Shown here: positions 1 through 64,000 of the stretch, piece after piece | How positions within the stretch are numbered: the first letter of the stretch is position 1 | Layout of the letters: each line of letters begins with the position of its first letter | Assembly (NCBI GenBank): GCA_964350735.1 | Contig: CAYGKO010000002.1 | Span: 155,566 to 219,565 of the forward strand | DNA: 64,000 nt | Source: an uncultured Candidatus Saccharibacteria bacterium | GTDB lineage: Bacteria > Patescibacteriota > Minisyncoccia > Phycocordibacterales > UBA918 | Direction of reading: 5' to 3' | Made by a program: the position numbers and the translations under genes | The notes under the pieces: model-generated | What the model was told of the DNA's origin: nothing | Database searches by the model: none | What the model saw: the letters and a program-made list of their open reading frames with translations, nothing else

Positions 1-55
1 CGGCGTAGTCACCTCGCATAATTGCTTCATGTAGCTGTGTATCAGTTGCTTTCAT
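1..55 (-). CDS. Partial CDS (N-terminus only) running off the window start. Hypothetical, probably part of the mobile-element module.
   Basis: Minus-strand ATG at 53-55 (translates MKATDTQLHEAIMRGDYA...) is open to position 1. It overlaps the upstream small ORF by 14 nt, a phage-like compact arrangement. Confidence 0.25.
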   Translation of the reverse strand, partial: MKATDTQLHEAIMRGDYA

Positions 56-224
56 GACTTTTTAAAATAATACCATCTTTGATTGTGTAGCCTTCTTGTA
101 TAAGTCGTTTATGGACTCCTTCAAGCACACTAGATAGTGATCTGATGCTTTCTATAGTATCAGGAGTAAAAAGCCAGTCTCGGCTGGTTTTTGTGTCTGT
201 GATTGTGACCTGAGACTGACTCAT
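42..224 (-). CDS. Small 60-aa hypothetical protein downstream of the primase/helicase. Possibly a DNA-binding or regulatory protein of a mobile element.
   Basis: Six-frame ORF co-directional with and tightly spaced after the 545-aa P-loop protein. No recognisable motif. Confidence 0.3.
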   Translation of the reverse strand: MSQSQVTITDTKTSRDWLFTPDTIESIRSLSSVLEGVHKRLIQEGYTIKDGIILKSHESN

Positions 225-245
225 ACTCCATTAAATGCTGTACGA

Positions 246-1883
246 CTAGATTGTGTCGTACTCAAACTCTTTTGGAGTTTCGATTAGTTGATCTGTCTGA
301 GGATCGCGAGTTCGTTCAACAGCAACCTCAATAGATTCTGTTTCGACATCTGTTGCCGACTGATTGCTAGTGATATGCACTAGACGTTCTGAACCGCTAC
401 GCTGTAAAAAATCTACAGTTACACCAACGGCACTCAGACTGTTCTCAAGCTCCCGCAGACGCTTACTAAGCGCAGAGGGATTGGTGGCAACCGTTTCGTG
501 CCATTCATTGTCGTTTTCTGCTCGCGATTCCTTTAAACCACGCAGAAGATCGGTCATCGTCCCTTCAAAGTCACCGTGTTCTTCAAGGTAATTGAGTAAT
601 GCTCGACCAGCACTGGTTGTGTAAATAGCATCGTATGCACGATTCTTAGAAGCTTTTTCAAGCGCAGACTCAAACGAGATCGCACCGTAACCCAACGCTT
701 CAGCGCAAGCAGCACCCCACAGCGCGAAGTCATTCATTCGGAATGAACTACGATGATTGAGCGTTTCTTTGATATTCATTGCTTGCACAAGAGTGTCAAA
801 GATTGCACCAAGTAGCTGCGGTTTGAGAGCTTCAAATTCTGCATTAATGTCAGCTCCACTACGTACTTCAGATCGAGGTACCGTTTCAGTCTTAAAGAGC
901 ATGATACGGCTCATTAGGTCGCTTTTGCTGGCTTCCACATTTACACCAGTAATGTACGCTGGGTTTTTGATCTTGAGGACAGTGAGACCAGTATCGGTGT
1001 AGAGTGTCCGACGTGCATCCTCACCGCCAGTAGCAACCATGCAGAGCACATCAGACAGATCGTTATCAATCTTGCTGATATTATCGTTCGCAAATACCCA
1101 CGTCTGATTAAGTAGCGTGAGTAAACTGTCTACCTTACGAATTGGCAAAGATACCCCACCAGCAGATGGATCGAGTAGGTCTTTTACCATTCGTAATAGT
1201 GTTGTCTTGGCTGAACCCGCTGGTCCGTGAATATATGTAATCGCTTGGTCAATATCTTGAATCATCCGTACTGGCAAAGTACTCAAGAACAACATCAGTT
1301 CGTCTTGATTCTTGATATTAATTAGCTTTGCTAGATCCTTTAGATCACCACCTGTCACTGGTGTCACCTGAGGTTTCCCGCATCCTTCCTTAAACAAGAA
1401 AGGTACCTTACTGCCCGAGACTACGCTCCAGCCATCTTTTGTAACCTCAACCACTTCACCAGTAGTATTCTGGAGATTATAGTAGATGTTACCGTCTTGT
1501 TGGGCTACGCGGTGATACAGGTCGTGCTGTTTTTCACCGTACTGTGCTTTGGTCGCCAATGTTCCTGAAATTTCTTTCAAGTTTGAGTCACTCACAATCT
1601 CACCCGCTTGTGTATACAAGCGATGACGCAAATGACTGGTAAAGTCAGTACTGGCAATTGGTAAGTTGACTGACTTGTGACCAATACTAATATTGGCGTA
1701 CGGTGTATTGTTTTGGTCTTTAAATAAGACAATGTCACCTGAAGCTAAGATGCTTTTCAGCAACTTAGTCGTCTTGGTTTGACCACTACTTTTGTGGTCA
1801 AGGTTGTTAGTTTTTGATAAACTACTTGTGTTTGAAGCTGCGTCAGTCTCTGTGACTGGCGCTTCTTTGTTTGAACTTTCCAT
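246..1883 (-). CDS. Phage/plasmid primase-helicase-like P-loop NTPase (VapE / D5 / P4-type C-terminal helicase family).
   Basis: Walker A HGPAGSAKTT followed by a hydrophobic strand ending in an acidic residue (LCMVATGGED). The domain order matches virulence-associated protein E / D5-like helicases of integrated elements. No AEP or toprim primase motif was seen in the N-terminal half. Confidence 0.55.
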   Translation of the reverse strand: MESSNKEAPVTETDAASNTSSLSKTNNLDHKSSGQTKTTKLLKSILASGDIVLFKDQNNTPYANISIGHKSVNLPIASTDFTSHLRHRLYTQAGEIVSDSNLKEISGTLATKAQYGEKQHDLYHRVAQQDGNIYYNLQNTTGEVVEVTKDGWSVVSGSKVPFLFKEGCGKPQVTPVTGGDLKDLAKLINIKNQDELMLFLSTLPVRMIQDIDQAITYIHGPAGSAKTTLLRMVKDLLDPSAGGVSLPIRKVDSLLTLLNQTWVFANDNISKIDNDLSDVLCMVATGGEDARRTLYTDTGLTVLKIKNPAYITGVNVEASKSDLMSRIMLFKTETVPRSEVRSGADINAEFEALKPQLLGAIFDTLVQAMNIKETLNHRSSFRMNDFALWGAACAEALGYGAISFESALEKASKNRAYDAIYTTSAGRALLNYLEEHGDFEGTMTDLLRGLKESRAENDNEWHETVATNPSALSKRLRELENSLSAVGVTVDFLQRSGSERLVHITSNQSATDVETESIEVAVERTRDPQTDQLIETPKEFEYDTI

Positions 1884-1957
1884 ATTGATTAGTGGAATGA
1901 AGTTAAACTAATAAAGACATCATTTACTGATGCCTTCGGATTCTATCTTTTTGTCTG

Positions 1958-1975
1958 TTGATCAAATTTGATCAA
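1958..1975. promoter_or_regulatory. Perfect 18-bp palindrome TTGATCAAATTTGATCAA, upstream of the primase-helicase start and overlapping the stop of the preceding gene. Operator-like.
   Basis: The sequence is its own reverse complement. It sits in the 75-nt region just 5' of the minus-strand start at 1883. Confidence 0.4.
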
Positions 1976-3036
1976 CTTTTGATATACATCGGATTGATTT
2001 GCACAGAATGCATACCTTCGAGTAGCAAAAAGTCTTTTATTGTAGTTTTTTCAGCAACCTTCTTGTTTAAAGCAACAGCAGCGTCATATACAGCTCTATT
2101 ACTAAACGCCTCTTCATCACCCCAATCATCAGTAATTTGGTCCTGACTCCACTCATTTGAAGGATTTTTTAGTAATGTTTGAAGTAACATTGAAGGTCTT
2201 GAATCTTTTTTAATATCAAGATCGAGTACGCGACCATCAAAAATTAGCAGCGCCGCATTCACGTCAACACTTAGTGATTTTATGCCAGAAATAACTTCAG
2301 AATAAGTTCCTTTAATTTCGTTATGTAGCAGCAAGAAACCATTTTGATTGAAATATCTAGCAAGGTTAAGTTCACATAACGGATAGTCAAAAGATACAAA
2401 ATCATACTCGTGACAAGCCAATGTTAGTAAAGCTGATATATCTTTTACCTCAGGAGCAATCTGCATATCTTCAATATAGCGAAATGCAAAAAGGGCTATT
2501 AGTGCCTGCATTGAGATTGTCTGTTGTTGTGTGCTGAAATAATCATTTAAATCGGCCAGACTGTCTTTAAAGAAGTCTCCTGTCTGTACTACCACGCCCA
2601 ACCCCACCCATAAATGGTTAGCTTTCTCGTGAAAGTATTTGTCATATTTTCCTTTCAGGTCCTCTTCGCGATTAAAGAGTATATTTGCAACAAAGTGCAA
2701 TAAAGCGTAGCTCGCATGCCCTGATATGAGGTATTCATATGTCGACTCTTGTGCACCATTAAAAACTGAACGAATATCATCAAAGGGTGCTAATTCTTCC
2801 TTTGTAAAATCTATTCCATCAGTCATTTCGGTGTAACACACTAAAGCACCATTTTTAGCTTTATCAATTACACGCTCGACTTCTCTTGATTTTAAAGATG
2901 TCTGTAAATGCTCTGTTGCCGAATCGTTTTTCATCACCAACTTCACATAGGCATGAAGAGCATACAAAAGTTCCTTGCGACCCGTTTCATCAGCATTAAT
3001 TACTGCGTTATACGAATTATCTAAATCTGCTGTCAT
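1972..3036 (-). CDS. Hypothetical protein (354 aa), first gene of the primase-helicase module.
   Basis: Long ORF with no recognisable motifs, co-directional with the primase-helicase. Possibly mobile-element cargo. Confidence 0.4.
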   Translation of the reverse strand: MTADLDNSYNAVINADETGRKELLYALHAYVKLVMKNDSATEHLQTSLKSREVERVIDKAKNGALVCYTEMTDGIDFTKEELAPFDDIRSVFNGAQESTYEYLISGHASYALLHFVANILFNREEDLKGKYDKYFHEKANHLWVGLGVVVQTGDFFKDSLADLNDYFSTQQQTISMQALIALFAFRYIEDMQIAPEVKDISALLTLACHEYDFVSFDYPLCELNLARYFNQNGFLLLHNEIKGTYSEVISGIKSLSVDVNAALLIFDGRVLDLDIKKDSRPSMLLQTLLKNPSNEWSQDQITDDWGDEEAFSNRAVYDAAVALNKKVAEKTTIKDFLLLEGMHSVQINPMYIKS

Positions 3037-3267
3037 TCATGTCATTATAGCTGTTTTAGCTTTGCATAGCATCAACTAAGTTGCTATGATCTAAACACAA
3101 CTTAGTCACCTAACCCCACGTCGTGAGACATGGGCATGGTGCGAATACAAAGTCTCGACAAGAACAAAAAACCCATTGTTAAAGGGGGTCTCTTGTCGAG
3201 CTGTGTCTGGGAAACCAGGTGCATGAGCTTCGGCTCTACCTTTTAGCAGTGGGCTTTTTGTATACCT

Positions 3268-4239
3268 ATGAAAAAAATAATCTTATCTCTATTACTCATC
3301 ACACCAGTCTTTGTTAGTGCAACTGGCTATGACTATCTCCCAGACGATGTCTGGATCAAACAGCAAGAAGAAAAATCAGAACTGGAGTTTCGTTTGCGTC
3401 AGATCGAGGCTGGTATGAGTGGAAATCTAGAAAGCTCACTACGAACCATTGAGTACCGTATCGACGAACTCGAACGAGAACTACAAACGGAAATCGGCTA
3501 TATCAAAGGTCGCTATGGGCAACTTGGTGTTGCTAACCAAATACCATCAGCGGTGGCTAAAGTTAGTTCTGAGTTTGAAGCTGAAATCTCATACCTAGAA
3601 GATGAACGCGACGAGCTAAAGAAGTTCATTCGTGAGGAAGAAGAAGCCCAAGATGCCATCGAGGCACTAGAAGCTCGTATTGCAGAGCTAGAGTCACAAT
3701 CTGTTGCCGAATCAATTCCTGCCTATACACCAACACAAACAATAGTGCGCCCTACTCCTGAAGCAATGTTTGAATACATCGATTCACTTTCACTTTCTGA
3801 AGCCTCTGCTGTATACAATGATCTGCGTCTATGGGACCCCGAGATGTATGAAGATGTGAAATACTTGATTGATCTCACCTATCCTCATGGGAAGCCAGGA
3901 TCCGCTCGTTATGAAGAATATCAAGCGGCTGAACTAGCTGATATTGCTAACTCGATACAATCTCTACAAAGTGAAATCCAGGCTGCGACAGAGCCAAAAA
4001 TAGCTCCTGAGCCGGTATATGTACCTCCAACACAACCAGAGCCTTTGCCTGAACCAGAAGTGACGGAAGAACGGAAAAACCCAGTAGCTACCTCTACTAA
4101 CGAGACGGCAACAACTACAGAGACTTTTAATTTGGAGTCCGAAGAGATATTTACCGAAGAGCCTGAGCCTGTGACACCAGTACAAGCACAACCGGGTTTT
4201 CTCTCCCGGGTGGTGAATTTCTTCAAGAGCTGGTTTTAA
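3268..4239 (+). CDS. Secreted coiled-coil, proline-rich protein.
   Basis: N-terminal signal peptide MKKIILSLLLITPVFVSA. Followed by heptad-like E/L/R-rich segments and a C-terminal PEP/PEPEV proline-rich region. Confidence 0.5.
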   Translation: MKKIILSLLLITPVFVSATGYDYLPDDVWIKQQEEKSELEFRLRQIEAGMSGNLESSLRTIEYRIDELERELQTEIGYIKGRYGQLGVANQIPSAVAKVSSEFEAEISYLEDERDELKKFIREEEEAQDAIEALEARIAELESQSVAESIPAYTPTQTIVRPTPEAMFEYIDSLSLSEASAVYNDLRLWDPEMYEDVKYLIDLTYPHGKPGSARYEEYQAAELADIANSIQSLQSEIQAATEPKIAPEPVYVPPTQPEPLPEPEVTEERKNPVATSTNETATTTETFNLESEEIFTEEPEPVTPVQAQPGFLSRVVNFFKSWF

Positions 4240-4431
4240 ATCAAAATAATCACGGTATTTCAAAACTCGTTTGAAAAAACTACCGGAAATATCAAAATAA
4301 GGGATAAAATACCTTTTATCTGCAACAAGGTCGTGAAATCCAGTTTGATTAATTTGATAAAAGGACAGGTAGAGGGTAGGTCGAAATCAGGTTTATGACA
4401 GGAATGACAGGAATTTTGGTATAATTAGGCT

Positions 4432-5148
4432 ATGGAAATGATTAAAACAAACTCTTTTGAACTGGCAGTACATACTGCCGGAGAACCAAACAGCGAACGA
4501 ATGATGCTCTGTTTGCCAGGTCGACTGGACACTAAAGATTATGCTCACATTCAGAGTCACGTAGAGTACTTTGCCAATAAGGGATTTTTTACCGTAACAT
4601 TTGACCCTCCAGGCACTTGGGAAAGTAGTGACGATATTTCTCTCTACACTACACCAAACTACTTGACTGCCATTCATGAAATTATCGAGCACTTCGGCAA
4701 TCGGCCTACAGTAGCCCTTGGTCATAGCCGTGGCGGCACAATGGCGCTACTTGCAGGAGTACATAACGAGTACGTAACTCACATGGTTGCAGTTATGTCT
4801 CACTGGGGACCAAGTGGACGCCCTGACGTTGAGGGTGATGTGCACGTGTCTACCCGTGATATCCCTCCAGGCACAGAACGTACTGAAGAGCGAAAAACAT
4901 TTGAACTACCAATGAGTTACTTCAACGACTTGGCTGATTACAGTGGACTGGATACATGCGCTAAACCAAAACTGTTCTTTGCTGGCTTAAATGACGTGTT
5001 AATCACCCCTGATGACGTAAAAGAGATGGTTGATGCTTCGGCAGAACCAAAACAGTACCTAGAACTCGACTCAGAGCATGACTACCGACTACATGCTGAT
5101 ATCATTGCTGAAGTAAATGTAAAAGTTGAAGAATTTTTGACTGAGTAA
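4432..5148 (+). CDS. Alpha/beta hydrolase fold esterase/hydrolase.
   Basis: Nucleophile elbow GHSRGG (GxSxG) after a beta-strand, with downstream Asp/His candidates. A sigma70-like promoter lies upstream (TGACAG-18nt-TATAAT near 4395-4423). Confidence 0.6.
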   Translation: MEMIKTNSFELAVHTAGEPNSERMMLCLPGRLDTKDYAHIQSHVEYFANKGFFTVTFDPPGTWESSDDISLYTTPNYLTAIHEIIEHFGNRPTVALGHSRGGTMALLAGVHNEYVTHMVAVMSHWGPSGRPDVEGDVHVSTRDIPPGTERTEERKTFELPMSYFNDLADYSGLDTCAKPKLFFAGLNDVLITPDDVKEMVDASAEPKQYLELDSEHDYRLHADIIAEVNVKVEEFLTE

Positions 5149-5151
5149 TTT

Positions 5152-6021
5152 ATGGAACCTTGGTTTTTATACGTTTGTGCGACTATCGTTTGTAGTGGAC
5201 TAGGTTCATTTCTGCAAAAAGTATCTGCAAAAAATGATCATAATTCAAAAGTAGTTACGATCTTCTCCTTTGTTGTGACTATCCTTGTTGCACCTGCTGT
5301 TTGGTATACTCAAGGAGCTTCTATCGATGGGTGGCAAGTTGCTTTATTCGCAGGTGGATTAGGAGGTATTTTGTACGCACTTTCATACGTCTTGAGAATT
5401 ACCAACCTGCGTTACATCGATACGACGATTTATTTTCCATTGTATAAAACACTCGGTCCACTTCTCGTATTAGTAATTGGTTTACTATATTTTAAAGATA
5501 ATCTCACAACTTTTGACTACTGGGGTATAGGTATTGGGGTACTTGTACCACTAATGCTTCTGAGTAGATCAGAAAAGCATCGGCAGCAAAACCTAACCAA
5601 GGGTTTATTACTGCTTTTACTTACAGCATCAATAACGGCACTAGCATTCGCTACTTCAAAAATTGGAGTTGATAGTGGAGTGAACATTTGGTTGTTTATG
5701 TCCTTGCAAGCAATCGTGGGTATAATCTCTGCACTACTGTTTGCTGTACCAAAATTCAAAAAAGATAAGTTAATGGATTTCACTCTGCATAAGAAAGCAG
5801 TTTGGATTGGATTGTTGCTTGGTCTGATAGATACGCTGAACATTTTCTTTATCCTAATGGCTCTGACTACTGGTCTAGTTTCAGTTGTGTACACAGTGAA
5901 CAGTTTCTACATTCTTATTCCGATCGTGCTTTCAGTCATCTTGTACGGTGAACACATGAATGCACGAAAGGCAGTTGCTATTGGGTTATCAATTGCATCA
6001 GTAATATTTTTCCAAATATAA
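5152..6021 (+). CDS. Polytopic membrane protein, DMT/EamA-like transporter.
   Basis: About 10 hydrophobic helices in a two-fold repeat arrangement. Start lies 4 nt after the hydrolase stop, so it is probably operonic. Confidence 0.45.
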   Translation: MEPWFLYVCATIVCSGLGSFLQKVSAKNDHNSKVVTIFSFVVTILVAPAVWYTQGASIDGWQVALFAGGLGGILYALSYVLRITNLRYIDTTIYFPLYKTLGPLLVLVIGLLYFKDNLTTFDYWGIGIGVLVPLMLLSRSEKHRQQNLTKGLLLLLLTASITALAFATSKIGVDSGVNIWLFMSLQAIVGIISALLFAVPKFKKDKLMDFTLHKKAVWIGLLLGLIDTLNIFFILMALTTGLVSVVYTVNSFYILIPIVLSVILYGEHMNARKAVAIGLSIASVIFFQI

Positions 6022-6032
6022 AAGCAACTCGG

Positions 6033-9000
6033 TTGAATAAATGCTATATAACTACACAAAAGCCTATTATGCTAAAGGACACAATCATAAATATAGTTTC
6101 ACCGGATGAGTTTGAGAATCTTTGCCAACAAATACTTGTTGCAGAGTTTCCAGACTTCGAGGTAATTGATGACAGCTCAGGTGACGGTGGTAATGATGGC
6201 TATAGTGCTAGTGAAAAAACACTTTGGCAGCTTTACTGTCCTAAAAAAGATAATTTGTCGATAAAGGAGCAAAGAGAGCGATACCAGGCAAAGATCAGAA
6301 CCGACTTGGCTAAGGCAGCAAAACTTAAGAGCGAAAAAGGGTACGAGATAGATAGATGGATTTTTACAACAACAAAACCACTTACAGAAGAATTACACAC
6401 TTATCTAAGGAATAAAGCCGGGGATTACGGCTTTGCCTGTTCAGTGTGGTCGTCAAAAAAACTAAATGAGTTGCTGTCAAAACACTCACATGTACAGGAT
6501 TTGTTTCCAGACTTAGTTTTAGCAAAAACTCACGAGCTGGTTGAGGAAGTTAAGGCAAACCAAAAAAGTGTTGCCGACTCAGAAGCAAAAGGAAAACAAA
6601 CTCTCAATTCCGCGTTTAAGAAAAGAATTGACGAGGCCAGAGATCGGTTAAATGTTGGCAATGCCGCAAGCGCAAAGGAGTCATACATGAGAATCTTGGA
6701 TGACATGAGTGAATATCCGTCTGAGATAGATCAGCATCTACTCTTCAGAGCAAAGAATAACCTAGGAAATGCTGAACAGATTCTCGGGAATTACCCAGAG
6801 GCTGTCAGATTATTCAGAGAAGCTTTTGAGCACGATCCAAATAATAAGGTTGCGATACTGAATCAGGCATTAGCATTAACACTCGAAGAAAAGTATGAAG
6901 AAGCATTAGGCTATCTAGAAACTATTTCTGCTGACTACGGTACTGATAATCACTACATTGTTATCAGATGCAATACTCTCAAAATGCTCGGTAGATATTC
7001 AGATTTATACGAATATTTAGGACCTCTGTCCAAACCAAAATTACTTTTAACATACAGGGCTTTTGAACAACAAGACGCAGGAAATTCAAAAGAGGCCCTT
7101 CATTTTTTTGAAGAGGTTTTAAAAATTGAGCGTGGCAATCAAGAAGCTCTTGAAGGTGCCACCCACTCCGTTTTATTTGGTTATAAAGATGATTTGCGTA
7201 ACGGAACTTTGCCTGAATACATGTTGAAGCCAGAGCTGCGTGAAATATTCCAAAAGACTGAGTCATGGATCAAACAGTTAATTGAAATATACAAATTCAA
7301 TAACGAGACTCAAAAGATTGAGGCGGGCTACACAAACCTGGCAGCAGCACAGTTAGCTTTGTCTGACTATCAAACAGCACTCAGATCGGCTCAAAAAGCG
7401 CTCGACTATGACGCTACTTCAATGGTTGCGTGGCAAAACAAAGGTATATGTGAACTGAAACTAAATAACTACAAAGATTGTCTACACAGCCTAAAACAAT
7501 TCGTTGTTTACGGGGGTGTTGAAGCTGCCGTAGCTCCTGTGCTGGCTATGTGTGCACGAGAGATCAATGATCATGATCTGACTATTGAATACGGTGAAAA
7601 ATATTTGCATGTTGATGGAACTATAGATATTGAGATGGCAGAAATTCTAATTGGCGTTTATGCGAACGATCTTAATACGGAGAAAGTTGAGCGAATTCTA
7701 AACGAACTTAAGGACTCTCACCCAGATGATAGTTCAGCGAATAGAGTAATTGGAAATTTTTATAGCAAGCGAGGTTTAGACGACGCTTTATCTCACTTAG
7801 AGAAAGCTATAGCTAAAGCACAAAACCCAACAGATAAAATGATGGCTGAAGTAGCGCTTGCTGACCACCATTTTAAGAGCAGTGACTATAACAAAGCAGC
7901 TGATTTATACGAAAAATATATTGATAAAGATGAAGCACGTTTTGTAACAATAAAATACTTACGCTCTCTTTATCGAGCTGGTAAATATGGTCAGTTATTG
8001 AAAGAGGTGTCAGAGTTCGGTGACAGCGCTAAAAACATTGAGCAGGTTTTAGAGCTTGAAGCACATGCAAATCTAACATTGCAAAACATTGAAATTGCAG
8101 CCAGAAAGTTTAAAAAACTTTATACCAATACCGGAAATACGGACTACGTTATTAATTATGGGTTATGCGAAATTAGACAAAAGAACACCGACAAAGCAAA
8201 AAGCGCTTATGATGCTGCAAGGTCACAAGCTAAAGACATTAACGACTGGATGTCGTTAGCACATGGCTACACCGCGTTAGGTGACTGGGCCTCAGCAATT
8301 GACTTGGTTCATAAAAGCTACGAACAAGACCCTAATGACCCAGAAATAATGAAGTCTTATATATGGATATTTCTATTTTCTGAACAAGCTAGTGATATTG
8401 AAAGTAACGAGAAGCATGTGAAAACATTTCAAGAAATCAGTGTTAAATACGGTGAAAGGTTTCCTGATCAAGAAGACTTGCGAAGCATAAAGATTCAAGG
8501 TGATGATGTGACACCTATTTTAGAGATGATTAAATCTGTCTCGGAAAACGCTCAGCAGGCCCAAACCTTTTACTCAGAATCAAAAGCACCACTGTCCTTT
8601 ATTCCAAACATGACTGGCAGAAGTCCACTGGTTGTTTGGAATGCTTTTACTGCTGACAGTCAAACTGGTATTCAGTCAAATTTTGGGAGCGAAGACGAGA
8701 CAGTGTACGAACAAAAAACACTGAAAGAAACATCAAACCTACAGACTGTTATTGATATATACCCGATTCTGTTACTGCACCGAACAGGCTTCTTAGAAGA
8801 GGTTCTGGGTAATTTTAAAAAAGTTTACATCCACCAAAGCGTCCTTGATAACCTTAATGCTTCAATTAATGACGAACGGCTCGCTTTGAAAAACGGACAA
8901 GAAACTATCGGTTACAACAATGGCCAGTTTGTGATGACTGAGATGAGTGTTGAACAAATCTCGAAATCAGTCGAAAATGTAGAGACATTAATTGAAAAAA

Positions 9001-9626
9001 TTAAATCGTTACCAAATGTTGAAATAAGAGGCTTTGAGTCTGAAACTGATAACGTCGAGACTGATTTTCTCAATAAGCTTCATACCACGACAAGAAGTTC
9101 AGCATATCTAGCTAAGCAACTAGGCATACCGTTTTATACAGACGACAAGATAGTGCGTGCTGTCCTTAAGTCTGATGAAGTATATTCTTTCTCAACATAT
9201 GGCCTACTAACCCACCTTGCGTCTGAAGGTAAGATCACGGACGACCATTACCATTCACTTCACAAGCAAATGCTTGAGTTGGGCTACACATACGTACCTA
9301 TTAATGCCAAAATGATTTTTTATGAGCTGGTCAAAGAGATGAGTATCGAATCAATCGAAATTTATGCCAGAAACATCGCAAAACCTGAAACCACATTACC
9401 TTCAGTAACAGTTGTCTTGAGTGAGTTACTACTCTTTCTCTTAGCTGAAACTGCGATTCCAAACTCTACAAAAAAACAAGCTTTTCAGAGAATGTTGTCA
9501 GAGATAAAAGAAAATCACGATGTGCAAAATATAAGAGAAGGTATATCGTTGATTCTTGGAAAAAATTTAGACAGCACACAAAAAGTCTTTGTAGACCAAT
9601 TACTCGATACTCTTATTGGAAGGTAG
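6033..9626 (+). CDS. Large multidomain protein (1197 aa). N-terminal Mrr-like PD-(D/E)xK restriction-endonuclease domain, a long TPR-repeat array, and a C-terminal domain with PIN-like acidic motifs.
   Basis: The N-terminus FENLCQQILVAEFPDFEVIDDSSGDGGNDG ... LWQLYCPKK ... RWIFTTTKPLTEEL matches the Mrr_cat pattern (FExl..ll..mGy.v ..gDgGiD .. vQcKry .. ifvTt). Many 34-residue A/L/Y/N-rich repeats span roughly residues 200-800. The C-terminal region has VIDIYPILLL and FYTDDKIV acidic motifs. Confidence 0.6.
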   Translation: MNKCYITTQKPIMLKDTIINIVSPDEFENLCQQILVAEFPDFEVIDDSSGDGGNDGYSASEKTLWQLYCPKKDNLSIKEQRERYQAKIRTDLAKAAKLKSEKGYEIDRWIFTTTKPLTEELHTYLRNKAGDYGFACSVWSSKKLNELLSKHSHVQDLFPDLVLAKTHELVEEVKANQKSVADSEAKGKQTLNSAFKKRIDEARDRLNVGNAASAKESYMRILDDMSEYPSEIDQHLLFRAKNNLGNAEQILGNYPEAVRLFREAFEHDPNNKVAILNQALALTLEEKYEEALGYLETISADYGTDNHYIVIRCNTLKMLGRYSDLYEYLGPLSKPKLLLTYRAFEQQDAGNSKEALHFFEEVLKIERGNQEALEGATHSVLFGYKDDLRNGTLPEYMLKPELREIFQKTESWIKQLIEIYKFNNETQKIEAGYTNLAAAQLALSDYQTALRSAQKALDYDATSMVAWQNKGICELKLNNYKDCLHSLKQFVVYGGVEAAVAPVLAMCAREINDHDLTIEYGEKYLHVDGTIDIEMAEILIGVYANDLNTEKVERILNELKDSHPDDSSANRVIGNFYSKRGLDDALSHLEKAIAKAQNPTDKMMAEVALADHHFKSSDYNKAADLYEKYIDKDEARFVTIKYLRSLYRAGKYGQLLKEVSEFGDSAKNIEQVLELEAHANLTLQNIEIAARKFKKLYTNTGNTDYVINYGLCEIRQKNTDKAKSAYDAARSQAKDINDWMSLAHGYTALGDWASAIDLVHKSYEQDPNDPEIMKSYIWIFLFSEQASDIESNEKHVKTFQEISVKYGERFPDQEDLRSIKIQGDDVTPILEMIKSVSENAQQAQTFYSESKAPLSFIPNMTGRSPLVVWNAFTADSQTGIQSNFGSEDETVYEQKTLKETSNLQTVIDIYPILLLHRTGFLEEVLGNFKKVYIHQSVLDNLNASINDERLALKNGQETIGYNNGQFVMTEMSVEQISKSVENVETLIEKIKSLPNVEIRGFESETDNVETDFLNKLHTTTRSSAYLAKQLGIPFYTDDKIVRAVLKSDEVYSFSTYGLLTHLASEGKITDDHYHSLHKQMLELGYTYVPINAKMIFYELVKEMSIESIEIYARNIAKPETTLPSVTVVLSELLLFLLAETAIPNSTKKQAFQRMLSEIKENHDVQNIREGISLILGKNLDSTQKVFVDQLLDTLIGR

Positions 9627-9858
9627 AACAACTTTTCACTTTGATTTATTTTGAAAACTAGTCGCAAAAAATATACGAAGTAAAAATTCTTAGAAAGTTT
9701 GGAAAATGGGGGTTGTTGCTATATGACACTAGTGACAGACTAACTCAAATTTCTAACTGAGAGAGTGAAAATATTGTTGATTTGATGTATTCAGTGCTTT
9801 CCCCAAGTTCGGAAAGCCAGTATAATGGGTCACCAAAGGGGTCACACGACCCAATTAG

Positions 9859-9887
9859 AAAAAACCGCCAGAAATGGCGGTTTTTTC
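9859..9887. terminator. Bidirectional rho-independent terminator.
   Basis: A-run, then stem ACCGCCA, loop GAAA, stem TGGCGGT, then T6. It sits after the 1197-aa gene and ahead of the minus-strand RAYT. Confidence 0.5.
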
Positions 9888-10087
9888 TGTAGGCACTTTA
9901 TCGAAATGCATTCACCCTCGCAGGGTCCCGAACTTTTCAGTTCTGGTCTCGCTGATGTCGTCCCCCCAGTTTTCAGGGTCCGTGACCCAAGGTCAAGAAT
10001 TGTCTCGCTCCATACGACGGTAGACGCGTTTGATCAGTTCAAGATGGCGACGCAGATGTTCATCTTTGTTCATAAGGTTCGATTTAC

Positions 10088-10866
10088 GGGGAAATGGTGT
10101 CAGCGGGGAAATGGTGTCAGGGGAAATGGTGTCAGGTACCTTTTATCGGCCTCCCTCTCCCTCGTACCGTCATGCTCAGCTTGTGTCTATCAATCATAGT
10201 GTCTGACCATACATCAGAGCCAAAGGGCTTCCCCTTATTCACCGCATTTCTAGCAGCTTCTAGTTCTGCTGCTGTCAGGGGTAACTGGAGAAAATCTAAG
10301 TAGTTGTTTGGCAATGAAACCGGAGGTGAAGATACTATCGTACTTTTAATGGTATGGAGTCTTTGGTATGCACTGGAATACTTCCAGTTCTGAATATTTT
10401 TAACTAGCTTCGCCCGCAGCGGGTTTCTTTCAACGTAGCGAATGACTGTTAAGAGGTGCTGATCTTGCTGAATTAAAAAAGATTTGTATCTTCCTTGGTA
10501 CAAGGAACCTGAACCAATAGTTTTATTCTGTACATGCCATCGCTGTGTATGAGTGAGCGTGAGCCATTGCATGAACTTCTGTAGATCACCATCTTTTCTT
10601 GGGTGAAGCACGAGATGAAAATGATTAGGCATAATACAATACGCCAATACACGCATGTCGTATTTTTCAACACCATCCTCTAGAATAGACTCAAAGAGTT
10701 TGAAATCTTCTTCTTTGAAGAAGATTTGTAGCCTTGCATTAGCCCTATTAATGATGTGATAGATTTCACCTCCAATATCTACTCTTGGTACCCTTCCCAT
10801 ATGTTACTATAGTAACATAAAAGGTACCTGACACCATTTCTGCTGACACCATTTCTGACATTTCTG
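10088..10866. mobile_element. REP-flanked RAYT / IS200-IS605-like element. A Y1 transposase gene is bracketed by multi-copy inverted GAAATGGTGTCAG repeats.
   Basis: Left end has 3 tandem copies of GGGGAAATGGTGTCAG (10088-10135). Right end has 2+ inverted copies of CTGACACCATTTC (10828-10866). The terminal 18-mers GAAATGGTGTCAGGTACC (10123-10140) and GGTACCTGACACCATTTC (10823-10840) are perfect reverse complements. Confidence 0.65.
10132..10800 (-). CDS. tnpA: HuH-Y1 transposase (REP-associated tyrosine transposase / IS200-like TnpA, COG1943 type).
   Basis: HuH motif MPNHFHLVL and catalytic-Tyr motif YVERNPLRA. N-terminal R.PR...GEIYHIINRANARLQIFFKEEDF matches the RAYT N-terminal pattern. Confidence 0.75.
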   Translation of the reverse strand: MGRVPRVDIGGEIYHIINRANARLQIFFKEEDFKLFESILEDGVEKYDMRVLAYCIMPNHFHLVLHPRKDGDLQKFMQWLTLTHTQRWHVQNKTIGSGSLYQGRYKSFLIQQDQHLLTVIRYVERNPLRAKLVKNIQNWKYSSAYQRLHTIKSTIVSSPPVSLPNNYLDFLQLPLTAAELEAARNAVNKGKPFGSDVWSDTMIDRHKLSMTVRGRGRPIKGT

Positions 10867-10965
10867 CACTCAATTCTTCCCACAACATTAGTTTCCATCC
10901 TTAATTAATGACAGAACGGTTGATGGTGCAAAGCTATGCAGAACTAAGAAAACATCGCACATTCA

Positions 10966-11697
10966 TTAATTGAGCAACCTCATAGTATCTCCATAAATTA
11001 CTTCATTGGCAGCTCCAATAAATACCCTATCGTTTGGACTGATATTAATCTTGCCTTCTCTATTTGTAGATAAGCCGCCTGATTCATTTATGATAAAAGT
11101 TCCAGCAAAGTAAGGGAAACTATCTTTAGTAATGCTCACTATCCGACGATATCTTCCTTGCGCAACACGACAATATGAAAGCACGCTTGATTGATTTAAA
11201 ACAAATGGATATAGGCTGCTTGAAGATTGCCAAACGTGCTTTTGGAGTTCTGCTTGGTCTGAACCGGGGTCCATATTAAGGATTAAATCACCGATTGATC
11301 TCACCTTTTCCATGTGCTTATCATTATAAATAACCCCCTGTCCTTTCTTGGCTTCAAAAAACTCATTATGTGCAGGAGCAACTACTAAAGCATAAATGAT
11401 TTCGCCTTTGTTAACCTCAGCCACACACAGTGCATACTCTGCTGTGCCAGCATATAACTGATTAGTTCCGCTTATTGGGTCTATGACCCAATAAGTGTCT
11501 TTGCCTGGATCCATATTATTAATATCCTCACCGTATATGATTGGGTCGTTGATTTCTTTAGAAAGTAGACTGAAAAAATCACTCTCTATATTTTCCTCAA
11601 TCTTTTTAAGTCCGTCTTCTGTCGTATCCTCAGGTAAATGACTCAAAATTTTCTTTCCTTGATCTATAAGAAAGTCTTTTACGGCTACATAGTTCAT
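10966..11697 (-). CDS. Inositol monophosphatase / CysQ family phosphatase.
   Basis: Signature WVIDPISGTNQ (the WxIDPIDGT metal-binding motif of the IMPase/FBPase superfamily). Confidence 0.6.
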   Translation of the reverse strand: MNYVAVKDFLIDQGKKILSHLPEDTTEDGLKKIEENIESDFFSLLSKEINDPIIYGEDINNMDPGKDTYWVIDPISGTNQLYAGTAEYALCVAEVNKGEIIYALVVAPAHNEFFEAKKGQGVIYNDKHMEKVRSIGDLILNMDPGSDQAELQKHVWQSSSSLYPFVLNQSSVLSYCRVAQGRYRRIVSITKDSFPYFAGTFIINESGGLSTNREGKINISPNDRVFIGAANEVIYGDTMRLLN

Positions 11698-11748
11698 ACG
11701 GTAATAATTGATTAGTAATGAATCTTATACAGTATAATATATTTAATT

Positions 11749-13152
11749 ATGAAAAAAATATGCCTAGTTGGCTTCGGTCCGCACGCTAAACGCATTCACT
11801 ACCGATATATAAAAGAAGGAGTGTCCTCCGAGAAGGTTCAATTTTCTTCCTTGGTGGATCTCATAGAAAAAAATGATGACATAAACACTTTCTTTTTAAC
11901 AGAAACGTGTTTGCCAAAAAATATATTTCTATCAAGGGATTCAGACCAAAGAGTGCCTGACAAATTAGCTGATGATGTTAAATTATTCTTGGACCAACAA
12001 ATTAGTCAGGGAGAAATTAACTGCGCAATTATCTCAACTGAACCTAAGGCACATAAAATATACATCGAGTATTTTATTTCCCGCGGTATTCCTGTGTTAA
12101 CAGACAAACCACTCACTGCCCCAGTTGGTTTAGTCCATAACCAATTGCAGGCTGAAAAGATTTATACCGATACTCTACAACTACAGGCATTGAGCGAAGC
12201 AAACAAAACTCCAATTTATGTACTATCACAAAGAAGAGAGCATGACGCGTATAAACATATCTTCAATTTAGCAGCTCAATGTGTTGCTGAATTTGGCATA
12301 CCAATTACATATTTTGATATCTTTCATAGCGACGGAACTTGGTCCATGCCTGGAGAATTCTACTCACGCGAAAACCATCCCTACAAGTACGGTTACGGTA
12401 AACTAATGCACTCAGGGTATCACTTTGTTGATTTGGCAGCCTGGGTAGCAGAAGTTAATGCGAATATTTATCCAAACCTACAAATTACTAACACTACTGA
12501 ATTACTCAGTCCACAGATGCAATATGAGCAGATTAACGGCTCGCAGAATTACGAGAGATTCTTTGGTAAATTAACAAATAGCCCGCAACCAGAAGGACTA
12601 GGTGAGGTTGATAGTTATACGACTATCAAAATGCACGTTCCTGGTGAAGACCCAGCTTCAACAAAACACATCTCCCTTGGTAGACTAGATCTACTTCAGT
12701 CTGGTTTCTCACGCCGAGCATGGTTTGATTTAGCGGCAGATACCTACAAAGGAAACGGTAGAATACGTCACGAGAGAATCACCATGCACCTTGGTCCTTT
12801 AATGGCTATTCACGTTCACTCTTATCAGTCTGATCAGGTTGGCAAAACAAACATCGAGGGAGTCGGTGGCGAAGAACATTTAGATGTATACGTATTTAGA
12901 AATGACCAACTGATTGGCGGACGTGGTTTTGAGCGCTTAAATTTTGGTCAAATCATACATTCACGCCATCAGTCAGAATCTACCTACATAGGTCAAAATG
13001 AGATTTCAAGGTGGAAGATTTTCCAGCAATTTATCACCGATGAAAAAAGTGACGCTTTAATTGAAAATCAACTTGTAACAAACAAATTATTGAATAGTAT
13101 GTATATATCGGCGATTACCAAGAAATCACACAATATTAAATATAATGACTAG
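11749..13152 (+). CDS. Gfo/Idh/MocA-like NAD(P)-dependent oxidoreductase.
   Basis: N-terminal Rossmann start KICLVGFGPHAKR. Family EKP-like motif GIPVLTDKPL. 467 aa with a long C-terminal domain. Confidence 0.45.
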   Translation: MKKICLVGFGPHAKRIHYRYIKEGVSSEKVQFSSLVDLIEKNDDINTFFLTETCLPKNIFLSRDSDQRVPDKLADDVKLFLDQQISQGEINCAIISTEPKAHKIYIEYFISRGIPVLTDKPLTAPVGLVHNQLQAEKIYTDTLQLQALSEANKTPIYVLSQRREHDAYKHIFNLAAQCVAEFGIPITYFDIFHSDGTWSMPGEFYSRENHPYKYGYGKLMHSGYHFVDLAAWVAEVNANIYPNLQITNTTELLSPQMQYEQINGSQNYERFFGKLTNSPQPEGLGEVDSYTTIKMHVPGEDPASTKHISLGRLDLLQSGFSRRAWFDLAADTYKGNGRIRHERITMHLGPLMAIHVHSYQSDQVGKTNIEGVGGEEHLDVYVFRNDQLIGGRGFERLNFGQIIHSRHQSESTYIGQNEISRWKIFQQFITDEKSDALIENQLVTNKLLNSMYISAITKKSHNIKYND

Positions 13153-13591
13153 TATGACTGAATTAATAAAAGGAAGAAAAGTTCAAGGTATTATTTATTA
13201 TAAGAACCAAGCCGGGGGGTTAAGTATATTGGGTCTACATCGAACCCCAGAAGAAGGAGGTTTTTGGCAACCTTTGACAGGCACAGTAGAAGAAGGTGAA
13301 TCATACCAAGAATGCTTGATGCGTGAACTGCAAGAAGAGACGGGTATTACAAGTAATCAAATAATTAAAATTGATGGTCCTATAAATACCTTTGAATGGA
13401 GTCGGGATAATACTCTTTACGAGGAACATGTGTACTCTGTTGAGGTCTCTTCAGAAACCCAGGTACGATTATCAGAAGAACATGATGAATACAAGTGGGT
13501 TACACCAGATGAAACTAAAGTAATGTTTAAATTTCAAGAAATAAAAGACGGGATTGATATTTTAAATGGAAAAGAATCAAAAACAAACTGA
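13145..13591 (+). CDS. NUDIX hydrolase.
   Basis: Nudix box GTVEEGESYQECLMRELQEETGI (Gx5Ex7REuxEExGu). Confidence 0.7.
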   Translation: MTSMTELIKGRKVQGIIYYKNQAGGLSILGLHRTPEEGGFWQPLTGTVEEGESYQECLMRELQEETGITSNQIIKIDGPINTFEWSRDNTLYEEHVYSVEVSSETQVRLSEEHDEYKWVTPDETKVMFKFQEIKDGIDILNGKESKTN

Positions 13592-14495
13592 GGTAAAAAA
13601 CAAAATAGCTACCGTTCTAAAAAATGAACTCGGGTGGGCTATCGAAGTTTCAGAACTAAAACCTACAACGGATAGTTTTGCAAACTACGTCTTCTTTTTC
13701 TCTTTTAACAATGAGACGTTTTACGCAAAGTATTTTCCTTCGGTATTTAAGGACAATGAAAGTATCGACAAACCAGAAGGTTCATTTTTAAGAGAGGTTA
13801 CTATTTATGAATTTTTAAATAAAAGTAACTACAAAATAGCTCCCGAATTCATTTTCAGGTCACAAAATGAACCGATTTTAATTACTAAATCATGGGGATC
13901 TAGTAACTTTTTACCAAAGTTAAATTCGCTGACACAGGAAGAAGTTCTAAACCAAATTACTTGCGTAATCAGCAAAGCTGTTTTGTTCCGATCCTGTCTG
14001 AGAGACAGTCAAGTACAATTAACTCTTGGTGATCAACTCAATGTCTTTTCAAGACTGCAAGAGCAGTATCTTATACATAAACCTTTACAACATTTAGGTT
14101 TATCTGCTGATGATGTTGACAATTTTGAAGACAATTATTTATTAATACAGAAAGATTTAGCCATTGGTGACCTGTCTCTAAAAAATATCCTGGCGGAAGA
14201 TTCTGATGTGAGATTTTGTGATTTTGAATCAGTATTTTTAGCACCATTAGTATTCGACATATGTTATTTAACCGCTGATTTATTAAGTAAAATGCCTCTA
14301 CTGAACGATGAAGAATTGCTTAAAAAAATATTCTTTTCATGTACGCAAAATTTGAGTCCTCAAGAAAGAGCCATGTTCTTCCCTCTGGTGTCAGTATGCA
14401 TGAGCTATCGCACCAAAAATGCCGTAAAATCATTTTCAACTAAGGAGTGGTCACAAAGTCTTTTGCAGACTATATTTCACACCAGAATGCCTTAA
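13566..14495 (+). CDS. Kinase-like phosphotransferase (aminoglycoside/choline/sugar kinase APH family).
   Basis: Catalytic-loop and DFG-like motifs AIGDLSLKNIL ... VRFCDFES, matching hGDlhpgNil / viDfe of the APH family. Confidence 0.55.
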   Translation: MEKNQKQTEVKNKIATVLKNELGWAIEVSELKPTTDSFANYVFFFSFNNETFYAKYFPSVFKDNESIDKPEGSFLREVTIYEFLNKSNYKIAPEFIFRSQNEPILITKSWGSSNFLPKLNSLTQEEVLNQITCVISKAVLFRSCLRDSQVQLTLGDQLNVFSRLQEQYLIHKPLQHLGLSADDVDNFEDNYLLIQKDLAIGDLSLKNILAEDSDVRFCDFESVFLAPLVFDICYLTADLLSKMPLLNDEELLKKIFFSCTQNLSPQERAMFFPLVSVCMSYRTKNAVKSFSTKEWSQSLLQTIFHTRMP

Positions 14496-14509
14496 GGTAT
14501 ACTTAATTC

Positions 14510-15427
14510 ATGCAACTAGAAAAAATTACTAATTTTCTGGAGGACTTCTTTTCAATAAAGACGTTCCCTAAAGATCCTCAGATGAGCTTATTTGTTCCGA
14601 TGGTTTATGAAAATGTAAATTTCAATTATGAAGAAGTATTCGAGCAAGACTTCAACTCTAGATTTGATGGTTTAATGTTGAAAGGGGGTGATGAAGTAAA
14701 TAATATTTATCTAGCAACCTTCCCTACTCCTGATGTTCTCGAATCTTTTTTCTCTATAGCTCAACCTGGAGATATTTTCTTCAGCCATCATCCTATTTAC
14801 ATTGAGAATGGTGACCCCGAAGGAGAAATTGGTCGTGGATGGATGGCGCTGACAGCTGAACAAATAAATACGTTCAAGAAAAATAATTTGTCTTATTTCT
14901 CTTGCCACAGTCCTATGGACTACCACCTGCGAATAGGTACTAGAGCTGCAATGATTGATGCGCTTAATTGCATATATCTTGCTGATTTTTTTAATGACGG
15001 CACAGGTCCGCACGGCTTAATTGGAATTATACCCACCTGCACAACTGAACTAATGTCAGAAAAATTAATGACGGTATTTAATGTTCCTTATCTTGACTTA
15101 GTGGGTACGAGTAAATCTAAAACAATTAGTAAGGTTGCCCTAATTGCCGGCGGGGCTGACAATGTTGACTACATGATGAAAGCTGAGGCCTTAGGGGTAG
15201 ATGCCTATATATGTGGTGAATTTAACTCTCGTTTTAACACCCCTTGGGGTATCGAAAATCAAAAGAAAGTTAACGAGTTTCTAGAAAATTCAAGTATGGC
15301 ATTTTTTGGAGTCTCGCATGCTGCCTGTGAAAATCTCACCTTCAAGACTCAACTAAGAGTTTTCTTTGCATCGAATTTCCCCGGTGTTAATATTCATTTA
15401 TTAGAGCAGAAGAAATGGTGGTTTTAA
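14510..15427 (+). CDS. Nif3 family (DUF34, YbgI-like) dinuclear-metal protein.
   Basis: Conserved His clusters align with E. coli YbgI: FFSHHPIYI (VIVHHGYFW), SCHSPMDYH (GWHLPLDAH), IAGGADNVDYMMKAEALGVDAYICGE (CTGGGQSFIDSAARFGVDAFITGE), GVSHAACE (AAGHHATE). Confidence 0.7.
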   Translation: MQLEKITNFLEDFFSIKTFPKDPQMSLFVPMVYENVNFNYEEVFEQDFNSRFDGLMLKGGDEVNNIYLATFPTPDVLESFFSIAQPGDIFFSHHPIYIENGDPEGEIGRGWMALTAEQINTFKKNNLSYFSCHSPMDYHLRIGTRAAMIDALNCIYLADFFNDGTGPHGLIGIIPTCTTELMSEKLMTVFNVPYLDLVGTSKSKTISKVALIAGGADNVDYMMKAEALGVDAYICGEFNSRFNTPWGIENQKKVNEFLENSSMAFFGVSHAACENLTFKTQLRVFFASNFPGVNIHLLEQKKWWF

Positions 15428-15434
15428 ATACTGT

Positions 15435-16169
15435 ATGTCAGAAAAAGCACCTAGAATAGCGACCATTGGCTTTGAGGGTCCTAATAGAGTCGGTAAATCA
15501 ACACAGAGTGAACTGTTAAAAACTCATCTTGAGAAACATGGTATTCCAGTAGTAATTGTGCGTGGTGACGGTTCTAGGTCTGGTCAAGGTGACAGTTTTG
15601 GTAATCCCGAATCGGATACGTGGAAAGAAATTGATTCAAACCTACGTAATGAAGGAGCCAATCTTGAAGAATGGAACAAATCTTCATATCGTATCGCTCG
15701 GGAGTTACTAGTGTGGAGAGATAGAGTGCTACCAAATTTTGTTAGAGAACTTGAGTCACAAGCTGGAGTTTTACTAATAGATAGATCTCTTCTAGCTCGC
15801 ACCTTAGTACCTCGAGAAATGGGGACCCCTAAACGTCTTTATGATGAAGACATGAGACCAGAGAATCCGATAACGGGCGATAAAAAAGGTCGCTCAATTA
15901 CTGCTGGAGATGTCGCTCCAGATATAATTGTGCAATTTATTGCCCCGAAAGATACACTAATTTCTCGTTTAGGAGATGGGCAGGATGAGAAGAGTCAACT
16001 CCGAAGACGATTACTTGAAGAACGTTATGATTGGTACCTTGATGCACAAAATTACTTACCTGAGGGATTAACTGACCGAATTGTAAGAATTGATGCCACT
16101 GGAGATCCTGAAGAAGTCTTTGACATTGTACTAAAAACACTAGTCGAAAGGGGTTTGATACCAAAATAG
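15435..16169 (+). CDS. P-loop nucleoside-monophosphate kinase, thymidylate-kinase-like.
   Basis: IGFEGPNRVGKSTQ resembles Tmk fEGidGaGKsTq. A later LID-like DRSLLA segment is present. Confidence 0.5.
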   Translation: MSEKAPRIATIGFEGPNRVGKSTQSELLKTHLEKHGIPVVIVRGDGSRSGQGDSFGNPESDTWKEIDSNLRNEGANLEEWNKSSYRIARELLVWRDRVLPNFVRELESQAGVLLIDRSLLARTLVPREMGTPKRLYDEDMRPENPITGDKKGRSITAGDVAPDIIVQFIAPKDTLISRLGDGQDEKSQLRRRLLEERYDWYLDAQNYLPEGLTDRIVRIDATGDPEEVFDIVLKTLVERGLIPK

Positions 16170-16332
16170 TTACAGTCTACTGTAACAAAGTAACATGCAT
16201 GAATATGTGTCACTTTTGTCACTTTTTTAGATGCACGAGAAGGGTCGCAGATTCTAAATTTCAAACTTCATAAAAGCCTTACCTCATAAGGAATCAAAGA
16301 GGTTCTATCTGCTGAACGCTCACAAAATACAG

Positions 16333-16369
16333 AAAAGAGCCTGTCAAGTTTATTTGGCAGGCCTTTTCT
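16333..16369. terminator. Bidirectional terminator between convergent genes.
   Basis: AAAAGA, stem GCCTGTCAA, loop GTTTATT, stem TTGGCAGGC, then CTTTTCT. Confidence 0.45.
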
Positions 16370-16373
16370 ATGC

Positions 16374-16500
16374 GTGATCCCACGAGTAAACAGTCTGGGA
16401 GACTGTTTACGACGGAATCGAAGAGGTTGCCTGCGATTCTGGAAGAATCGTGACAACCTGTACTGATCCTGTAAGGATCGAATTTCCCCGTGGGATCACA
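16374..16500. other. Highly structured 127-nt intergenic element. An 11-bp long-range helix encloses three internal hairpins. Could be a complex terminator or an unassigned small RNA.
   Basis: GTGATCCCACG (16374-16384) pairs with CGTGGGATCAC (16490-16500). The internal hairpins are AAACAGTC-TGGGA-GACTGTTT, CGATTC-TGGAA-GAATCG and GATCC-TGTAA-GGATC. Confidence 0.25.
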
Positions 16501-16508
16501 ACACAAAA

Positions 16509-17216
16509 CTACCCACCAAAATCCTTGATGATTTCTTGTTCATTCCCGGCATCAAGCGACTTCTTAAACCGCGTCCCCTTCTTCCCCTTCACCCGCGCTT
16601 CGCACTCACTCCAGGTTTGGTGGGTTTGTACCACACCATCGAGCAGACTAACGTATGAATAGGCTTTTTGAGCAGAACGTTTGCGGGCGTCACTGCGAGC
16701 CTGCGCTTTCGCTTCATCGTACGAAGTGTCAGAAATATCGAAGCCATAAGCACTTTTCGGTCCAGAATATAACTCAAAGGTACCCTGCTCTGCAAAATCA
16801 GACGCAATCGTATCCGCCCGCTCATTGCCAGCAATCCCGACGTGCCCCGGCACTTTATGCCATTCAATTTCAAAGGTGTTCAAAAGTGGCAACAACTCCT
16901 GCCACAAAGCTTTATTCAAAACATCAGTCTCAGCCTTCGTCTTCCAGCCATTTTTCAGCCAGCCAAAAACCCAGCCGGTCGAACCTTCAACCACATACTT
17001 TGAGTCAGTATAAATCGCTACCGTGCCTACTTCAACACTTAAGGACTTTAAGGCTTCTACCACCGCTTTCAATTCCATTTCGTTGTTAGTCGTGCGCTCA
17101 GAAAAACCCCCCAGCTCAGTCACCTGCTCTCCAGCAGAAATAACAGCACCAAAACCGCCCCGTCCCGGATTACCTTTAGAAGCGCCATCAGTAAAAATAG
17201 TTATTGCTTGAGTCAT
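16509..17216 (-). CDS. rnhA: Ribonuclease HI with a ~80-aa basic C-terminal extension.
   Basis: ITIFTDGASKGNPG, EMELKAV, YTDSKYV, HKVPGHVGIAGNERAD contain the RNase H catalytic D/E/D/D residues. The C-terminal tail is K/R/A/Q-rich. Confidence 0.8.
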   Translation of the reverse strand: MTQAITIFTDGASKGNPGRGGFGAVISAGEQVTELGGFSERTTNNEMELKAVVEALKSLSVEVGTVAIYTDSKYVVEGSTGWVFGWLKNGWKTKAETDVLNKALWQELLPLLNTFEIEWHKVPGHVGIAGNERADTIASDFAEQGTFELYSGPKSAYGFDISDTSYDEAKAQARSDARKRSAQKAYSYVSLLDGVVQTHQTWSECEARVKGKKGTRFKKSLDAGNEQEIIKDFGG

Positions 17217-17285
17217 AAAGACGTCATTTTATCATACATACACATTTAGCCAGAGAAACTATATGTTCTATACAGAAATTATTGA

Positions 17286-17810
17286 CTATACAATTTTTAT
17301 CACCTCGCCATCTCCAATAGAATCCGGAATGGGTGCGTTGATATGATTGAGTATTCGCTTTAGAGAACCGCCGTGTCCGAGGATCGCTACGTGCTGATAC
17401 TCTGCAGCAAGAATGCTTTTATACGCCTCAATCACACGGTGATTAAAATCAACAAAACTCTCACCTTCTGGATCGGTATTCATGAGATCTTTATGCGCTT
17501 CAACCACATCGGGATATTTCTCTAACGCTTCAGCTTTAGTCAGTCCAGACAAAATACCGTAGTGTCGTTCTTTTAGACCCTCAACTACTTGTAGCTCACA
17601 ACCAATTTCTGATTTGATAATCTCAGCACTTTCACAAGCTCTAATAAGGGGGCTATGAAAAATAACTTCTATCTCTTTTCCGACTAAATTTTTAGCTGTT
17701 TCGGCCAGTTGACCTCTACCTCGTTCAGTAAGATGATCATTATAACTACCACCATACCGATCTTCTATGTCTCCAGTCGTTTCGCCGTGTCTAATTAGAT
17801 AGATCTGCAT
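17286..17810 (-). CDS. Histidine phosphatase (phosphoglycerate-mutase-like) family protein.
   Basis: N-terminal IYLIRHGET (RHG catalytic motif), with a later LGHGG histidine motif. Confidence 0.7.
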   Translation of the reverse strand: MQIYLIRHGETTGDIEDRYGGSYNDHLTERGRGQLAETAKNLVGKEIEVIFHSPLIRACESAEIIKSEIGCELQVVEGLKERHYGILSGLTKAEALEKYPDVVEAHKDLMNTDPEGESFVDFNHRVIEAYKSILAAEYQHVAILGHGGSLKRILNHINAPIPDSIGDGEVIKIV

Positions 17811-17813
17811 ACA

Positions 17814-18185
17814 CTACCCCGTAAACTCTTCTTTATAGATCTTACCTTCATCATTTACGTGATACACCGCCAGCTCAGTAAACTGCATACGGCCGGTCAT
17901 TTCTGGGCCGCCGTTTTCATTGAAAGTTGCGTCCATGTAAAATGTCACAGCAAAACTTTTGTCTGCCACCAGCGGCTCACTGACTTTCATATCGTGCATT
18001 TCATCCAACATTGATGCCCACATCTTTCCTTTTTCAGCAATAGCCTCAAACCCGACAAACTCTTGACGGTCACCCCAGTTTTCAATACTCACCACATCTG
18101 GAGCATACAGCTCTTGGTAAATTTCATCTGATTTATTTTCGCGGTTCATCGCCACGAGACGATCGGCAATCTCTTGAGTAGTCAT
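17814..18185 (-). CDS. Small NTF2/SnoaL-like fold protein (hypothetical).
   Basis: 123-aa ORF whose pattern resembles SnoaL-like/ketosteroid-isomerase-like domains. No catalytic assignment is possible. Confidence 0.35.
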   Translation of the reverse strand: MTTQEIADRLVAMNRENKSDEIYQELYAPDVVSIENWGDRQEFVGFEAIAEKGKMWASMLDEMHDMKVSEPLVADKSFAVTFYMDATFNENGGPEMTGRMQFTELAVYHVNDEGKIYKEEFTG

Positions 18186-18223
18186 AGTGTGTATAAGTTA
18201 GTTGTATAGATAAATCTTATCAT

Positions 18224-18254
18224 AAAAACCGGCAGCCTAAGGCTGCCGGTTTTT
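18224..18254. terminator. Bidirectional rho-independent terminator.
   Basis: AAAAA, stem CCGGCAGCC, loop TAA, stem GGCTGCCGG, then TTTTT. Confidence 0.55.
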
Positions 18255-18268
18255 ATGATACGGAGAGA

Positions 18269-19282
18269 TTAATCTCGATCAGTCTCAAACTCTTCCACGT
18301 CTCCACACTCTAGTGTTTCATCATCATCTTCGTCTTCATATTCAACACAGATACGGAAGTAGTAGTCTGTGTCATCATCAAGTCCACCAATCCGCCGTGA
18401 ATAGTTATCATCATCATCTAAGTCTCTATCTACTACGATAAGTCGGAGATCATCACCCCGCTCATCGATATCATTAAACTCGTCTTCGTCTTCGACGTCT
18501 TCCACATCATCTTCGTCTTCACCGTACGCAAAGAATACCAGACCATTACGGAAATCATTCATATCGACTTCTCCGTTCAGTTCTGCACTATCCTCATCAA
18601 CATCATCTGCATCGTCAGTAAAGGCATCCGGCTCGTCATCATCATTATTTCTACGTGATGAAGTACGCGAACGGCTATCATCATCTGATTCAAACGTGCG
18701 CACTTGTCCGTAGGTCCGGAATCCACTCGGATCTTGAGCTACAGCGCGGAAGAAATAGGTCTCGTCTTCTCGTAGGCCGTCTAAGTCCCCTCTAAAAGTC
18801 TCGCTGGTACGCTGTGTGATCCGACCACTGCGGCTACGGTCATTCATGCTACGCGTTTCACCATATTCAAACCATACATCAGCGAACTGCGCACGGTTGA
18901 GATCGACGCTTCCAAACACCCAAGCTTCATCCCCATCAATGTTGTTTGCGCCAGAAGTGAACACTTCTACATCAAAGCTACTACGTGTACTACCAAAGCT
19001 ATTTGCAGCACCTAAAACTGCCCCATTTGGAGAGAAGGTAGTTTGAGATTGGAAAGATGCAGTACTACCATTTTGTGCCTGTAATTGGGCAATAATACCG
19101 TACAGGTAGGCAATAAATTCTTGCTGCGACTGCGGAGCGTAGTTTGGATAAAAAGTCTGGGCCGCGGCGGACTCCAGGTACGCAAAGAAACCACCGAACA
19201 TAATCAGGAGCACTACTGCGTATTTAATAGTCTGTAATTTTACTTTGGTCATAATGCTAGTATATGACCACAGTTTTAACAA
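18269..19282 (-). CDS. Secreted or membrane-anchored protein with an extremely acidic D/E-rich C-terminal half. Possible FN3/Ig-like core.
   Basis: N-terminal hydrophobic segment LQTIKYAVVLLIMFGGFFAYL. C-terminal runs DDDEPD, EDEDDVEDVEDEDE, EYEDEDDDE. Confidence 0.5.
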   Translation of the reverse strand: MLKLWSYTSIMTKVKLQTIKYAVVLLIMFGGFFAYLESAAAQTFYPNYAPQSQQEFIAYLYGIIAQLQAQNGSTASFQSQTTFSPNGAVLGAANSFGSTRSSFDVEVFTSGANNIDGDEAWVFGSVDLNRAQFADVWFEYGETRSMNDRSRSGRITQRTSETFRGDLDGLREDETYFFRAVAQDPSGFRTYGQVRTFESDDDSRSRTSSRRNNDDDEPDAFTDDADDVDEDSAELNGEVDMNDFRNGLVFFAYGEDEDDVEDVEDEDEFNDIDERGDDLRLIVVDRDLDDDDNYSRRIGGLDDDTDYYFRICVEYEDEDDDETLECGDVEEFETDRD

Positions 19283-19294
19283 AAAAGCAATACT

Positions 19295-20581
19295 TTACCG
19301 TTGTCTCCACGTACTACTTTGTCGCACCAATAACTCCCCTGCTTTCTCTGGCTCAGCCATGATTTCTTCTACTAATTTCTCAGCTCGTATCCCTTGAGAC
19401 GCTTTCACTAACACCACATCGCCTGGCTGCAACATGGTCTGTACTTCAGCTTGAGCTCGGCCAATCTCATCGTATTGAAAAATGTTCTTCTCCGAAAAAC
19501 CATGTTCCAGTGCTCCTTCTGCAATCTTACGAGAACGCACACCAACGGTAACGAGCACGTCAGCGCACTCTGCTACTTGTTCACCAAGGCGTTCATGTTC
19601 TCGAACTGAGAACTGCCCCAATTCCAGCATATCGCCAAGCACAGCTATCTTTCGTTTTCCTTTTACTTCTTTTAGACTCGACAACGCTCGCTCCGCTGCA
19701 GTGGGAGAGGAGTTGTAGGTATCGTCAAGAATGACCGTGTCCTTAATACCTTTAATCACTCGCATCCGGCCCGGAGTTGGTGTATGTTCTCGTAAAGCAG
19801 TCATTGCTTGTGGCAATGACACATCGTATAACGAACCAACCGCAGCGGCCGCGGCATAGGCATAGATATGCGGTACACCAATCGAGTCGGTCAGCATAAA
19901 ACGGGCTGAAGTATCAAGATGAGTCATATCAAACTCTAGACCGGTCGGTACATCGCCATGATACGAAATCTGATCAGCCGATGCCGTGAAATGTGAGACT
20001 GAATAGCGACTGTAGCCAATGGACGACTGTCGGGTTTCTTCGGCTGCTTGTCGTACTCGTTCGTCATCGTGATTGTATACAAACACACCATCGGGCTTTA
20101 GGGCGGCCAGTAGCTGCAGCTTTTCCTGTACCACTTCTTCGGGTGAACTAAAGTACTCGACGTGCACTGGTACATCAGGCAGGCGTGTAATGACCACCAC
20201 ATCGGGCTTGAGCCACGAGGTAAGTTCTTTCATATCACCTGGACGATCTACTCCCACTTCAAGTACCAGTACCTTGGGATAATCTCCTGGTAACAGCGCG
20301 GTGAAAAGACCATCAAGGATATTTTTAAGCCACAAGATTGGATTACTCCAAGCGTTCTCAAGGCCCAATACTGAGAGCGGTACACCGATTTCAGAATTAA
20401 AACTCTTTTCACTTTTGCGTGCCTGGACATGATCTTTAAGCACCGTATAAATAGCATCTTTAGTAGAAGTTTTACCAACGTTTCCAGTAATCGCAATTAC
20501 TTTTGGTTTTGTTCGGCGAAGTAATAATTTAGCTTCCCAGGTGATGATGTGGACAACTATTTTTTTGAAGAATACTTTCAT
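19295..20581 (-). CDS. murF: Mur ligase family, most likely UDP-MurNAc-tripeptide--D-Ala-D-Ala ligase (MurF). MurE cannot be excluded.
   Basis: ATP-binding VIAITGNVGKTSTKD. It sits at the end of the mraZ-rsmH-ftsL-ftsI block. 428 aa fits MurF better than MurE. Confidence 0.6.
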   Translation of the reverse strand: MKVFFKKIVVHIITWEAKLLLRRTKPKVIAITGNVGKTSTKDAIYTVLKDHVQARKSEKSFNSEIGVPLSVLGLENAWSNPILWLKNILDGLFTALLPGDYPKVLVLEVGVDRPGDMKELTSWLKPDVVVITRLPDVPVHVEYFSSPEEVVQEKLQLLAALKPDGVFVYNHDDERVRQAAEETRQSSIGYSRYSVSHFTASADQISYHGDVPTGLEFDMTHLDTSARFMLTDSIGVPHIYAYAAAAAVGSLYDVSLPQAMTALREHTPTPGRMRVIKGIKDTVILDDTYNSSPTAAERALSSLKEVKGKRKIAVLGDMLELGQFSVREHERLGEQVAECADVLVTVGVRSRKIAEGALEHGFSEKNIFQYDEIGRAQAEVQTMLQPGDVVLVKASQGIRAEKLVEEIMAEPEKAGELLVRQSSTWRQR

Positions 20582-20592
20582 GATTTCAGAAC

Positions 20593-22314
20593 TTAACGGT
20601 CAGGAGGAAGATTATAGTAGTTAATCAAAAACTTAGTCAGCTCCATGAATGGATCAGTTAAAGTTTCAGATGCGTAGCGCACCTCCTTTGGTTCTACAGT
20701 ATACAAGAAAATGATAAATTCTGGATCATACGCCGGGAAATATCCAAAAAATGAGTGCAGGTACCGATCGTCATAATAACCACCATTGACTGAGTCAGCG
20801 ATCTGGGCCGTACCAGTCTTGGCAGCAATTGAATAATTGTCGAGCTTCACATTTCCCCCACGCAGCGCATCATCTACCACCGTAGTCAGCATGCGCGACA
20901 CTTCTTCGCTAGTAGCTTCACTAAATACCTGCGCCCCTTCTGGATACGTAATATCACGAACGGTGCCATCTTCGTATTCGATCTTGGTAGCAATATGCGG
21001 TGTTACTAAGCGCCCTCCATTACCAAGCGCTGCCAGAGCTCGAGTGGTTGCGATCGGGGTCAGGGCAATTCCTTGACCAAAAGAAGCCGTCGCATATTCG
21101 ATGTCACGAGGAGAATTAAGATTGTCTACCAAACCAAATACTTCACCCGGTAAATCAATCCCGGTTTCACTGCCGAGTTTTAAACTCTGGAAATATTCAC
21201 GAAAGGCATCTTTACCCATTTTGTCGACAATAAAAGCTACCCCAGTATTTAGTGACTGATTGAGTACTTCCTGCATGTTTACCGTTCCTCGACCTTTACC
21301 ATCAAAGTTTCCAATCGTGAACGTATCGAGCTCCAGCTTGCCTGAGTCGTAGTAAGTGGTTTGCGGCGTGACGGCTCCACTGTCGAGTCCAGCGGCCATT
21401 GTGAGAGCCTTTATAATCGAGCCCATTTCAAACACACTGTCGACATGAGTATTTCTAAATACATCAATAGTATTATCGCCGCGGTCATTTAAGTTGAAAG
21501 TTGGGACAGCGTCAATGGCATAAATCTCACCAGTTTGGGGATTCATAATGATCCCACCGGTCAAACGACTATTCCATTTCTCTTGTGTCTCACCGAGTTG
21601 TTGTTGCAACAAACGAGCGACAGTCGGTTCGATTGAGGTCACCACGTCTCCCGTGCGAGAATCTGTAGTATCAAACACTACACTGCCAAGATTTGAAAAA
21701 ATTTCAGCAAAGAAGTTTACCGAGAGTCGCTCATTCTCTCGCGTCAAAACATCCTCATAATACCGCTCGAGGCCATACCGTCCGGTCAGTTGCTCTTTTT
21801 TTTGTGTGCCGCTAAAGCCCGTAAAACCGACTGCTCGCGCTGATAGTTGATCACCTGGATAATACCGCCACTGGCTGCGGTATAGCTGCAAGCCATCGAT
21901 ATCAAGCGCAACGATTGCATCAGCATCTGCTTCACTAACTCGGGCGTCTATTTCGACGTACGTACGCTTTGGCAGTGTGGCCCGCGTTACGAACAATTCT
22001 TTATCAATAGTTATAAACTCAGAAATTTGATCAAACACTTCAGCTGGGTTGCGTACTGCAGTTGGGTCAACCGCCAGAACATAGCCCGACTGTACAGTGG
22101 CCGCAGAAACTCTATCGCCATCTTTAGTAGTAAAGAAAATACTTCCTCTCGTATATAAATCTCTCACTGTGTGTACATACTGCTCTTCGCCTTTTGATAG
22201 GTAGACGTCGTGCTTAAGTACCTGAATCTGGTAGAGCCGAGCGACTAAAATAAAGGCGATCAATAAAACTACGCCCGTGATGATACGAATTCGTAGAATT
22301 GATTGCTTGCGCAT
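20593..22314 (-). CDS. ftsI: Peptidoglycan D,D-transpeptidase (class B PBP, FtsI-like).
   Basis: N-terminal TM anchor, SxxK motif GSIIKAL, and SxN/KTG(T) region (AKTGTAQ). Position is within the dcw block. Confidence 0.75.
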   Translation of the reverse strand: MRKQSILRIRIITGVVLLIAFILVARLYQIQVLKHDVYLSKGEEQYVHTVRDLYTRGSIFFTTKDGDRVSAATVQSGYVLAVDPTAVRNPAEVFDQISEFITIDKELFVTRATLPKRTYVEIDARVSEADADAIVALDIDGLQLYRSQWRYYPGDQLSARAVGFTGFSGTQKKEQLTGRYGLERYYEDVLTRENERLSVNFFAEIFSNLGSVVFDTTDSRTGDVVTSIEPTVARLLQQQLGETQEKWNSRLTGGIIMNPQTGEIYAIDAVPTFNLNDRGDNTIDVFRNTHVDSVFEMGSIIKALTMAAGLDSGAVTPQTTYYDSGKLELDTFTIGNFDGKGRGTVNMQEVLNQSLNTGVAFIVDKMGKDAFREYFQSLKLGSETGIDLPGEVFGLVDNLNSPRDIEYATASFGQGIALTPIATTRALAALGNGGRLVTPHIATKIEYEDGTVRDITYPEGAQVFSEATSEEVSRMLTTVVDDALRGGNVKLDNYSIAAKTGTAQIADSVNGGYYDDRYLHSFFGYFPAYDPEFIIFLYTVEPKEVRYASETLTDPFMELTKFLINYYNLPPDR

Positions 22315-22317
22315 AGA

Positions 22318-22638
22318 TTATCGATTAGTACCAAGCACCAAGCTAGTTGGTGTTCGGTCTAAGAATATCTTATCAGGTGTTTCCACAAAACCTTGCAAAC
22401 TAGCAATGTCAGTCGAAATTCCGTGCTGCGCCTTAATGTACTCAGCTTCTAACAGTGCTATTTCAGTATGTAGTTTTGTCATTTCTTGATTCACTTCCTT
22501 CCGAATCACAACGTGCACCACCGATGCGCTCACAAAGTACATGTACGCTACCAGCAGAGCTAGAAATGCCCCGCATAAAGCCAACAGAATGCTTTGCTCA
22601 TGGGCTTTATACGTTTTAATAATAGTTTTAGTGTTCAT
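22318..22638 (-). CDS. ftsL: Small single-pass membrane protein, FtsL-like cell-division protein.
   Basis: 106 aa with one TM (ILLALCGAFLALLVAYMYFV) and a coiled-coil periplasmic part. Its position between rsmH and ftsI is conserved. Confidence 0.45.
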   Translation of the reverse strand: MNTKTIIKTYKAHEQSILLALCGAFLALLVAYMYFVSASVVHVVIRKEVNQEMTKLHTEIALLEAEYIKAQHGISTDIASLQGFVETPDKIFLDRTPTSLVLGTNR

Positions 22639-22640
22639 AA

Positions 22641-23540
22641 CTAGATTTTTTCAATACAGCGCAGTTTTGCACTTCTGGCTCGAGGATTAGTCTGCAGTTC
22701 TTCATCTGACGGAATAAGGGGTTTCTTTGTTACCCTAGTTCCTTTTTGATCATGTGTAAGTTCTCTAAAGTATTGTTTGACAATACGGTCTTCAAGACTG
22801 TGAAACGAAATAATGGCCATCCGTCCACCGGGAGCGAGCAGCTCGAAGCCGTCAGACAAAAGCGTCTTCAGAACTCCTAGCTCGTCGTTTACCGCAATGC
22901 GGAGAGCTTGAAACGTCTTAGTGGCAGGATGCAAGCGACTTCGCTTATAGAAGATTCCCACTGAATCAGCTACCACTTCAGCGAGTTGTGCTGAAGTAGT
23001 AATTTCTAACTCATTGCGGGCAGCAACTATAGCACCGGCGATTTTGCGCGCAGCGCGCTCTTCACCATAGCCATAGATGATGTCAGCAATTGATTCTTCA
23101 GCCCACTCGTTCACAATTTCGTGAGCGGTGAAGGCAGCATCCTCTGGTGATCCAAATGTCATCAAGAGTGGCTCATTTTGGAGAAATGAGAAACCCTTGT
23201 TTCCAGATTCAAATTGATCAGTCCGCCAACCGAGGTCGGCCAGGATCGCGTCATAGGAACTTATTCCTACTTCGTGACTGACAGATTTAAGATCTTTAAA
23301 GTTAGCTATGCGCAATACGTGCGTCGCATCACTTTTGATTGGTTCAAATTCATCTACTGCTACCTGGTCTGCATCAAGTGAGAGGAGTGTTCCGCCACTA
23401 CCAATGTGCTTAAGCATTTCCCTACTATGACCACCGGCTCCGAGCGTGCAATCAACAGCCGTCGCTTTTGAAGTAAGCGCTAGCAAATCAACTGCTTCCG
23501 TTTTCAGAACGGTGATGTGTTTCATAGCTTGAGGTATCAA
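22641..23540 (-). CDS. rsmH: 16S rRNA (cytosine1402-N4)-methyltransferase RsmH/MraW.
   Basis: SAM-binding DCTLGAGGHS. Classic position after mraZ. Confidence 0.85.
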   Translation of the reverse strand: MIPQAMKHITVLKTEAVDLLALTSKATAVDCTLGAGGHSREMLKHIGSGGTLLSLDADQVAVDEFEPIKSDATHVLRIANFKDLKSVSHEVGISSYDAILADLGWRTDQFESGNKGFSFLQNEPLLMTFGSPEDAAFTAHEIVNEWAEESIADIIYGYGEERAARKIAGAIVAARNELEITTSAQLAEVVADSVGIFYKRSRLHPATKTFQALRIAVNDELGVLKTLLSDGFELLAPGGRMAIISFHSLEDRIVKQYFRELTHDQKGTRVTKKPLIPSDEELQTNPRARSAKLRCIEKI

Positions 23541-23563
23541 GTCTGCTTCTGAAGGTTTTCTAT

Positions 23564-23998
23564 TTAGAGGACGCCGATATCGCCAAGTTTTTCAGCGAGT
23601 GCATCAGCCTGACGTTCAATACGTCGTTTGTATTCGTTCCACTGCTTCTCACCCCAAATTTCTACACGATCATGGATTCCAGCTAAAACAACTTTGTTGC
23701 TTAACTTGGCAAAATCTTTCAAAAAATCTGGAACGAGAATACGTCCAATTTTGTCTACCTCCACTTCAACTGCTCCTGATAAGAAGAATCGATTGAAACT
23801 TCTTGAATCCGCTTGACCAAGTGGGAGTTGACCGATTTTTTCAGCGATCTTCTCCCACTCCTTCAAGGGATATACAAAGAGACAGTTATCGAGTCCGCGT
23901 GTGAGGACAAGCTTGCCACCAAGCTCCTTACGCCATTTAGACGGTAAGGACAGCCGTTTCTTAGTGTCCAACGTGTGCTTGTATTCCCCAATTAACAT
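23564..23998 (-). CDS. mraZ: Transcriptional regulator MraZ.
   Basis: GEYKHTLDTKKRLSLPSKWR matches the MraZ DxxxR motif. Duplicated half-domains are present. Confidence 0.85.
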   Translation of the reverse strand: MLIGEYKHTLDTKKRLSLPSKWRKELGGKLVLTRGLDNCLFVYPLKEWEKIAEKIGQLPLGQADSRSFNRFFLSGAVEVEVDKIGRILVPDFLKDFAKLSNKVVLAGIHDRVEIWGEKQWNEYKRRIERQADALAEKLGDIGVL

Positions 23999-24142
23999 AT
24001 CGATAAGTCTACAGCTCTTTCGAGCTGTTTACCACTCTCTCCCACCACAACTACACTATACACCACTTTGTCCCACTTGCATGCACTTATCCCCAATTAT
24101 TTCCCCGTAGCTATAGGCAGATCGGAGGAATGTTCAGCTACG

Positions 24143-24183
24143 AAAAAGCCGGGCGCTGACTTCGTCAGCGCCCGGCTTTTTCG
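24143..24183. terminator. Strong bidirectional rho-independent terminator.
   Basis: AAAAA, stem GCCGGGCGCTGAC, loop TTCG, stem GTCAGCGCCCGGC, then TTTTT. A perfect 14-bp stem. Confidence 0.65.
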
Positions 24184-24245
24184 CTCTCACAAATCAACAC
24201 GTAAAAAGGCCCCCAGTCTCCCAGGGGCCTCTTAGCTCATGACGA

Positions 24246-24779
24246 TTAATCGTCGATACGAACCATTCGTGGCCTATGTTCCTGAAAACCCGCAAGTCTC
24301 ATCGCCACTTGAATCGCCCGCACAAGGCTTTGAGCATCACGCCTATCACTCTTCGTCTTTCTATCTCTCGCGTCAGGGTCCACGTCACCCAGACTACGCT
24401 TTGCCTCGGTCAACAAAGTGCTGAGCGTCTCCTTACCGATTTTCTGCAACGTAGTCTTGCACCCCTCCTGGAGGACTGATGCATCGCGCAAAAGACTGCG
24501 GTATTGGAAAAACTTCCACAGGAGCAGCGGAAGGACCACTGCGAGGGCTAGGGCGAGACTGGCCGTGAACCAGTTCTCTAAACTGTAGAAATTGATGATC
24601 AGTGACCACAGCACCAGTCCAAGCTCTTCCTCGACTGATATTGGCTGCCACAGAATGACGATGGGCAGAAAAAGCAGCCCAAGAAAAAGAAACGTGAACA
24701 GGACGACTTTCAACTTAAAGTTCATGACTGAGCTCCTTGCCTCATTGGCACTCTTTCGTGATTGAAGAGCATCCGGCAC
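24246..24779 (-). CDS. Hypothetical membrane protein.
   Basis: Three hydrophobic helices in the N-terminal 100 aa, then a charged cytoplasmic tail. Confidence 0.4.
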   Translation of the reverse strand: MPDALQSRKSANEARSSVMNFKLKVVLFTFLFLGLLFLPIVILWQPISVEEELGLVLWSLIINFYSLENWFTASLALALAVVLPLLLWKFFQYRSLLRDASVLQEGCKTTLQKIGKETLSTLLTEAKRSLGDVDPDARDRKTKSDRRDAQSLVRAIQVAMRLAGFQEHRPRMVRIDD

Positions 24780-24893
24780 TAGTTATAATCAATCTAAAAA
24801 TAAAGTAAAGCCCTTTATCCCGTCTACCAAAAACAACAAAGCCCATCACAAGGACGGACTTGTTGTCCTTCCTTTGTGATAGGCATTCGCGAC

Positions 24894-25676
24894 TTACTCA
24901 GCCGCGACTCCCAAGCCGCCGTAGCGACGATCTTTCGAGACTGAGGCGAACCAGCTCAAGTCTCTGACGAAACATACTCGGTCATACGTCGGCCAAAACT
25001 CATCCACGATGCGGATCTGGGCATACGCGAGAGACCACAAGAGAAAGTTTGATATCCGAGCGTCGCCACCCGTACGTACCACCATGTCAAGCGGAGGGAG
25101 ATCTCCAGTATCCATGGCAGACTCAAACATCTCAGTAGTAAGAACGTCTGACATTTCTCCAGCAGTTGCCTTATCGAGAAGAAACTGTGCAGCACGCACC
25201 ACCTCATCTTGTCCTCCGTAGTTTAGTGCTATGGTGAGATGAAGTCGAGTGTTGTCTTTCGACTCCTCCTCGAGGGAGAACATCATATCGACAATATCGG
25301 TCGGAACACGCTCATCATCGCGATCGCCAATGAAGCGAATGCGAACCCCTTCCTTCAAAAGTTCTTTACGCTTTCTACTGAAGTACCGGCGGAAAAGTCC
25401 AAAGAGTCCGTTAACTTCTTCGTCTGCACGCTTCCAGTTTTCTGTTGAAAATGCAAAGAGCGTGAGATATTCAATACCAAATTCGATACACCACTCAGTG
25501 ACGCCCTCTACAGTCTCTGCTCCTGCCCTATGACCAGCCAGACGACTTAATCCCAGAACATCTTTACCATGCCGGCCATTGCCGTCCATGATAAATGCGA
25601 TATGTTTAGCGACGCCGACAGGCGACGACTCTTGAGCAGTCAGCATGTTGACCTCCCTGTTTGTTATACGAACCAC
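24894..25676 (-). CDS. uppS: Undecaprenyl-diphosphate synthase (cis-isoprenyl transferase).
   Basis: HIAFIMDGNGRHGK (DGNxRW/H motif). C-terminal RxG and ExxxR-type motifs. Confidence 0.8.
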   Translation of the reverse strand: MVRITNREVNMLTAQESSPVGVAKHIAFIMDGNGRHGKDVLGLSRLAGHRAGAETVEGVTEWCIEFGIEYLTLFAFSTENWKRADEEVNGLFGLFRRYFSRKRKELLKEGVRIRFIGDRDDERVPTDIVDMMFSLEEESKDNTRLHLTIALNYGGQDEVVRAAQFLLDKATAGEMSDVLTTEMFESAMDTGDLPPLDMVVRTGGDARISNFLLWSLAYAQIRIVDEFWPTYDRVCFVRDLSWFASVSKDRRYGGLGVAAE

Positions 25677-25727
25677 GCTATCGAAGCGTTAATGAATTAA
25701 ACTACCGGAGATTAGAAAAGTTGCAAG

Positions 25728-27626
25728 CTATTTTAATAGCTCAAACTGACTCGTCAGTCTCTCTACTTCACTTTGCTCACCAAAGAGTTGGATACCAAGG
25801 AATTCAATATTCTTGAGATCTTTCTCAGCGGTATTGGTTTTTACCTTATTATCATTGGTGGTTTCGATCATTTCCTGCGTGAAGGTAGTCACGCGCACAT
25901 CAGCTGACTCAGCTACTTCAAGTAATGCCTGCAGATCATGGTTGCTATCGCACTCTTTCACCATAATGGCGTGCTGAATATTCATCGGGATTTGCTTGGC
26001 GTCTTTGGTGGCGATGGTATCAAACTTCAAAAGCCCCTTCCCTTCACGAGCACCGAGAGCGGCTGCTAGGTGAGCGGCGGTATTGGTTAGTTGCCAAAGT
26101 TCCATATCGTTCTTCCGCACGACCATCACTGACACTTTGTTACTTTTCTTCTTAGACTTCCCTTCGCCCTTAGGCTTCATCAGTGGGAAATACTGTGTCT
26201 CGCGGATTGGTTTATCCATTAGGTAGGCAAAAAAGCGTTCACCAAGTGTTGCAGCTCCAAAGGTTGGTGGCATACCATATTCGAGCATCTCAACGAACTC
26301 CCAGTCCGGCATCATCGCTTCGTCGTCACCGCGCGCGATCAATTCTTCTTGTACCTTAAAGCGCTCTGCTTGGTCGATAGGATCATTTAACTCCGCGTAA
26401 CAGTTATTAAATTCTGCTCCCGCCATAATAAGCTGAGCTCGAAGCACTTGCCCTTTATTATTCGGATCTTCTTTAGACAACGCTGAAACCAACTTTGGGT
26501 GGCCAATAAGCCACACTGGCCCAGCAATCGACTTGCGGCAGTACTTCCACAGCGTATCCATTAAGCGCTCACGGTTATTACCATCAAACTCAATCCCCAG
26601 TTCAGCCGCAGTAGCGGCCATCTCGACTTCAGTAGCTGAAGTAACATCAATACCAGTCTTTTGCTTGATCGTATCAACGTAATCAATCCGTTCAAACGGT
26701 TTGCTAAAATCTACGTCAAAACCTTTGATAGAAAATTGTTGCTTACCAGCAAAGGCTTCGTCGAGCACATACTTGATATGTCGCTCCAAGAGTACTAAGC
26801 CTTCCTCGAAGCTCATATACGCTGCGTAAAACTCAATATTGGTGAATTCCTGCAAGTGGTCTGGACTGGAACCTTCGTTTCGGTACACACGGCCAACTTC
26901 AAAGGTACGCGGAATGCCTGAGGCCATCAGTCGCTTCTGCCACAGCTCCCCTACAGAAATACGCAAGAACGCATCAATGCCGTAGTCATTATGATGCGTT
27001 GCAAACGGAGTAGCTTCAGCACCACCAGTTGTGGTCTCCAGAGTTGGTGTATGCACCTCCATAAAGCCTTCAGCTTCCATAAACGCGCGAGATGCTTTCC
27101 AAAACTTAGCTTTTGTATCAAATAACGCTCGTAAATCTGGATCAAGTAGAATATCCAGATAGCGCTTGCGGTAGCGCTCTTCTTCGTCTTTAATGCCGAA
27201 ATGTTCAGTTGGCGGATTATTCAAAGCTTTTGTGAGCACCTGCCAGTCCGATACAGCAATTGCTTCAGCGCCGCGCTTGGTTACAAATGGCACTCCTTTC
27301 ACTTCAATAAAATCTCCGGGATCGATCGTATCATTAAGCAGTTCGAACAATCGGACTCCGATCGCATCTTTGGAGAGAAACATTTGCATCCGGGCCGTAC
27401 CATCAAAAATATCAGCAAAAGCTGAACCACCGTGACGTCTGAGCGCCATTACCCGTCCAGCGACCACTACTTCAACCTCATCGTCTGCCAACGTCTCAAA
27501 ATCTGCCAGCACCTGCGAAATCGCATGCGTCCGAGTTGTCTCAGCCGCATACGGGTTCATCCCAGCCGCCGCGAGCTGATCTCGCTTTCGTAGACGTTCG
27601 GCTTTGATTTCTTCGAAGGTTGACAT
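25728..27626 (-). CDS. lysS: Lysyl-tRNA synthetase (class II) with a ~140-aa C-terminal extension resembling a PTH2-type peptidyl-tRNA hydrolase domain.
   Basis: LysRS N-terminus MSTFEEIKAERLRKRDQL, anticodon-binding and class II motifs up to FPLMKPK. A K-rich linker GEGKSKKKSNK follows. Then KVSVMVVRKNDM...TAAHLAAAL...IMVKECDSNHDLQALLEVAESADVRVTTFTQ...FLGIQLFG, which parallels PTH2 (vlvvRtDLkMgkGKiaAQcsHAa ... vvlK..de..L..L...A...gl.v..i.DAG.T....tVLgIGP). Confidence 0.8.
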   Translation of the reverse strand: MSTFEEIKAERLRKRDQLAAAGMNPYAAETTRTHAISQVLADFETLADDEVEVVVAGRVMALRRHGGSAFADIFDGTARMQMFLSKDAIGVRLFELLNDTIDPGDFIEVKGVPFVTKRGAEAIAVSDWQVLTKALNNPPTEHFGIKDEEERYRKRYLDILLDPDLRALFDTKAKFWKASRAFMEAEGFMEVHTPTLETTTGGAEATPFATHHNDYGIDAFLRISVGELWQKRLMASGIPRTFEVGRVYRNEGSSPDHLQEFTNIEFYAAYMSFEEGLVLLERHIKYVLDEAFAGKQQFSIKGFDVDFSKPFERIDYVDTIKQKTGIDVTSATEVEMAATAAELGIEFDGNNRERLMDTLWKYCRKSIAGPVWLIGHPKLVSALSKEDPNNKGQVLRAQLIMAGAEFNNCYAELNDPIDQAERFKVQEELIARGDDEAMMPDWEFVEMLEYGMPPTFGAATLGERFFAYLMDKPIRETQYFPLMKPKGEGKSKKKSNKVSVMVVRKNDMELWQLTNTAAHLAAALGAREGKGLLKFDTIATKDAKQIPMNIQHAIMVKECDSNHDLQALLEVAESADVRVTTFTQEMIETTNDNKVKTNTAEKDLKNIEFLGIQLFGEQSEVERLTSQFELLK

Positions 27627-27676
27627 ATATAGTATTTATTAGACTTCTAGAATAGCCTGACACGTAAAGGCGCGCA

Positions 27677-27710
27677 ACCCGAAGGGTTGCGCGCCTTTAC
27701 TATTAAGCTG
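27677..27710. other. Perfect 15-bp GC-rich hairpin between greA and lysS. Terminator or attenuator-like.
   Basis: AAAGGCGCGCAACCC-GAA-GGGTTGCGCGCCTTT. Confidence 0.4.
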
Positions 27711-27716
27711 ACTACC

Positions 27717-28187
27717 CTACTCTACTTTTAGTAACTTATACTTCTGTTTTCCAGCTGGAGTTTCGAAGATAATTTCTTCTCCTTTCGCCTTCCCCATCAA
27801 GGCTTCTCCGAGTGGTGAAAGATATGACAGTTTGTGCTCGTGGATGTTTGCTTCTTCAGATCCCACGATCGTGTAGCAGCGATCTGTTTTTTCACCATCC
27901 TTTTGGATACAGACTACAGAGCCGAGTCCAACGATATCACCCTTCTTATCATGAGCAACGATCTTGGCTTCCTTAATGACTTGCTCGAGGTGATTGATTC
28001 GCTCTTCAATAGCAGCTTGCATATCACGCGCTTCTTGGTATTCAGCGTTTTCAGACAAATCTCCGAGACTTCGGGCGTATTCTAGCGATTCAGCGACTTC
28101 TTTACGACGGACAGTCTTTAGGTGTTCTAGTTCTTTCTTTAATTCCTCAAACTTTTCAGGTGTAAGGTAGGCTTGTTGGTCATCCAT
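27717..28187 (-). CDS. greA: Transcription elongation factor GreA.
   Basis: LT(P)EKFEELKKELEHL... SLGDLSENAEYQEARD coiled-coil with the acidic tip. C-terminal FKBP-like domain. Confidence 0.85.
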   Translation of the reverse strand: MDDQQAYLTPEKFEELKKELEHLKTVRRKEVAESLEYARSLGDLSENAEYQEARDMQAAIEERINHLEQVIKEAKIVAHDKKGDIVGLGSVVCIQKDGEKTDRCYTIVGSEEANIHEHKLSYLSPLGEALMGKAKGEEIIFETPAGKQKYKLLKVE

Positions 28188-28259
28188 AGCAATAAGTTAA
28201 TTTGTGTGCCCCAATTATACGCGGATTAATGCTCGGGTCAACGAAGGGCAAAATGTGGA

Positions 28260-29969
28260 TTACTCAGTTCTGTTTTCACTTGTTTCCAACCCTAGATACT
28301 CTGGTCGGTACACTGACATCCACTCCACCACATCGCCCATCAACCGCGTTCCACCCAAACTATTAGAGTACGGAGCATTCTCCATCAACATAATAAAGGC
28401 ATACTGTGGTTCTTCGGCTGGCCAATATCCGGCAGCCCAAGTATTGAGACGGGACTTAGCAAAATCAAGCTCTGCGGTACCTGATTTAGCGGCGATGGCT
28501 ACATCCTTACGTTCAAGGCTTCTTGCCGTACCACCGTCCATATTTACGGTCTTACGCATACCTTCCTGCACGATCGCAAGCTTGGCAGCATCTAAATTCA
28601 AATCTTGATATTCACCGACCTGATCTTTTGCCACGTGCGGGGTAAACAACTTTCCACCGTTAGCGAGCGCTCCGTACGCCGCCAACATTTGTATTGGTGT
28701 CACCTGGAATCCGTACTGACCAATCGCGGTGAAATAGGTGTCTCCTAACCGCCAGTCGTCATCAAAATTAGCTTGTTTCCACTCTGGATTTGGAACTGTT
28801 CCTACTTGTTCGTTAGCTAAGTCTACTCCAGTTTCACGACCAAAACCAAACGTGGTGAAATATTCATGCATTCTCGTGATGCCTAAGCCCTCTTGATCAA
28901 GAAATCCGCCACCAATGATGTAAAAATATACGTTTGATGAGAATGCGATCGCTTCGCGCATGGTCATCTTGCCATGGGCTCGCCAGTCTCTAAAAATAGA
29001 GGGGTTGCTTGGATTGTATGGATTTGGAATCACGATCTCGCCCGTACTCACTATCGTCTTATTCGGACTGATCACATCTTCTGCCAGTGCTGCATACGCT
29101 ACAAACGGCTTCACGATTGAACCAGGAGTATAGGCGCCTGCTACCACCTTGTTCAAAAACGGAAACCGATCATCATTATTGTATTGCTGGATCAAAGCAA
29201 TATCATCACCATCAGCCATTACCTCTGGGTCGTACGACGGGTAACTTGTCATCGCAATAAGTTCACCGGTATGAATATTCATAATTGCGCCAGCCCCGCT
29301 ACGTGATCCGGACTGAGTGGTAGATGTTGAAATGATGTTATACATCGCTTCAGACAATTCAGCGTCCAGTGACAGCGTAATACCTTCCCCGGGCGATGGC
29401 GACTTAATCGCATATTCTGAAATCACCGCTCCTAATGCATTCACCTCGATGATCTGCTCGCCATTTTCACCAGCCAACACATCATTAAACGAGCTTTCGA
29501 CACCGTTTCGTCCCACATACTCAGTCCGGTAATAAAAACCACTCGTGTCTTTCAAGGGGTAGCTAACATAGCCAATCAGTTGTCCGAGCCCTACTCGATC
29601 AGTGTACGCCCGGACCGGGAATAAATATTCATCAGTATAATCTTCTTCATTCCACGCTAACATTTCTCCATTACGATCATAAATCACCCCTCGCTCAGCA
29701 ATAATCACTCCAGCATCCATGCGATTCCGTTCACTCTGTTCTCGGTACTCAGCGCCGTACAGAACCTGCAACGAGAACAGTTTTCCAAAAAACAGCAGTG
29801 CTACAATTCCAAATAAAAGCGCCACTACATACACGCTTCTTTCAGTGATCGGAAGCTCCATCCGACCCTCCATCCGACCCATATTAAAAGAAGAAACATT
29901 TGTAGAATCTAAGAAAATCTCATCAAAGGAAACCTCCTCCTTGCGGGGTCGTTTAAACATTAGATTCAT
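28260..29969 (-). CDS. mrdA: Penicillin-binding protein 2 (elongasome transpeptidase).
   Basis: TM anchor. SxxK GSIVKPF, SxN, and KSGTA (KTG) motif. Lies directly downstream of mreBCD. Confidence 0.75.
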   Translation of the reverse strand: MNLMFKRPRKEEVSFDEIFLDSTNVSSFNMGRMEGRMELPITERSVYVVALLFGIVALLFFGKLFSLQVLYGAEYREQSERNRMDAGVIIAERGVIYDRNGEMLAWNEEDYTDEYLFPVRAYTDRVGLGQLIGYVSYPLKDTSGFYYRTEYVGRNGVESSFNDVLAGENGEQIIEVNALGAVISEYAIKSPSPGEGITLSLDAELSEAMYNIISTSTTQSGSRSGAGAIMNIHTGELIAMTSYPSYDPEVMADGDDIALIQQYNNDDRFPFLNKVVAGAYTPGSIVKPFVAYAALAEDVISPNKTIVSTGEIVIPNPYNPSNPSIFRDWRAHGKMTMREAIAFSSNVYFYIIGGGFLDQEGLGITRMHEYFTTFGFGRETGVDLANEQVGTVPNPEWKQANFDDDWRLGDTYFTAIGQYGFQVTPIQMLAAYGALANGGKLFTPHVAKDQVGEYQDLNLDAAKLAIVQEGMRKTVNMDGGTARSLERKDVAIAAKSGTAELDFAKSRLNTWAAGYWPAEEPQYAFIMLMENAPYSNSLGGTRLMGDVVEWMSVYRPEYLGLETSENRTE

Positions 29970-30204
29970 TATAAAACAAAAGTCTTGGCTTTACCCACTC
30001 AAGCAACAGTAGTATGGCGGCAGTAGCCAGAAGATATAGTGGGTATTCTGAACTATGACCAAAATAAATATCTACTGCCGCTGCAATAAACAAGAGTTCG
30101 GACCCACTCCATACAAAAGCATGAGCAGCAAAAAGCAGGAGTGCGAGTGGCAGTGGTACTAGCGTACTCAAAAAAAGTAAGGTTATCGCTGAGACGATTC
30201 TCAT
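29953..30204 (-). CDS. mreD: Small membrane protein, MreD-like.
   Basis: 83 aa, almost entirely hydrophobic. Its position between mreC and mrdA is conserved. Confidence 0.4.
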   Translation of the reverse strand: MRIVSAITLLFLSTLVPLPLALLLFAAHAFVWSGSELLFIAAAVDIYFGHSSEYPLYLLATAAILLLLEWVKPRLLFYNESNV

Positions 30205-31163
30205 GAATCAGTTTCATTATCTGAAGGAGTGCTGGTGGCTTCTGTTGAAGTAGCCTCAGTTGGAATCTCTACCAATACCCCATCTGGCACCACAATCTTG
30301 GTTAGATTTTCTGTGACCACCCTGACTCGTTCACGAGCGGTCTCAAAATCTGACTCATCAATTTGCTCAGTACCAACACTCACCCAACGTAAGCTTTGCA
30401 ATGGCACATCAATGGTTACATAGCCGTATTGCTCAGGCCTGGTTTCGACTGAATCAATAGAAACAATCTGACCATACACCCCAGCATCAAAGGACGGAAT
30501 AACAACCAGGTCACCTGGGGCTAACGGCACTCCTTGTGGTACTCCTACTTCAAGCACGCCGCCGCCCTGTCCGACAGCAGTGGTGTAGATATTGGGACCA
30601 ATAATATACACCGTTGATTCGAGCCCAGGCGAACTCACCAATGACACTACTGACGTGCCGCCAAACACTTCACTAACATATCCAATCACTTGATCCCGAC
30701 CAATAAACACCGGGGTATGTATTTGCACCCCATCAGCTGAACCTTGATCTAAGACCAGCACATCATAGGGAAGCACTGTAGGTCGTCCGATTACTCCAGC
30801 TGCGATTCTTGAAGTCGACGTGGCACCAAGAAGTTCTCGCAAACGTTCGTTTTCTTTCAGTAGCCGACTAACTGTTAGGTCAGAACCGCTTTGGAAAGAT
30901 ATGATCTGATCTCGCTCTTTAAGTTGCTCTAATAGCGCATTACGATCTCTAAAATATGACGGGATAGTATCAGTTGATTGATTGAGCCAATGCTGCACAG
31001 AAATAACTGGAGACATCACAATCGAAGCAACAAAGCTCAGTGTCCGCGGCACTAGATAAAAAGCTACCAGCAGTATTACAACCAGGACAGCAATTCTAAA
31101 TAAACGCTTATTCCGCGAGTTGCGACGTAAGCTCGCCTTCATTGTCGATGAGAATCTCTTCAT
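30201..31163 (-). CDS. mreC: Rod shape-determining protein MreC.
   Basis: N-terminal basic region plus TM. Coiled coil LKENERLRELL, then beta-rich periplasmic domains. S/T/E-rich C-terminal tail. Confidence 0.7.
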   Translation of the reverse strand: MKRFSSTMKASLRRNSRNKRLFRIAVLVVILLVAFYLVPRTLSFVASIVMSPVISVQHWLNQSTDTIPSYFRDRNALLEQLKERDQIISFQSGSDLTVSRLLKENERLRELLGATSTSRIAAGVIGRPTVLPYDVLVLDQGSADGVQIHTPVFIGRDQVIGYVSEVFGGTSVVSLVSSPGLESTVYIIGPNIYTTAVGQGGGVLEVGVPQGVPLAPGDLVVIPSFDAGVYGQIVSIDSVETRPEQYGYVTIDVPLQSLRWVSVGTEQIDESDFETARERVRVVTENLTKIVVPDGVLVEIPTEATSTEATSTPSDNETDS

Positions 31164-32184
31164 AGCGATCTAAATCTTCTAATACAATCCCCGTTCCGCG
31201 CACCACTGCTCGCAGTGGATCAGGCACGATAATAACTGGCACCTGAATCACTTCTTCTAACAGTGTAGCAAAACCAGGAATCAATGCTCCGCCGCCAGAG
31301 AGATGAATGCCGCGCTGCATAATATCAGCCAGTACTTCAGGTGGCGTCTGCTCCAAGACCGTCCGAACACTATCGACAATCGAATCTACTGATTGTGAAA
31401 TGGCATTCCGGATATCAGCGTCGGTGATCACCACCTCTCGCGGCAATCCAGTGACCACGTCGCGCCCACGCACCACTAGTTCCTTTACTTCATCTAGATG
31501 CTCAAGCCCCGCTAATTTAACCTTGGCGTCTTCGGCTGTCTTGTCACCAACCAGTACTTTGAATTGATCCCGGATATAGGTCACAATCGCTGTATTAAGA
31601 TGGTCCCCTGCCAGCCGTAGGTTTTTTGAAGTCACGATACCTCCAAGTGAAATGACAGCAATATTGGCAGTCCCGCCACCAATATCAATAATCATACTGC
31701 CGCCGGCTTTATCTACTGGCAACTTCGCCCCGATAGCCGCCGCCATTGGCTCGGTGATCAGATATACGTCGCGCGCACCAGCGTTTTTAGCCGCATCACG
31801 CGCCGCCCGCATCTCTACGTTAGTAATACCGCAGGGCACGCCAATCAGTACTCGTGGTGCTACGATTGAACGCATGTCGCTACGGACTTTATTGATTAGA
31901 TACGCCAACATTTCCTCAGTCACTTCAAAATCCGAAATCACGCCTTCCACCAAAGGTCGGACCACTTCAATGTGTGCTGGTGTTCTGCCAAGCATGTTTT
32001 TTGCTTCGGTACCAACAGCAACCAGTTGGCCCGTTTTTTTATTGATAGCAACAATAGTGGGTTCGTTGAGTACAATTCCCTGACCTTTCACATACACGAG
32101 CGTATTGGCTGTACCAAGATCAATCCCGATATCAGTAGAGACACTTTCGAGCAATCGATTTAGTTGACGGGAAAGTAACGACAT
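31108..32184 (-). CDS. mreB: Actin-like rod shape-determining protein MreB.
   Basis: IGIDLGTANTLVYV phosphate-1, DIGGGT phosphate-2, adenosine motif. Confidence 0.85.
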   Translation of the reverse strand: MSLLSRQLNRLLESVSTDIGIDLGTANTLVYVKGQGIVLNEPTIVAINKKTGQLVAVGTEAKNMLGRTPAHIEVVRPLVEGVISDFEVTEEMLAYLINKVRSDMRSIVAPRVLIGVPCGITNVEMRAARDAAKNAGARDVYLITEPMAAAIGAKLPVDKAGGSMIIDIGGGTANIAVISLGGIVTSKNLRLAGDHLNTAIVTYIRDQFKVLVGDKTAEDAKVKLAGLEHLDEVKELVVRGRDVVTGLPREVVITDADIRNAISQSVDSIVDSVRTVLEQTPPEVLADIMQRGIHLSGGGALIPGFATLLEEVIQVPVIIVPDPLRAVVRGTGIVLEDLDRYEEILIDNEGELTSQLAE

Positions 32185-32262
32185 AGTTGGGCTATCATAC
32201 TATAAATTGTAAAAGGCCGCCAAAATGCAAGCATTTTGGCGGCCTTTTACCTATTCATTCTC

Positions 32263-33522
32263 TTACGCGCCGAAATCAGCGTACAACTCTTCTTCTGTTA
32301 GATATTTTACCTCTCCTGTCGCACGCACTACTACTTCAAATTTTCCTTCCTCTTTCGTCTTCTTACTCACCACGACGCGGTACGGCATCCCGAGTAAATC
32401 AGAATCAGCAAACTTCTCTCCCGGCCGAGCATCGCGATCATCATAGAGCACTTCAACTCCTCGTTTCTGGAGCGCTGAATAAATGCCAGCGGTGTAATCA
32501 GCAATTTCGGTGTCATCTGAATTAAGACCAACCAAATGGACTTTATAAGGTGCCACTTCCTCTGGCCATACAATCCCTTTTTCGTCAGCCAAAAGATCCA
32601 CCACTGTTCCCATCGCTCGAGCTGGTCCAATTCCATATGATCCCATGATCACTGGTTGATCATTTCCATCTTCATCTTTAAACTGCAAGCCAATCGATTC
32701 TGAAAACTTCGTACCCAGTGAGAAAATATTCCCCACCTCAATACTCTTTCGCTCTGTCAATTCTTCTCGTGTTACTCCAAGTTCGGATAAGTCCGTCTCC
32801 TCAAGCACCTCTTCATTCACCGCAATACCCTTCTCTTCATTCACGTATACAATATCCTCACCAGCCTCAGCCAGAGTTTGAAACTCATGTGAAAACTTGG
32901 TAAATGCTCCCCCTGAGGCAAAGGTTTTATACGTTTGGTCTCCAATACCAAGTCGATCAAAAATCTTCATGTACGCCTCGCCACAAGCTTCATAAAAAGC
33001 TTCATGCTGTTCAGTCGTGGCGCAAAAAGAATACAGATCTTTCATCCAGAATTCACGCGTTCGCATAATCCCACTCTTTGCTCGCATTTCATTGCGAAAT
33101 TTATTTTGGATTTGATAGGCAAAGAATGGCAGGTCTTTATATGAAGATACGTACTGACGCATAATGTTGGTAATCACTTCTTCATGGGTCCATGCCAACC
33201 CCACTTCACCACCAGCCTTCAACTCAGTCTTGAACCACACATCTACTTTGTCATCAGACCATCGATCACTCTGCTCCCAGAGACGTGATTCTTGCAGACT
33301 TGGCATATGCATCTCTTGGCCGCCGATTGCATCCATTTCGTCTCGGATTACGCCATTGATCTTATCAATCACCCGCAAACCAAGTGGTAGAAAGCTATAC
33401 GCTCCAGCCATATTCTTATAGATGTATCCAGCCTGAATCAATAACTGAGCGTTCTTAGCTACCTCATCAGCTGGTGCCTCTTTCTTTGTCTTCGTAAATA
33501 GTTGTGTTTGTCGCATATACAA
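32263..33522 (-). CDS. proS: Prolyl-tRNA synthetase, compact form lacking the bacterial INS editing domain.
   Basis: N-terminal ProRS pattern (TQLFTKTKKE.PADEV..N.QLLIQAGYI ... YSFLPLGLRV). Class II motifs are present. 419 aa against ~570 aa for INS-containing ProRS. Confidence 0.75.
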   Translation of the reverse strand: MYMRQTQLFTKTKKEAPADEVAKNAQLLIQAGYIYKNMAGAYSFLPLGLRVIDKINGVIRDEMDAIGGQEMHMPSLQESRLWEQSDRWSDDKVDVWFKTELKAGGEVGLAWTHEEVITNIMRQYVSSYKDLPFFAYQIQNKFRNEMRAKSGIMRTREFWMKDLYSFCATTEQHEAFYEACGEAYMKIFDRLGIGDQTYKTFASGGAFTKFSHEFQTLAEAGEDIVYVNEEKGIAVNEEVLEETDLSELGVTREELTERKSIEVGNIFSLGTKFSESIGLQFKDEDGNDQPVIMGSYGIGPARAMGTVVDLLADEKGIVWPEEVAPYKVHLVGLNSDDTEIADYTAGIYSALQKRGVEVLYDDRDARPGEKFADSDLLGMPYRVVVSKKTKEEGKFEVVVRATGEVKYLTEEELYADFGA

Positions 33523-33632
33523 TAATTACTTTAGTAAATCTACTCTAAATCTAGCTTGTATACCCAACGGGAACCTGTGTGCAGGTAAGATTCATAATAA
33601 TCGTATTCTATAGAAATTTGCTTAGAGCGCAA

Positions 33633-34718
33633 TTATAACAACTTTATAATATCGTTATAGGTCACTGCTACCATCAGCAGCATTAAGAGCAAGAAGCCGA
33701 CGGTATTGAGGCGCATGACCCAGACTGGGTTTATCGGGCGGCGGGTTACGCTTTCGATTGCCACAAATACGAGCCGGCCGCCGTCGAGGGCTGGGAATGG
33801 TAGCAGGTTGATTACTGCTAAGTTCAGGGAAATCACTGCCGTAAACAAAAGTAAGGAAGTAAAACCAAATTCAGCCGCATTACCTACCAAGCCCACGATA
33901 CCAACCGGACCAGCGACCTGTGAGAAGTCGGCTTCACCGCGGACACTATCTACAATCAGTGACCCGAGGCCAACAGTAATCGCTCCCAGGGTTTGAATTG
34001 TGGTTACACTCGCATCACGAATGGCTAAATGAATTGGCTGCTGCACATTTTCTACCAGTGCGAGTGCGACTCCAACCGCTGGTCGATCAGCATCGGAATC
34101 AATCACCCCAGCCTGCGGTGCTAATTCTGTTGTCCGTTCTTCTCCTCCCTGCTCATACGTTACACTCATCATGGTGTGATCTTCGGTGAAGGCACTAAAT
34201 GATGATGGTGAAAGAATCATGTCAACATCCTCACCTGATGCCAGGCCTGTAATAGTCACCCCAGGTCGTAAGCCAGCTTCAGCCGCTGGACTATCAGGCA
34301 ATACTTCTGTAATAACCAAACGAGCATCTTCAGTAGCGGTCATTTCATCAACAATACTCGGTACTCCCATCATAAAAATGATCACGTAGAGGAACCACGC
34401 AAAAATAATGTTCATGGTTACTCCAGCAAACAACACCACCGCTTGCGCCCACTTACTTTTGGCTACAAATGATCGACTGTAATCTCCCCCATCCTCTGCC
34501 GACTCAGCATCCTCACCCCAAATCCGTACAAAGCCACCAATCGGAAGCGCGTTAAAGGTATATTCAGTCTCACCTTTCTTTATACCAAATAGTCTTGGTG
34601 GAAAACCGATACCAAATTCATCGACGCGCATCCCTGTCTTCTTAGCCACAATAAAATGACCCCATTCGTGAACCAGGATTAAGACAAAAAGAACTAGAAA
34701 AAATAAAAGAACTGCCAT
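33633..34718 (-). CDS. rseP: Site-2 protease (RseP/M50 family zinc metalloprotease) with a PDZ domain.
   Basis: HEWGHFIVAK (HExxH) in TM1. A PDZ-like central region. LDGG motif near the C-terminus. Confidence 0.8.
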   Translation of the reverse strand: MAVLLFFLVLFVLILVHEWGHFIVAKKTGMRVDEFGIGFPPRLFGIKKGETEYTFNALPIGGFVRIWGEDAESAEDGGDYSRSFVAKSKWAQAVVLFAGVTMNIIFAWFLYVIIFMMGVPSIVDEMTATEDARLVITEVLPDSPAAEAGLRPGVTITGLASGEDVDMILSPSSFSAFTEDHTMMSVTYEQGGEERTTELAPQAGVIDSDADRPAVGVALALVENVQQPIHLAIRDASVTTIQTLGAITVGLGSLIVDSVRGEADFSQVAGPVGIVGLVGNAAEFGFTSLLLFTAVISLNLAVINLLPFPALDGGRLVFVAIESVTRRPINPVWVMRLNTVGFLLLMLLMVAVTYNDIIKLL

Positions 34719-34719
34719 G

Positions 34720-35265
34720 CTAATTTCCTACTTCGTTCTCTTTTTTGGTAAACATATTTTCTAAGACTCTATTTGTTGCATCAATCATTTTCTGAATGGC
34801 TTCTTTTTTGGTAAATTTTTCGTCTTCACTAATGTCGCCATTTTTCTGCTCGGCATCCAATGCCTTCATTGCATCATCACGCACTCCACGAGCTGAGATC
34901 CGAGCATCTTCCATTTTTTGTTTCGCCAGCTTTAGTAACTGCGTTCGACGATCAGCAGTAAGTTCTGGGAATATGATTCGCAGTCCAGCTGAATCGGTTG
35001 CGACCGACACACCAAGGTCGGCTTCTTGAATCGCTCGTTCGATTCCAGCAATTGCGCTTGCGTCCCAAGGAGACACTCTCAGTGTACGCGCATCTTCAAT
35101 ACTGACCGAACCAACTTGGTTGATCGGAGAAAGCGCACCATAGTTATCTACTTTGATATTATCTAAAAGTGCCGGAGCTGCTTGACCAGTTCGAATGCCC
35201 GAAAATTCTTTCGTAAGCCATTCTTCTACTCCTTTCAGCCGTGACTGTATTTCTTGTGTATCCAT
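34720..35265 (-). CDS. frr: Ribosome recycling factor.
   Basis: Length and pattern (KVDNYG, ... IRTGQA ..., C-terminal coiled coil) are typical of Frr. Confidence 0.85.
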   Translation of the reverse strand: MDTQEIQSRLKGVEEWLTKEFSGIRTGQAAPALLDNIKVDNYGALSPINQVGSVSIEDARTLRVSPWDASAIAGIERAIQEADLGVSVATDSAGLRIIFPELTADRRTQLLKLAKQKMEDARISARGVRDDAMKALDAEQKNGDISEDEKFTKKEAIQKMIDATNRVLENMFTKKENEVGN

Positions 35266-35306
35266 AAAATATATTCAATGATTAGCAAGTCCAATAATAA
35301 CACCAT

Positions 35307-35930
35307 TTAAGGAGCATGACTAAGTGGTAGCGTCAACGCAAGGGCTTCAAGTAGCATTTTCTTTGACCCACCCCGTCTACGCAAGTTTGTATCAATAAAA
35401 ATAAGTTCCTGTGTTTCCCTAGCTGTATTTGAAGTAATCTTCGAACAATACTGCTGCAAACCAGTATGCATGGAATCTATCCAGTGCGTATCTTTTTTCT
35501 TGGTTTTTTCACCAACCACAGTCAGTCGATCTGCATATGATAAAGATAAAAAATCAGAAAATGATTCGTCAGCTGTATCGATACCTTGATCTGCCAAGTG
35601 ATCAAGCTGTAAGCGTGAACGTAAAGTTGGCAACAAAATAGATTCTCTTGGGAGGCTGACATAAAAAACACTGGTCTGAGGTGGATCTTCGAACAGTTTC
35701 AACAGTGCGTTTTGGGCTTCGGTTGTAATCGTGTTAGTACGCAGCACAAAGGCCCGAACTTTATTTGTCAGTGGTCGCACTGTTGCCTGCTGAGAAAGTG
35801 CTCGAGCGTCACCAATACCAAATGCATCGATAAAAACATGCTCAACGTCAGTACCGGGTGTTCGTATTTCTTCAGGCAAAATCTCAAGCGAAAAATCCTG
35901 TGAGATATACAGAGTGGCGTGATGTTTCAT
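35307..35930 (-). CDS. holB: DNA polymerase III delta-prime-like clamp-loader subunit, short form without a P-loop.
   Basis: NALLKLFEDPPQTSVFYVSLPRESILLPTLRSRLQ matches the clamp-loader box VII / sensor region (nalLKtLEEPP ... ll.TI.SRc). No Walker A is present. 207 aa. Confidence 0.5.
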   Translation of the reverse strand: MKHHATLYISQDFSLEILPEEIRTPGTDVEHVFIDAFGIGDARALSQQATVRPLTNKVRAFVLRTNTITTEAQNALLKLFEDPPQTSVFYVSLPRESILLPTLRSRLQLDHLADQGIDTADESFSDFLSLSYADRLTVVGEKTKKKDTHWIDSMHTGLQQYCSKITSNTARETQELIFIDTNLRRRGGSKKMLLEALALTLPLSHAP

Positions 35931-35940
35931 TACCTACACT

Positions 35941-37350
35941 TTACTCAGCCTTTGGTTGCTTGGCAAGAATAGCTGTGATGACTCGTCGTAGATAATGTTC
36001 AAAAGTCTCACCAATCTCATGCACCATCCCTTGCTCATAGCGCCACCCATTCATGTAATCAGTCAGACTTTGTTTCACCTCCGTCGAAGCCCCTTCAAAT
36101 CGCCCTGAAACCACTGAAGACATTGGCAACGCTGCCAAAGTTTTATACATTGGGTGTTCACGTCCGCTTGGACCAGTTCCAAACAGTCCACTACTCTTGA
36201 ACAAACTCCACTCAGAAAGTAATTGATCCAGGCCATTAGTAATCTTTGGATCCATAAGCGGGTCTGCATTAGTGGAAGCTGGGGCGACTTCAGGAACTGG
36301 GGTATTTTTCTCTTTTTCAATAGATTCATTCTGTAGATCAGTAGCTAACGACTTCAAGCCGCCTGCACTTGGTACCGCTGGTTCTGGTGAGTCTTGCAGT
36401 GGTTCAAGACTGACTTCAGGCGCAGAAGGTTCTGACTTAGGAACAGTGGCTGGAGTTACTGGTTCTGGAACTGGATCAGCGACTGGTGCTGAAATCGGTT
36501 CAGCTGCCGTAACTTCTGGAGCTGGTGTGGGTTCTACTGATTTAGCTGCGGCTGCGAAACCTGAAACCGGTGCGGCAGTCATAGTCGCGGCTACTGGTGT
36601 TGGCGTAGTCTCAATAGTATCCAAAGGGGTTTCTTTGAGAGTTTTCTCAACGGACTCGTAAGCGGTTTCAAGGCGCTGCATTGCTGCAGTGACGGCAGAC
36701 GATTCGCCGCCATGCACTTTCTTCATTGCATCAAGTAAAGCATTCATGTACTCACGTCCCACTTCGTTATTAGCATCAATCAGATTAACCGGGTTTCCCA
36801 CCTTTTCGTTTACCAGCTTCTTAATTTCTTTAATTCTACCCAGGTGATCTACTGGAGAATCAGGCACCGGAACCGCAGGCACAGGGTCAACTTCTGAAGC
36901 AGAACTAACTACGTCTTCAGTTTGAACAACTTCTTCTTTTACCGTCGTTGGCTTCAAATCTGGCAGCGGAGCAGCTGTTGGTGTTGGTGTTGGTGTTGTC
37001 GGCAAGTTTTGTGCAAAAATTGGCTTCGGGCGAGCAGAACCAAATGAAGCTCGCGGTAATACTGGTTCTTCAGCTTTTAACGACACTGTTTGCGCCTCGT
37101 TATTACTTCTACTATCAAAAACCTCAACGTTATCGATGAGTGTTAAGTTCTCAGTAATTTGCGTAAAAAGATTATGATTTGGGGTAAACACATAATCCAG
37201 AATCATGTTGCGTGTTACATTCTGTAACTCAGGGTCCATGGCTTTGCCTCGGACATAGTTAAGCAGCGCCAGCGCATCAGTTTGGCTAGAAAGATCAAAA
37301 GATTTTTTGGCAACAGCTCCAGCTGATGCTCCAAGAACACTACCCTGCAT
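35941..37350 (-). CDS. Hypothetical protein with long Pro/Thr/Ala/Val-rich linkers. Last gene of the VirB4-like operon.
   Basis: Low-complexity PTTPTPTPTAAPLP and PVPEPVTPATVP segments flank a helical central domain. No TM was seen. Confidence 0.4.
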   Translation of the reverse strand: MQGSVLGASAGAVAKKSFDLSSQTDALALLNYVRGKAMDPELQNVTRNMILDYVFTPNHNLFTQITENLTLIDNVEVFDSRSNNEAQTVSLKAEEPVLPRASFGSARPKPIFAQNLPTTPTPTPTAAPLPDLKPTTVKEEVVQTEDVVSSASEVDPVPAVPVPDSPVDHLGRIKEIKKLVNEKVGNPVNLIDANNEVGREYMNALLDAMKKVHGGESSAVTAAMQRLETAYESVEKTLKETPLDTIETTPTPVAATMTAAPVSGFAAAAKSVEPTPAPEVTAAEPISAPVADPVPEPVTPATVPKSEPSAPEVSLEPLQDSPEPAVPSAGGLKSLATDLQNESIEKEKNTPVPEVAPASTNADPLMDPKITNGLDQLLSEWSLFKSSGLFGTGPSGREHPMYKTLAALPMSSVVSGRFEGASTEVKQSLTDYMNGWRYEQGMVHEIGETFEHYLRRVITAILAKQPKAE

Positions 37351-37413
37351 GTACGAAGATTATATCACAGCTGTTTTACGAGCCCTGCATCTTTACCGCA
37401 GCCAATCTGTGCA

Positions 37414-37731
37414 TTATTCTTCTAAACCTTCAGTCGCTTCAATCATTTCTGATTTTAGAGTAGTCACATGCTTTTCAAGTAGGGAACTAAACGTAGGGTA
37501 CGATTTAATCAAATGTTCGAGCATAACCTCTGTTGCAGGCTCAGTTTCAAGATAGTGTTCCAAGGCAGTTTGCTGCCCTTCATTAAGTGACGCTGAAAAA
37601 TCGACCAGTACCGCACTCATCACTGTGCTTCCTATTTGGGCAATAAACGCTTCTTGCTCGATTGGTGTTAAACCCTGCATGCCTAGCAGCGTGACTATTT
37701 CTTGATCAAGAACTGAAGTTGTATCGTTCAT
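37414..37731 (-). CDS. Small acidic helical protein (105 aa) immediately downstream of the 1436-aa protein. Chaperone-like.
   Basis: Predicted pI is very acidic. No TM. The gap to the upstream gene is 15 nt. Confidence 0.35.
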   Translation of the reverse strand: MNDTTSVLDQEIVTLLGMQGLTPIEQEAFIAQIGSTVMSAVLVDFSASLNEGQQTALEHYLETEPATEVMLEHLIKSYPTFSSLLEKHVTTLKSEMIEATEGLEE

Positions 37732-37745
37732 AAAGGTATTTAAGG

Positions 37746-40700
37746 TTATTTATTAAACGTCATCTTTTGATTATTGGTGTCATAGCCAAGCACAAGCTGT
37801 CCTTGTACAGATTTATTTTCAAGATACATTCCTAGATTCATCGAACCGTCTGTTTTTATAAATCCATTATCTGTATCGGCTTTCACATCAGCTAACATAG
37901 CCTGAAGATTAGTGCGCACCGCTTCAGGCAGTTTACTAATCTGCGTATCATTAAGCTCAATACCCTGTGCCGATAAACCAGTTATTTCAATATCGGCTAA
38001 TGCTTTTGTAGTAAGTCCTGATTCCACGCTCATCAGGCTCGCTAGCGCCATATCACGTTCTGTTAAAGCCTTGAATAGCCGCTCGATACTCGCTGCGTCA
38101 GTCACATCGTCTGACAAACGACTTACTAGTTCTCGGCCCGTATCAAATAAATTGGGTATAAACTGAGACAGGTTTTCGTTGTATCCATCACGAACTCGTT
38201 CTGTGATTTCAGCAATACTTACTTCAACAGCCGCTCGATCAGGACCCGCCGCATCAGCCCCAGCTGTTTCATAAGTCGATTCAGTCGTTGCCACCGGTTG
38301 ATTTTCAAGCGCCTCTACCAGAGGTGTTAAATTAATCGCTTCCTGTGGAATAACGTTGATGTTAGTTACATTAGCATTCATCGCCTGCATAGCTTCAGTA
38401 TTAGCTCCCACAGCTGCAATCGCCGCGTCACGCTGAACTTCTGTCACACCTGGCATATTTGATTCAAGATACCTCTGGAAAAGCTTTGTCACATCATCTC
38501 CTGACCTCGCTACGGGAGCAATCTCTGTTGGATTAATAACCGGCGTGACTTCCGTTGATACTGGTGAAGATGCTGCGTTTTCTGCAGCATAGGATAGCTC
38601 TGAAATCTTATTCATGATTGGGCTTAGATCATACGTCTCTCCTTCTTGTACTATGTCAATATTATTCGTACCAAGCGCCTCTGGGTTACTACGGAAGCTT
38701 TCAATCGCCGCTACTCGTATTTCTCGTGAGGTCTCTCCCCAAGCAGGATCGTCTGTTTCAGCTAATTTTTTAAGGATCTGATCTACTGCTTCAGTAATAT
38801 TGCAGTTTTTCGGCATGGTGAAGTTAAATGCTTCAGAGTTTTTACCAACAGTAATTTCAAGTGGCTCTATAACTTCACCTTCGGGGCCAACTGAAGTTAC
38901 GCGCTCAACCGCAGCAGGCGCAGCGGCCGCATCTGGAGAGACCGGCCTTGCCGTTGGTGCCGGAGCTTTGTCTGTTGTCACAGCACTCTGCCCTTCTAGA
39001 CCGACAACTCGCTGAACAGCAGGACCTTCAGTCAAGATATTTTCATAACGATTTCCATCAATAATTGCTGTCACTTTAGTTAATGAACCATCTGGAACAA
39101 ATGTGACTCCGGTGATATTGGTTTCAGGAGCAGCCAACAAGTTCGCATCCACGTTATCAGGGATTAAATCTGGATTGATTCGCAATCCAACACCATACAC
39201 TGATGACACTCTATCCAAACTTCCTCCAATCTGCCCCACCTCTCCTCCTTCGATACCAAACTGTCTAAGTGCCGAGATCGGTCTGTTCTCTGAATATACG
39301 ATCGAATGTGCTTCAGGAGATCCCGTGATTTGAGTAAAGCCAGCGTATGGTGAGTCTATAAGTTCCATTGCCCGCTGCTCCATTCCAGGAGACACACTAA
39401 TCCCCTCAAGCGGATCGACCGCAGTTGCTTCGAGTAGATTAGTGTTTTCAAGCTTTGGTGAAGTAGCCACGCTACTACTACCTGTTAGTTTCTCTAGAGA
39501 AACCGGGTCTTTTGCAGATCCCAAACCGTAGCCTGACCCATCCAAAAGATGTACCTCATACCCGTCAGCAGCAGAGCTCAAATAAACACTGCCAATTTCA
39601 TCAGGCACCACTGATGAAAAATTTGCACTAAGAGACAGGATTCTCTCAAGCTGCTCCGACCGAAGACCCACCAAATCATACAGACCAGGTCCATGCAGAT
39701 ACATCCCGGAAAAATTAAAAGCCCCTGAACTCAGAAGCGGATCACTAAACTTAGTAGTGTCGAATTCTTTCTCAGCTGCAAATGCCAGTATGTTGCGCTG
39801 ACCAATCCTCAGCATTCCCACTGTTTGACCTTCCAAGGTCCCTGACGTTACAGAAATTGGCAAACCTTCAATCACTAGCCCATCTTCTGTTTTGTATAAA
39901 TTCAAACCACCTGACATACCGTCAAGTCTGACATCCAATGATCCGAGATTCTGAAAACCACTTCCGTCCGCTGCAGTTCCATTATCTATCTGACCCTCAC
40001 CAGTAAAGGTTAGGTATGCGAATGTGAGACCCTCCACACCTGACACCTTTGATACTTGCCCGGTAACAGATTGCGGCTGCAGTTCTCCATTTACTAATTT
40101 AAAATCAACAAAATCAACTCCTTGTGCATTTTTCAACGTATCAGAAGCTGTACTCCCCATTAACTCCGCCAACCTTGTCATATCAAGTGTCCGGTCTGTA
40201 GTATATTCATACTCACCAGCACCACCATTACGATTATCAAGCATCACCAGTCCGTTTTCTGACACAGTCACGTTCTCAGCTTCAATACCAAACTGTGCAA
40301 ATAGTTCTTTAGCCGCTTCTGGTGACACACCACCCGACAGCCTGTCTAGCAGCTCAGTTTTACTGATTAGAGACTCAGCGCCGGTTACTTCTATATCCGC
40401 TCCACTACCTGCAACATTCTCGACAGCTCCACCTGCAGGTACTGTCGTGCCCTCACCTAAAATCGCTGCAAGATCAGCTGCGTCCACTGTTCCTGCAGCA
40501 GCTTCAGGTGCTGAGTTTTCTGCTGTCGCCGGGTCAGTTAACTGATCTAATCGAACTTGTTGCGCTGAGGTTTCATCTGTGTAGATCAACATATTCTCAA
40601 CCGATCCGTCTGACTTCACGCTGATACTGGCGATTGAGTAGTCTGATAACGCTTTACCTTCTGGAGTGAGTTTTGTTAGAAGCCCAGAACTTGGATCTAA

Positions 40701-42056
40701 TGTAACTCCGTCAGCTCGCTCAATCATGAAAGCAAATCCATCAGGATTTTCAGAAACTGTCATATTCACCTTTGCGTCCGCGTGTAAATCAATCTGCAAA
40801 TCAGGAATCAAACTTGTAATAGTCTGGGCACTTACATTTTCTGCTGCCAAAAAATTAATTGAATCAGCGCCACCTTCTGCAAACACTTGCAAATCAGCTT
40901 CACCAAACAGTGGCTGGAGCTCGCGAGTGATACCATCTAAATCTCTGGGATTAATCTCTTGTGCGAACAGTTCAGTAAGCTGTTGACGTGGAGTTTGTAC
41001 TTCAGCTTCGGGCACGGCTTCTCCTGCTGCAGTTGATTCAGCTTCAGCCTCTGATGCCGTGCCTAAGATAGCAGTCAGATCTGCAGCACTTACCACACCA
41101 GCAGGTGTAGTTTCAGATCCTGCTAGCGACTCTTGGGCTGCGGCTGACGGTGCCACAAAATCTACGACCCCAGACCACGTTGCGGAAGCTGTTTCTTTTC
41201 CTGCATCAAGTAGTGCTTGGCGTCCGGCTCCATCAAACGCCACTGAGTCAGTCATGAACGCTGTACCGATAGCATACCCAAGCCCTTTAGTCATGGCTTG
41301 AATATCACCAGAACGAACCGCTTTTGCCCAACCTTGCAGCCCTTGCACAAAGACAGTATTAGCATTCACTTTAATCTGTTCAGCTTTTTCACGAGCATGC
41401 TGCGCGTGCCGCTCGGCCAGCACTTGATTGACTCGCTTCAGTGTATCGACCGCTGCCCGGGCAACCGTAGCCGCTCCAGCACCAAGTCCTCCAGTAGCCA
41501 AACCAAGCGCTAAGATAATTGGGGTGGTGGCTTTCTCGGCAACATTGAGTCGTTGGTTCCAGTCCTCATTGCTAATTGATTTTTGAATCCCTTCTCGAGC
41601 GCCAGCATGACGAGTACGGTTGGCCCACAGAATCTGTGCCAAAACTTTACGCTGTTCAGCGGCTTCTGCTTTTGGTAGCTGATCAATCACGCTCCGAAGT
41701 TCTGAGAGCGTCTGTAACATCTCAATACGCTCACTACTGTCAACTCGTGCTGCTTCATCTTCTCCCCAGACACCCTTTTCTGTACGCAACTTTTTTGCTA
41801 CCTGTAGCATCTTTGCCCGACGTTCGACTAGATTAAACGCCAGTTGCTCGTGCTCCTGCATGAAACTACTCATTTCTTTAGCTTCTCCACGTGCTTTCCA
41901 AGCCGCTACTCCAGTGGCATTTTCAATAAGTGCGCGACCAAGCTTTGCACCACCTTCCATGACGCGTTTTCGGTCGAGCGCCAAAAGTCGCTGCAGCCAT
42001 GATGACTTACCTACTGTTTCTGCTGCCGATGATGACATTGTTCCTTCAAGAGCCAT
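37746..42056 (-). CDS. Giant lineage-specific protein (1436 aa) with one N-proximal hydrophobic segment. Probably a surface or secreted component of the T4SS-like locus.
   Basis: Uninterrupted 4.3-kb ORF, translationally coupled to its neighbours. Hydrophobic stretch TTPIILALGLATGGLGAGAATVARAA. The remainder is A/T/S/G/E-rich with beta-rich segments. Confidence 0.5.
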   Translation of the reverse strand: MALEGTMSSSAAETVGKSSWLQRLLALDRKRVMEGGAKLGRALIENATGVAAWKARGEAKEMSSFMQEHEQLAFNLVERRAKMLQVAKKLRTEKGVWGEDEAARVDSSERIEMLQTLSELRSVIDQLPKAEAAEQRKVLAQILWANRTRHAGAREGIQKSISNEDWNQRLNVAEKATTPIILALGLATGGLGAGAATVARAAVDTLKRVNQVLAERHAQHAREKAEQIKVNANTVFVQGLQGWAKAVRSGDIQAMTKGLGYAIGTAFMTDSVAFDGAGRQALLDAGKETASATWSGVVDFVAPSAAAQESLAGSETTPAGVVSAADLTAILGTASEAEAESTAAGEAVPEAEVQTPRQQLTELFAQEINPRDLDGITRELQPLFGEADLQVFAEGGADSINFLAAENVSAQTITSLIPDLQIDLHADAKVNMTVSENPDGFAFMIERADGVTLDPSSGLLTKLTPEGKALSDYSIASISVKSDGSVENMLIYTDETSAQQVRLDQLTDPATAENSAPEAAAGTVDAADLAAILGEGTTVPAGGAVENVAGSGADIEVTGAESLISKTELLDRLSGGVSPEAAKELFAQFGIEAENVTVSENGLVMLDNRNGGAGEYEYTTDRTLDMTRLAELMGSTASDTLKNAQGVDFVDFKLVNGELQPQSVTGQVSKVSGVEGLTFAYLTFTGEGQIDNGTAADGSGFQNLGSLDVRLDGMSGGLNLYKTEDGLVIEGLPISVTSGTLEGQTVGMLRIGQRNILAFAAEKEFDTTKFSDPLLSSGAFNFSGMYLHGPGLYDLVGLRSEQLERILSLSANFSSVVPDEIGSVYLSSAADGYEVHLLDGSGYGLGSAKDPVSLEKLTGSSSVATSPKLENTNLLEATAVDPLEGISVSPGMEQRAMELIDSPYAGFTQITGSPEAHSIVYSENRPISALRQFGIEGGEVGQIGGSLDRVSSVYGVGLRINPDLIPDNVDANLLAAPETNITGVTFVPDGSLTKVTAIIDGNRYENILTEGPAVQRVVGLEGQSAVTTDKAPAPTARPVSPDAAAAPAAVERVTSVGPEGEVIEPLEITVGKNSEAFNFTMPKNCNITEAVDQILKKLAETDDPAWGETSREIRVAAIESFRSNPEALGTNNIDIVQEGETYDLSPIMNKISELSYAAENAASSPVSTEVTPVINPTEIAPVARSGDDVTKLFQRYLESNMPGVTEVQRDAAIAAVGANTEAMQAMNANVTNINVIPQEAINLTPLVEALENQPVATTESTYETAGADAAGPDRAAVEVSIAEITERVRDGYNENLSQFIPNLFDTGRELVSRLSDDVTDAASIERLFKALTERDMALASLMSVESGLTTKALADIEITGLSAQGIELNDTQISKLPEAVRTNLQAMLADVKADTDNGFIKTDGSMNLGMYLENKSVQGQLVLGYDTNNQKMTFNK

Positions 42057-42058
42057 AG

Positions 42059-42352
42059 CTATGTAGTTGGTTGTTTAAGATCTGCTAATAACGCATTCAG
42101 TTCAGCTGTAGTCATTGCATCAATATCTGCGGCCTCTGCTTGGTATTCAGGAATTGATTCCGCAGCCTTTTGTTCAAGCACAGCCCGATATACAAGATCT
42201 ACCATTTCCGCCAAATGCTCTGGCTCCATTGTTTTGGCAAGTTCTACAAACACATCTTTAATATACGGTGGCACATCAAGCTCATCCAAAAGCCAGCCAA
42301 ACACTCGTCCTAGTGCCTCTAAATCTTGTACCGCTTGAGGATCAGAATTCAT
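42059..42352 (-). CDS. Small acidic helical protein (97 aa) between the 922-aa and 1436-aa genes. Chaperone-like.
   Basis: 97 aa, D/E-rich, no TM. 3-nt and 7-nt gaps to its neighbours indicate translational coupling. Confidence 0.35.
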   Translation of the reverse strand: MNSDPQAVQDLEALGRVFGWLLDELDVPPYIKDVFVELAKTMEPEHLAEMVDLVYRAVLEQKAAESIPEYQAEAADIDAMTTAELNALLADLKQPTT

Positions 42353-42358
42353 AAGATG

Positions 42359-45127
42359 TTATTTCTTTAAGCCATTAATGTACTCTTGTAAATCAGGCAC
42401 AGCCTCAGCAAAGCCATTGATAGCAGAAAGTGCGTCATACACTTGTTGGGCCTTTTCTGGACCAGAATCGCCCAACAAAGCTTTGATGAGATTCTGCTCA
42501 AGCTCTGGTGTGAGACCAGTAACATTTTCTGGTGTAATAAATTGATTCAGTCGGTCAGGAATATCGTTTTTGATCAGTTCACCAACATTTGGAGCCTCGC
42601 CAAGTGACACTTCCACTGGCGCAGAAGCTGTGTTTGCTGGAATGTCAGGAGCAGTATTTATGGGTGGAGAAGTCACACTTGCTTCATCAACTGCAGCGAT
42701 ATTGAAAGATTGTTCTCCGTCAAGCTGTTTAATCTCAGGCTCTGGAGCATCAGCGATCTCAGGCAATGGCGCGGGTGCCTCAGTAACTGGCCGCGGTTCA
42801 GGAGCAGGAGCCTGACTCGGAGCTGCTTCAGCAACCACCTTTGATACCTCCTCTACAACTTCAGGATCCGTTTCTCCCACCCAACCTACAAATAAATCTT
42901 TGGCAGACTCTAACGCACTTCGACCAAATACTGCTCCCGCTGCTGCCCCAGCTGCGGCTCCTGCTCCGGTAACAATTGCATTCGTAGCCAGAAATCCCCA
43001 AGAGTTGGGTTCATTAATTTTTTTCATCAACCGGAGCTCAGCTGTATCAGCAGCTTTATCTAACTTATCTTGAGCCAATAACGCTGGATTTTTTTGCCAC
43101 TGCTGTGTCCAGTGCGGCCTGAACTGATCTTCCATTCTGGCCCGTAAAGTATTTTGGTACCTTCGCCGACCAAATATCCGTCGAAACCTTAGTAGAAGTA
43201 CTGCAGCAAACGCACTACCCTCCGTCGCTCCCTGTGCTACTTCAGCTTCCATCCCTGCTATTCCATCAGCCCCATATTCGCGAGTAATAAATGGCGCTGC
43301 AACAGCACCCATCGCAACCGCAATTCCAGCCGCTCGGCTCAATGACATATACGTTCTCTTTTCATCTGCTTCTTTACCCCTGCCCCACAGTAAGAGGCTT
43401 CCAAAACGATTGTTATCAATACTATTTGCTTTTATTTGAGCCCTTTTTTCATAGTCTTGCACCACTGTAAAACCAACCAGGTTCGCACGTAGATTCTCTC
43501 GCAACACTTTCTTGTTTTTACCACCCCACAATTTTACACCTTTAGTTTTCTTTACTTCATCAATAAACGGAACGACTGTTTCTAATGTGTTTTTAATATA
43601 GGCATACCGCGCAGCTTTATACGCTGTGTATTCAGTCTCTTCTGCTTCATTTAAATCTCTACCTGCTTTGCACACATCTGACCAAGTAGTGAGCATGTCA
43701 TTTCGTTTTAAAAGGTACTCATCTTTAAACTTTTGCACTTCGGCTTCAATTTGCGGAACTCGATCTAACAAATCCCGTACAGCTGGCATGGATTCATCCT
43801 TGAACTGATTTTTAACCATTTGTTTAAGATCAAATTCGGCTGGCAGCGACGGGCCTTCGGCCAATCCTTCAGCGTTTTCAACCACAGTAGGAGTCGAGAC
43901 TGACGCTGGTTCAGACCTTTCTTCACCCCCACTATCTACACCATCACCTTCAAACGTCGGAGTTACTGTAGGTCCTAGATCCAAATCATCCGCGGCAACG
44001 GGAAGTACTGGCTCAGTTTGCCCCTGACTTGTCTCAGCAGCACCATCAATTTTGTCGAGCATACTTTTGCCATGCTCGATATTCTCATCAGTACGTGTAA
44101 GCAAACTAGCAAAGTCAGTGAGGAAAATAAGCAGTTCTTCGGTTTCATCAGAAGACAAAGCCTCAATTCCTGCAGCCACTTCTGTTCGCTTGAGGGCAGT
44201 ATAGTCTGATTCAAACCCACGTAATATTTCATACAGCTTACGTTTAGTTTCTCCTTCTTCCAGATCTTCATATGAGGACGTAAGCGAATCATACACACTA
44301 TCTATCACCCTTAATCTGTTAGCTACAATCTCACGAAGTTCTTCGCGGGTAGTTTGTATGTTAGATTCAGGCGTATGCAGTTTGGTCAGCAGAGCTATAG
44401 AGAGCATTGATGATCCTATTTCTTCTAACTCTCTGTCTTGTGAAACACCCTCTCCACCACTCTGTTTCTCTTCAAGTAACTCAGCCAAATCTTGAGTTAA
44501 CATACCCAATTCTTGACTACTACCAATAGTAGTCTGAATATCTGGTCGCTGTAGTGCTGATTTTAATTCATTATAAAATTTTTGAAGATCTTCTGCAGAA
44601 ATATGTGGACCAGCTGCTGTCTCAGTTACTGGTGGGGGCTCCACCCCCCACAACGTATCAAGCCCAAAGTATTCCAGTTCTTCAATTTCTACACCTTCAG
44701 ATTCTACACTAGCAGCTGCATCTTGTGGGGAATTTGTAAATTCAGGATCACTGACAGTTACCGCTTGTTGACGTCGGCCAGCCCCTGGTTTTGGTGCTGA
44801 CTTTACTGCTTTTGGCATCAAAATAGCAGCTGGAGCTGGCTCTTCATCAACAGCTTCGTCCGCATTACCATGCTCAAAAAATTGCTTAATTCGAGTAAGC
44901 TGGTCTAAGGTACAAACTGCTTCCGCGAGAAGATCCGGCGGAAACGCCTCCATTAATTTACTAGCCGCTTCTGAACTAACCGCAAACTGCATAATCGCAG
45001 TTTTAATTGCATTAGTATGTTCCCTACTTTCTTCAGGACTATTCAAAAGACTCTGCAGATCATCTGGCAAGGATATTTTTTCAGCTTCTCGATTATGTAT
45101 TACTTCATTCATACTGTTTTTGTTCAC
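42359..45127 (-). CDS. Large lineage-specific protein (922 aa) with two hydrophobic, Gly/Ala-rich membrane-like segments and a Pro-rich C-terminal region.
   Basis: Hydrophobic segments AAGIAVAMGAVAAPFI and GFLATNAIVTGAGAAAGAAAGAVFG. PAPEPRPVTEAPAPLPE linker. ATGA overlap with the upstream 640-aa gene. Confidence 0.45.
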   Translation of the reverse strand: MNKNSMNEVIHNREAEKISLPDDLQSLLNSPEESREHTNAIKTAIMQFAVSSEAASKLMEAFPPDLLAEAVCTLDQLTRIKQFFEHGNADEAVDEEPAPAAILMPKAVKSAPKPGAGRRQQAVTVSDPEFTNSPQDAAASVESEGVEIEELEYFGLDTLWGVEPPPVTETAAGPHISAEDLQKFYNELKSALQRPDIQTTIGSSQELGMLTQDLAELLEEKQSGGEGVSQDRELEEIGSSMLSIALLTKLHTPESNIQTTREELREIVANRLRVIDSVYDSLTSSYEDLEEGETKRKLYEILRGFESDYTALKRTEVAAGIEALSSDETEELLIFLTDFASLLTRTDENIEHGKSMLDKIDGAAETSQGQTEPVLPVAADDLDLGPTVTPTFEGDGVDSGGEERSEPASVSTPTVVENAEGLAEGPSLPAEFDLKQMVKNQFKDESMPAVRDLLDRVPQIEAEVQKFKDEYLLKRNDMLTTWSDVCKAGRDLNEAEETEYTAYKAARYAYIKNTLETVVPFIDEVKKTKGVKLWGGKNKKVLRENLRANLVGFTVVQDYEKRAQIKANSIDNNRFGSLLLWGRGKEADEKRTYMSLSRAAGIAVAMGAVAAPFITREYGADGIAGMEAEVAQGATEGSAFAAVLLLRFRRIFGRRRYQNTLRARMEDQFRPHWTQQWQKNPALLAQDKLDKAADTAELRLMKKINEPNSWGFLATNAIVTGAGAAAGAAAGAVFGRSALESAKDLFVGWVGETDPEVVEEVSKVVAEAAPSQAPAPEPRPVTEAPAPLPEIADAPEPEIKQLDGEQSFNIAAVDEASVTSPPINTAPDIPANTASAPVEVSLGEAPNVGELIKNDIPDRLNQFITPENVTGLTPELEQNLIKALLGDSGPEKAQQVYDALSAINGFAEAVPDLQEYINGLKK

Positions 45128-47046
45128 TCACTTAAATCAACATCCTGTTCACGGAAAGCTGTAATAGCATCGTTCAGATCTTTAAATGCTGCGGTCATTG
45201 CAGTAAATACCTGCTGGGCTGTCTCGAGCTCAACATCAGCATTTCCTTTCATTAATCCTTCAAAAGTTTTTTTAGCAGTCTCTAGTGCACTGAATGCGTT
45301 AAAATACGGATCGAATGTTTGTAGCTCATTGTCTTTACCCTTCAAATCACCGAGCGCTGCATCGTGTGCTTCCTGCAACTGCGCCAGATAGTATGTAGCA
45401 GTTTCTACTCGCGTATCCTGGTCGGTTAGATCTGGACAAGCAAACTGGGGCGTTTCTGATTCAATTTCTGTTCGATCAATAGCTGCCAAATGGTCCATTG
45501 GATCAGGCGGTAAGTCTCCAGAAACGGCCATATTTTCTAAAGTCGCACGCAGCTTCAAGAAACGTTGCGCAGACCCGAGCGCTTCTTGTCGCACTTGACC
45601 ACGTCCATTGCGTAGCTCTTGCAAGCGCTTATCACTACGCTTCATACCTTTAGCAATTTCTGCCTGAATTTGCTCTTCTTGTGCTCGTAATTTAGTTATC
45701 ACTTGCATTAGCGCCGGCGCGTAGGAACGTCTAATAATTTCTTCTGAAAGACCTATATGCTTGAGTACAGCAACCATATCAGCGTAGGCGTGAATATCAT
45801 CCTTAACCCCTGCCTCGTCTCTAAAGAAACCTTTACCAGAATCAAACTGCGACTCGAGTTCTGCCAATTTTTCTGGTGAATAATTACCCGTCAAATTCTC
45901 ATAAAAGGCACGGTATTCTGCCCCTGAAGACACACCAAAGCGTGGACGTAAGCGTAAATGAGGTATATCAACCAAATCAGAATTTATTTCACCAGTTGAA
46001 ATAGTGTGGATATACTGATCCGCCTTTCCGCGCACAATGATGTCGCGCATAACCTCGGTTAGTCGATCGAGGGCGGTTTTCAGTGCTACATTTCTTTCTT
46101 CTACCTGACGACGATCCCACTTTTTTCCTGTATGTAGTCGCTTAGCTTCTCGCAGCTCATTAGTGACTTGTCTAATAACTCGTTCGAATATTTGCTGTTT
46201 TCCCAGGCGATATGCTTGAGCGTTCAGATCTTCTGGATCGATCGGGAATGTTTTTTCGTACAAACGATTACACGCATCTTTAATTGCATCAGGGTCAGGC
46301 AATCGCCCTGATACATGAAAAGGATCAGGAACTTGCTCGTCATTAAGTAAATTAGCCTCGAAGTGATCGAGCGACCCTTCTTGATAGTTTTTATTCGCAT
46401 CAAGGTGTTCTGGCAACCCAGCATATTCTCCTTCTGGAATAGTGAAGAGATTTAAGCGTGAGTTTGGCCACTGTTTAGTATCTAGCAGGCGCTCATCAAT
46501 ACCATACACACTGGGATTAGTAATAATCTCCCGCATGCGTTCAACTAAAGTATCCTGTGCCGCTTTTATGTCAGTTTGTAGTGCGCGCTTCTCCGCTCTA
46601 TCTTTCACCTCCTTCGCTGTGCTGACCCCTTCTTTTATTTCATCAAAATATGGATCAAGGAAATACTGCACCAAATGATTTCGGACACTGGCCACCGCAA
46701 TACCTAAATCATCTTTGAGCAACTCCCGGAAAAATTTCGTTGCTGTCCCTCGGCCAAGAAACGCCCCCAGTTCATCACGCAGTGGATGTTGGTCTTTCTG
46801 ATTTAAAAACAACCCTTCATTGGCCAACAGTCGTCGCCTAAACTCGGTTCGTTTTGCAGTTTCTGACAGGCTTTTTTCGACATTGTCCTCAGGTGAGTCT
46901 GAAGCACCTCCTACACCAACCTCACCTTTTTGAACCTCAGGATCTTCAGGACGATCAGCAGTCCCAGTCCCTGACTCAATAACTTCAGGGTCTTTAGCTA
47001 CTGGAATAATTTGCGGCCCTGGTTCGTTTCCCCATTTCAATTTCAT
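45124..47046 (-). CDS. Hypothetical soluble alpha-helical protein (640 aa) immediately downstream of the VirB4-like ATPase.
   Basis: No TM and no HuH or P-loop motifs. Highly charged. 13-nt gap to the ATPase gene. Confidence 0.45.
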   Translation of the reverse strand: MKLKWGNEPGPQIIPVAKDPEVIESGTGTADRPEDPEVQKGEVGVGGASDSPEDNVEKSLSETAKRTEFRRRLLANEGLFLNQKDQHPLRDELGAFLGRGTATKFFRELLKDDLGIAVASVRNHLVQYFLDPYFDEIKEGVSTAKEVKDRAEKRALQTDIKAAQDTLVERMREIITNPSVYGIDERLLDTKQWPNSRLNLFTIPEGEYAGLPEHLDANKNYQEGSLDHFEANLLNDEQVPDPFHVSGRLPDPDAIKDACNRLYEKTFPIDPEDLNAQAYRLGKQQIFERVIRQVTNELREAKRLHTGKKWDRRQVEERNVALKTALDRLTEVMRDIIVRGKADQYIHTISTGEINSDLVDIPHLRLRPRFGVSSGAEYRAFYENLTGNYSPEKLAELESQFDSGKGFFRDEAGVKDDIHAYADMVAVLKHIGLSEEIIRRSYAPALMQVITKLRAQEEQIQAEIAKGMKRSDKRLQELRNGRGQVRQEALGSAQRFLKLRATLENMAVSGDLPPDPMDHLAAIDRTEIESETPQFACPDLTDQDTRVETATYYLAQLQEAHDAALGDLKGKDNELQTFDPYFNAFSALETAKKTFEGLMKGNADVELETAQQVFTAMTAAFKDLNDAITAFREQDVDLSE

Positions 47047-47058
47047 AATTAATTTTAA

Positions 47059-49848
47059 TTATACCAGACCGGCAAACGGGTTATCGCCTGGCTGTGGTTT
47101 AGGGGGGTCTTCTTTTTTGTAGCGTTCGGCGATTTCGGCTTCGATTTCAGCGCGGGGGCGGCCGTAGCGATCGAGGCTCTTTTGGATCATAGTCTGCACG
47201 TGGGCCTGGTCACTTTCTGGTGGAGGCTCGGTCGAGACACTAAAGGGTTTGGTTGGGACGCCGTTGGCCAAAATCTTCATGTAGGCCTGGTAGTTCGGAA
47301 TATTCATAATGTCACCTGCGTCGAAAGTTGGTTCAAGTTGCTTCTCAAGGAAATGTCCGTCTTCAGGACCAACCCGAAAGATCGACATCGACCCGACGTT
47401 GCCAAACACCGCATCTTTGATTGAGTCATCCAGCTGAGCAATAAACTGGTGCGCCATCGTAAGGCCAAGCTTATACTTACGAGCTTCAGACAAAATTGAC
47501 GCGATCGCCGGGGTAGAGACGTTTTGGAACTCATCGATATGAAGGAAAAATGGCGGGAAGCCTTTGGTCGGATCATCCACTCGCGACAATGCCGCCATCA
47601 GGATCTTCCCCACGAAGATCATACCGATGAGGTTCGCATTGATCTCGCCAAGACGACCCTTCGAAAGATTGATCAAAAGAATTTTTCGCTCGTCCATAAT
47701 CTGCCGGAAATTAAAGGCACTATCTTGCTGTCCGATAATCGGCCGCATGTAGTCGTTGGCGGTAAAGACGTCAAACTTCGACACGATGTACGGCACGATA
47801 TTTTCGAGACTGGCTTCCCCACCCGCTTTAGTCGCAATCTCGCGCCAGAATTGAATCACCACCGGATTGGTGGCTTTTTCAAGCTTCATGCGGCGATACT
47901 TGGCGTCAGCCATTACTCGAGAAATATCCATCAGCGTATTACCACTGTCCGGATCGTCCATCACGAGCAGGGTCGCATTACGGAAATACTGCTCAAACAT
48001 CGGCCCCATCGATTCAGGATTGCCACCGTACAGTTTTTGGAAAATTGAAAAGAGTTCGTTTACCACGAACGTCTTTTGCTCTGGCTTCGTGCGGTCGTAC
48101 TCAAGCATATTGAGTCCGATCACTTGCTCAAGGTTAGACGGGTCAAAGTAGATTACATCATCGACTCGCTCAGGTGGAATAGCTCCAAGCACATCCTGAA
48201 TGTCGCTCCCGTGCGGGTCGATCATACACACACCATGTCCTTGCTGAATATCCTGCACAACCATGTTCTGCATAAAGACCGACTTACCGGTACCGGTCTG
48301 TCCGATGATGTAGAAGTGGCGCATCCGATCGTTTTCGGTGACGTAAATATCTTTATTGACGCCTCGGTGATTATTCTTTCCAAGCAGCGTCCCATCAGTT
48401 GGCATCTCGGTTGGCGCCGCTGCGGTCTTCGCACGCGACTGCTTAAATTGTGGACTCGAGTCAATTCCGCTCCCCGGGAAATGCAACATAATAGCCAACT
48501 CCTCAAGCGAGAGCGGCAGTATGTTTTCTTTGCTGAACTCGCGGAATGAATAGGCTTTAATAGCCCGTTTCAGCGCTGTGCCAGTCGGGTGCAACCACTT
48601 CAGACGGTTAGCTCGAGTGTTCTCGAATTGATTAAAGGTGGCTTCAATCTCAGACAAAATTTTCTTCGCCTGCCCCTCGGTCTTCGCTGACACTGCAATC
48701 CGAATATTGCTATCAACAATCGGTTTACTGCGTTTGTGAGTAATCAGCTCGATTGTGTCTTGATCGACATCGCTCTTTTCAAAGCCGGTATCGTCATTCT
48801 TTGATTTGTTGAAAATCATGTCTTTGAGACCAACATACAGTTCGCCCCCGAGCGTATCACTCGCTATTGCGTCTTTCGGTCGCATCCCATCACGGATTTT
48901 CTTAATGATGGTTTCGTAGCGATCGGTATAGCGGGTCGGGGTACTTTTTATAGAAATCTGCAATGACGCACCACCCCCATCACGCTCAATCTTGGAAAAC
49001 GCATTTAAAAGCACCGCCAGTGGGTCCGACTGAAAACTTTCCGCTTCACGCAGTGGATAGACCGGGTGTTTTTGGAGCGCAGCTACTGACACTAAAGAAA
49101 CCCCTTCGTCGACGAAGATGTTGTAGTCGTGCACTTGTTGTGTGAGGACTGCGTTGGGGAAAAGCGAGAGGATTTGTTTTTCAAACAAATCAATAAACTC
49201 ATCGGGTACTGATACGTAAAATACAATATCGTCACTCTTGTCCGACACCCCGATCTCGAGCACGTAATGGTCCTTCCCCTTCCCATGACCCACACTCTGC
49301 ATACCCGAGTAAAACTGCTCCATCATTGAAATGATCTCAGCCAATTGCTTCTCGCGCCCCTGTTCTTCTGGCACTTCTGGTAACGATACTTCAAAAAGCG
49401 TCATATGCAGCACCTGCCATGGTGGAATTCCTTCTTTTACCCCCTGCAGCTCTTTACCTGATTTAATGTGCTCGATCAGTAAGCGATGGACTTCGTCGGT
49501 CGTGAAGGCAGTTGATGATTTTTCTACTACCGAAAGGGCATTACGAATCCCCTCTCTCATGGCGACTTCAATAATCTCTGCTGCCGGGTCAGCCGCGGTC
49601 TCTACCTGAGCCACTGATTCCGCCAACCCAGCCTCGTCCATCTGCTGTTCTTGTTTCAATACCGTGTCCGGCGTGAAGGTACCATACTCATGCAGTACCT
49701 GCTTCCCCACGGTTTCAAAATCAGCCTGATCCACCTCCGCCGGACTGCGCTCCAGCACCTCCCGTTCTTTCTCAGCAATCTGGGCACGCAAAAAAGCGAT
49801 CTCTTCTTCCGGAGTCGAAAATTGTTGTTGCGGAACCCCCTCTTTCAT
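47059..49848 (-). CDS. virB4: VirB4/TrbE/TraC-like type IV secretion or conjugation ATPase.
   Basis: Walker A YIIGQTGTGKS in the C-terminal half. Walker B region FFLHIDEFQNV. Downstream ARKYKLGLTMAHQ matches the VirB4 RKy..(s/t)Q motif. There is a ~450-aa N-terminal domain. Confidence 0.6.
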   Translation of the reverse strand: MKEGVPQQQFSTPEEEIAFLRAQIAEKEREVLERSPAEVDQADFETVGKQVLHEYGTFTPDTVLKQEQQMDEAGLAESVAQVETAADPAAEIIEVAMREGIRNALSVVEKSSTAFTTDEVHRLLIEHIKSGKELQGVKEGIPPWQVLHMTLFEVSLPEVPEEQGREKQLAEIISMMEQFYSGMQSVGHGKGKDHYVLEIGVSDKSDDIVFYVSVPDEFIDLFEKQILSLFPNAVLTQQVHDYNIFVDEGVSLVSVAALQKHPVYPLREAESFQSDPLAVLLNAFSKIERDGGGASLQISIKSTPTRYTDRYETIIKKIRDGMRPKDAIASDTLGGELYVGLKDMIFNKSKNDDTGFEKSDVDQDTIELITHKRSKPIVDSNIRIAVSAKTEGQAKKILSEIEATFNQFENTRANRLKWLHPTGTALKRAIKAYSFREFSKENILPLSLEELAIMLHFPGSGIDSSPQFKQSRAKTAAAPTEMPTDGTLLGKNNHRGVNKDIYVTENDRMRHFYIIGQTGTGKSVFMQNMVVQDIQQGHGVCMIDPHGSDIQDVLGAIPPERVDDVIYFDPSNLEQVIGLNMLEYDRTKPEQKTFVVNELFSIFQKLYGGNPESMGPMFEQYFRNATLLVMDDPDSGNTLMDISRVMADAKYRRMKLEKATNPVVIQFWREIATKAGGEASLENIVPYIVSKFDVFTANDYMRPIIGQQDSAFNFRQIMDERKILLINLSKGRLGEINANLIGMIFVGKILMAALSRVDDPTKGFPPFFLHIDEFQNVSTPAIASILSEARKYKLGLTMAHQFIAQLDDSIKDAVFGNVGSMSIFRVGPEDGHFLEKQLEPTFDAGDIMNIPNYQAYMKILANGVPTKPFSVSTEPPPESDQAHVQTMIQKSLDRYGRPRAEIEAEIAERYKKEDPPKPQPGDNPFAGLV

Positions 49849-49862
49849 TACTCTATATGATA

Positions 49863-49896
49863 CCGCGCCGAGGCCGATAAATCGGCCGGGGCGCGG
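49863..49896. other. GC-rich nested hairpin in the 65-nt spacer between the NDT-like gene and the virB4-like start.
   Basis: CCGCGCC ... GGCCGA-TAAA-TCGGCC ... GGCGCGG. There is no U-run on the coding (minus) strand, so it is not a canonical terminator. Confidence 0.3.
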
Positions 49897-49913
49897 GGAG
49901 ACTGTGGGCAGAA

Positions 49914-50363
49914 CTATTTTATTTTACCAAGATCTTCATTAACCCAAGTTGCTCTAAAGGCCTCCAGTTCTTCCGTCATATTTTCTGTTGGTGACATTGC
50001 TTTATAAACATAAATTTTCTTTCGTAAAAAATATGCTACTCCAATCTCTATAGTAGTCGCATTGCCGATGTATTGCGACTTGCCCTTTTTAGGTAAATTT
50101 AATATCAGCACTGCATCTGAAGCTTCAATTTTATTGTAGTGGTCTCTGTAAGCATCAAGCTCAACTGCATGTGCTGCCTCAGCGGCACTATCTTTTAGAT
50201 TCGGTGAAGCAATATGCATGTCAGTGTCTAAAGGCACTAACACTTCATGACCATATGATTCTAGCTTTGTTTTACACTCATTCATTTGAACTGCAAAACT
50301 CATACTACCGCAAATAGTAATTTTCATATCAAATACTCTAACTAATTCAAGACTAATTACCAA
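49914..50363 (-). CDS. Nucleoside 2-deoxyribosyltransferase-like (flavodoxin-like fold) protein. The true start is probably the internal ATG (MKITICGS...).
   Basis: KITICGSMSF ... VLVP ... ASDAVLILNLP ... GNATTIEIGVAYFLRKKIYVY resembles the NDT/DUF4406 pattern (kiYlAGp ... D..d.vva.l ... sGtafElGyAyalgKPv). Confidence 0.4.
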   Translation of the reverse strand: MVISLELVRVFDMKITICGSMSFAVQMNECKTKLESYGHEVLVPLDTDMHIASPNLKDSAAEAAHAVELDAYRDHYNKIEASDAVLILNLPKKGKSQYIGNATTIEIGVAYFLRKKIYVYKAMSPTENMTEELEAFRATWVNEDLGKIK

Positions 50364-50482
50364 ACGCTGATTTTGTAGGCAAATACGCGGAATGGCAAAA
50401 TTTATGAAGGAGACGTATGACTATACGGTGACTGAGAAAATTGTAGTCATGACAAAGTAGTTGTCACAAAATCAGCGTTTGG
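50360..50482. repeat. 17-bp perfect inverted repeat (CCAAACGCTGATTTTGT / ACAAAATCAGCGTTTGG) bracketing the whole mreB2 to NDT-like intergenic region.
   Basis: Arms at 50360-50376 and 50466-50482. The spacer contains further short palindromes (GACTATAC / GTAGTCATGAC). Confidence 0.5.
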
Positions 50483-51485
50483 CGATGACCGTTCGTTTGT
50501 AGGTATCCAAATGCTCGAGTGCAATTCCAGTTCCCTTCACTACACAAAAAAGCGCTTGGTCTGCCAACCTAGCTTTCACACCCGTCCGGCGCTTGATCAG
50601 CTCGGGAAAATTACGGAGCTGTGAAGTACCACCGGTCATAATAATGCCGTCGTCGATAATATCAGCCGCGAGCTCTGGTGGGGTCTCCTGAAATACATCC
50701 TTGATCGCTTTGACCATATCGCGCAGCTCTTTTCCGATGGCTTTTACGATCTCGTTGGTACGGACTTCGGTAGTGCGCGGGAGGCCAGTGAGGAGATCAC
50801 GGCCTTTAATATCCATTACCAACTCTTCTTCGAGCGGCAGCGCTGAACCAACTGTAATCTTTACGTCTTCAGCAGTCTTTTCACCAATCGAGAGGTTCCG
50901 CGTCTTTTTAATATAATCAATAATCGCGGCGTCGATGCGGTTGCCGGCACATTTCACAGAGTTCGCCGCTACAATCCCCCCAAGGGAGATCACCGCTACG
51001 TCGATGGTTCCCCCACCAATATCAACAATCATGTGGCCCTGGGGTTCATAAATCGGAATCCCAGCTCCAATCGCAGCCAAGATAGGTTCTTTTACTACAT
51101 ACGCATTACGTGCCCCAGCCTTAAGCGCGGCTTCTACCACGGCGCGTTTCTCAGTCGACGACACTCCCGCCGGCACCGATACCATTACCTCCGGTTTAAA
51201 AATACTGTATTTACCGAGCGCCTTACCCATAAAGTAGCGGAGCATGGCTTCGGTCACGCGGTAGTCAGCAATTACCCCGTCTTTCATCGGACGATAAGCT
51301 TTAATACTCTCTGGCGTCCGGCCAATCATCCGCTTCGCTTCAACTCCCACCGCGAGCACCTGGCTGTCGTCAGACACAGCTACTACTGAAGGTTCGTTAA
51401 GTACGATCCCCTCACCCGGCACATACACTAATACATTAGTTGTGCCCAAATCGATCCCAATCTTCGGATTGAATTTCCCAAACAT
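50472..51485 (-). CDS. mreB: Second actin-like MreB/Mbl paralog.
   Basis: IGIDLGTTNVLVYV, DIGGGT, and a full ASKHA actin-fold pattern. Length 337 aa. Confidence 0.75.
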   Translation of the reverse strand: MFGKFNPKIGIDLGTTNVLVYVPGEGIVLNEPSVVAVSDDSQVLAVGVEAKRMIGRTPESIKAYRPMKDGVIADYRVTEAMLRYFMGKALGKYSIFKPEVMVSVPAGVSSTEKRAVVEAALKAGARNAYVVKEPILAAIGAGIPIYEPQGHMIVDIGGGTIDVAVISLGGIVAANSVKCAGNRIDAAIIDYIKKTRNLSIGEKTAEDVKITVGSALPLEEELVMDIKGRDLLTGLPRTTEVRTNEIVKAIGKELRDMVKAIKDVFQETPPELAADIIDDGIIMTGGTSQLRNFPELIKRRTGVKARLADQALFCVVKGTGIALEHLDTYKRTVIAKR

Positions 51486-51559
51486 GTAGGTAGTAGTGTA
51501 GCTGGTTTTCAGAGATTGCCAAGGCTGATTAAATTTGTGAATAGATTGTTTTACAGATA

Positions 51560-51580
51560 TAGCAGATTTGCTATAGTATG
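51560..51580. promoter_or_regulatory. Near-palindrome TATAGCAGATTTGCTATA plus TATAGT -10-like element upstream of the HTH-MurA gene. Candidate autoregulatory operator.
   Basis: 9/9 versus 8/9 inverted half-sites, located within 20 nt of the start codon of a gene that encodes an XRE HTH. Confidence 0.3.
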
Positions 51581-53086
51581 AGCATTATGCAAAACATTGG
51601 AACCAATATCGCCGACCTGCGTGAATCAAGCGGCTTCACCCAAACAGAGCTCGCTAAAAAAATTAAAACCACCCAAAGTGCCATCGCGCGCATGGAAAGC
51701 GGTCGACAGAACGTCAGCGCTGACATGCTGAAGAAAATTAGTAAAGCCCTAGGAAAAAACCTCATCACCCTCTCCCCTGGCACCGTCAACCTCGAAATCA
51801 CTGGTGGTCAAAAACTCAAAGGCACCATCGAAACCAACACCTCAAAAAACGGCGCCGTCGGCCTCCTCTGTGCCTCTCTCCTCAATACCGGCAAGACAAC
51901 CTTGAAGCGTATGCCCCGCATCGAAGAGGTATACCGCTTGGTAGAGGTGCTTGAAAGCATTGGTGTTTCTATCCAATGGACTGGTGACGAAATGGTGATT
52001 CACCCGCCGAAGAAACTTCGACTTAAAGACATTAATGTGGACGCCGCGCGGAAGACACGAAGTATCGTGATGTTTATTGGACCACTCTTACACCGCCTGA
52101 AGTCATTTCATCTACCCCAATCAGGTGGCTGCAAACTCGGCAGTCGGACCGTAAAGCCGCACTTCTACGCCCTCGAACACTTCGGGGTTGATATTGTAAC
52201 GACTGAAAATGCCTTCGTAGTGAAAGTCGACAAAAAAATTCCGTCTGAAATCATCCTCTACGAATCTGGTGACACGGTAACAGAAAATGCGCTCTTTGCC
52301 GCCGCGCTCACTCCCACTACTACCGTTATCAAGTACGCTAGCGCTAACTATATGGTGCAAGAAATGTGCGCCTTCTTAATGGCCTGCGGGGTACAGATCG
52401 AAGGGGTTGGCACTACCACTCTTACCGTCACCGGACTCGAGAAAATCAATCAAGACATCACGTACACGCTCGCTGAAGACCCAACTGACACCATGTTCTT
52501 TCTGGCGGCAAGTATCGTAACCAACTCCAGCATTACGATCACCCGCTGCCCGATCGACTTCCTTGAGCTGGAACTCCTCAAACTGCAAAAGATGGGCTTT
52601 AAATACAAATTGAGTAAACCCTATGTTGGGGAAAATGGCATGGTGCGCCTGGTTGATATCACCACCAAACCATCAAAGCTGGTATCACTCGGTGAGAAGA
52701 TCTACGCTCGCCCGTATCCTGGCCTCAACATAGACAACCTCCCCTTCTTTGCCGTCATTGCCACCCAAGCCGAAGGTCAAACTCTCATTCACGATTGGGT
52801 GTACGAGAAGCGAGCTATCTACTTCACTGAGCTCGACAAGCTTGGAGCGGAAACTGTCCTCGCTGACCCACACCGCATCTACATCAACGGCCCGACAGCA
52901 CTACGCGCCAACGAGCTCATCTGTCCACCCGCTTTGCGACCGGCCACCATCCTCCTTATTGCTATGCTCGGCGCCTCTGGTCGTTCGGTTCTGCGTAACA
53001 TCTACAGCATCAACCGCGGCTACGAAAACCTAGTGGAACGCCTTGCTTCGCTCGGCGCTGACATCAAATATTTGGAAGAGTTTTAA
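51578..53086 (+). CDS. murA: UDP-N-acetylglucosamine 1-carboxyvinyltransferase (MurA) fused to an N-terminal XRE-family helix-turn-helix domain.
   Basis: Residues ~8-60 FTQTELAKKIKTTQSAIARMESGRQNVSADMLKKISKALG form an XRE HTH. MurA body LEITGGQKLKGTIETNTSKNGAVGLLCASLL has the catalytic loop LPQSGGCKLGSRTVKPH (E. coli LPGGCTIGARPVDLH). The C-terminus SINRGYENLVERLASLGADIKYLE matches [23 protein letters not shown]. Confidence 0.75.
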   Translation: MSIMQNIGTNIADLRESSGFTQTELAKKIKTTQSAIARMESGRQNVSADMLKKISKALGKNLITLSPGTVNLEITGGQKLKGTIETNTSKNGAVGLLCASLLNTGKTTLKRMPRIEEVYRLVEVLESIGVSIQWTGDEMVIHPPKKLRLKDINVDAARKTRSIVMFIGPLLHRLKSFHLPQSGGCKLGSRTVKPHFYALEHFGVDIVTTENAFVVKVDKKIPSEIILYESGDTVTENALFAAALTPTTTVIKYASANYMVQEMCAFLMACGVQIEGVGTTTLTVTGLEKINQDITYTLAEDPTDTMFFLAASIVTNSSITITRCPIDFLELELLKLQKMGFKYKLSKPYVGENGMVRLVDITTKPSKLVSLGEKIYARPYPGLNIDNLPFFAVIATQAEGQTLIHDWVYEKRAIYFTELDKLGAETVLADPHRIYINGPTALRANELICPPALRPATILLIAMLGASGRSVLRNIYSINRGYENLVERLASLGADIKYLEEF

Positions 53087-53190
53087 TAAATTCCTAATTC
53101 ACAACTTTTGTAACATCTCTTGACAGAAAGCGACTACATTATATTGTGTTTATTAGCTCACAATGTAACTGAAAGGAGGTGATCAAAACT

Positions 53191-53325
53191 ATGGCAGCCA
53201 AAGAAACTGATCGGGTGACAGACCCCGAGAGGAATATCGCGATGTTCAAAAAAATGCAAGGTTGGCTAAAAGACGGCAGTTTTTCAGACCGACTTGCAGA
53301 AGCGGTTAAAAAACTTGAAGCCTAA
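53191..53325 (+). CDS. Small 44-aa protein with a near-perfect Shine-Dalgarno sequence (hypothetical).
   Basis: GAAAGGAGGTGA lies 8 nt upstream of the ATG. The ORF MAAKETDRVTDPERNIAMFKKMQGWLKDGSFSDRLAEAVKKLEA is followed by a 12-bp perfect hairpin. Confidence 0.4.
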   Translation: MAAKETDRVTDPERNIAMFKKMQGWLKDGSFSDRLAEAVKKLEA

Positions 53326-53341
53326 AGAACCAATAGAACCT

Positions 53342-53395
53342 CCGGGTGGCAGAGCTTCTGCCACCCGGGCCGTCGATTTCAGGCGGCCTTTTTTC
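53342..53395 (+). terminator. Compound terminator after the small ORF.
   Basis: CCGGGTGGCAGA-GCT-TCTGCCACCCGG perfect stem. A second weaker stem GGCCG..CGGCC is followed by TTTTTTCTTATTT. Confidence 0.5.
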
Positions 53396-53417
53396 TTATT
53401 TGCTACAATACCCTTCT

Positions 53418-55310
53418 ATGCACGTCATTGAAGTCATCCCGCTCGCTCGCGCCTCTACCATCGAATCACTGACGTATTACTCTAGCGTTGCCTATCCGGC
53501 AGGGACAATTATTGACGTTCCTATCCGCAAGCAGCAGAAGCGCGCGGTGGTAGTAAGCGCAAAGCCTGTCTCAGCCTCAAAGACCGCCGTAAAGACGGCT
53601 ACTTTTAGCCTTCGTAAGCTGCCAGAACAACCGAAGACCAATACCCTGCCCCCAGTTCTGATTGAGACAGCGAAACGACTCACCAAGGTCACACCAGCTA
53701 GCTTAGGAGCTATTTTATTCACACTTTTACCTCCTGAAGTACGTGACGGTGATATTGATCTCACCGGAAACCTCCCAGCTGCAGATAGCTTTGAAGTGCC
53801 TTCTGTCACTATTTTTCAAGGCACCGAGGAAGAACGGATTCGCACTTACCGCAGCAGCATCCGGGAGACATTCGCTCATGGCGGATCAGTGTTACTGGTC
53901 GTCCCCACCTCTGCTGATGTCACAAAGTTGGCTGATGCGCTCAGTAGCGGGATCGAGAAACGAGTAGTTACCTTTACTCGCAACCACACCAAGAAAAAGA
54001 TGCAGACGGCATTTACCAACTTCGCTGATTTATCTCACGCCAAGCTCATCATCACTACTCCTGCCTATAGCTGTCTCGACCGGCACGACATTACCAATAT
54101 CATTATCGAGCAGTCGCATAGCAACCATTACAAAGCCAAGACTCGACCGTACTTAGACACTCGAACTGTCTTACACACCATTGCTCAAGTGGCCGGGCGA
54201 CAGATTTTGATGGGCGACCTTCTTCCCCGTTCTGAGGAAGAACAAAAACGTCGAGACGATTTCTACAATACAGACGGTGAATACCCAAAACGCCTTACTC
54301 TGCCAGGTAAGCTACGCATCTTGACTCAAGTAACTACCAAAACCTCAAGTGACTCCTGGCAATTATTCTCCAACGAACTTAAAGACATCATCACTGACAC
54401 CCACAAAAGCCGCGGACGCAGCTTTATTCTAGCGGCGCGACGCGGCATCTCACCACTCGTAACATGCATAGACTGTGGCCTGATCTTTCGATGTCCCGAT
54501 TCAGGCGAACCCTACTCACTACATAAGACAGTCAGAAACGGCGAAGAAAGACGGTGGTTTATTGCCGCTAGCGCTGGACGTCGCATTATCGCCCCTGACA
54601 CGTGTACAAAATGCGGCTCATGGCGACTGCAAGAGCGCGGCATTGGCGTGCAACATATTCAATCCGAATTCAGGAAGCAATTCCCTGATATTCCGGTCGT
54701 ACTGTTTGATCACACTACTGCCACCACCCCGCGCAAAGCGGCGCAATTGATTGCTTCATTTTATGACACCAAGGGAGCAGTGTTACTGGGCACAAGCATG
54801 GTGCTCTCCTACATTGAAAAACCAATCACAAACACTATCCTGACTTCCCTTGAAGCCACCCGAGCAATACCATCTTGGCGGGCGGAAGAATCATTTTTTG
54901 CATTACTACTCCGTTTGCGTGAACTCGCCACCGAACAAACAGTTATCCAAACCCGGAGTGAACCCGATGACATTCTTAAGCTAGCCGAGCAAGGTCTGGT
55001 TGAACAATTCTATACTGAAGAGCTCGAACTACGTGAAGCGCTGAAATACCCCCCATACAGCCACTTTGTGCATCTGACACTACAGGGAGATCCGTTAGCA
55101 CTACCAGAAATCGAGGAACAGATTACAAAATTACTAGAAAAATATAAAATCACTTTCTACACGGCCCCGCAGTTTGTAAAAAATGGCATCAGACGGTACG
55201 GCCTCGTCAGAATCTCACAGACTGCCTGGCCTGACGAAAACCTCATGAATCTCCTGCGTACCCTGCCACCATCAATTCGAATCGAGATTGATCCGGAACG
55301 AATTGTATAA
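53418..55310 (+). CDS. priA: Primosomal protein N' (PriA)-like replication-restart protein with a degenerate Walker A. The start is reassigned from 53346 to the ATG at 53418.
   Basis: N-terminus MHVIEVIPLARASTIES...AGTIIDVPIRKQQKRAVVV parallels E. coli PriA (VAHVALPVPLPRTFDY...GCRVRVPFGKQQERIGIV). Cys4 zinc element CIDCGLIFRCP...CTKCGS. The position of GVTGSGKT is occupied by QGTEEERI. Confidence 0.55.
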   Translation: MHVIEVIPLARASTIESLTYYSSVAYPAGTIIDVPIRKQQKRAVVVSAKPVSASKTAVKTATFSLRKLPEQPKTNTLPPVLIETAKRLTKVTPASLGAILFTLLPPEVRDGDIDLTGNLPAADSFEVPSVTIFQGTEEERIRTYRSSIRETFAHGGSVLLVVPTSADVTKLADALSSGIEKRVVTFTRNHTKKKMQTAFTNFADLSHAKLIITTPAYSCLDRHDITNIIIEQSHSNHYKAKTRPYLDTRTVLHTIAQVAGRQILMGDLLPRSEEEQKRRDDFYNTDGEYPKRLTLPGKLRILTQVTTKTSSDSWQLFSNELKDIITDTHKSRGRSFILAARRGISPLVTCIDCGLIFRCPDSGEPYSLHKTVRNGEERRWFIAASAGRRIIAPDTCTKCGSWRLQERGIGVQHIQSEFRKQFPDIPVVLFDHTTATTPRKAAQLIASFYDTKGAVLLGTSMVLSYIEKPITNTILTSLEATRAIPSWRAEESFFALLLRLRELATEQTVIQTRSEPDDILKLAEQGLVEQFYTEELELREALKYPPYSHFVHLTLQGDPLALPEIEEQITKLLEKYKITFYTAPQFVKNGIRRYGLVRISQTAWPDENLMNLLRTLPPSIRIEIDPERIV

Positions 55311-55624
55311 AATAAAAAAAAGAGGTTGGGTGGATAATTTTCCACCCCCCTCTGTTTCTCCCAACCGTGATGCGCCCCTAGGGCAAAAAACACTATGAGT
55401 AGCATCCCACAAATGACTGATACTGAATTTTGCAACAGACGATTTGCGCCATTCACAGCCCGCATAGGCATGATCAGGATAAAGCAACTCAATGCCATAA
55501 AGAACAAACCGTTCACCAAAGCGCTCAGTAATTGATCCAGCATGCTTTCCTCCATCATTAGGACCTTAGTAGATTTATACCATAACTTGGTGATTTTCTC
55601 GAAAAAATACGCTATAGTGCTCAC
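55157..55624 (-). CDS. Possible small membrane protein. The ORF is probably over-extended and overlaps the priA 3' end and terminator.
   Basis: Two hydrophobic helices in the N-terminal 90 aa. The C-terminal third overlaps priA, so only the N-terminal part is credible. Confidence 0.25.
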   Translation of the reverse strand: MSTIAYFFEKITKLWYKSTKVLMMEESMLDQLLSALVNGLFFMALSCFILIMPMRAVNGANRLLQNSVSVICGMLLIVFFALGAHHGWEKQRGVENYPPNLFFLFYTIRSGSISIRIDGGRVRRRFMRFSSGQAVCEILTRPYRLMPFFTNCGAV

Positions 55625-55629
55625 TATAT

Positions 55630-56160
55630 ATGGCTAAATTAATCCCCCAGGACCACCCTATCTTGCACGACATTGCTGAAGAAGTGCCAGTTGAAGAAAT
55701 CACGTCGGCGAAAGTTCAGAAGGTGATAAAAGATATGAAAACGGTCCTCAATAACTGCCCCCGTGGAGTGGCGATTGCGGCTCCTCAAATTGGTATTGGA
55801 TTGCGTATTTTTGTTGTGCACGACACCACCTCAGATAAAAAAGACGACGAAGCGCGTATTCCTGACCTAGTTGCTATCAACCCACGCATCGTTAAGTATT
55901 CTAAGAAGAGTGCTGAAATGGAAGAAGGTTGCTTATCGATTCCTAACCAATACGGCCGCACTATTCGCTCTACCAATGTCACCATGCGTGCTTATGATGA
56001 GAACGGTCAAGAATACGAACGCGGGGCTGGTGGACTGCTGGCACACATCTTCCAGCATGAGACTGATCACCTCGACGGTATCTTATACACTGATCACGCT
56101 CACGAAACCTGGCCCACTGACGATCTCTACGAACGAACTAAAAAAGAATCTGATGAATAA
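55630..56160 (+). CDS. def: Peptide deformylase.
   Basis: GVAIAAPQIG, EGCLSIP and HETDHLDG motifs. Confidence 0.85.
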   Translation: MAKLIPQDHPILHDIAEEVPVEEITSAKVQKVIKDMKTVLNNCPRGVAIAAPQIGIGLRIFVVHDTTSDKKDDEARIPDLVAINPRIVKYSKKSAEMEEGCLSIPNQYGRTIRSTNVTMRAYDENGQEYERGAGGLLAHIFQHETDHLDGILYTDHAHETWPTDDLYERTKKESDE

Positions 56161-57022
56161 TTTAAAAATAGCCTATTTTGGTGGTGAGCCGATTGGTGTC
56201 CCGGTACTAGAAGAACTTAAGGCAGCCAATATCCTGCCTGATTTGATTATATGTAACCCAGACCGCCCTGCTGGCCGTGGCAAACAACTCGCAGCTCCAC
56301 CAGTAAAAGCCTGGGCCCAACAGCACGAAATAGAAACCTGGCAGCCAATCAATCTTAAAGATCAAACAGCCGTAACTGAAAAACTCTCTCAATACGATCT
56401 GTTTGTAGTGGTGGCATACAATCGAATCTTGCCCGAGTGGCTGATCGAGCTACCGAAGTACAAAACGCTTAATGTTCACCCCTCGTTGCTACCATTACTA
56501 CGAGGACCAAGCCCGATCCGTACCGCCATTCTCGAAGACAACCGCGACGCGGTCGGAGTCAGTGTCATGTTGATGGACGCTGCTATGGATCATGGACCGA
56601 TCTTAGCGCAGCAAACGTTACCAATCATTGATGCCCTCTGGCCTATCAACGGACTAACACTCGATGCTGCTCTCGCTAATCTCGGCGGGGCGCTGCTGGC
56701 TGCCACTATTCCAGAATGGATCGCTGGAGATATTAGTCCCCAAGAGCAAGACCATGATCTAGCCACTTATACCCAAAAGCTTTCTAAAGCAGACGGCGAG
56801 CTACAGATTGATCCGCACCACCTTCCAGTAGGCCAAGCGGCCCACGAAGCTTTTCTAAAGATTCAAGCCTACGCCGGCTGGCCTGGAACCTTCTTTATGC
56901 ACAATGATATCCGGATAAAAATAACCATGGCAAAATGTCTTGAAAACAGCTTGCAGCTAACAACCATCATTCCTGAAGGGAAAAAATCAATCGACTTTAA
57001 AACCTGGATTCAGTCGCACTAA
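56153..57022 (+). CDS. fmt: Methionyl-tRNA formyltransferase. True start is the ATG at 56153, overlapping the def stop.
   Basis: MNNLKIAYFGGEPIGVPVLE N-terminus, the formyltransferase NVHPSLLP motif, and a C-terminal domain. Confidence 0.8.
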   Translation: MNNLKIAYFGGEPIGVPVLEELKAANILPDLIICNPDRPAGRGKQLAAPPVKAWAQQHEIETWQPINLKDQTAVTEKLSQYDLFVVVAYNRILPEWLIELPKYKTLNVHPSLLPLLRGPSPIRTAILEDNRDAVGVSVMLMDAAMDHGPILAQQTLPIIDALWPINGLTLDAALANLGGALLAATIPEWIAGDISPQEQDHDLATYTQKLSKADGELQIDPHHLPVGQAAHEAFLKIQAYAGWPGTFFMHNDIRIKITMAKCLENSLQLTTIIPEGKKSIDFKTWIQSH

Positions 57023-57038
57023 CTTCCACTTCGTACAA

Positions 57039-57326
57039 TTAGTGCACCATTCCCATTGTCTCTTTGTATGCAGAAATCTTTTCTTCTATAACCAGAATGA
57101 GTGATTTTAAAACAATATCAGCCCCTTCTAACCCATCATGAGCTTCATTTACTTTTACAGGCACTAGCCTTAGTAATGCTTGCACTGATAATGCTCGAGC
57201 TTTTTCTAGGTCAGAACGGGGGACATCTATCCGCTCAAGTTTCGTTAAAAAACCTGCGTATCTCTGCTGTGCTGTTAGCAAAGACTGGTAATTTAAAACC
57301 TCAGGTGTCAAAAAATGCTCTGTCAT
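57039..57326 (-). CDS. Hypothetical small protein.
   Basis: 95-aa ORF in a compact gene arrangement. No motif recognised. Confidence 0.3.
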   Translation of the reverse strand: MTEHFLTPEVLNYQSLLTAQQRYAGFLTKLERIDVPRSDLEKARALSVQALLRLVPVKVNEAHDGLEGADIVLKSLILVIEEKISAYKETMGMVH

Positions 57327-57335
57327 TACATCGTA

Positions 57336-57704
57336 TTACTCTTTACCAAACCGCATCATACTCTTCAGAGCTCGCCCACCGCGGCGCACCAATCCATTGC
57401 GTTTCTTATGTGCTCGACGTAGTTCTTTATCCAGCTCGGCACGCACCTCATCGACAGATTTTTCAAAACTATCCATACTGGCAGCTGCTCGATACATCTT
57501 TCCATGTAGCCACAAATTTGCTTCGATCTTGAAAATATCACCTGACTGACTGGCGGTTTCTTTTTCAAATTCAACCTGACATTTCACATCAGTTTCTTCA
57601 CCGATATACTTCTCTAATGAACTAAATTTGACTTCAAGCAGGTCTTGGAGCTTTGGATCTAGTTCAGTATTGGTGGCACGGTAACTTATTACAGGGAAAG
57701 CCAT
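57336..57704 (-). CDS. hpf: Ribosome hibernation promoting factor / RaiA family (short form).
   Basis: MAFPVISYRATNTELDPKLQDLLEVKFSSLEKY and the alternating pattern typical of the sigma-54 modulation/HPF fold. Basic C-terminus. Confidence 0.65.
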   Translation of the reverse strand: MAFPVISYRATNTELDPKLQDLLEVKFSSLEKYIGEETDVKCQVEFEKETASQSGDIFKIEANLWLHGKMYRAAASMDSFEKSVDEVRAELDKELRRAHKKRNGLVRRGGRALKSMMRFGKE

Positions 57705-57705
57705 A

Positions 57706-58011
57706 TTATCCTTCGCAGGCTACGCATGTATTATCACCTGCGTTATGAACGCGTACACCTCCAGTCTCTGGCTCAGTTGCGTAGTTTTCTTTGACATAGG
57801 CGATGATATCGTCAGACTCATACATCGCAACATCATTTTCTGGATCTTCAAAGTATGGCACTTGCTGCTTCCCACCTTTTTCGATCAACGCTTCCCGCAG
57901 CGATTCATCAGCTGAAATATCTTTCAGGTTAAAGGCTACCCCCATCTCATCGGCAGCGGTAATGGTTTTTTGGCAAAATGGACAGCTTGGTTTGTAGTAC
58001 AAAGTCAACAT
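57706..58011 (-). CDS. Glutaredoxin-like protein with a Cys-containing C-terminal tail.
   Basis: LYYKPSCPFCQK active-site CPFC. The thioredoxin-fold ends ...IIAYVKENY. Tail sequence is NTCVACEG. Confidence 0.65.
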   Translation of the reverse strand: MLTLYYKPSCPFCQKTITAADEMGVAFNLKDISADESLREALIEKGGKQQVPYFEDPENDVAMYESDDIIAYVKENYATEPETGGVRVHNAGDNTCVACEG

Positions 58012-58077
58012 AAAAAATTGAAATTATTTCGTAATATTCTGTACAGTATACTACGTTTCGCTCTGCGGTACATTTCA

Positions 58078-58944
58078 CTATTTTTGGCAACCAGGACAAT
58101 AGTGGGTTCCCCGTCCGGCACAGCGAGTTTTCTGTATGATTTCCCCACACCGTGAACACAGCTTCCCTTGCTGACCAAATACTTTTAAATAATCCGTGAA
58201 ATTACCATTCTCTCCTCCCGTATCGACGAAGTGCTGGAAGGTGGTGCCTCCTACCTCAATAGATTCTTTCATGACATCACCGGCAGCAGCACAAAGCTTG
58301 GTAGCCTCCGCTTTAGTCACCTGATTCGCTCGCCGCATCGGTCGCACCTTGGCGCGCCACAGTGCCTCATCAACATAAATATTCCCCAAGCCAGCCACAA
58401 ATGACTGATCCAGCAAACTAGCCTTCACGACCGCTTTCTTTTTACGTAGCGCAGTAGTAAACCACACACAATCAAATTCCGGGTCAATCGGCTCTGGACC
58501 AAAGCTAGCTCGAGCTATAGCTACCTCAGCCGCATTTGCCAGTTTGGTATACCCAAAGAGTCGCATATCATTAAAATACAGTGCGGTATCATCAGTGAAG
58601 TAAAAGGCGTTCCTGGTATGCTTGTGGGGCCAATCGCGAGCATCAATTTCACTCATTGAGTGCCCACCGCCAGTCACATCCCCTGTCCTATCGACAAAGA
58701 AGAACTGCCCCGTCATCTTGAGATGCGCCAACAAAAACAAATCCGACTCACCGACAAAGCTAAAGATCAGCAACTTTCCAATCCGATCAATCTCACTAAT
58801 CACCTTACCCACGAGACGATCTTCGATCGTCTCGTCAAAATTCACGGTCTTATTATGAAACACCTCCACTCCTTTAATGGTTTTTCCGAGTATTTTTCGC
58901 TCGAGTTGCAGGCGAACGGTTTCGACTTCAGGTAATTCAGGCAT
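58078..58944 (-). CDS. mutM: Formamidopyrimidine-DNA glycosylase.
   Basis: N-terminal MPELPEVETVR (catalytic Pro2/Glu3). H2TH region. C-terminal zinc finger CSRCGEIIQKTRCAGRGTHYCPGCQ. Confidence 0.85.
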   Translation of the reverse strand: MPELPEVETVRLQLERKILGKTIKGVEVFHNKTVNFDETIEDRLVGKVISEIDRIGKLLIFSFVGESDLFLLAHLKMTGQFFFVDRTGDVTGGGHSMSEIDARDWPHKHTRNAFYFTDDTALYFNDMRLFGYTKLANAAEVAIARASFGPEPIDPEFDCVWFTTALRKKKAVVKASLLDQSFVAGLGNIYVDEALWRAKVRPMRRANQVTKAEATKLCAAAGDVMKESIEVGGTTFQHFVDTGGENGNFTDYLKVFGQQGKLCSRCGEIIQKTRCAGRGTHYCPGCQK

Positions 58945-59070
58945 ACGTACGAATACATTATTAAAACGAGTATATCAAATTAAGAATAAGAAGTGTTGGT
59001 TGACAAAACCCTAGCTGCAGTCTAAATTTGACTTCAACGCTACGACTACACTAAAACCAAGAGGATACTC

Positions 59071-59628
59071 ATGCAAGATATTGTAAGTAGAAGGTTACGG
59101 TTCTATAAACATAAGTACGGAGGAGCGGTTCGAAGCTTCATTTGGTACTACGCCGGAGACCGAGACCTCTTCGGATTTCTCAACCAACCAGGCGTGCACT
59201 TAGTCGTACACGCCACAGAAACACAGGAGGTACTATGTACCCATCCTGCTTCAGAATGGGCCTTGGCTAGATTGAGAGGATTTGATTCAATTTTTCACCT
59301 TCCTGGCGGCGGTATTGACCCTGGTGAAAATTTTAAACGAGCTCTCTTTCGTGAAAGCAATGAAGAACTGGGAGAAAAGACTGGGCTTGGAAACTTATTC
59401 TCAGATGCAGAAATTAGTGAAAGAACTGTATCGTTCGGTAAGTTAAGAAACCCTGTCACTTTTGTTCGTATCAAGGTGAGGAAACCAAGCGACTTCTGTG
59501 TTCGCAATCCAGGTTTAGGCACAGAATTTCTGTATAGACATACCTGGCAAAGACTGGGGACTCGTGAATTTAAAAGGCGCACCAACGCTTGCATGGAAGC
59601 AGGCTTGAGAGCTTTCAAGCTCTGGTGA
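59071..59628 (+). CDS. NUDIX hydrolase.
   Basis: Nudix box GGGIDPGENFKRALFRESNEELGE. A TTGACA-17nt-TAAATT promoter-like element lies upstream (~59021-59049). Confidence 0.6.
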   Translation: MQDIVSRRLRFYKHKYGGAVRSFIWYYAGDRDLFGFLNQPGVHLVVHATETQEVLCTHPASEWALARLRGFDSIFHLPGGGIDPGENFKRALFRESNEELGEKTGLGNLFSDAEISERTVSFGKLRNPVTFVRIKVRKPSDFCVRNPGLGTEFLYRHTWQRLGTREFKRRTNACMEAGLRAFKLW

Positions 59629-59631
59629 CCA

Positions 59632-59675
59632 GAACGGTCCTCCGCGCAAATTGCGTGGCGGACCGGTTTTTTATG
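59632..59675 (+). terminator. Rho-independent terminator after the NUDIX gene.
   Basis: CGGTCCTCCGCGCAA-A-TTGCGTGGCGGACCG imperfect 15-bp stem, followed by GTTTTTT. Confidence 0.55.
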
Positions 59676-59698
59676 TATCTGGCCAATACTAGGTTTCT

Positions 59699-59905
59699 CT
59701 ACCCAGCTACCAACGCGTCAAATCGGGCCTTATTATCAGCCATCCACTTCCCCATCATTTCCTTAGCTTTAGCTGGATCAGCCATATGCTGCTGCATCAC
59801 ATCTGCGTGGGTTTCCATGTAGTGAGGCTTCAGAGCATTCATCCAGTCTTCGAACGTCTCTCCTGCTACTTCATGCTCACAGAGGTCGCATTTCATTGTT
59901 TTCAT
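59699..59905 (-). CDS. Small DUF1059-like protein.
   Basis: MKTMKCDLCEHEVAGETFEDWMNALKPHYMETH matches the DUF1059 pattern (k.f.C.dCgF.a.geteeEl...v..H....Hg). Confidence 0.45.
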   Translation of the reverse strand: MKTMKCDLCEHEVAGETFEDWMNALKPHYMETHADVMQQHMADPAKAKEMMGKWMADNKARFDALVAG

Positions 59906-59991
59906 AGTTATAATTCAAGTGATAAGTAATAATATCCATACTATCACTATAATCCTGAAATATTTATTAGTTTCAAACGTCATAACTACAT

Positions 59992-60723
59992 ATGAAAACC
60001 ATTCAAGTACAAACAACCTTATATATCCTTACTTTTATTTTGTCATTCGCCTTCCTACTTGCTGTCCCTCAGCAGTCTCAGGCTCAGACAACACCCGTCG
60101 CAACTGAATCATCGATCTCGGTTGATGACACCATACGGATGCAACTCATTGCTGTATTGCAACAGATCATTATGCTAATTACAGCTCAAAATGAAATGCC
60201 TGCCGTACCCGAACCTGATACAACTACCGACGACGTAGAAATTGAAACTGAAGAATCAGATGATGAAGAAGTACCCGAATCTCAAACCGTACTAGAGATG
60301 ACTGAGACTCTAGTCGTAAATAGTAAGTCTACGAGCGATGACGACGAAGGACTATTCACCATTACTTTCCCAGTTTCAGCTTTTGGAAATGATCTCTATA
60401 TCAATCGTTCAGCCGAACGCGGAACAGCTCTAGGTACCGCTGGAGTAAATTACACTCTGAAAAATGGTAATGGTGAAGTAGTCTCTACCGGTACAGCCTC
60501 CGAGTCACTTAGTTCAAGTGCCCCAATCGAAGATGGTGCGTACCAAGTATCTGAAGGCACAAGTGAAACATTCACCTTATCAGTTTCCTACGATCCAGCT
60601 GTTGATGACTTCTACAGCCTCCAGCTACACAGCTTTAACTTCGCCAACAGTCCCAGCAACCCCGAGCAGCAACAGATTTTCCGCCCAGAAGAACGATTCG
60701 AAACAGACAAACTTTCGATCTAA
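59992..60723 (+). CDS. Secreted acidic protein.
   Basis: Signal peptide MKTIQVQTTLYILTFILSFAFLLAVPQQSQA. A D/E-rich segment follows, then a beta-rich C-terminal domain. Confidence 0.5.
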   Translation: MKTIQVQTTLYILTFILSFAFLLAVPQQSQAQTTPVATESSISVDDTIRMQLIAVLQQIIMLITAQNEMPAVPEPDTTTDDVEIETEESDDEEVPESQTVLEMTETLVVNSKSTSDDDEGLFTITFPVSAFGNDLYINRSAERGTALGTAGVNYTLKNGNGEVVSTGTASESLSSSAPIEDGAYQVSEGTSETFTLSVSYDPAVDDFYSLQLHSFNFANSPSNPEQQQIFRPEERFETDKLSI

Positions 60724-60734
60724 ATGCAGAAACA

Positions 60735-60762
60735 AAAAAGCACCCAAGGGGTGCTTTTTTGT
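60735..60762. terminator. Bidirectional rho-independent terminator.
   Basis: AAAAAAG-CACCC-AA-GGGGTGC-TTTTTTG. Confidence 0.6.
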
Positions 60763-60800
60763 TTCCAGGCTCCGCCTGTGGGATGATGTTCGGACTTTTG

Positions 60801-61895
60801 TTAGTGTGAGGTTTTGATATCTTTTTCTCTCTCGAAGCGTTCTATCGCTAGCGCAATTAACGCATCTATAAGGTCCGTGTACGAAACCCCGCTTGCCTGC
60901 CAGAGGCTGGGGTACATACTGATTTTTGTAAAACCAGGCATAGTATTTATCTCATTCACGACCAGCTTCCCATCCTTAGTTAAAAAGCTATCTACCCTCC
61001 CCAAACCCTCACAACCAAGTGTTTTAAATACTTTAATGGATAATTCTTGCACATTTCTCATTGTCTCTTCGTCAATTTTAGCCGGTATCGACAATTCAGC
61101 ACCAGTTTCATCAATATACTTTGCGTCATACGAGTAAAAGTCATGATTGGCTGCCACCTCCCCTACTACTGAAGCTTCAGGGTTTTGATTACCTAGGACA
61201 GCACACTCTAACTCACGTCCGTCCACAAACTCTTCCAAGATTATCTTGGTGTCATAACAGAATGCATCACTAACTGCTTCTTCCAGATCTTCTTTGCTGG
61301 TCACTTTACTAACTCCGACCGATGAACCCATGTTTGCTGGTTTTACAAAAATTGGCAGTCCTAGCGCTTCCGATACAGAATCAAAATCAATCTGGTCTTC
61401 TTTCTGAAAAACCAAGAATTTTGATATTGGTATACCAGCATCACGCAGGAGGCGTTTCATAACGTCTTTATCCATACCTACTGCAGAACCAAGTACCCCA
61501 GCACCCACAAAGGGTACTCCAGCTAGCTTTAGCAGGCCTTGGACTGTGCCATCTTCGCCAAATGGGCCATGTAGTATCGGGAACACCACATCAATAGTGG
61601 ATTTTTCGTTTGTATCCTCTAGATTAATCAACTCACCACCTCCTTGCGGAATAAGAGCTGTGTTAATCTCATTTTCTTTATTGAGTTTTACAAGTTCAGG
61701 GTCGTCTTCATTCAATAAGAACTGCGATTGGTTTGGCAGGAGCCACCGACCCGTTTTATCAATACCGACGAGTATTACCTCATACTTTTCTTTATCAATC
61801 GCATCAGCGACGTTTTTGGCAGACTGAAGAGATACTTCATGTTCTGCTGACTTGCCACCAAATAATATGCCGACCCTTATTTTTTTGTTATTCAT
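60801..61895 (-). CDS. ddl: D-alanine--D-alanine ligase.
   Basis: IRVGILFGGKSAEHEVSLQSAKNV N-terminus. ATP-grasp motifs. Confidence 0.85.
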   Translation of the reverse strand: MNNKKIRVGILFGGKSAEHEVSLQSAKNVADAIDKEKYEVILVGIDKTGRWLLPNQSQFLLNEDDPELVKLNKENEINTALIPQGGGELINLEDTNEKSTIDVVFPILHGPFGEDGTVQGLLKLAGVPFVGAGVLGSAVGMDKDVMKRLLRDAGIPISKFLVFQKEDQIDFDSVSEALGLPIFVKPANMGSSVGVSKVTSKEDLEEAVSDAFCYDTKIILEEFVDGRELECAVLGNQNPEASVVGEVAANHDFYSYDAKYIDETGAELSIPAKIDEETMRNVQELSIKVFKTLGCEGLGRVDSFLTKDGKLVVNEINTMPGFTKISMYPSLWQASGVSYTDLIDALIALAIERFEREKDIKTSH

Positions 61896-61922
61896 ATAGT
61901 TTCTAACTCACACAAACAGGTT

Positions 61923-62792
61923 TTAGTTATCGTTTGAGAGAACGATACCTCTCCCCGCATAGTGTTTACAAAATGTATCCAGTGGAATTCTATGATTAAT
62001 TTGAGTGTTATTACTCACAAAGCCAGATGGATTATTGATACTGATAGTTTTCTCGTTCACGTCATAGCCAGTCACAACCACTAGGTGTCCTCCTTTCTGA
62101 TCGCATGGTGCTGTTTCATACTCACGAATGTTTGGATTTACGGATACTATTACAAGTTTCTCACTTGATAAGGCGAATTGTATGCCGCGTATGGTCAATC
62201 GAGACAGTGCGGTTGCTGTAAGACCATGTTTCTTAACCCAATCAGCAAATTCTCTATACTGCATACTTGAAAGGGTGCCGTCTTTTTCTTCATGATAAAC
62301 ACCGTGAGACAATGCGTCTTCAGCCAATTCTACTGGCATTTTTGTTTCTCCCTTGAAATGACCTAACGCCATTGAAGTCGAAGCCATTCCGCACATAGTA
62401 AACGCCCATTCGGCGTATCTTTCAGGTGAGCTAGCACCAGTGTCTGACCAGTGTTTATCATCTTTAGGATTAAGTTCTCTCTTTAAACTCAATTCTGCAT
62501 GTTCAGGATGTGCGAACTGGCACACAAACGGCAAGTCGTGCTCAACTTTAGGCTTGATCCCAGAAAAATAAGTTCTAATGTTGTATAAAAAGTTTTGTAA
62601 TTCCTGAAGAAACCTACGGTAAATTCTAATCATTAGACTCAGTATAGCAAAGCACGTCCATTTTACTGAACGTGCTCTATTGGCTCCGGCCGCAAGAACT
62701 CTTTCATTACATGAATGGTACACCTTGTCACGATTTTCTTTGAAAATCGCTGGCAAGGTCTTCGAGTCCTGGCGAAAGTGACATTGAGTCAC
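61923..62792 (-). CDS. Papain-like cysteine peptidase, C39-like (Peptidase_C39_2 / BtrH-like) family. The N-terminal start is uncertain.
   Basis: Candidate catalytic Cys in FTMCGMASTSMAL. His in KGGHLVVVTGYD. The spacing is consistent with the C39-like fold. Confidence 0.45.
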   Translation of the reverse strand: MTQCHFRQDSKTLPAIFKENRDKVYHSCNERVLAAGANRARSVKWTCFAILSLMIRIYRRFLQELQNFLYNIRTYFSGIKPKVEHDLPFVCQFAHPEHAELSLKRELNPKDDKHWSDTGASSPERYAEWAFTMCGMASTSMALGHFKGETKMPVELAEDALSHGVYHEEKDGTLSSMQYREFADWVKKHGLTATALSRLTIRGIQFALSSEKLVIVSVNPNIREYETAPCDQKGGHLVVVTGYDVNEKTISINNPSGFVSNNTQINHRIPLDTFCKHYAGRGIVLSNDN

Positions 62793-62951
62793 TTTCTCCG
62801 CCAGAGCACAGAAAAATCCCCTTTCGGGGATTGTTTCTTTTGCTCCGCCAGTTGGATGGGTTCAGAATGTTTAATTGGAGCCAACTTGAGTCAGAATTAT
62901 CTTATTTCAACCTAGTTTAGAAACTAGCCTGTCTATTTTTGATTTCAGGTA

Positions 62952-63845
62952 CTAAACAAATTTTCTTAGCTGTAACATATTCCTTACTGTCAATTCTCCA
63001 GACCACTCTTGCTTAGCGGTTTCCCATGCTTCAGGATATTGTTCTTGCCATGACCAGTTTGGCTCCCAGTGATCGTCTTGCATCTTTGATAGCACAAATT
63101 CAATATTCTGCTCAATGAGTGATTGGTCAAACAGAGATGTGAACGGGTCATCTGGCCCAGCGAGGAATTTGAGCGGAGTTGCAACATAATCAGTCCATTC
63201 GTCTGGATTAGTGCTAACGGCTTGCTTAATGATGCTTGTGAGTGGTTCTTTGAGTTGTCCCTGTAAATCAGCGTCAGCTAGTTCATACAAAGCTTTAAAA
63301 CAGAATACTTCATGGAAATCTGATGGCGGTACTTCCTTGATTCGTTCGAGAGCTTTGTCAATCAATCGTTCAATAAGATTCTTATGTGATTCGTCACCGT
63401 ATCGAATAAACAACCCCAATACTTCGGCTGCTGGATTACCCCAACCAAAGTGAGAAATTGCAGAATCGTAATTCCACCATGGCGCATGCGGATGTTGGTC
63501 GACTTCAGGAACCACAACTGGCCAACCAGCCTTTTCTTCATCAAGCGTTTGTACAAAGTATTCAAGCGCTCGTCTGGTCATATCATGACCTTTCGCTTCG
63601 GGGATATCTTTGAGGTACTGAAAAGCAAACCAGGTAGCGATCGAGGTTGATTGAGGTTGGCGCATGTCTGGCTCAAGTGCGTTGCCAAAGCCCCCGTCTT
63701 CGTTCTGGTATTTAGCCAGCTCAGCGAAAATAGCATCAGCTGACCCGCTGTTTGTATGAAAGTCGTAGAAAGCCTGATCGAGTGGGCGAGCGTTATTCTC
63801 GATATAGTTTTCGATTCTTTCAATCTGGTCTTTTTGTATATACAT
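62952..63845 (-). CDS. Protein with prenyltransferase / squalene-cyclase-type (alpha/alpha toroid) repeats.
   Basis: YQNEDGGFGNALEPD matches the Q..DGGFGG repeat. A second repeat is HFGWGNP. 297 aa, i.e. a partial toroid. Confidence 0.35.
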   Translation of the reverse strand: MYIQKDQIERIENYIENNARPLDQAFYDFHTNSGSADAIFAELAKYQNEDGGFGNALEPDMRQPQSTSIATWFAFQYLKDIPEAKGHDMTRRALEYFVQTLDEEKAGWPVVVPEVDQHPHAPWWNYDSAISHFGWGNPAAEVLGLFIRYGDESHKNLIERLIDKALERIKEVPPSDFHEVFCFKALYELADADLQGQLKEPLTSIIKQAVSTNPDEWTDYVATPLKFLAGPDDPFTSLFDQSLIEQNIEFVLSKMQDDHWEPNWSWQEQYPEAWETAKQEWSGELTVRNMLQLRKFV

Positions 63846-63858
63846 ACTGTGGATTTAT

Positions 63859-64000
63859 TATTTTCATTAGAAAACGATCTGCTGATTAAATGGTTTAGTG
63901 CCTTCAAGTATCATATCTGCTTTTTCCTTAGGATTATCTTTAGCAAAATACTCGTTCTCTTCTTTCATCCAGTCTTGCCACATTTTAGTCAGTTCTTCAA
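63859..64000 (-). CDS. Partial CDS (C-terminus only) running off the window end. Hypothetical.
   Basis: Minus-strand reading frame ...EELTKMWQDWMKEENEYFAKDNPKEKADMILEGTKPFNQQIVF* ends at 63859 and continues beyond position 64000. Confidence 0.3.

Follow-up and report, generated by a model that had tools for sequence, protein, structure and literature searches.

The window, by which we mean the whole 64,000-nucleotide stretch of DNA analysed here, holds a murA gene whose product carries an XRE-type helix-turn-helix (HTH) at its N terminus. We propose, with a probability of roughly 0.78, that this HTH-MurA has two functions, acting both as an enzyme and as the repressor of its own promoter. Autoregulation through the DNA-binding domain of the enzyme had been suggested by the original prediction on this DNA, and comparison with relatives supports it: a palindrome on the murA promoter is conserved, has gone from the relatives that lost the HTH, and varies along with the recognition helix of the HTH.

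An HTH and MurA in one reading frame

The reading frame offers two ATG codons as possible starts. An ORF of 502 aa (51578..53086, plus strand) opens at the upstream ATG and holds both peptides cited in the original prediction; this ATG lies immediately after the −10 hexamer TATAGT (51572..51577). We preferred ATG 51587, because nearly all homologues are 499-500 aa long with the same start. The real protein is thus probably 499 aa long and opens with MQNIG. The features of the gene and its product are as follows.

51587..53086, plus strand: HTH-MurA gene, 499 aa plus stop; protein P0001 is 100% identical over 499 aa
51608..51763, plus strand: XRE/Cro-C1 type HTH (Pfam HTH_3, residues 11-62 of the 502-aa form, E 1.5e-15)
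51668..51697, plus strand: recognition helix TTQSAIARME, with T28, Q30, S31, A32 and R35 invariant in 71 fusion proteins
51752..51787, plus strand: linker of about 12 residues from HTH to MurA, AF2 pLDDT <50 at residues 61-65
51788..53083, plus strand: MurA (enolpyruvyl transferase) domain, Cys115-equivalent codon TGC at 52130..52132

As predicted, an XRE-type HTH and a full MurA with its catalytic Cys occupy a single ORF, with both Pfam HTH_3 and Pfam EPSP_synthase matching it. The HTH_3 match scores 57.4 bits against a cut-off of 23, and the nearest solved sequences to the HTH alone are 434 repressor, HipB, HigA and ClgR, i.e., DNA-binding repressors or antitoxins. AF2 places the HTH helices at residues 2-14, 19-25, 30-37 and 45-55. 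Its model (mean pLDDT 90) consists of two confident domains on either side of the low-pLDDT linker; the Cys loop (residues 182-186) is of low confidence, as expected.

The EPSP_synthase match covers residues 75-489 (E 3.1e-43, 148.5 bits, Pfam cut-off 22.8). In NCBIfam, the protein passes the MurA subfamily model NF006873 (312.3 bits, cut-off 297) and scores 306.7 bits with the stricter equivalog TIGR01072, under the cut-off of 392.7, and therefore represents a divergent MurA subfamily. In E. coli numbering, the equivalents of the catalytic and substrate-binding residues K22, N23, R91, C115, R120, D305, R331, R371 and R397 are all kept, while the equivalent of D369 is Ala in the window protein and throughout the clade. 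Foldseek comparison with solved MurA structures (e.g., 5u4h, 1uae and 3swg) gave TM scores of 0.88-0.93, normalised to the target. From its residues and predicted fold, the window protein looks catalytically competent as MurA.

The fusion is widespread. Both domains are present in every one of the best 120 homologues listed in each of two homologue searches. Relatives are encoded in 144 GTDB species genomes, and most of the 80 that we fetched have both domains in one frame. All nine residues named above are intact in about 250 fusion clusters. Identity to the window protein is 75-85% across many genera, implying strong constraint on the whole enzyme. Judged by these sequences, HTH-MurA is the usual MurA architecture across much of Patescibacteria (CPR), so the original framing of it as an unusual arrangement needs correcting: what looked like a one-genome oddity is the standard form in a large part of this group. 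Full-text literature searches returned no description of an HTH-MurA fusion or of transcriptional self-control of MurA.

A frameshift or mis-assembly that joined two genes had been named as a risk. We rejected a split gene on the ground that the one-frame fusion recurs in hundreds of clusters, and that an HTH of the fused type was found as a separate gene in none of the relatives, including the surroundings of HTH-less murA genes. In Saccharimonadia-like loci, an HTH+DUF3467 protein beside murB was considered as a paralogous regulator and set aside, as its recognition helix is unrelated.

A candidate operator over the murA promoter

Upstream of the gene, a promoter scan found TTTACA-16 nt-TATAGT, with 10/12 matches and a TG preceding the −10. 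The palindrome lies between and across these elements, and mreB is the divergent neighbour.

50472..51485, minus strand: mreB, context gene (Pfam MreB_Mbl, E 8e-130)
51550..51555, plus strand: TTTACA, the −35-like hexamer for murA, little conserved across 70 loci
51558..51575, no strand assigned: operator-like palindrome TATAGCA-GATT-TGCTATA, perfect 7-nt arms, single copy in the window
51569..51577, plus strand: extended −10 TGcTATAGT, overlapping the right arm of the palindrome

The palindrome, whose core ATAGCA-N4-TGCTAT spans 51559..51574, had been placed directly before the start codon. The repeat, described there as a near-palindrome, has perfect arms and ends two bases left of ATG 51578, but this codon is probably not the real start. 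The murA promoter is apparently leaderless in essence, since the ATG lies 6-11 nt past the −10 (9-14 nt past the 16-mer) in 54 of 70 loci. We considered whether the palindrome could be an RNA hairpin or terminator and rejected this: the site precedes the point where transcription is predicted to begin, and its stem would consist of 6-7 AT-rich pairs. A search of 51400..51700 found no terminator-like site.

Taken by itself, the palindrome is not significant, as the window contains 12 perfect 7-N4-7 inverted repeats against about 4.5 in shuffled sequences; what makes it significant is solely that relatives conserve it. When up to 2 mismatches are allowed, palindrome-like sites are no commoner in the window than expected by chance, giving no sign of a wider regulon there.

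In relatives, the palindrome is kept and is specific to this promoter. The number of uncultured relatives with a matching palindrome on the HTH-murA promoter well exceeds one hundred. Across the related loci, which total 747 kb, the pattern ATA[GT]C[AG]-N4-[CT]G[CA]TAT has 70 occurrences. Of these copies, 68 lie upstream of HTH-murA, 65 of them at up to 120 nt and the other 3 at up to 240 nt, leaving 2 elsewhere. Among the roughly 72 loci that could be assessed, 68 have kept the palindrome; its flanks are not conserved across the 70 loci. Since the right arm doubles as the extended −10, this conservation has partly another cause.

None of the 12 relatives whose MurA lacks the HTH carries the palindrome; their loci keep a TGnTAnnnT box at the same spacing to the ATG. 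Two of them, L068 and L069, retain the divergent mreB and the extended −10; the palindrome's left arm is gone there, as is the C in TGC. In a neighbour-joining tree, HTH-less forms fall at no fewer than three (at least 3) separate places within the HTH-bearing clade.

Further, positions 2, 5 and 7 of the recognition helix vary in step with the operator half-site. Scored over 151 loci, three classes emerge: TTQSA with ATAGCA, TSQSA with ATATCA, and TSQSSxP with ATCTCA. The helix [TS]TQS(A/V)xAR is accompanied by AG/AG half-sites in 73 loci versus 5 others; TSQSAxAR by AT/AT in 22 loci and by AG in 0; and TSQSSxPR by CT/CT or CT/AT in 10 of 11 loci. A strict one-to-one code, T-to-S for G-to-T, is too simple, given that TTQS occurs with AT/AT in L085 and L097 and that hybrid sites also exist. 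These classes follow phylogeny, so the counts contain few independent co-variation events.

Proposed autoregulation and its alternatives

We propose the following mechanism, in which DNA binding, dimerisation and the sign of regulation are inferred from sequence. The N-terminal 56 residues form a classical XRE/434-repressor-like HTH, and the C-terminal 430 residues would be a working MurA, which commits precursors to peptidoglycan in the first such step of their synthesis. The 16-18 bp palindrome ATAGCA-N4-TGCTAT, whose half-site centres lie 10 bp apart on the same face of the DNA, would be bound by two HTH heads and hence by a dimer. As the right arm is the extended −10 of the gene's own promoter, we suggest that the bound protein blocks RNA polymerase, so that the MurA level would limit itself by negative autoregulation. 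MurA is generally described as a monomer, which sits against the proposed dimer.

The same palindrome could be read as mere promoter architecture, i.e., the extended −10 of murA together with its mirror image serving mreB, while the HTH does something else, such as binding MreB. TGcTATAGT in the right arm is a good extended −10, mreB is adjacent and divergent in 65 of 80 related loci, and RodZ is known to bind MreB through an XRE-like HTH. Nevertheless, we regard this as very unlikely. L068 and L069 have kept mreB and the extended −10 and lost the left arm, and six loci without an adjacent mreB (L019, L031, L048, L070, L073 and L169) have kept the palindrome. In the window, mreB has a promoter-like site of its own, at 51522..51495 on the minus strand, 36-60 nt away. 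All three observations contradict a back-to-back promoter pair. In addition, the "n" of TGnTATAAT is free for promoters, yet it is fixed here and co-varies with the recognition helix. A RodZ-like, MreB-binding role finds no match either: the RodZ-type profile HTH_25 is absent among the Pfam matches at E<=0.01, the PDB matches include no chain of RodZ, and HTH-MurA has no membrane anchor, as the HTH passes directly into MurA with no hydrophobic segment. Another conceivable arrangement, in which the palindrome is the site of some other regulator with a gene of its own and the fused HTH acts on a different DNA target, has nothing specific in its favour and receives hardly any weight from us. The palindrome is gone whenever the fused HTH is gone (12/12 loci), the half-sites track the fused recognition helix, and no other good site for the HTH was found in the 747 kb of related loci. 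The enzyme and its operator also occur as an intact cassette in a distant phylum: Nonomuraea, with DNA of 69% GC, encodes the fusion and carries a perfect ATCTCATATGTGAGAT 13 nt upstream of the ATG.

We also asked if the window protein could be mainly a transcription factor, with the MurA domain acting only as a ligand sensor and the real MurA encoded elsewhere. Such an arrangement does exist among relatives. Seven of them (P0131, P0132, P0139, P0140, P0142, P0232 and P0263) have an HTH and a MurA fold and have lost catalytic residues; in the divergent P0131, P0132 and P0139, the lost residues are C115, R120 and R397, and a separate intact murA adjoins each. Among five eroded relatives examined, the HTH is retained and the operator is kept in four. 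Three of the five are flanked on one side by an intact murA-murB that stands alone and on the other by ddl or mur-ligase genes. Eroded relatives with such an intact murA-murB as neighbour would illustrate cleanly how an enzyme turns into a pathway regulator. The score under the TIGR01072 cut-off and the Ala at the D369 position point the same way for the window protein. Against this stand the remaining catalytic residues, which are intact and nearly invariant in the roughly 250 fusion clusters, the high identity across genera, and the 64-kb window itself, in which no second EPSP-synthase-fold gene (murA) was found. We consider this explanation unlikely and return to the proposed enzyme-repressor.

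For this enzyme-repressor, it is a more speculative idea that UDP-GlcNAc, PEP or UDP-MurNAc sets the open or closed state of MurA and that this state tunes how the protein binds DNA; if so, the enzyme would double as a sensor of its pathway, as in BirA or PutA. A broader reading, which is possible though somewhat doubtful, joins this ligand-gated trigger enzyme to an evolutionary series and to a cassette that moved into Actinomycetota. If it is true, HTH-MurA in much of CPR/Patescibacteria would respond directly to the flux through its pathway by adjusting the transcription of its own gene. The series would lead from a bifunctional enzyme-repressor, through duplication, to a pure pseudo-enzyme regulator of a mur gene cluster, and what moved into Actinomycetota would be a self-contained enzyme and operator.

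HTH-MurA compared with known regulatory enzymes

Control of MurA is central to cell-wall biology and antibiotic action, MurA being the target of fosfomycin. Canonical MurA is controlled by feedback inhibition by UDP-MurNAc and, in Firmicutes, by ClpCP proteolysis via ReoM/ReoY; a MurA with its own repressor head would add a third and very direct control. HTH-MurA is apparently the norm in a huge, mostly uncultured bacterial radiation with very few transcription factors, and the pair described here would be a rare predicted regulator and operator for CPR, in which three helix/half-site classes make up a specificity code. In Nonomuraea, the homologue, for example protein WP_214634277, occurs in named, presumably cultured strains, which opens the prediction to standard biochemistry.

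Canonical MurA, as in E. coli, E. cloacae and others, matches HTH-MurA in its fold and in its catalytic residues, among them the Cys that fosfomycin targets. Unlike HTH-MurA, it has about 420 aa and no DNA-binding domain. The HTH family (XRE/HTH_3) is common to HTH-MurA, phage 434 repressor/Cro, HipB and ClgR. The candidate operator is like that of 434 repressor/Cro as well: a short palindrome, overlapping the protein's own promoter, in which one helical turn separates the half-sites. The 434 repressor recognition helix opens with T-Q-Q-S where that of HTH-MurA opens with T-T-Q-S. The known members named here are small and serve solely as regulators or antitoxins, whereas the partner of the HTH here is a 430-residue housekeeping enzyme.

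The arrangement of enzyme and repressor in one protein is known from BirA, in which an N-terminal HTH precedes a C-terminal enzyme of the controlled pathway and the palindromic operator overlaps the promoter. HTH-MurA shares this plan, with a candidate palindromic operator over its promoter. BirA combines a winged HTH with a biotin ligase fold, its reaction intermediate drives dimerisation and DNA binding, and it represses the bio operon, not birA. HTH-MurA combines an XRE HTH with an enolpyruvyl transferase fold, and its operator would lie at its own gene. PutA and NadR are likewise trigger enzymes, in which a catalytic protein also has a DNA-binding domain and controls genes of the pathway it serves. 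PutA acts on its own gene from within a divergent intergenic region, through a ribbon-helix-helix domain, and reduction switches it to membrane association; the catalytic domains of NadR differ from MurA. HTH-MurA would share with these two the trigger-enzyme architecture, and it has a candidate operator at its own promoter; neither is related to MurA. HTH-MurA has zero matches to the BirA, PutA and NadR families in Pfam and NCBIfam, which makes it an analogue of these proteins and not a relative. Finally, the closest analogues of the eroded relatives are the MocR/GabR-type regulators, in which an HTH is joined to an enzyme fold that serves as sensor, with different folds; unlike these, the window protein still looks fit for catalysis, judging from its conserved residues.

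A single gene for the HTH-MurA fusion

Both peptides from which the original prediction read a helix-turn-helix (HTH) joined to MurA were found within one plus-strand ORF, confirming the one-gene arrangement. The features discussed here are as follows.

50472..51485 (-): mreB, divergent neighbour
51550..51577: promoter TTTACA-16 nt-TATAGT with TG extension (promoter scan)
51558..51575: palindrome TATAGCA-GATT-TGCTATA, the only copy in the window
51578..53086 (+): ORF of 502 aa
residues 11-62 of this ORF: XRE-type HTH_3 (Pfam, E 1.5e-15)
residues 75-489 of this ORF: EPSP_synthase, enolpyruvyl transferase fold (Pfam, E 3.1e-43)

By testable features, the protein belongs to both the MurA family and the XRE HTH family. 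It passed the NCBIfam MurA subfamily NF006873 (312 bits vs a cut-off of 297) and fell under the cut-off of the strict equivalog TIGR01072 (307 bits vs 393), and we therefore regard it as a divergent MurA. The start codon had to be corrected. The first ATG (51578) directly touches the -10 box, and the second (51587, MQNIG...) is the start in nearly all homologues, which are 499-500 aa long; 51587 was taken as the probable start over 51578.

In the AlphaFold2 model (mean pLDDT 90, with a 71-sequence alignment as input), residues 2-55 fold into a four-helix HTH, residues 56-67 form a linker of low confidence, and the MurA body superposes on solved MurA structures with TM 0.88-0.93. The closest matches of the HTH alone were DNA-binding proteins, namely a designed DNA binder, 434 repressor, HipB, HigA and ClgR; RodZ was not matched in these comparisons, and a RodZ-like HTH was thereby ruled out.

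The fusion is real and widely shared among relatives: both domains are present in all 120 best homologues (78-100% identity). Relatives are encoded in 144 GTDB species genomes labelled Paceibacteria, Kaiserbacteria, Nomurabacteria, Saccharibacteria and others. Searching a library of 50%-identity representatives gave full-length fusions down to 32-53% identity, and a profile search added another large clade, about 506 aa in length, with Saccharimonadales and Liptonbacteria among its members. After residue-level alignment against solved MurA (E. coli numbering), about 250 fusion proteins in a 357-protein alignment were found to retain K22, N23, R91, C115, R120, D305, R331, R371 and R397, and the D369 equivalent is Ala across the whole clade. 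Databases name the fusion MurA or "helix-turn-helix domain-containing protein", and full-text literature searches returned no description of it.

The palindrome, the promoter and natural controls

The near-palindrome predicted before the start codon proved to have perfect 7-nt arms, with its coordinates corrected to 51558..51575. The TG-extended TATAGT coincides with its right arm, which is therefore the extended -10 box. Only 9 nt separate the -10 box from ATG 51587 and there is no Shine-Dalgarno sequence, so the mRNA would be essentially leaderless. Crude counts with uncurated starts gave a Shine-Dalgarno-like sequence before the first ATG in about 7 of 49 long window ORFs and a TAnnnT box 6-10 nt upstream in about 20 of 49; leaderless or SD-less initiation may thus be a general trait of this genome and not peculiar to murA.

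The palindrome is not significant by itself, since the window holds 12 perfect 7-N4-7 inverted repeats vs about 4.5 in shuffles; its support comes from relatives. The other 11 repeats (1605, 1958, 4303, 9864, 10801, 16169, 24011, 32221, 44516, 47045 and 62815) could be terminators or other operators, and none looks like the murA operator. No second operator site was found in the 64-kb window, where matches with <=2 mismatches occur at chance frequency.

In almost all of 80 GTDB loci, ATAGCA-N4-TGCTAT lies immediately 5' of the start codon. There are 70 matches to the pattern ATA[GT]C[AG]-N4-[CT]G[CA]TAT in 747 kb of related loci: 65 within 120 nt and three within 240 nt 5' of HTH-murA, and only two elsewhere. 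The site is thus both conserved and promoter-specific. Flanks on both sides of the 18-mer show essentially no conservation. The 16-mer lies 9-14 nt from the ATG in 54 of 70 loci, and therefore the -10 overlap and leaderless layout are conserved as well.

The right arm doubles as promoter sequence, a caveat on this conservation, and relatives without the HTH served as natural controls. Twelve MurA of the same clade lack it (5 GTDB and 7 metagenome loci). In no case was the palindrome found within 300 nt, and no HTH of this type is encoded as a separate gene nearby, which argues against a gene split by frameshift. These loci retain a TGnTAnnnT box with its normal spacing to the ATG; the promoter survives, and the operator-specific positions (left arm, C of TGC) are gone. 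On a rough NJ tree of MurA domains, HTH-less forms fall at at least three separate places inside the HTH-bearing clade, and HTH and operator were therefore lost together several times. Three observations speak against reading the palindrome as simply a back-to-back pair of promoters for murA and the divergent mreB: two HTH-less loci (L068 and L069) keep divergent mreB yet have no palindrome, loci without adjacent mreB keep it, and a separate promoter-like site lies closer to the start of mreB in the window.

Several other features of the neighbourhood were noted. In 26 of 134 loci (among them L037, L053, L067, L085, L109, L113, L142 and L157), the mreB-murA intergenic region carries a DnaA-box-like TT(A/T)TNCAC(A), often a perfect TTATCCACA, about 29 nt 5' of the operator (chance expectation about 1.3%); many other loci have TTTTCC(A/C)C there, and the window only TTTTCAGAG. 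Downstream of murA, a 654-aa ORF with paired Cys motifs (53346-55310, +; CIDCG...C, CTKCGS) has no Pfam match at E<=0.001 and is conserved in 69 of 80 related loci. A 929-aa protein (47059-49848, -), upstream in 45 related loci, weakly matches type IV secretion coupling proteins and HerA/FtsK-like ATPases; the adjoining gene for a nucleoside 2-deoxyribosyltransferase-like protein (49914-50363, -) was not found in related loci.

Half-site co-variation, a probable horizontally acquired copy and eroded relatives

We scored the recognition helix and positions 3-4 of each half-site in 151 loci, drawn from the GTDB set, from an independent metagenome set and, in a few cases, from single look-ups.

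Recognition helices and their half-sites
[TS]TQS(A/V)xAR: ATAGCA/TGCTAT, n = 73; hybrid, n = 3; ATATCA, n = 2
TSQSAxAR: ATATCA/TGATAT, n = 22; ATAGCA never
TSQSSxPR: ATCTCA/TGAGAT, n = 5; mixed CT/AT, n = 5; AT/AT, n = 1
TSQSAxNR: ATATCA or ATACCA sites, or weaker sites
TTQSG: ATAACA-type sites, 2 proteins

The classes track phylogeny and thus represent few independent events, with exceptions. Such co-variation would be expected if the HTH reads the palindrome.

Named Nonomuraea species (Actinomycetota) supply one cluster of 246 members at 53% identity. The HTH-MurA of Nonomuraea sp. NEAU-A123 (L169:7972-9530, JAHFZZ010000002.1) is catalytically intact by residues, lies in 69% GC DNA and adjoins a phage-type integrase gene; it was probably gained by horizontal transfer as an additional copy. 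Its ATG is preceded at 13 nt by ATCTCATATGTGAGAT, a perfect palindrome rich in AT, and enzyme and operator therefore seem to have travelled together. This copy provides a test system that can be cultured.

In seven deeply divergent representative clusters (P0131, P0132, P0139, P0140, P0142, P0232 and P0263; n = 12 such sequences in the 357-protein alignment), the Cys loop, R120 and R397 are missing, as K22 often is; all seven retain the HTH, including the invariant motif Q-S-A...R...E.G.QN. Loci of this kind are listed below.

L081:9915-9974 (genes 7532-14295)
L084:95-6201
L172:2714-8001

P0132, P0131 and P0139 are each divergent to an adjacent stand-alone MurA (438-452 aa) whose K-N, GGC..G.R, D and R motifs are intact; in two of the three loci murB comes next after this MurA. 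Downstream of the three eroded genes themselves are ddl and/or Mur ligase genes. Two of these regulator genes have a perfect ATATCATATATGATAT just 5' of them, which for P0132 falls in the intergenic region shared with murA; the corresponding site of P0139 is a 5-of-6 palindrome. At the three loci listed above, the palindrome before the regulator gene is of the type ATATCA-N4-TGATAT. P0263 (L171:7001-8467), with ATATCAAATATGATAT 35 nt upstream, and P0232 are the most eroded, having lost K22, N23, C115, R120, D305 and R397; no stand-alone murA was found within 7 kb, and their context is Saccharimonadia-like (murB, RelA/SpoT). The eroded proteins look like pseudo-enzymes that descend from the bifunctional form and regulate a mur gene cluster, which supports the HTH-MurA module as a transcription factor of peptidoglycan precursor genes.

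Proposed autoregulation

Taken together, the prediction that MurA is autoregulated through its own HTH gains strong comparative support. In the best supported reading, two HTH heads would bind the palindrome, in which the centres of the half-sites are spaced by 10 bp like those of 434-type operators, and would occlude the extended -10 box of HTH-murA's own promoter, so that MurA would be under negative autoregulation. That the protein binds DNA, that it dimerises and that its effect is negative are inferences. MurA undergoes an open-to-closed transition and forms a tight dormant complex with UDP-MurNAc and PEP, and it is therefore plausible that ligands of the MurA domain modulate DNA binding. 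Although unrelated to BirA, PutA and NadR in sequence or fold, HTH-MurA would be like them in function, as a trigger enzyme.
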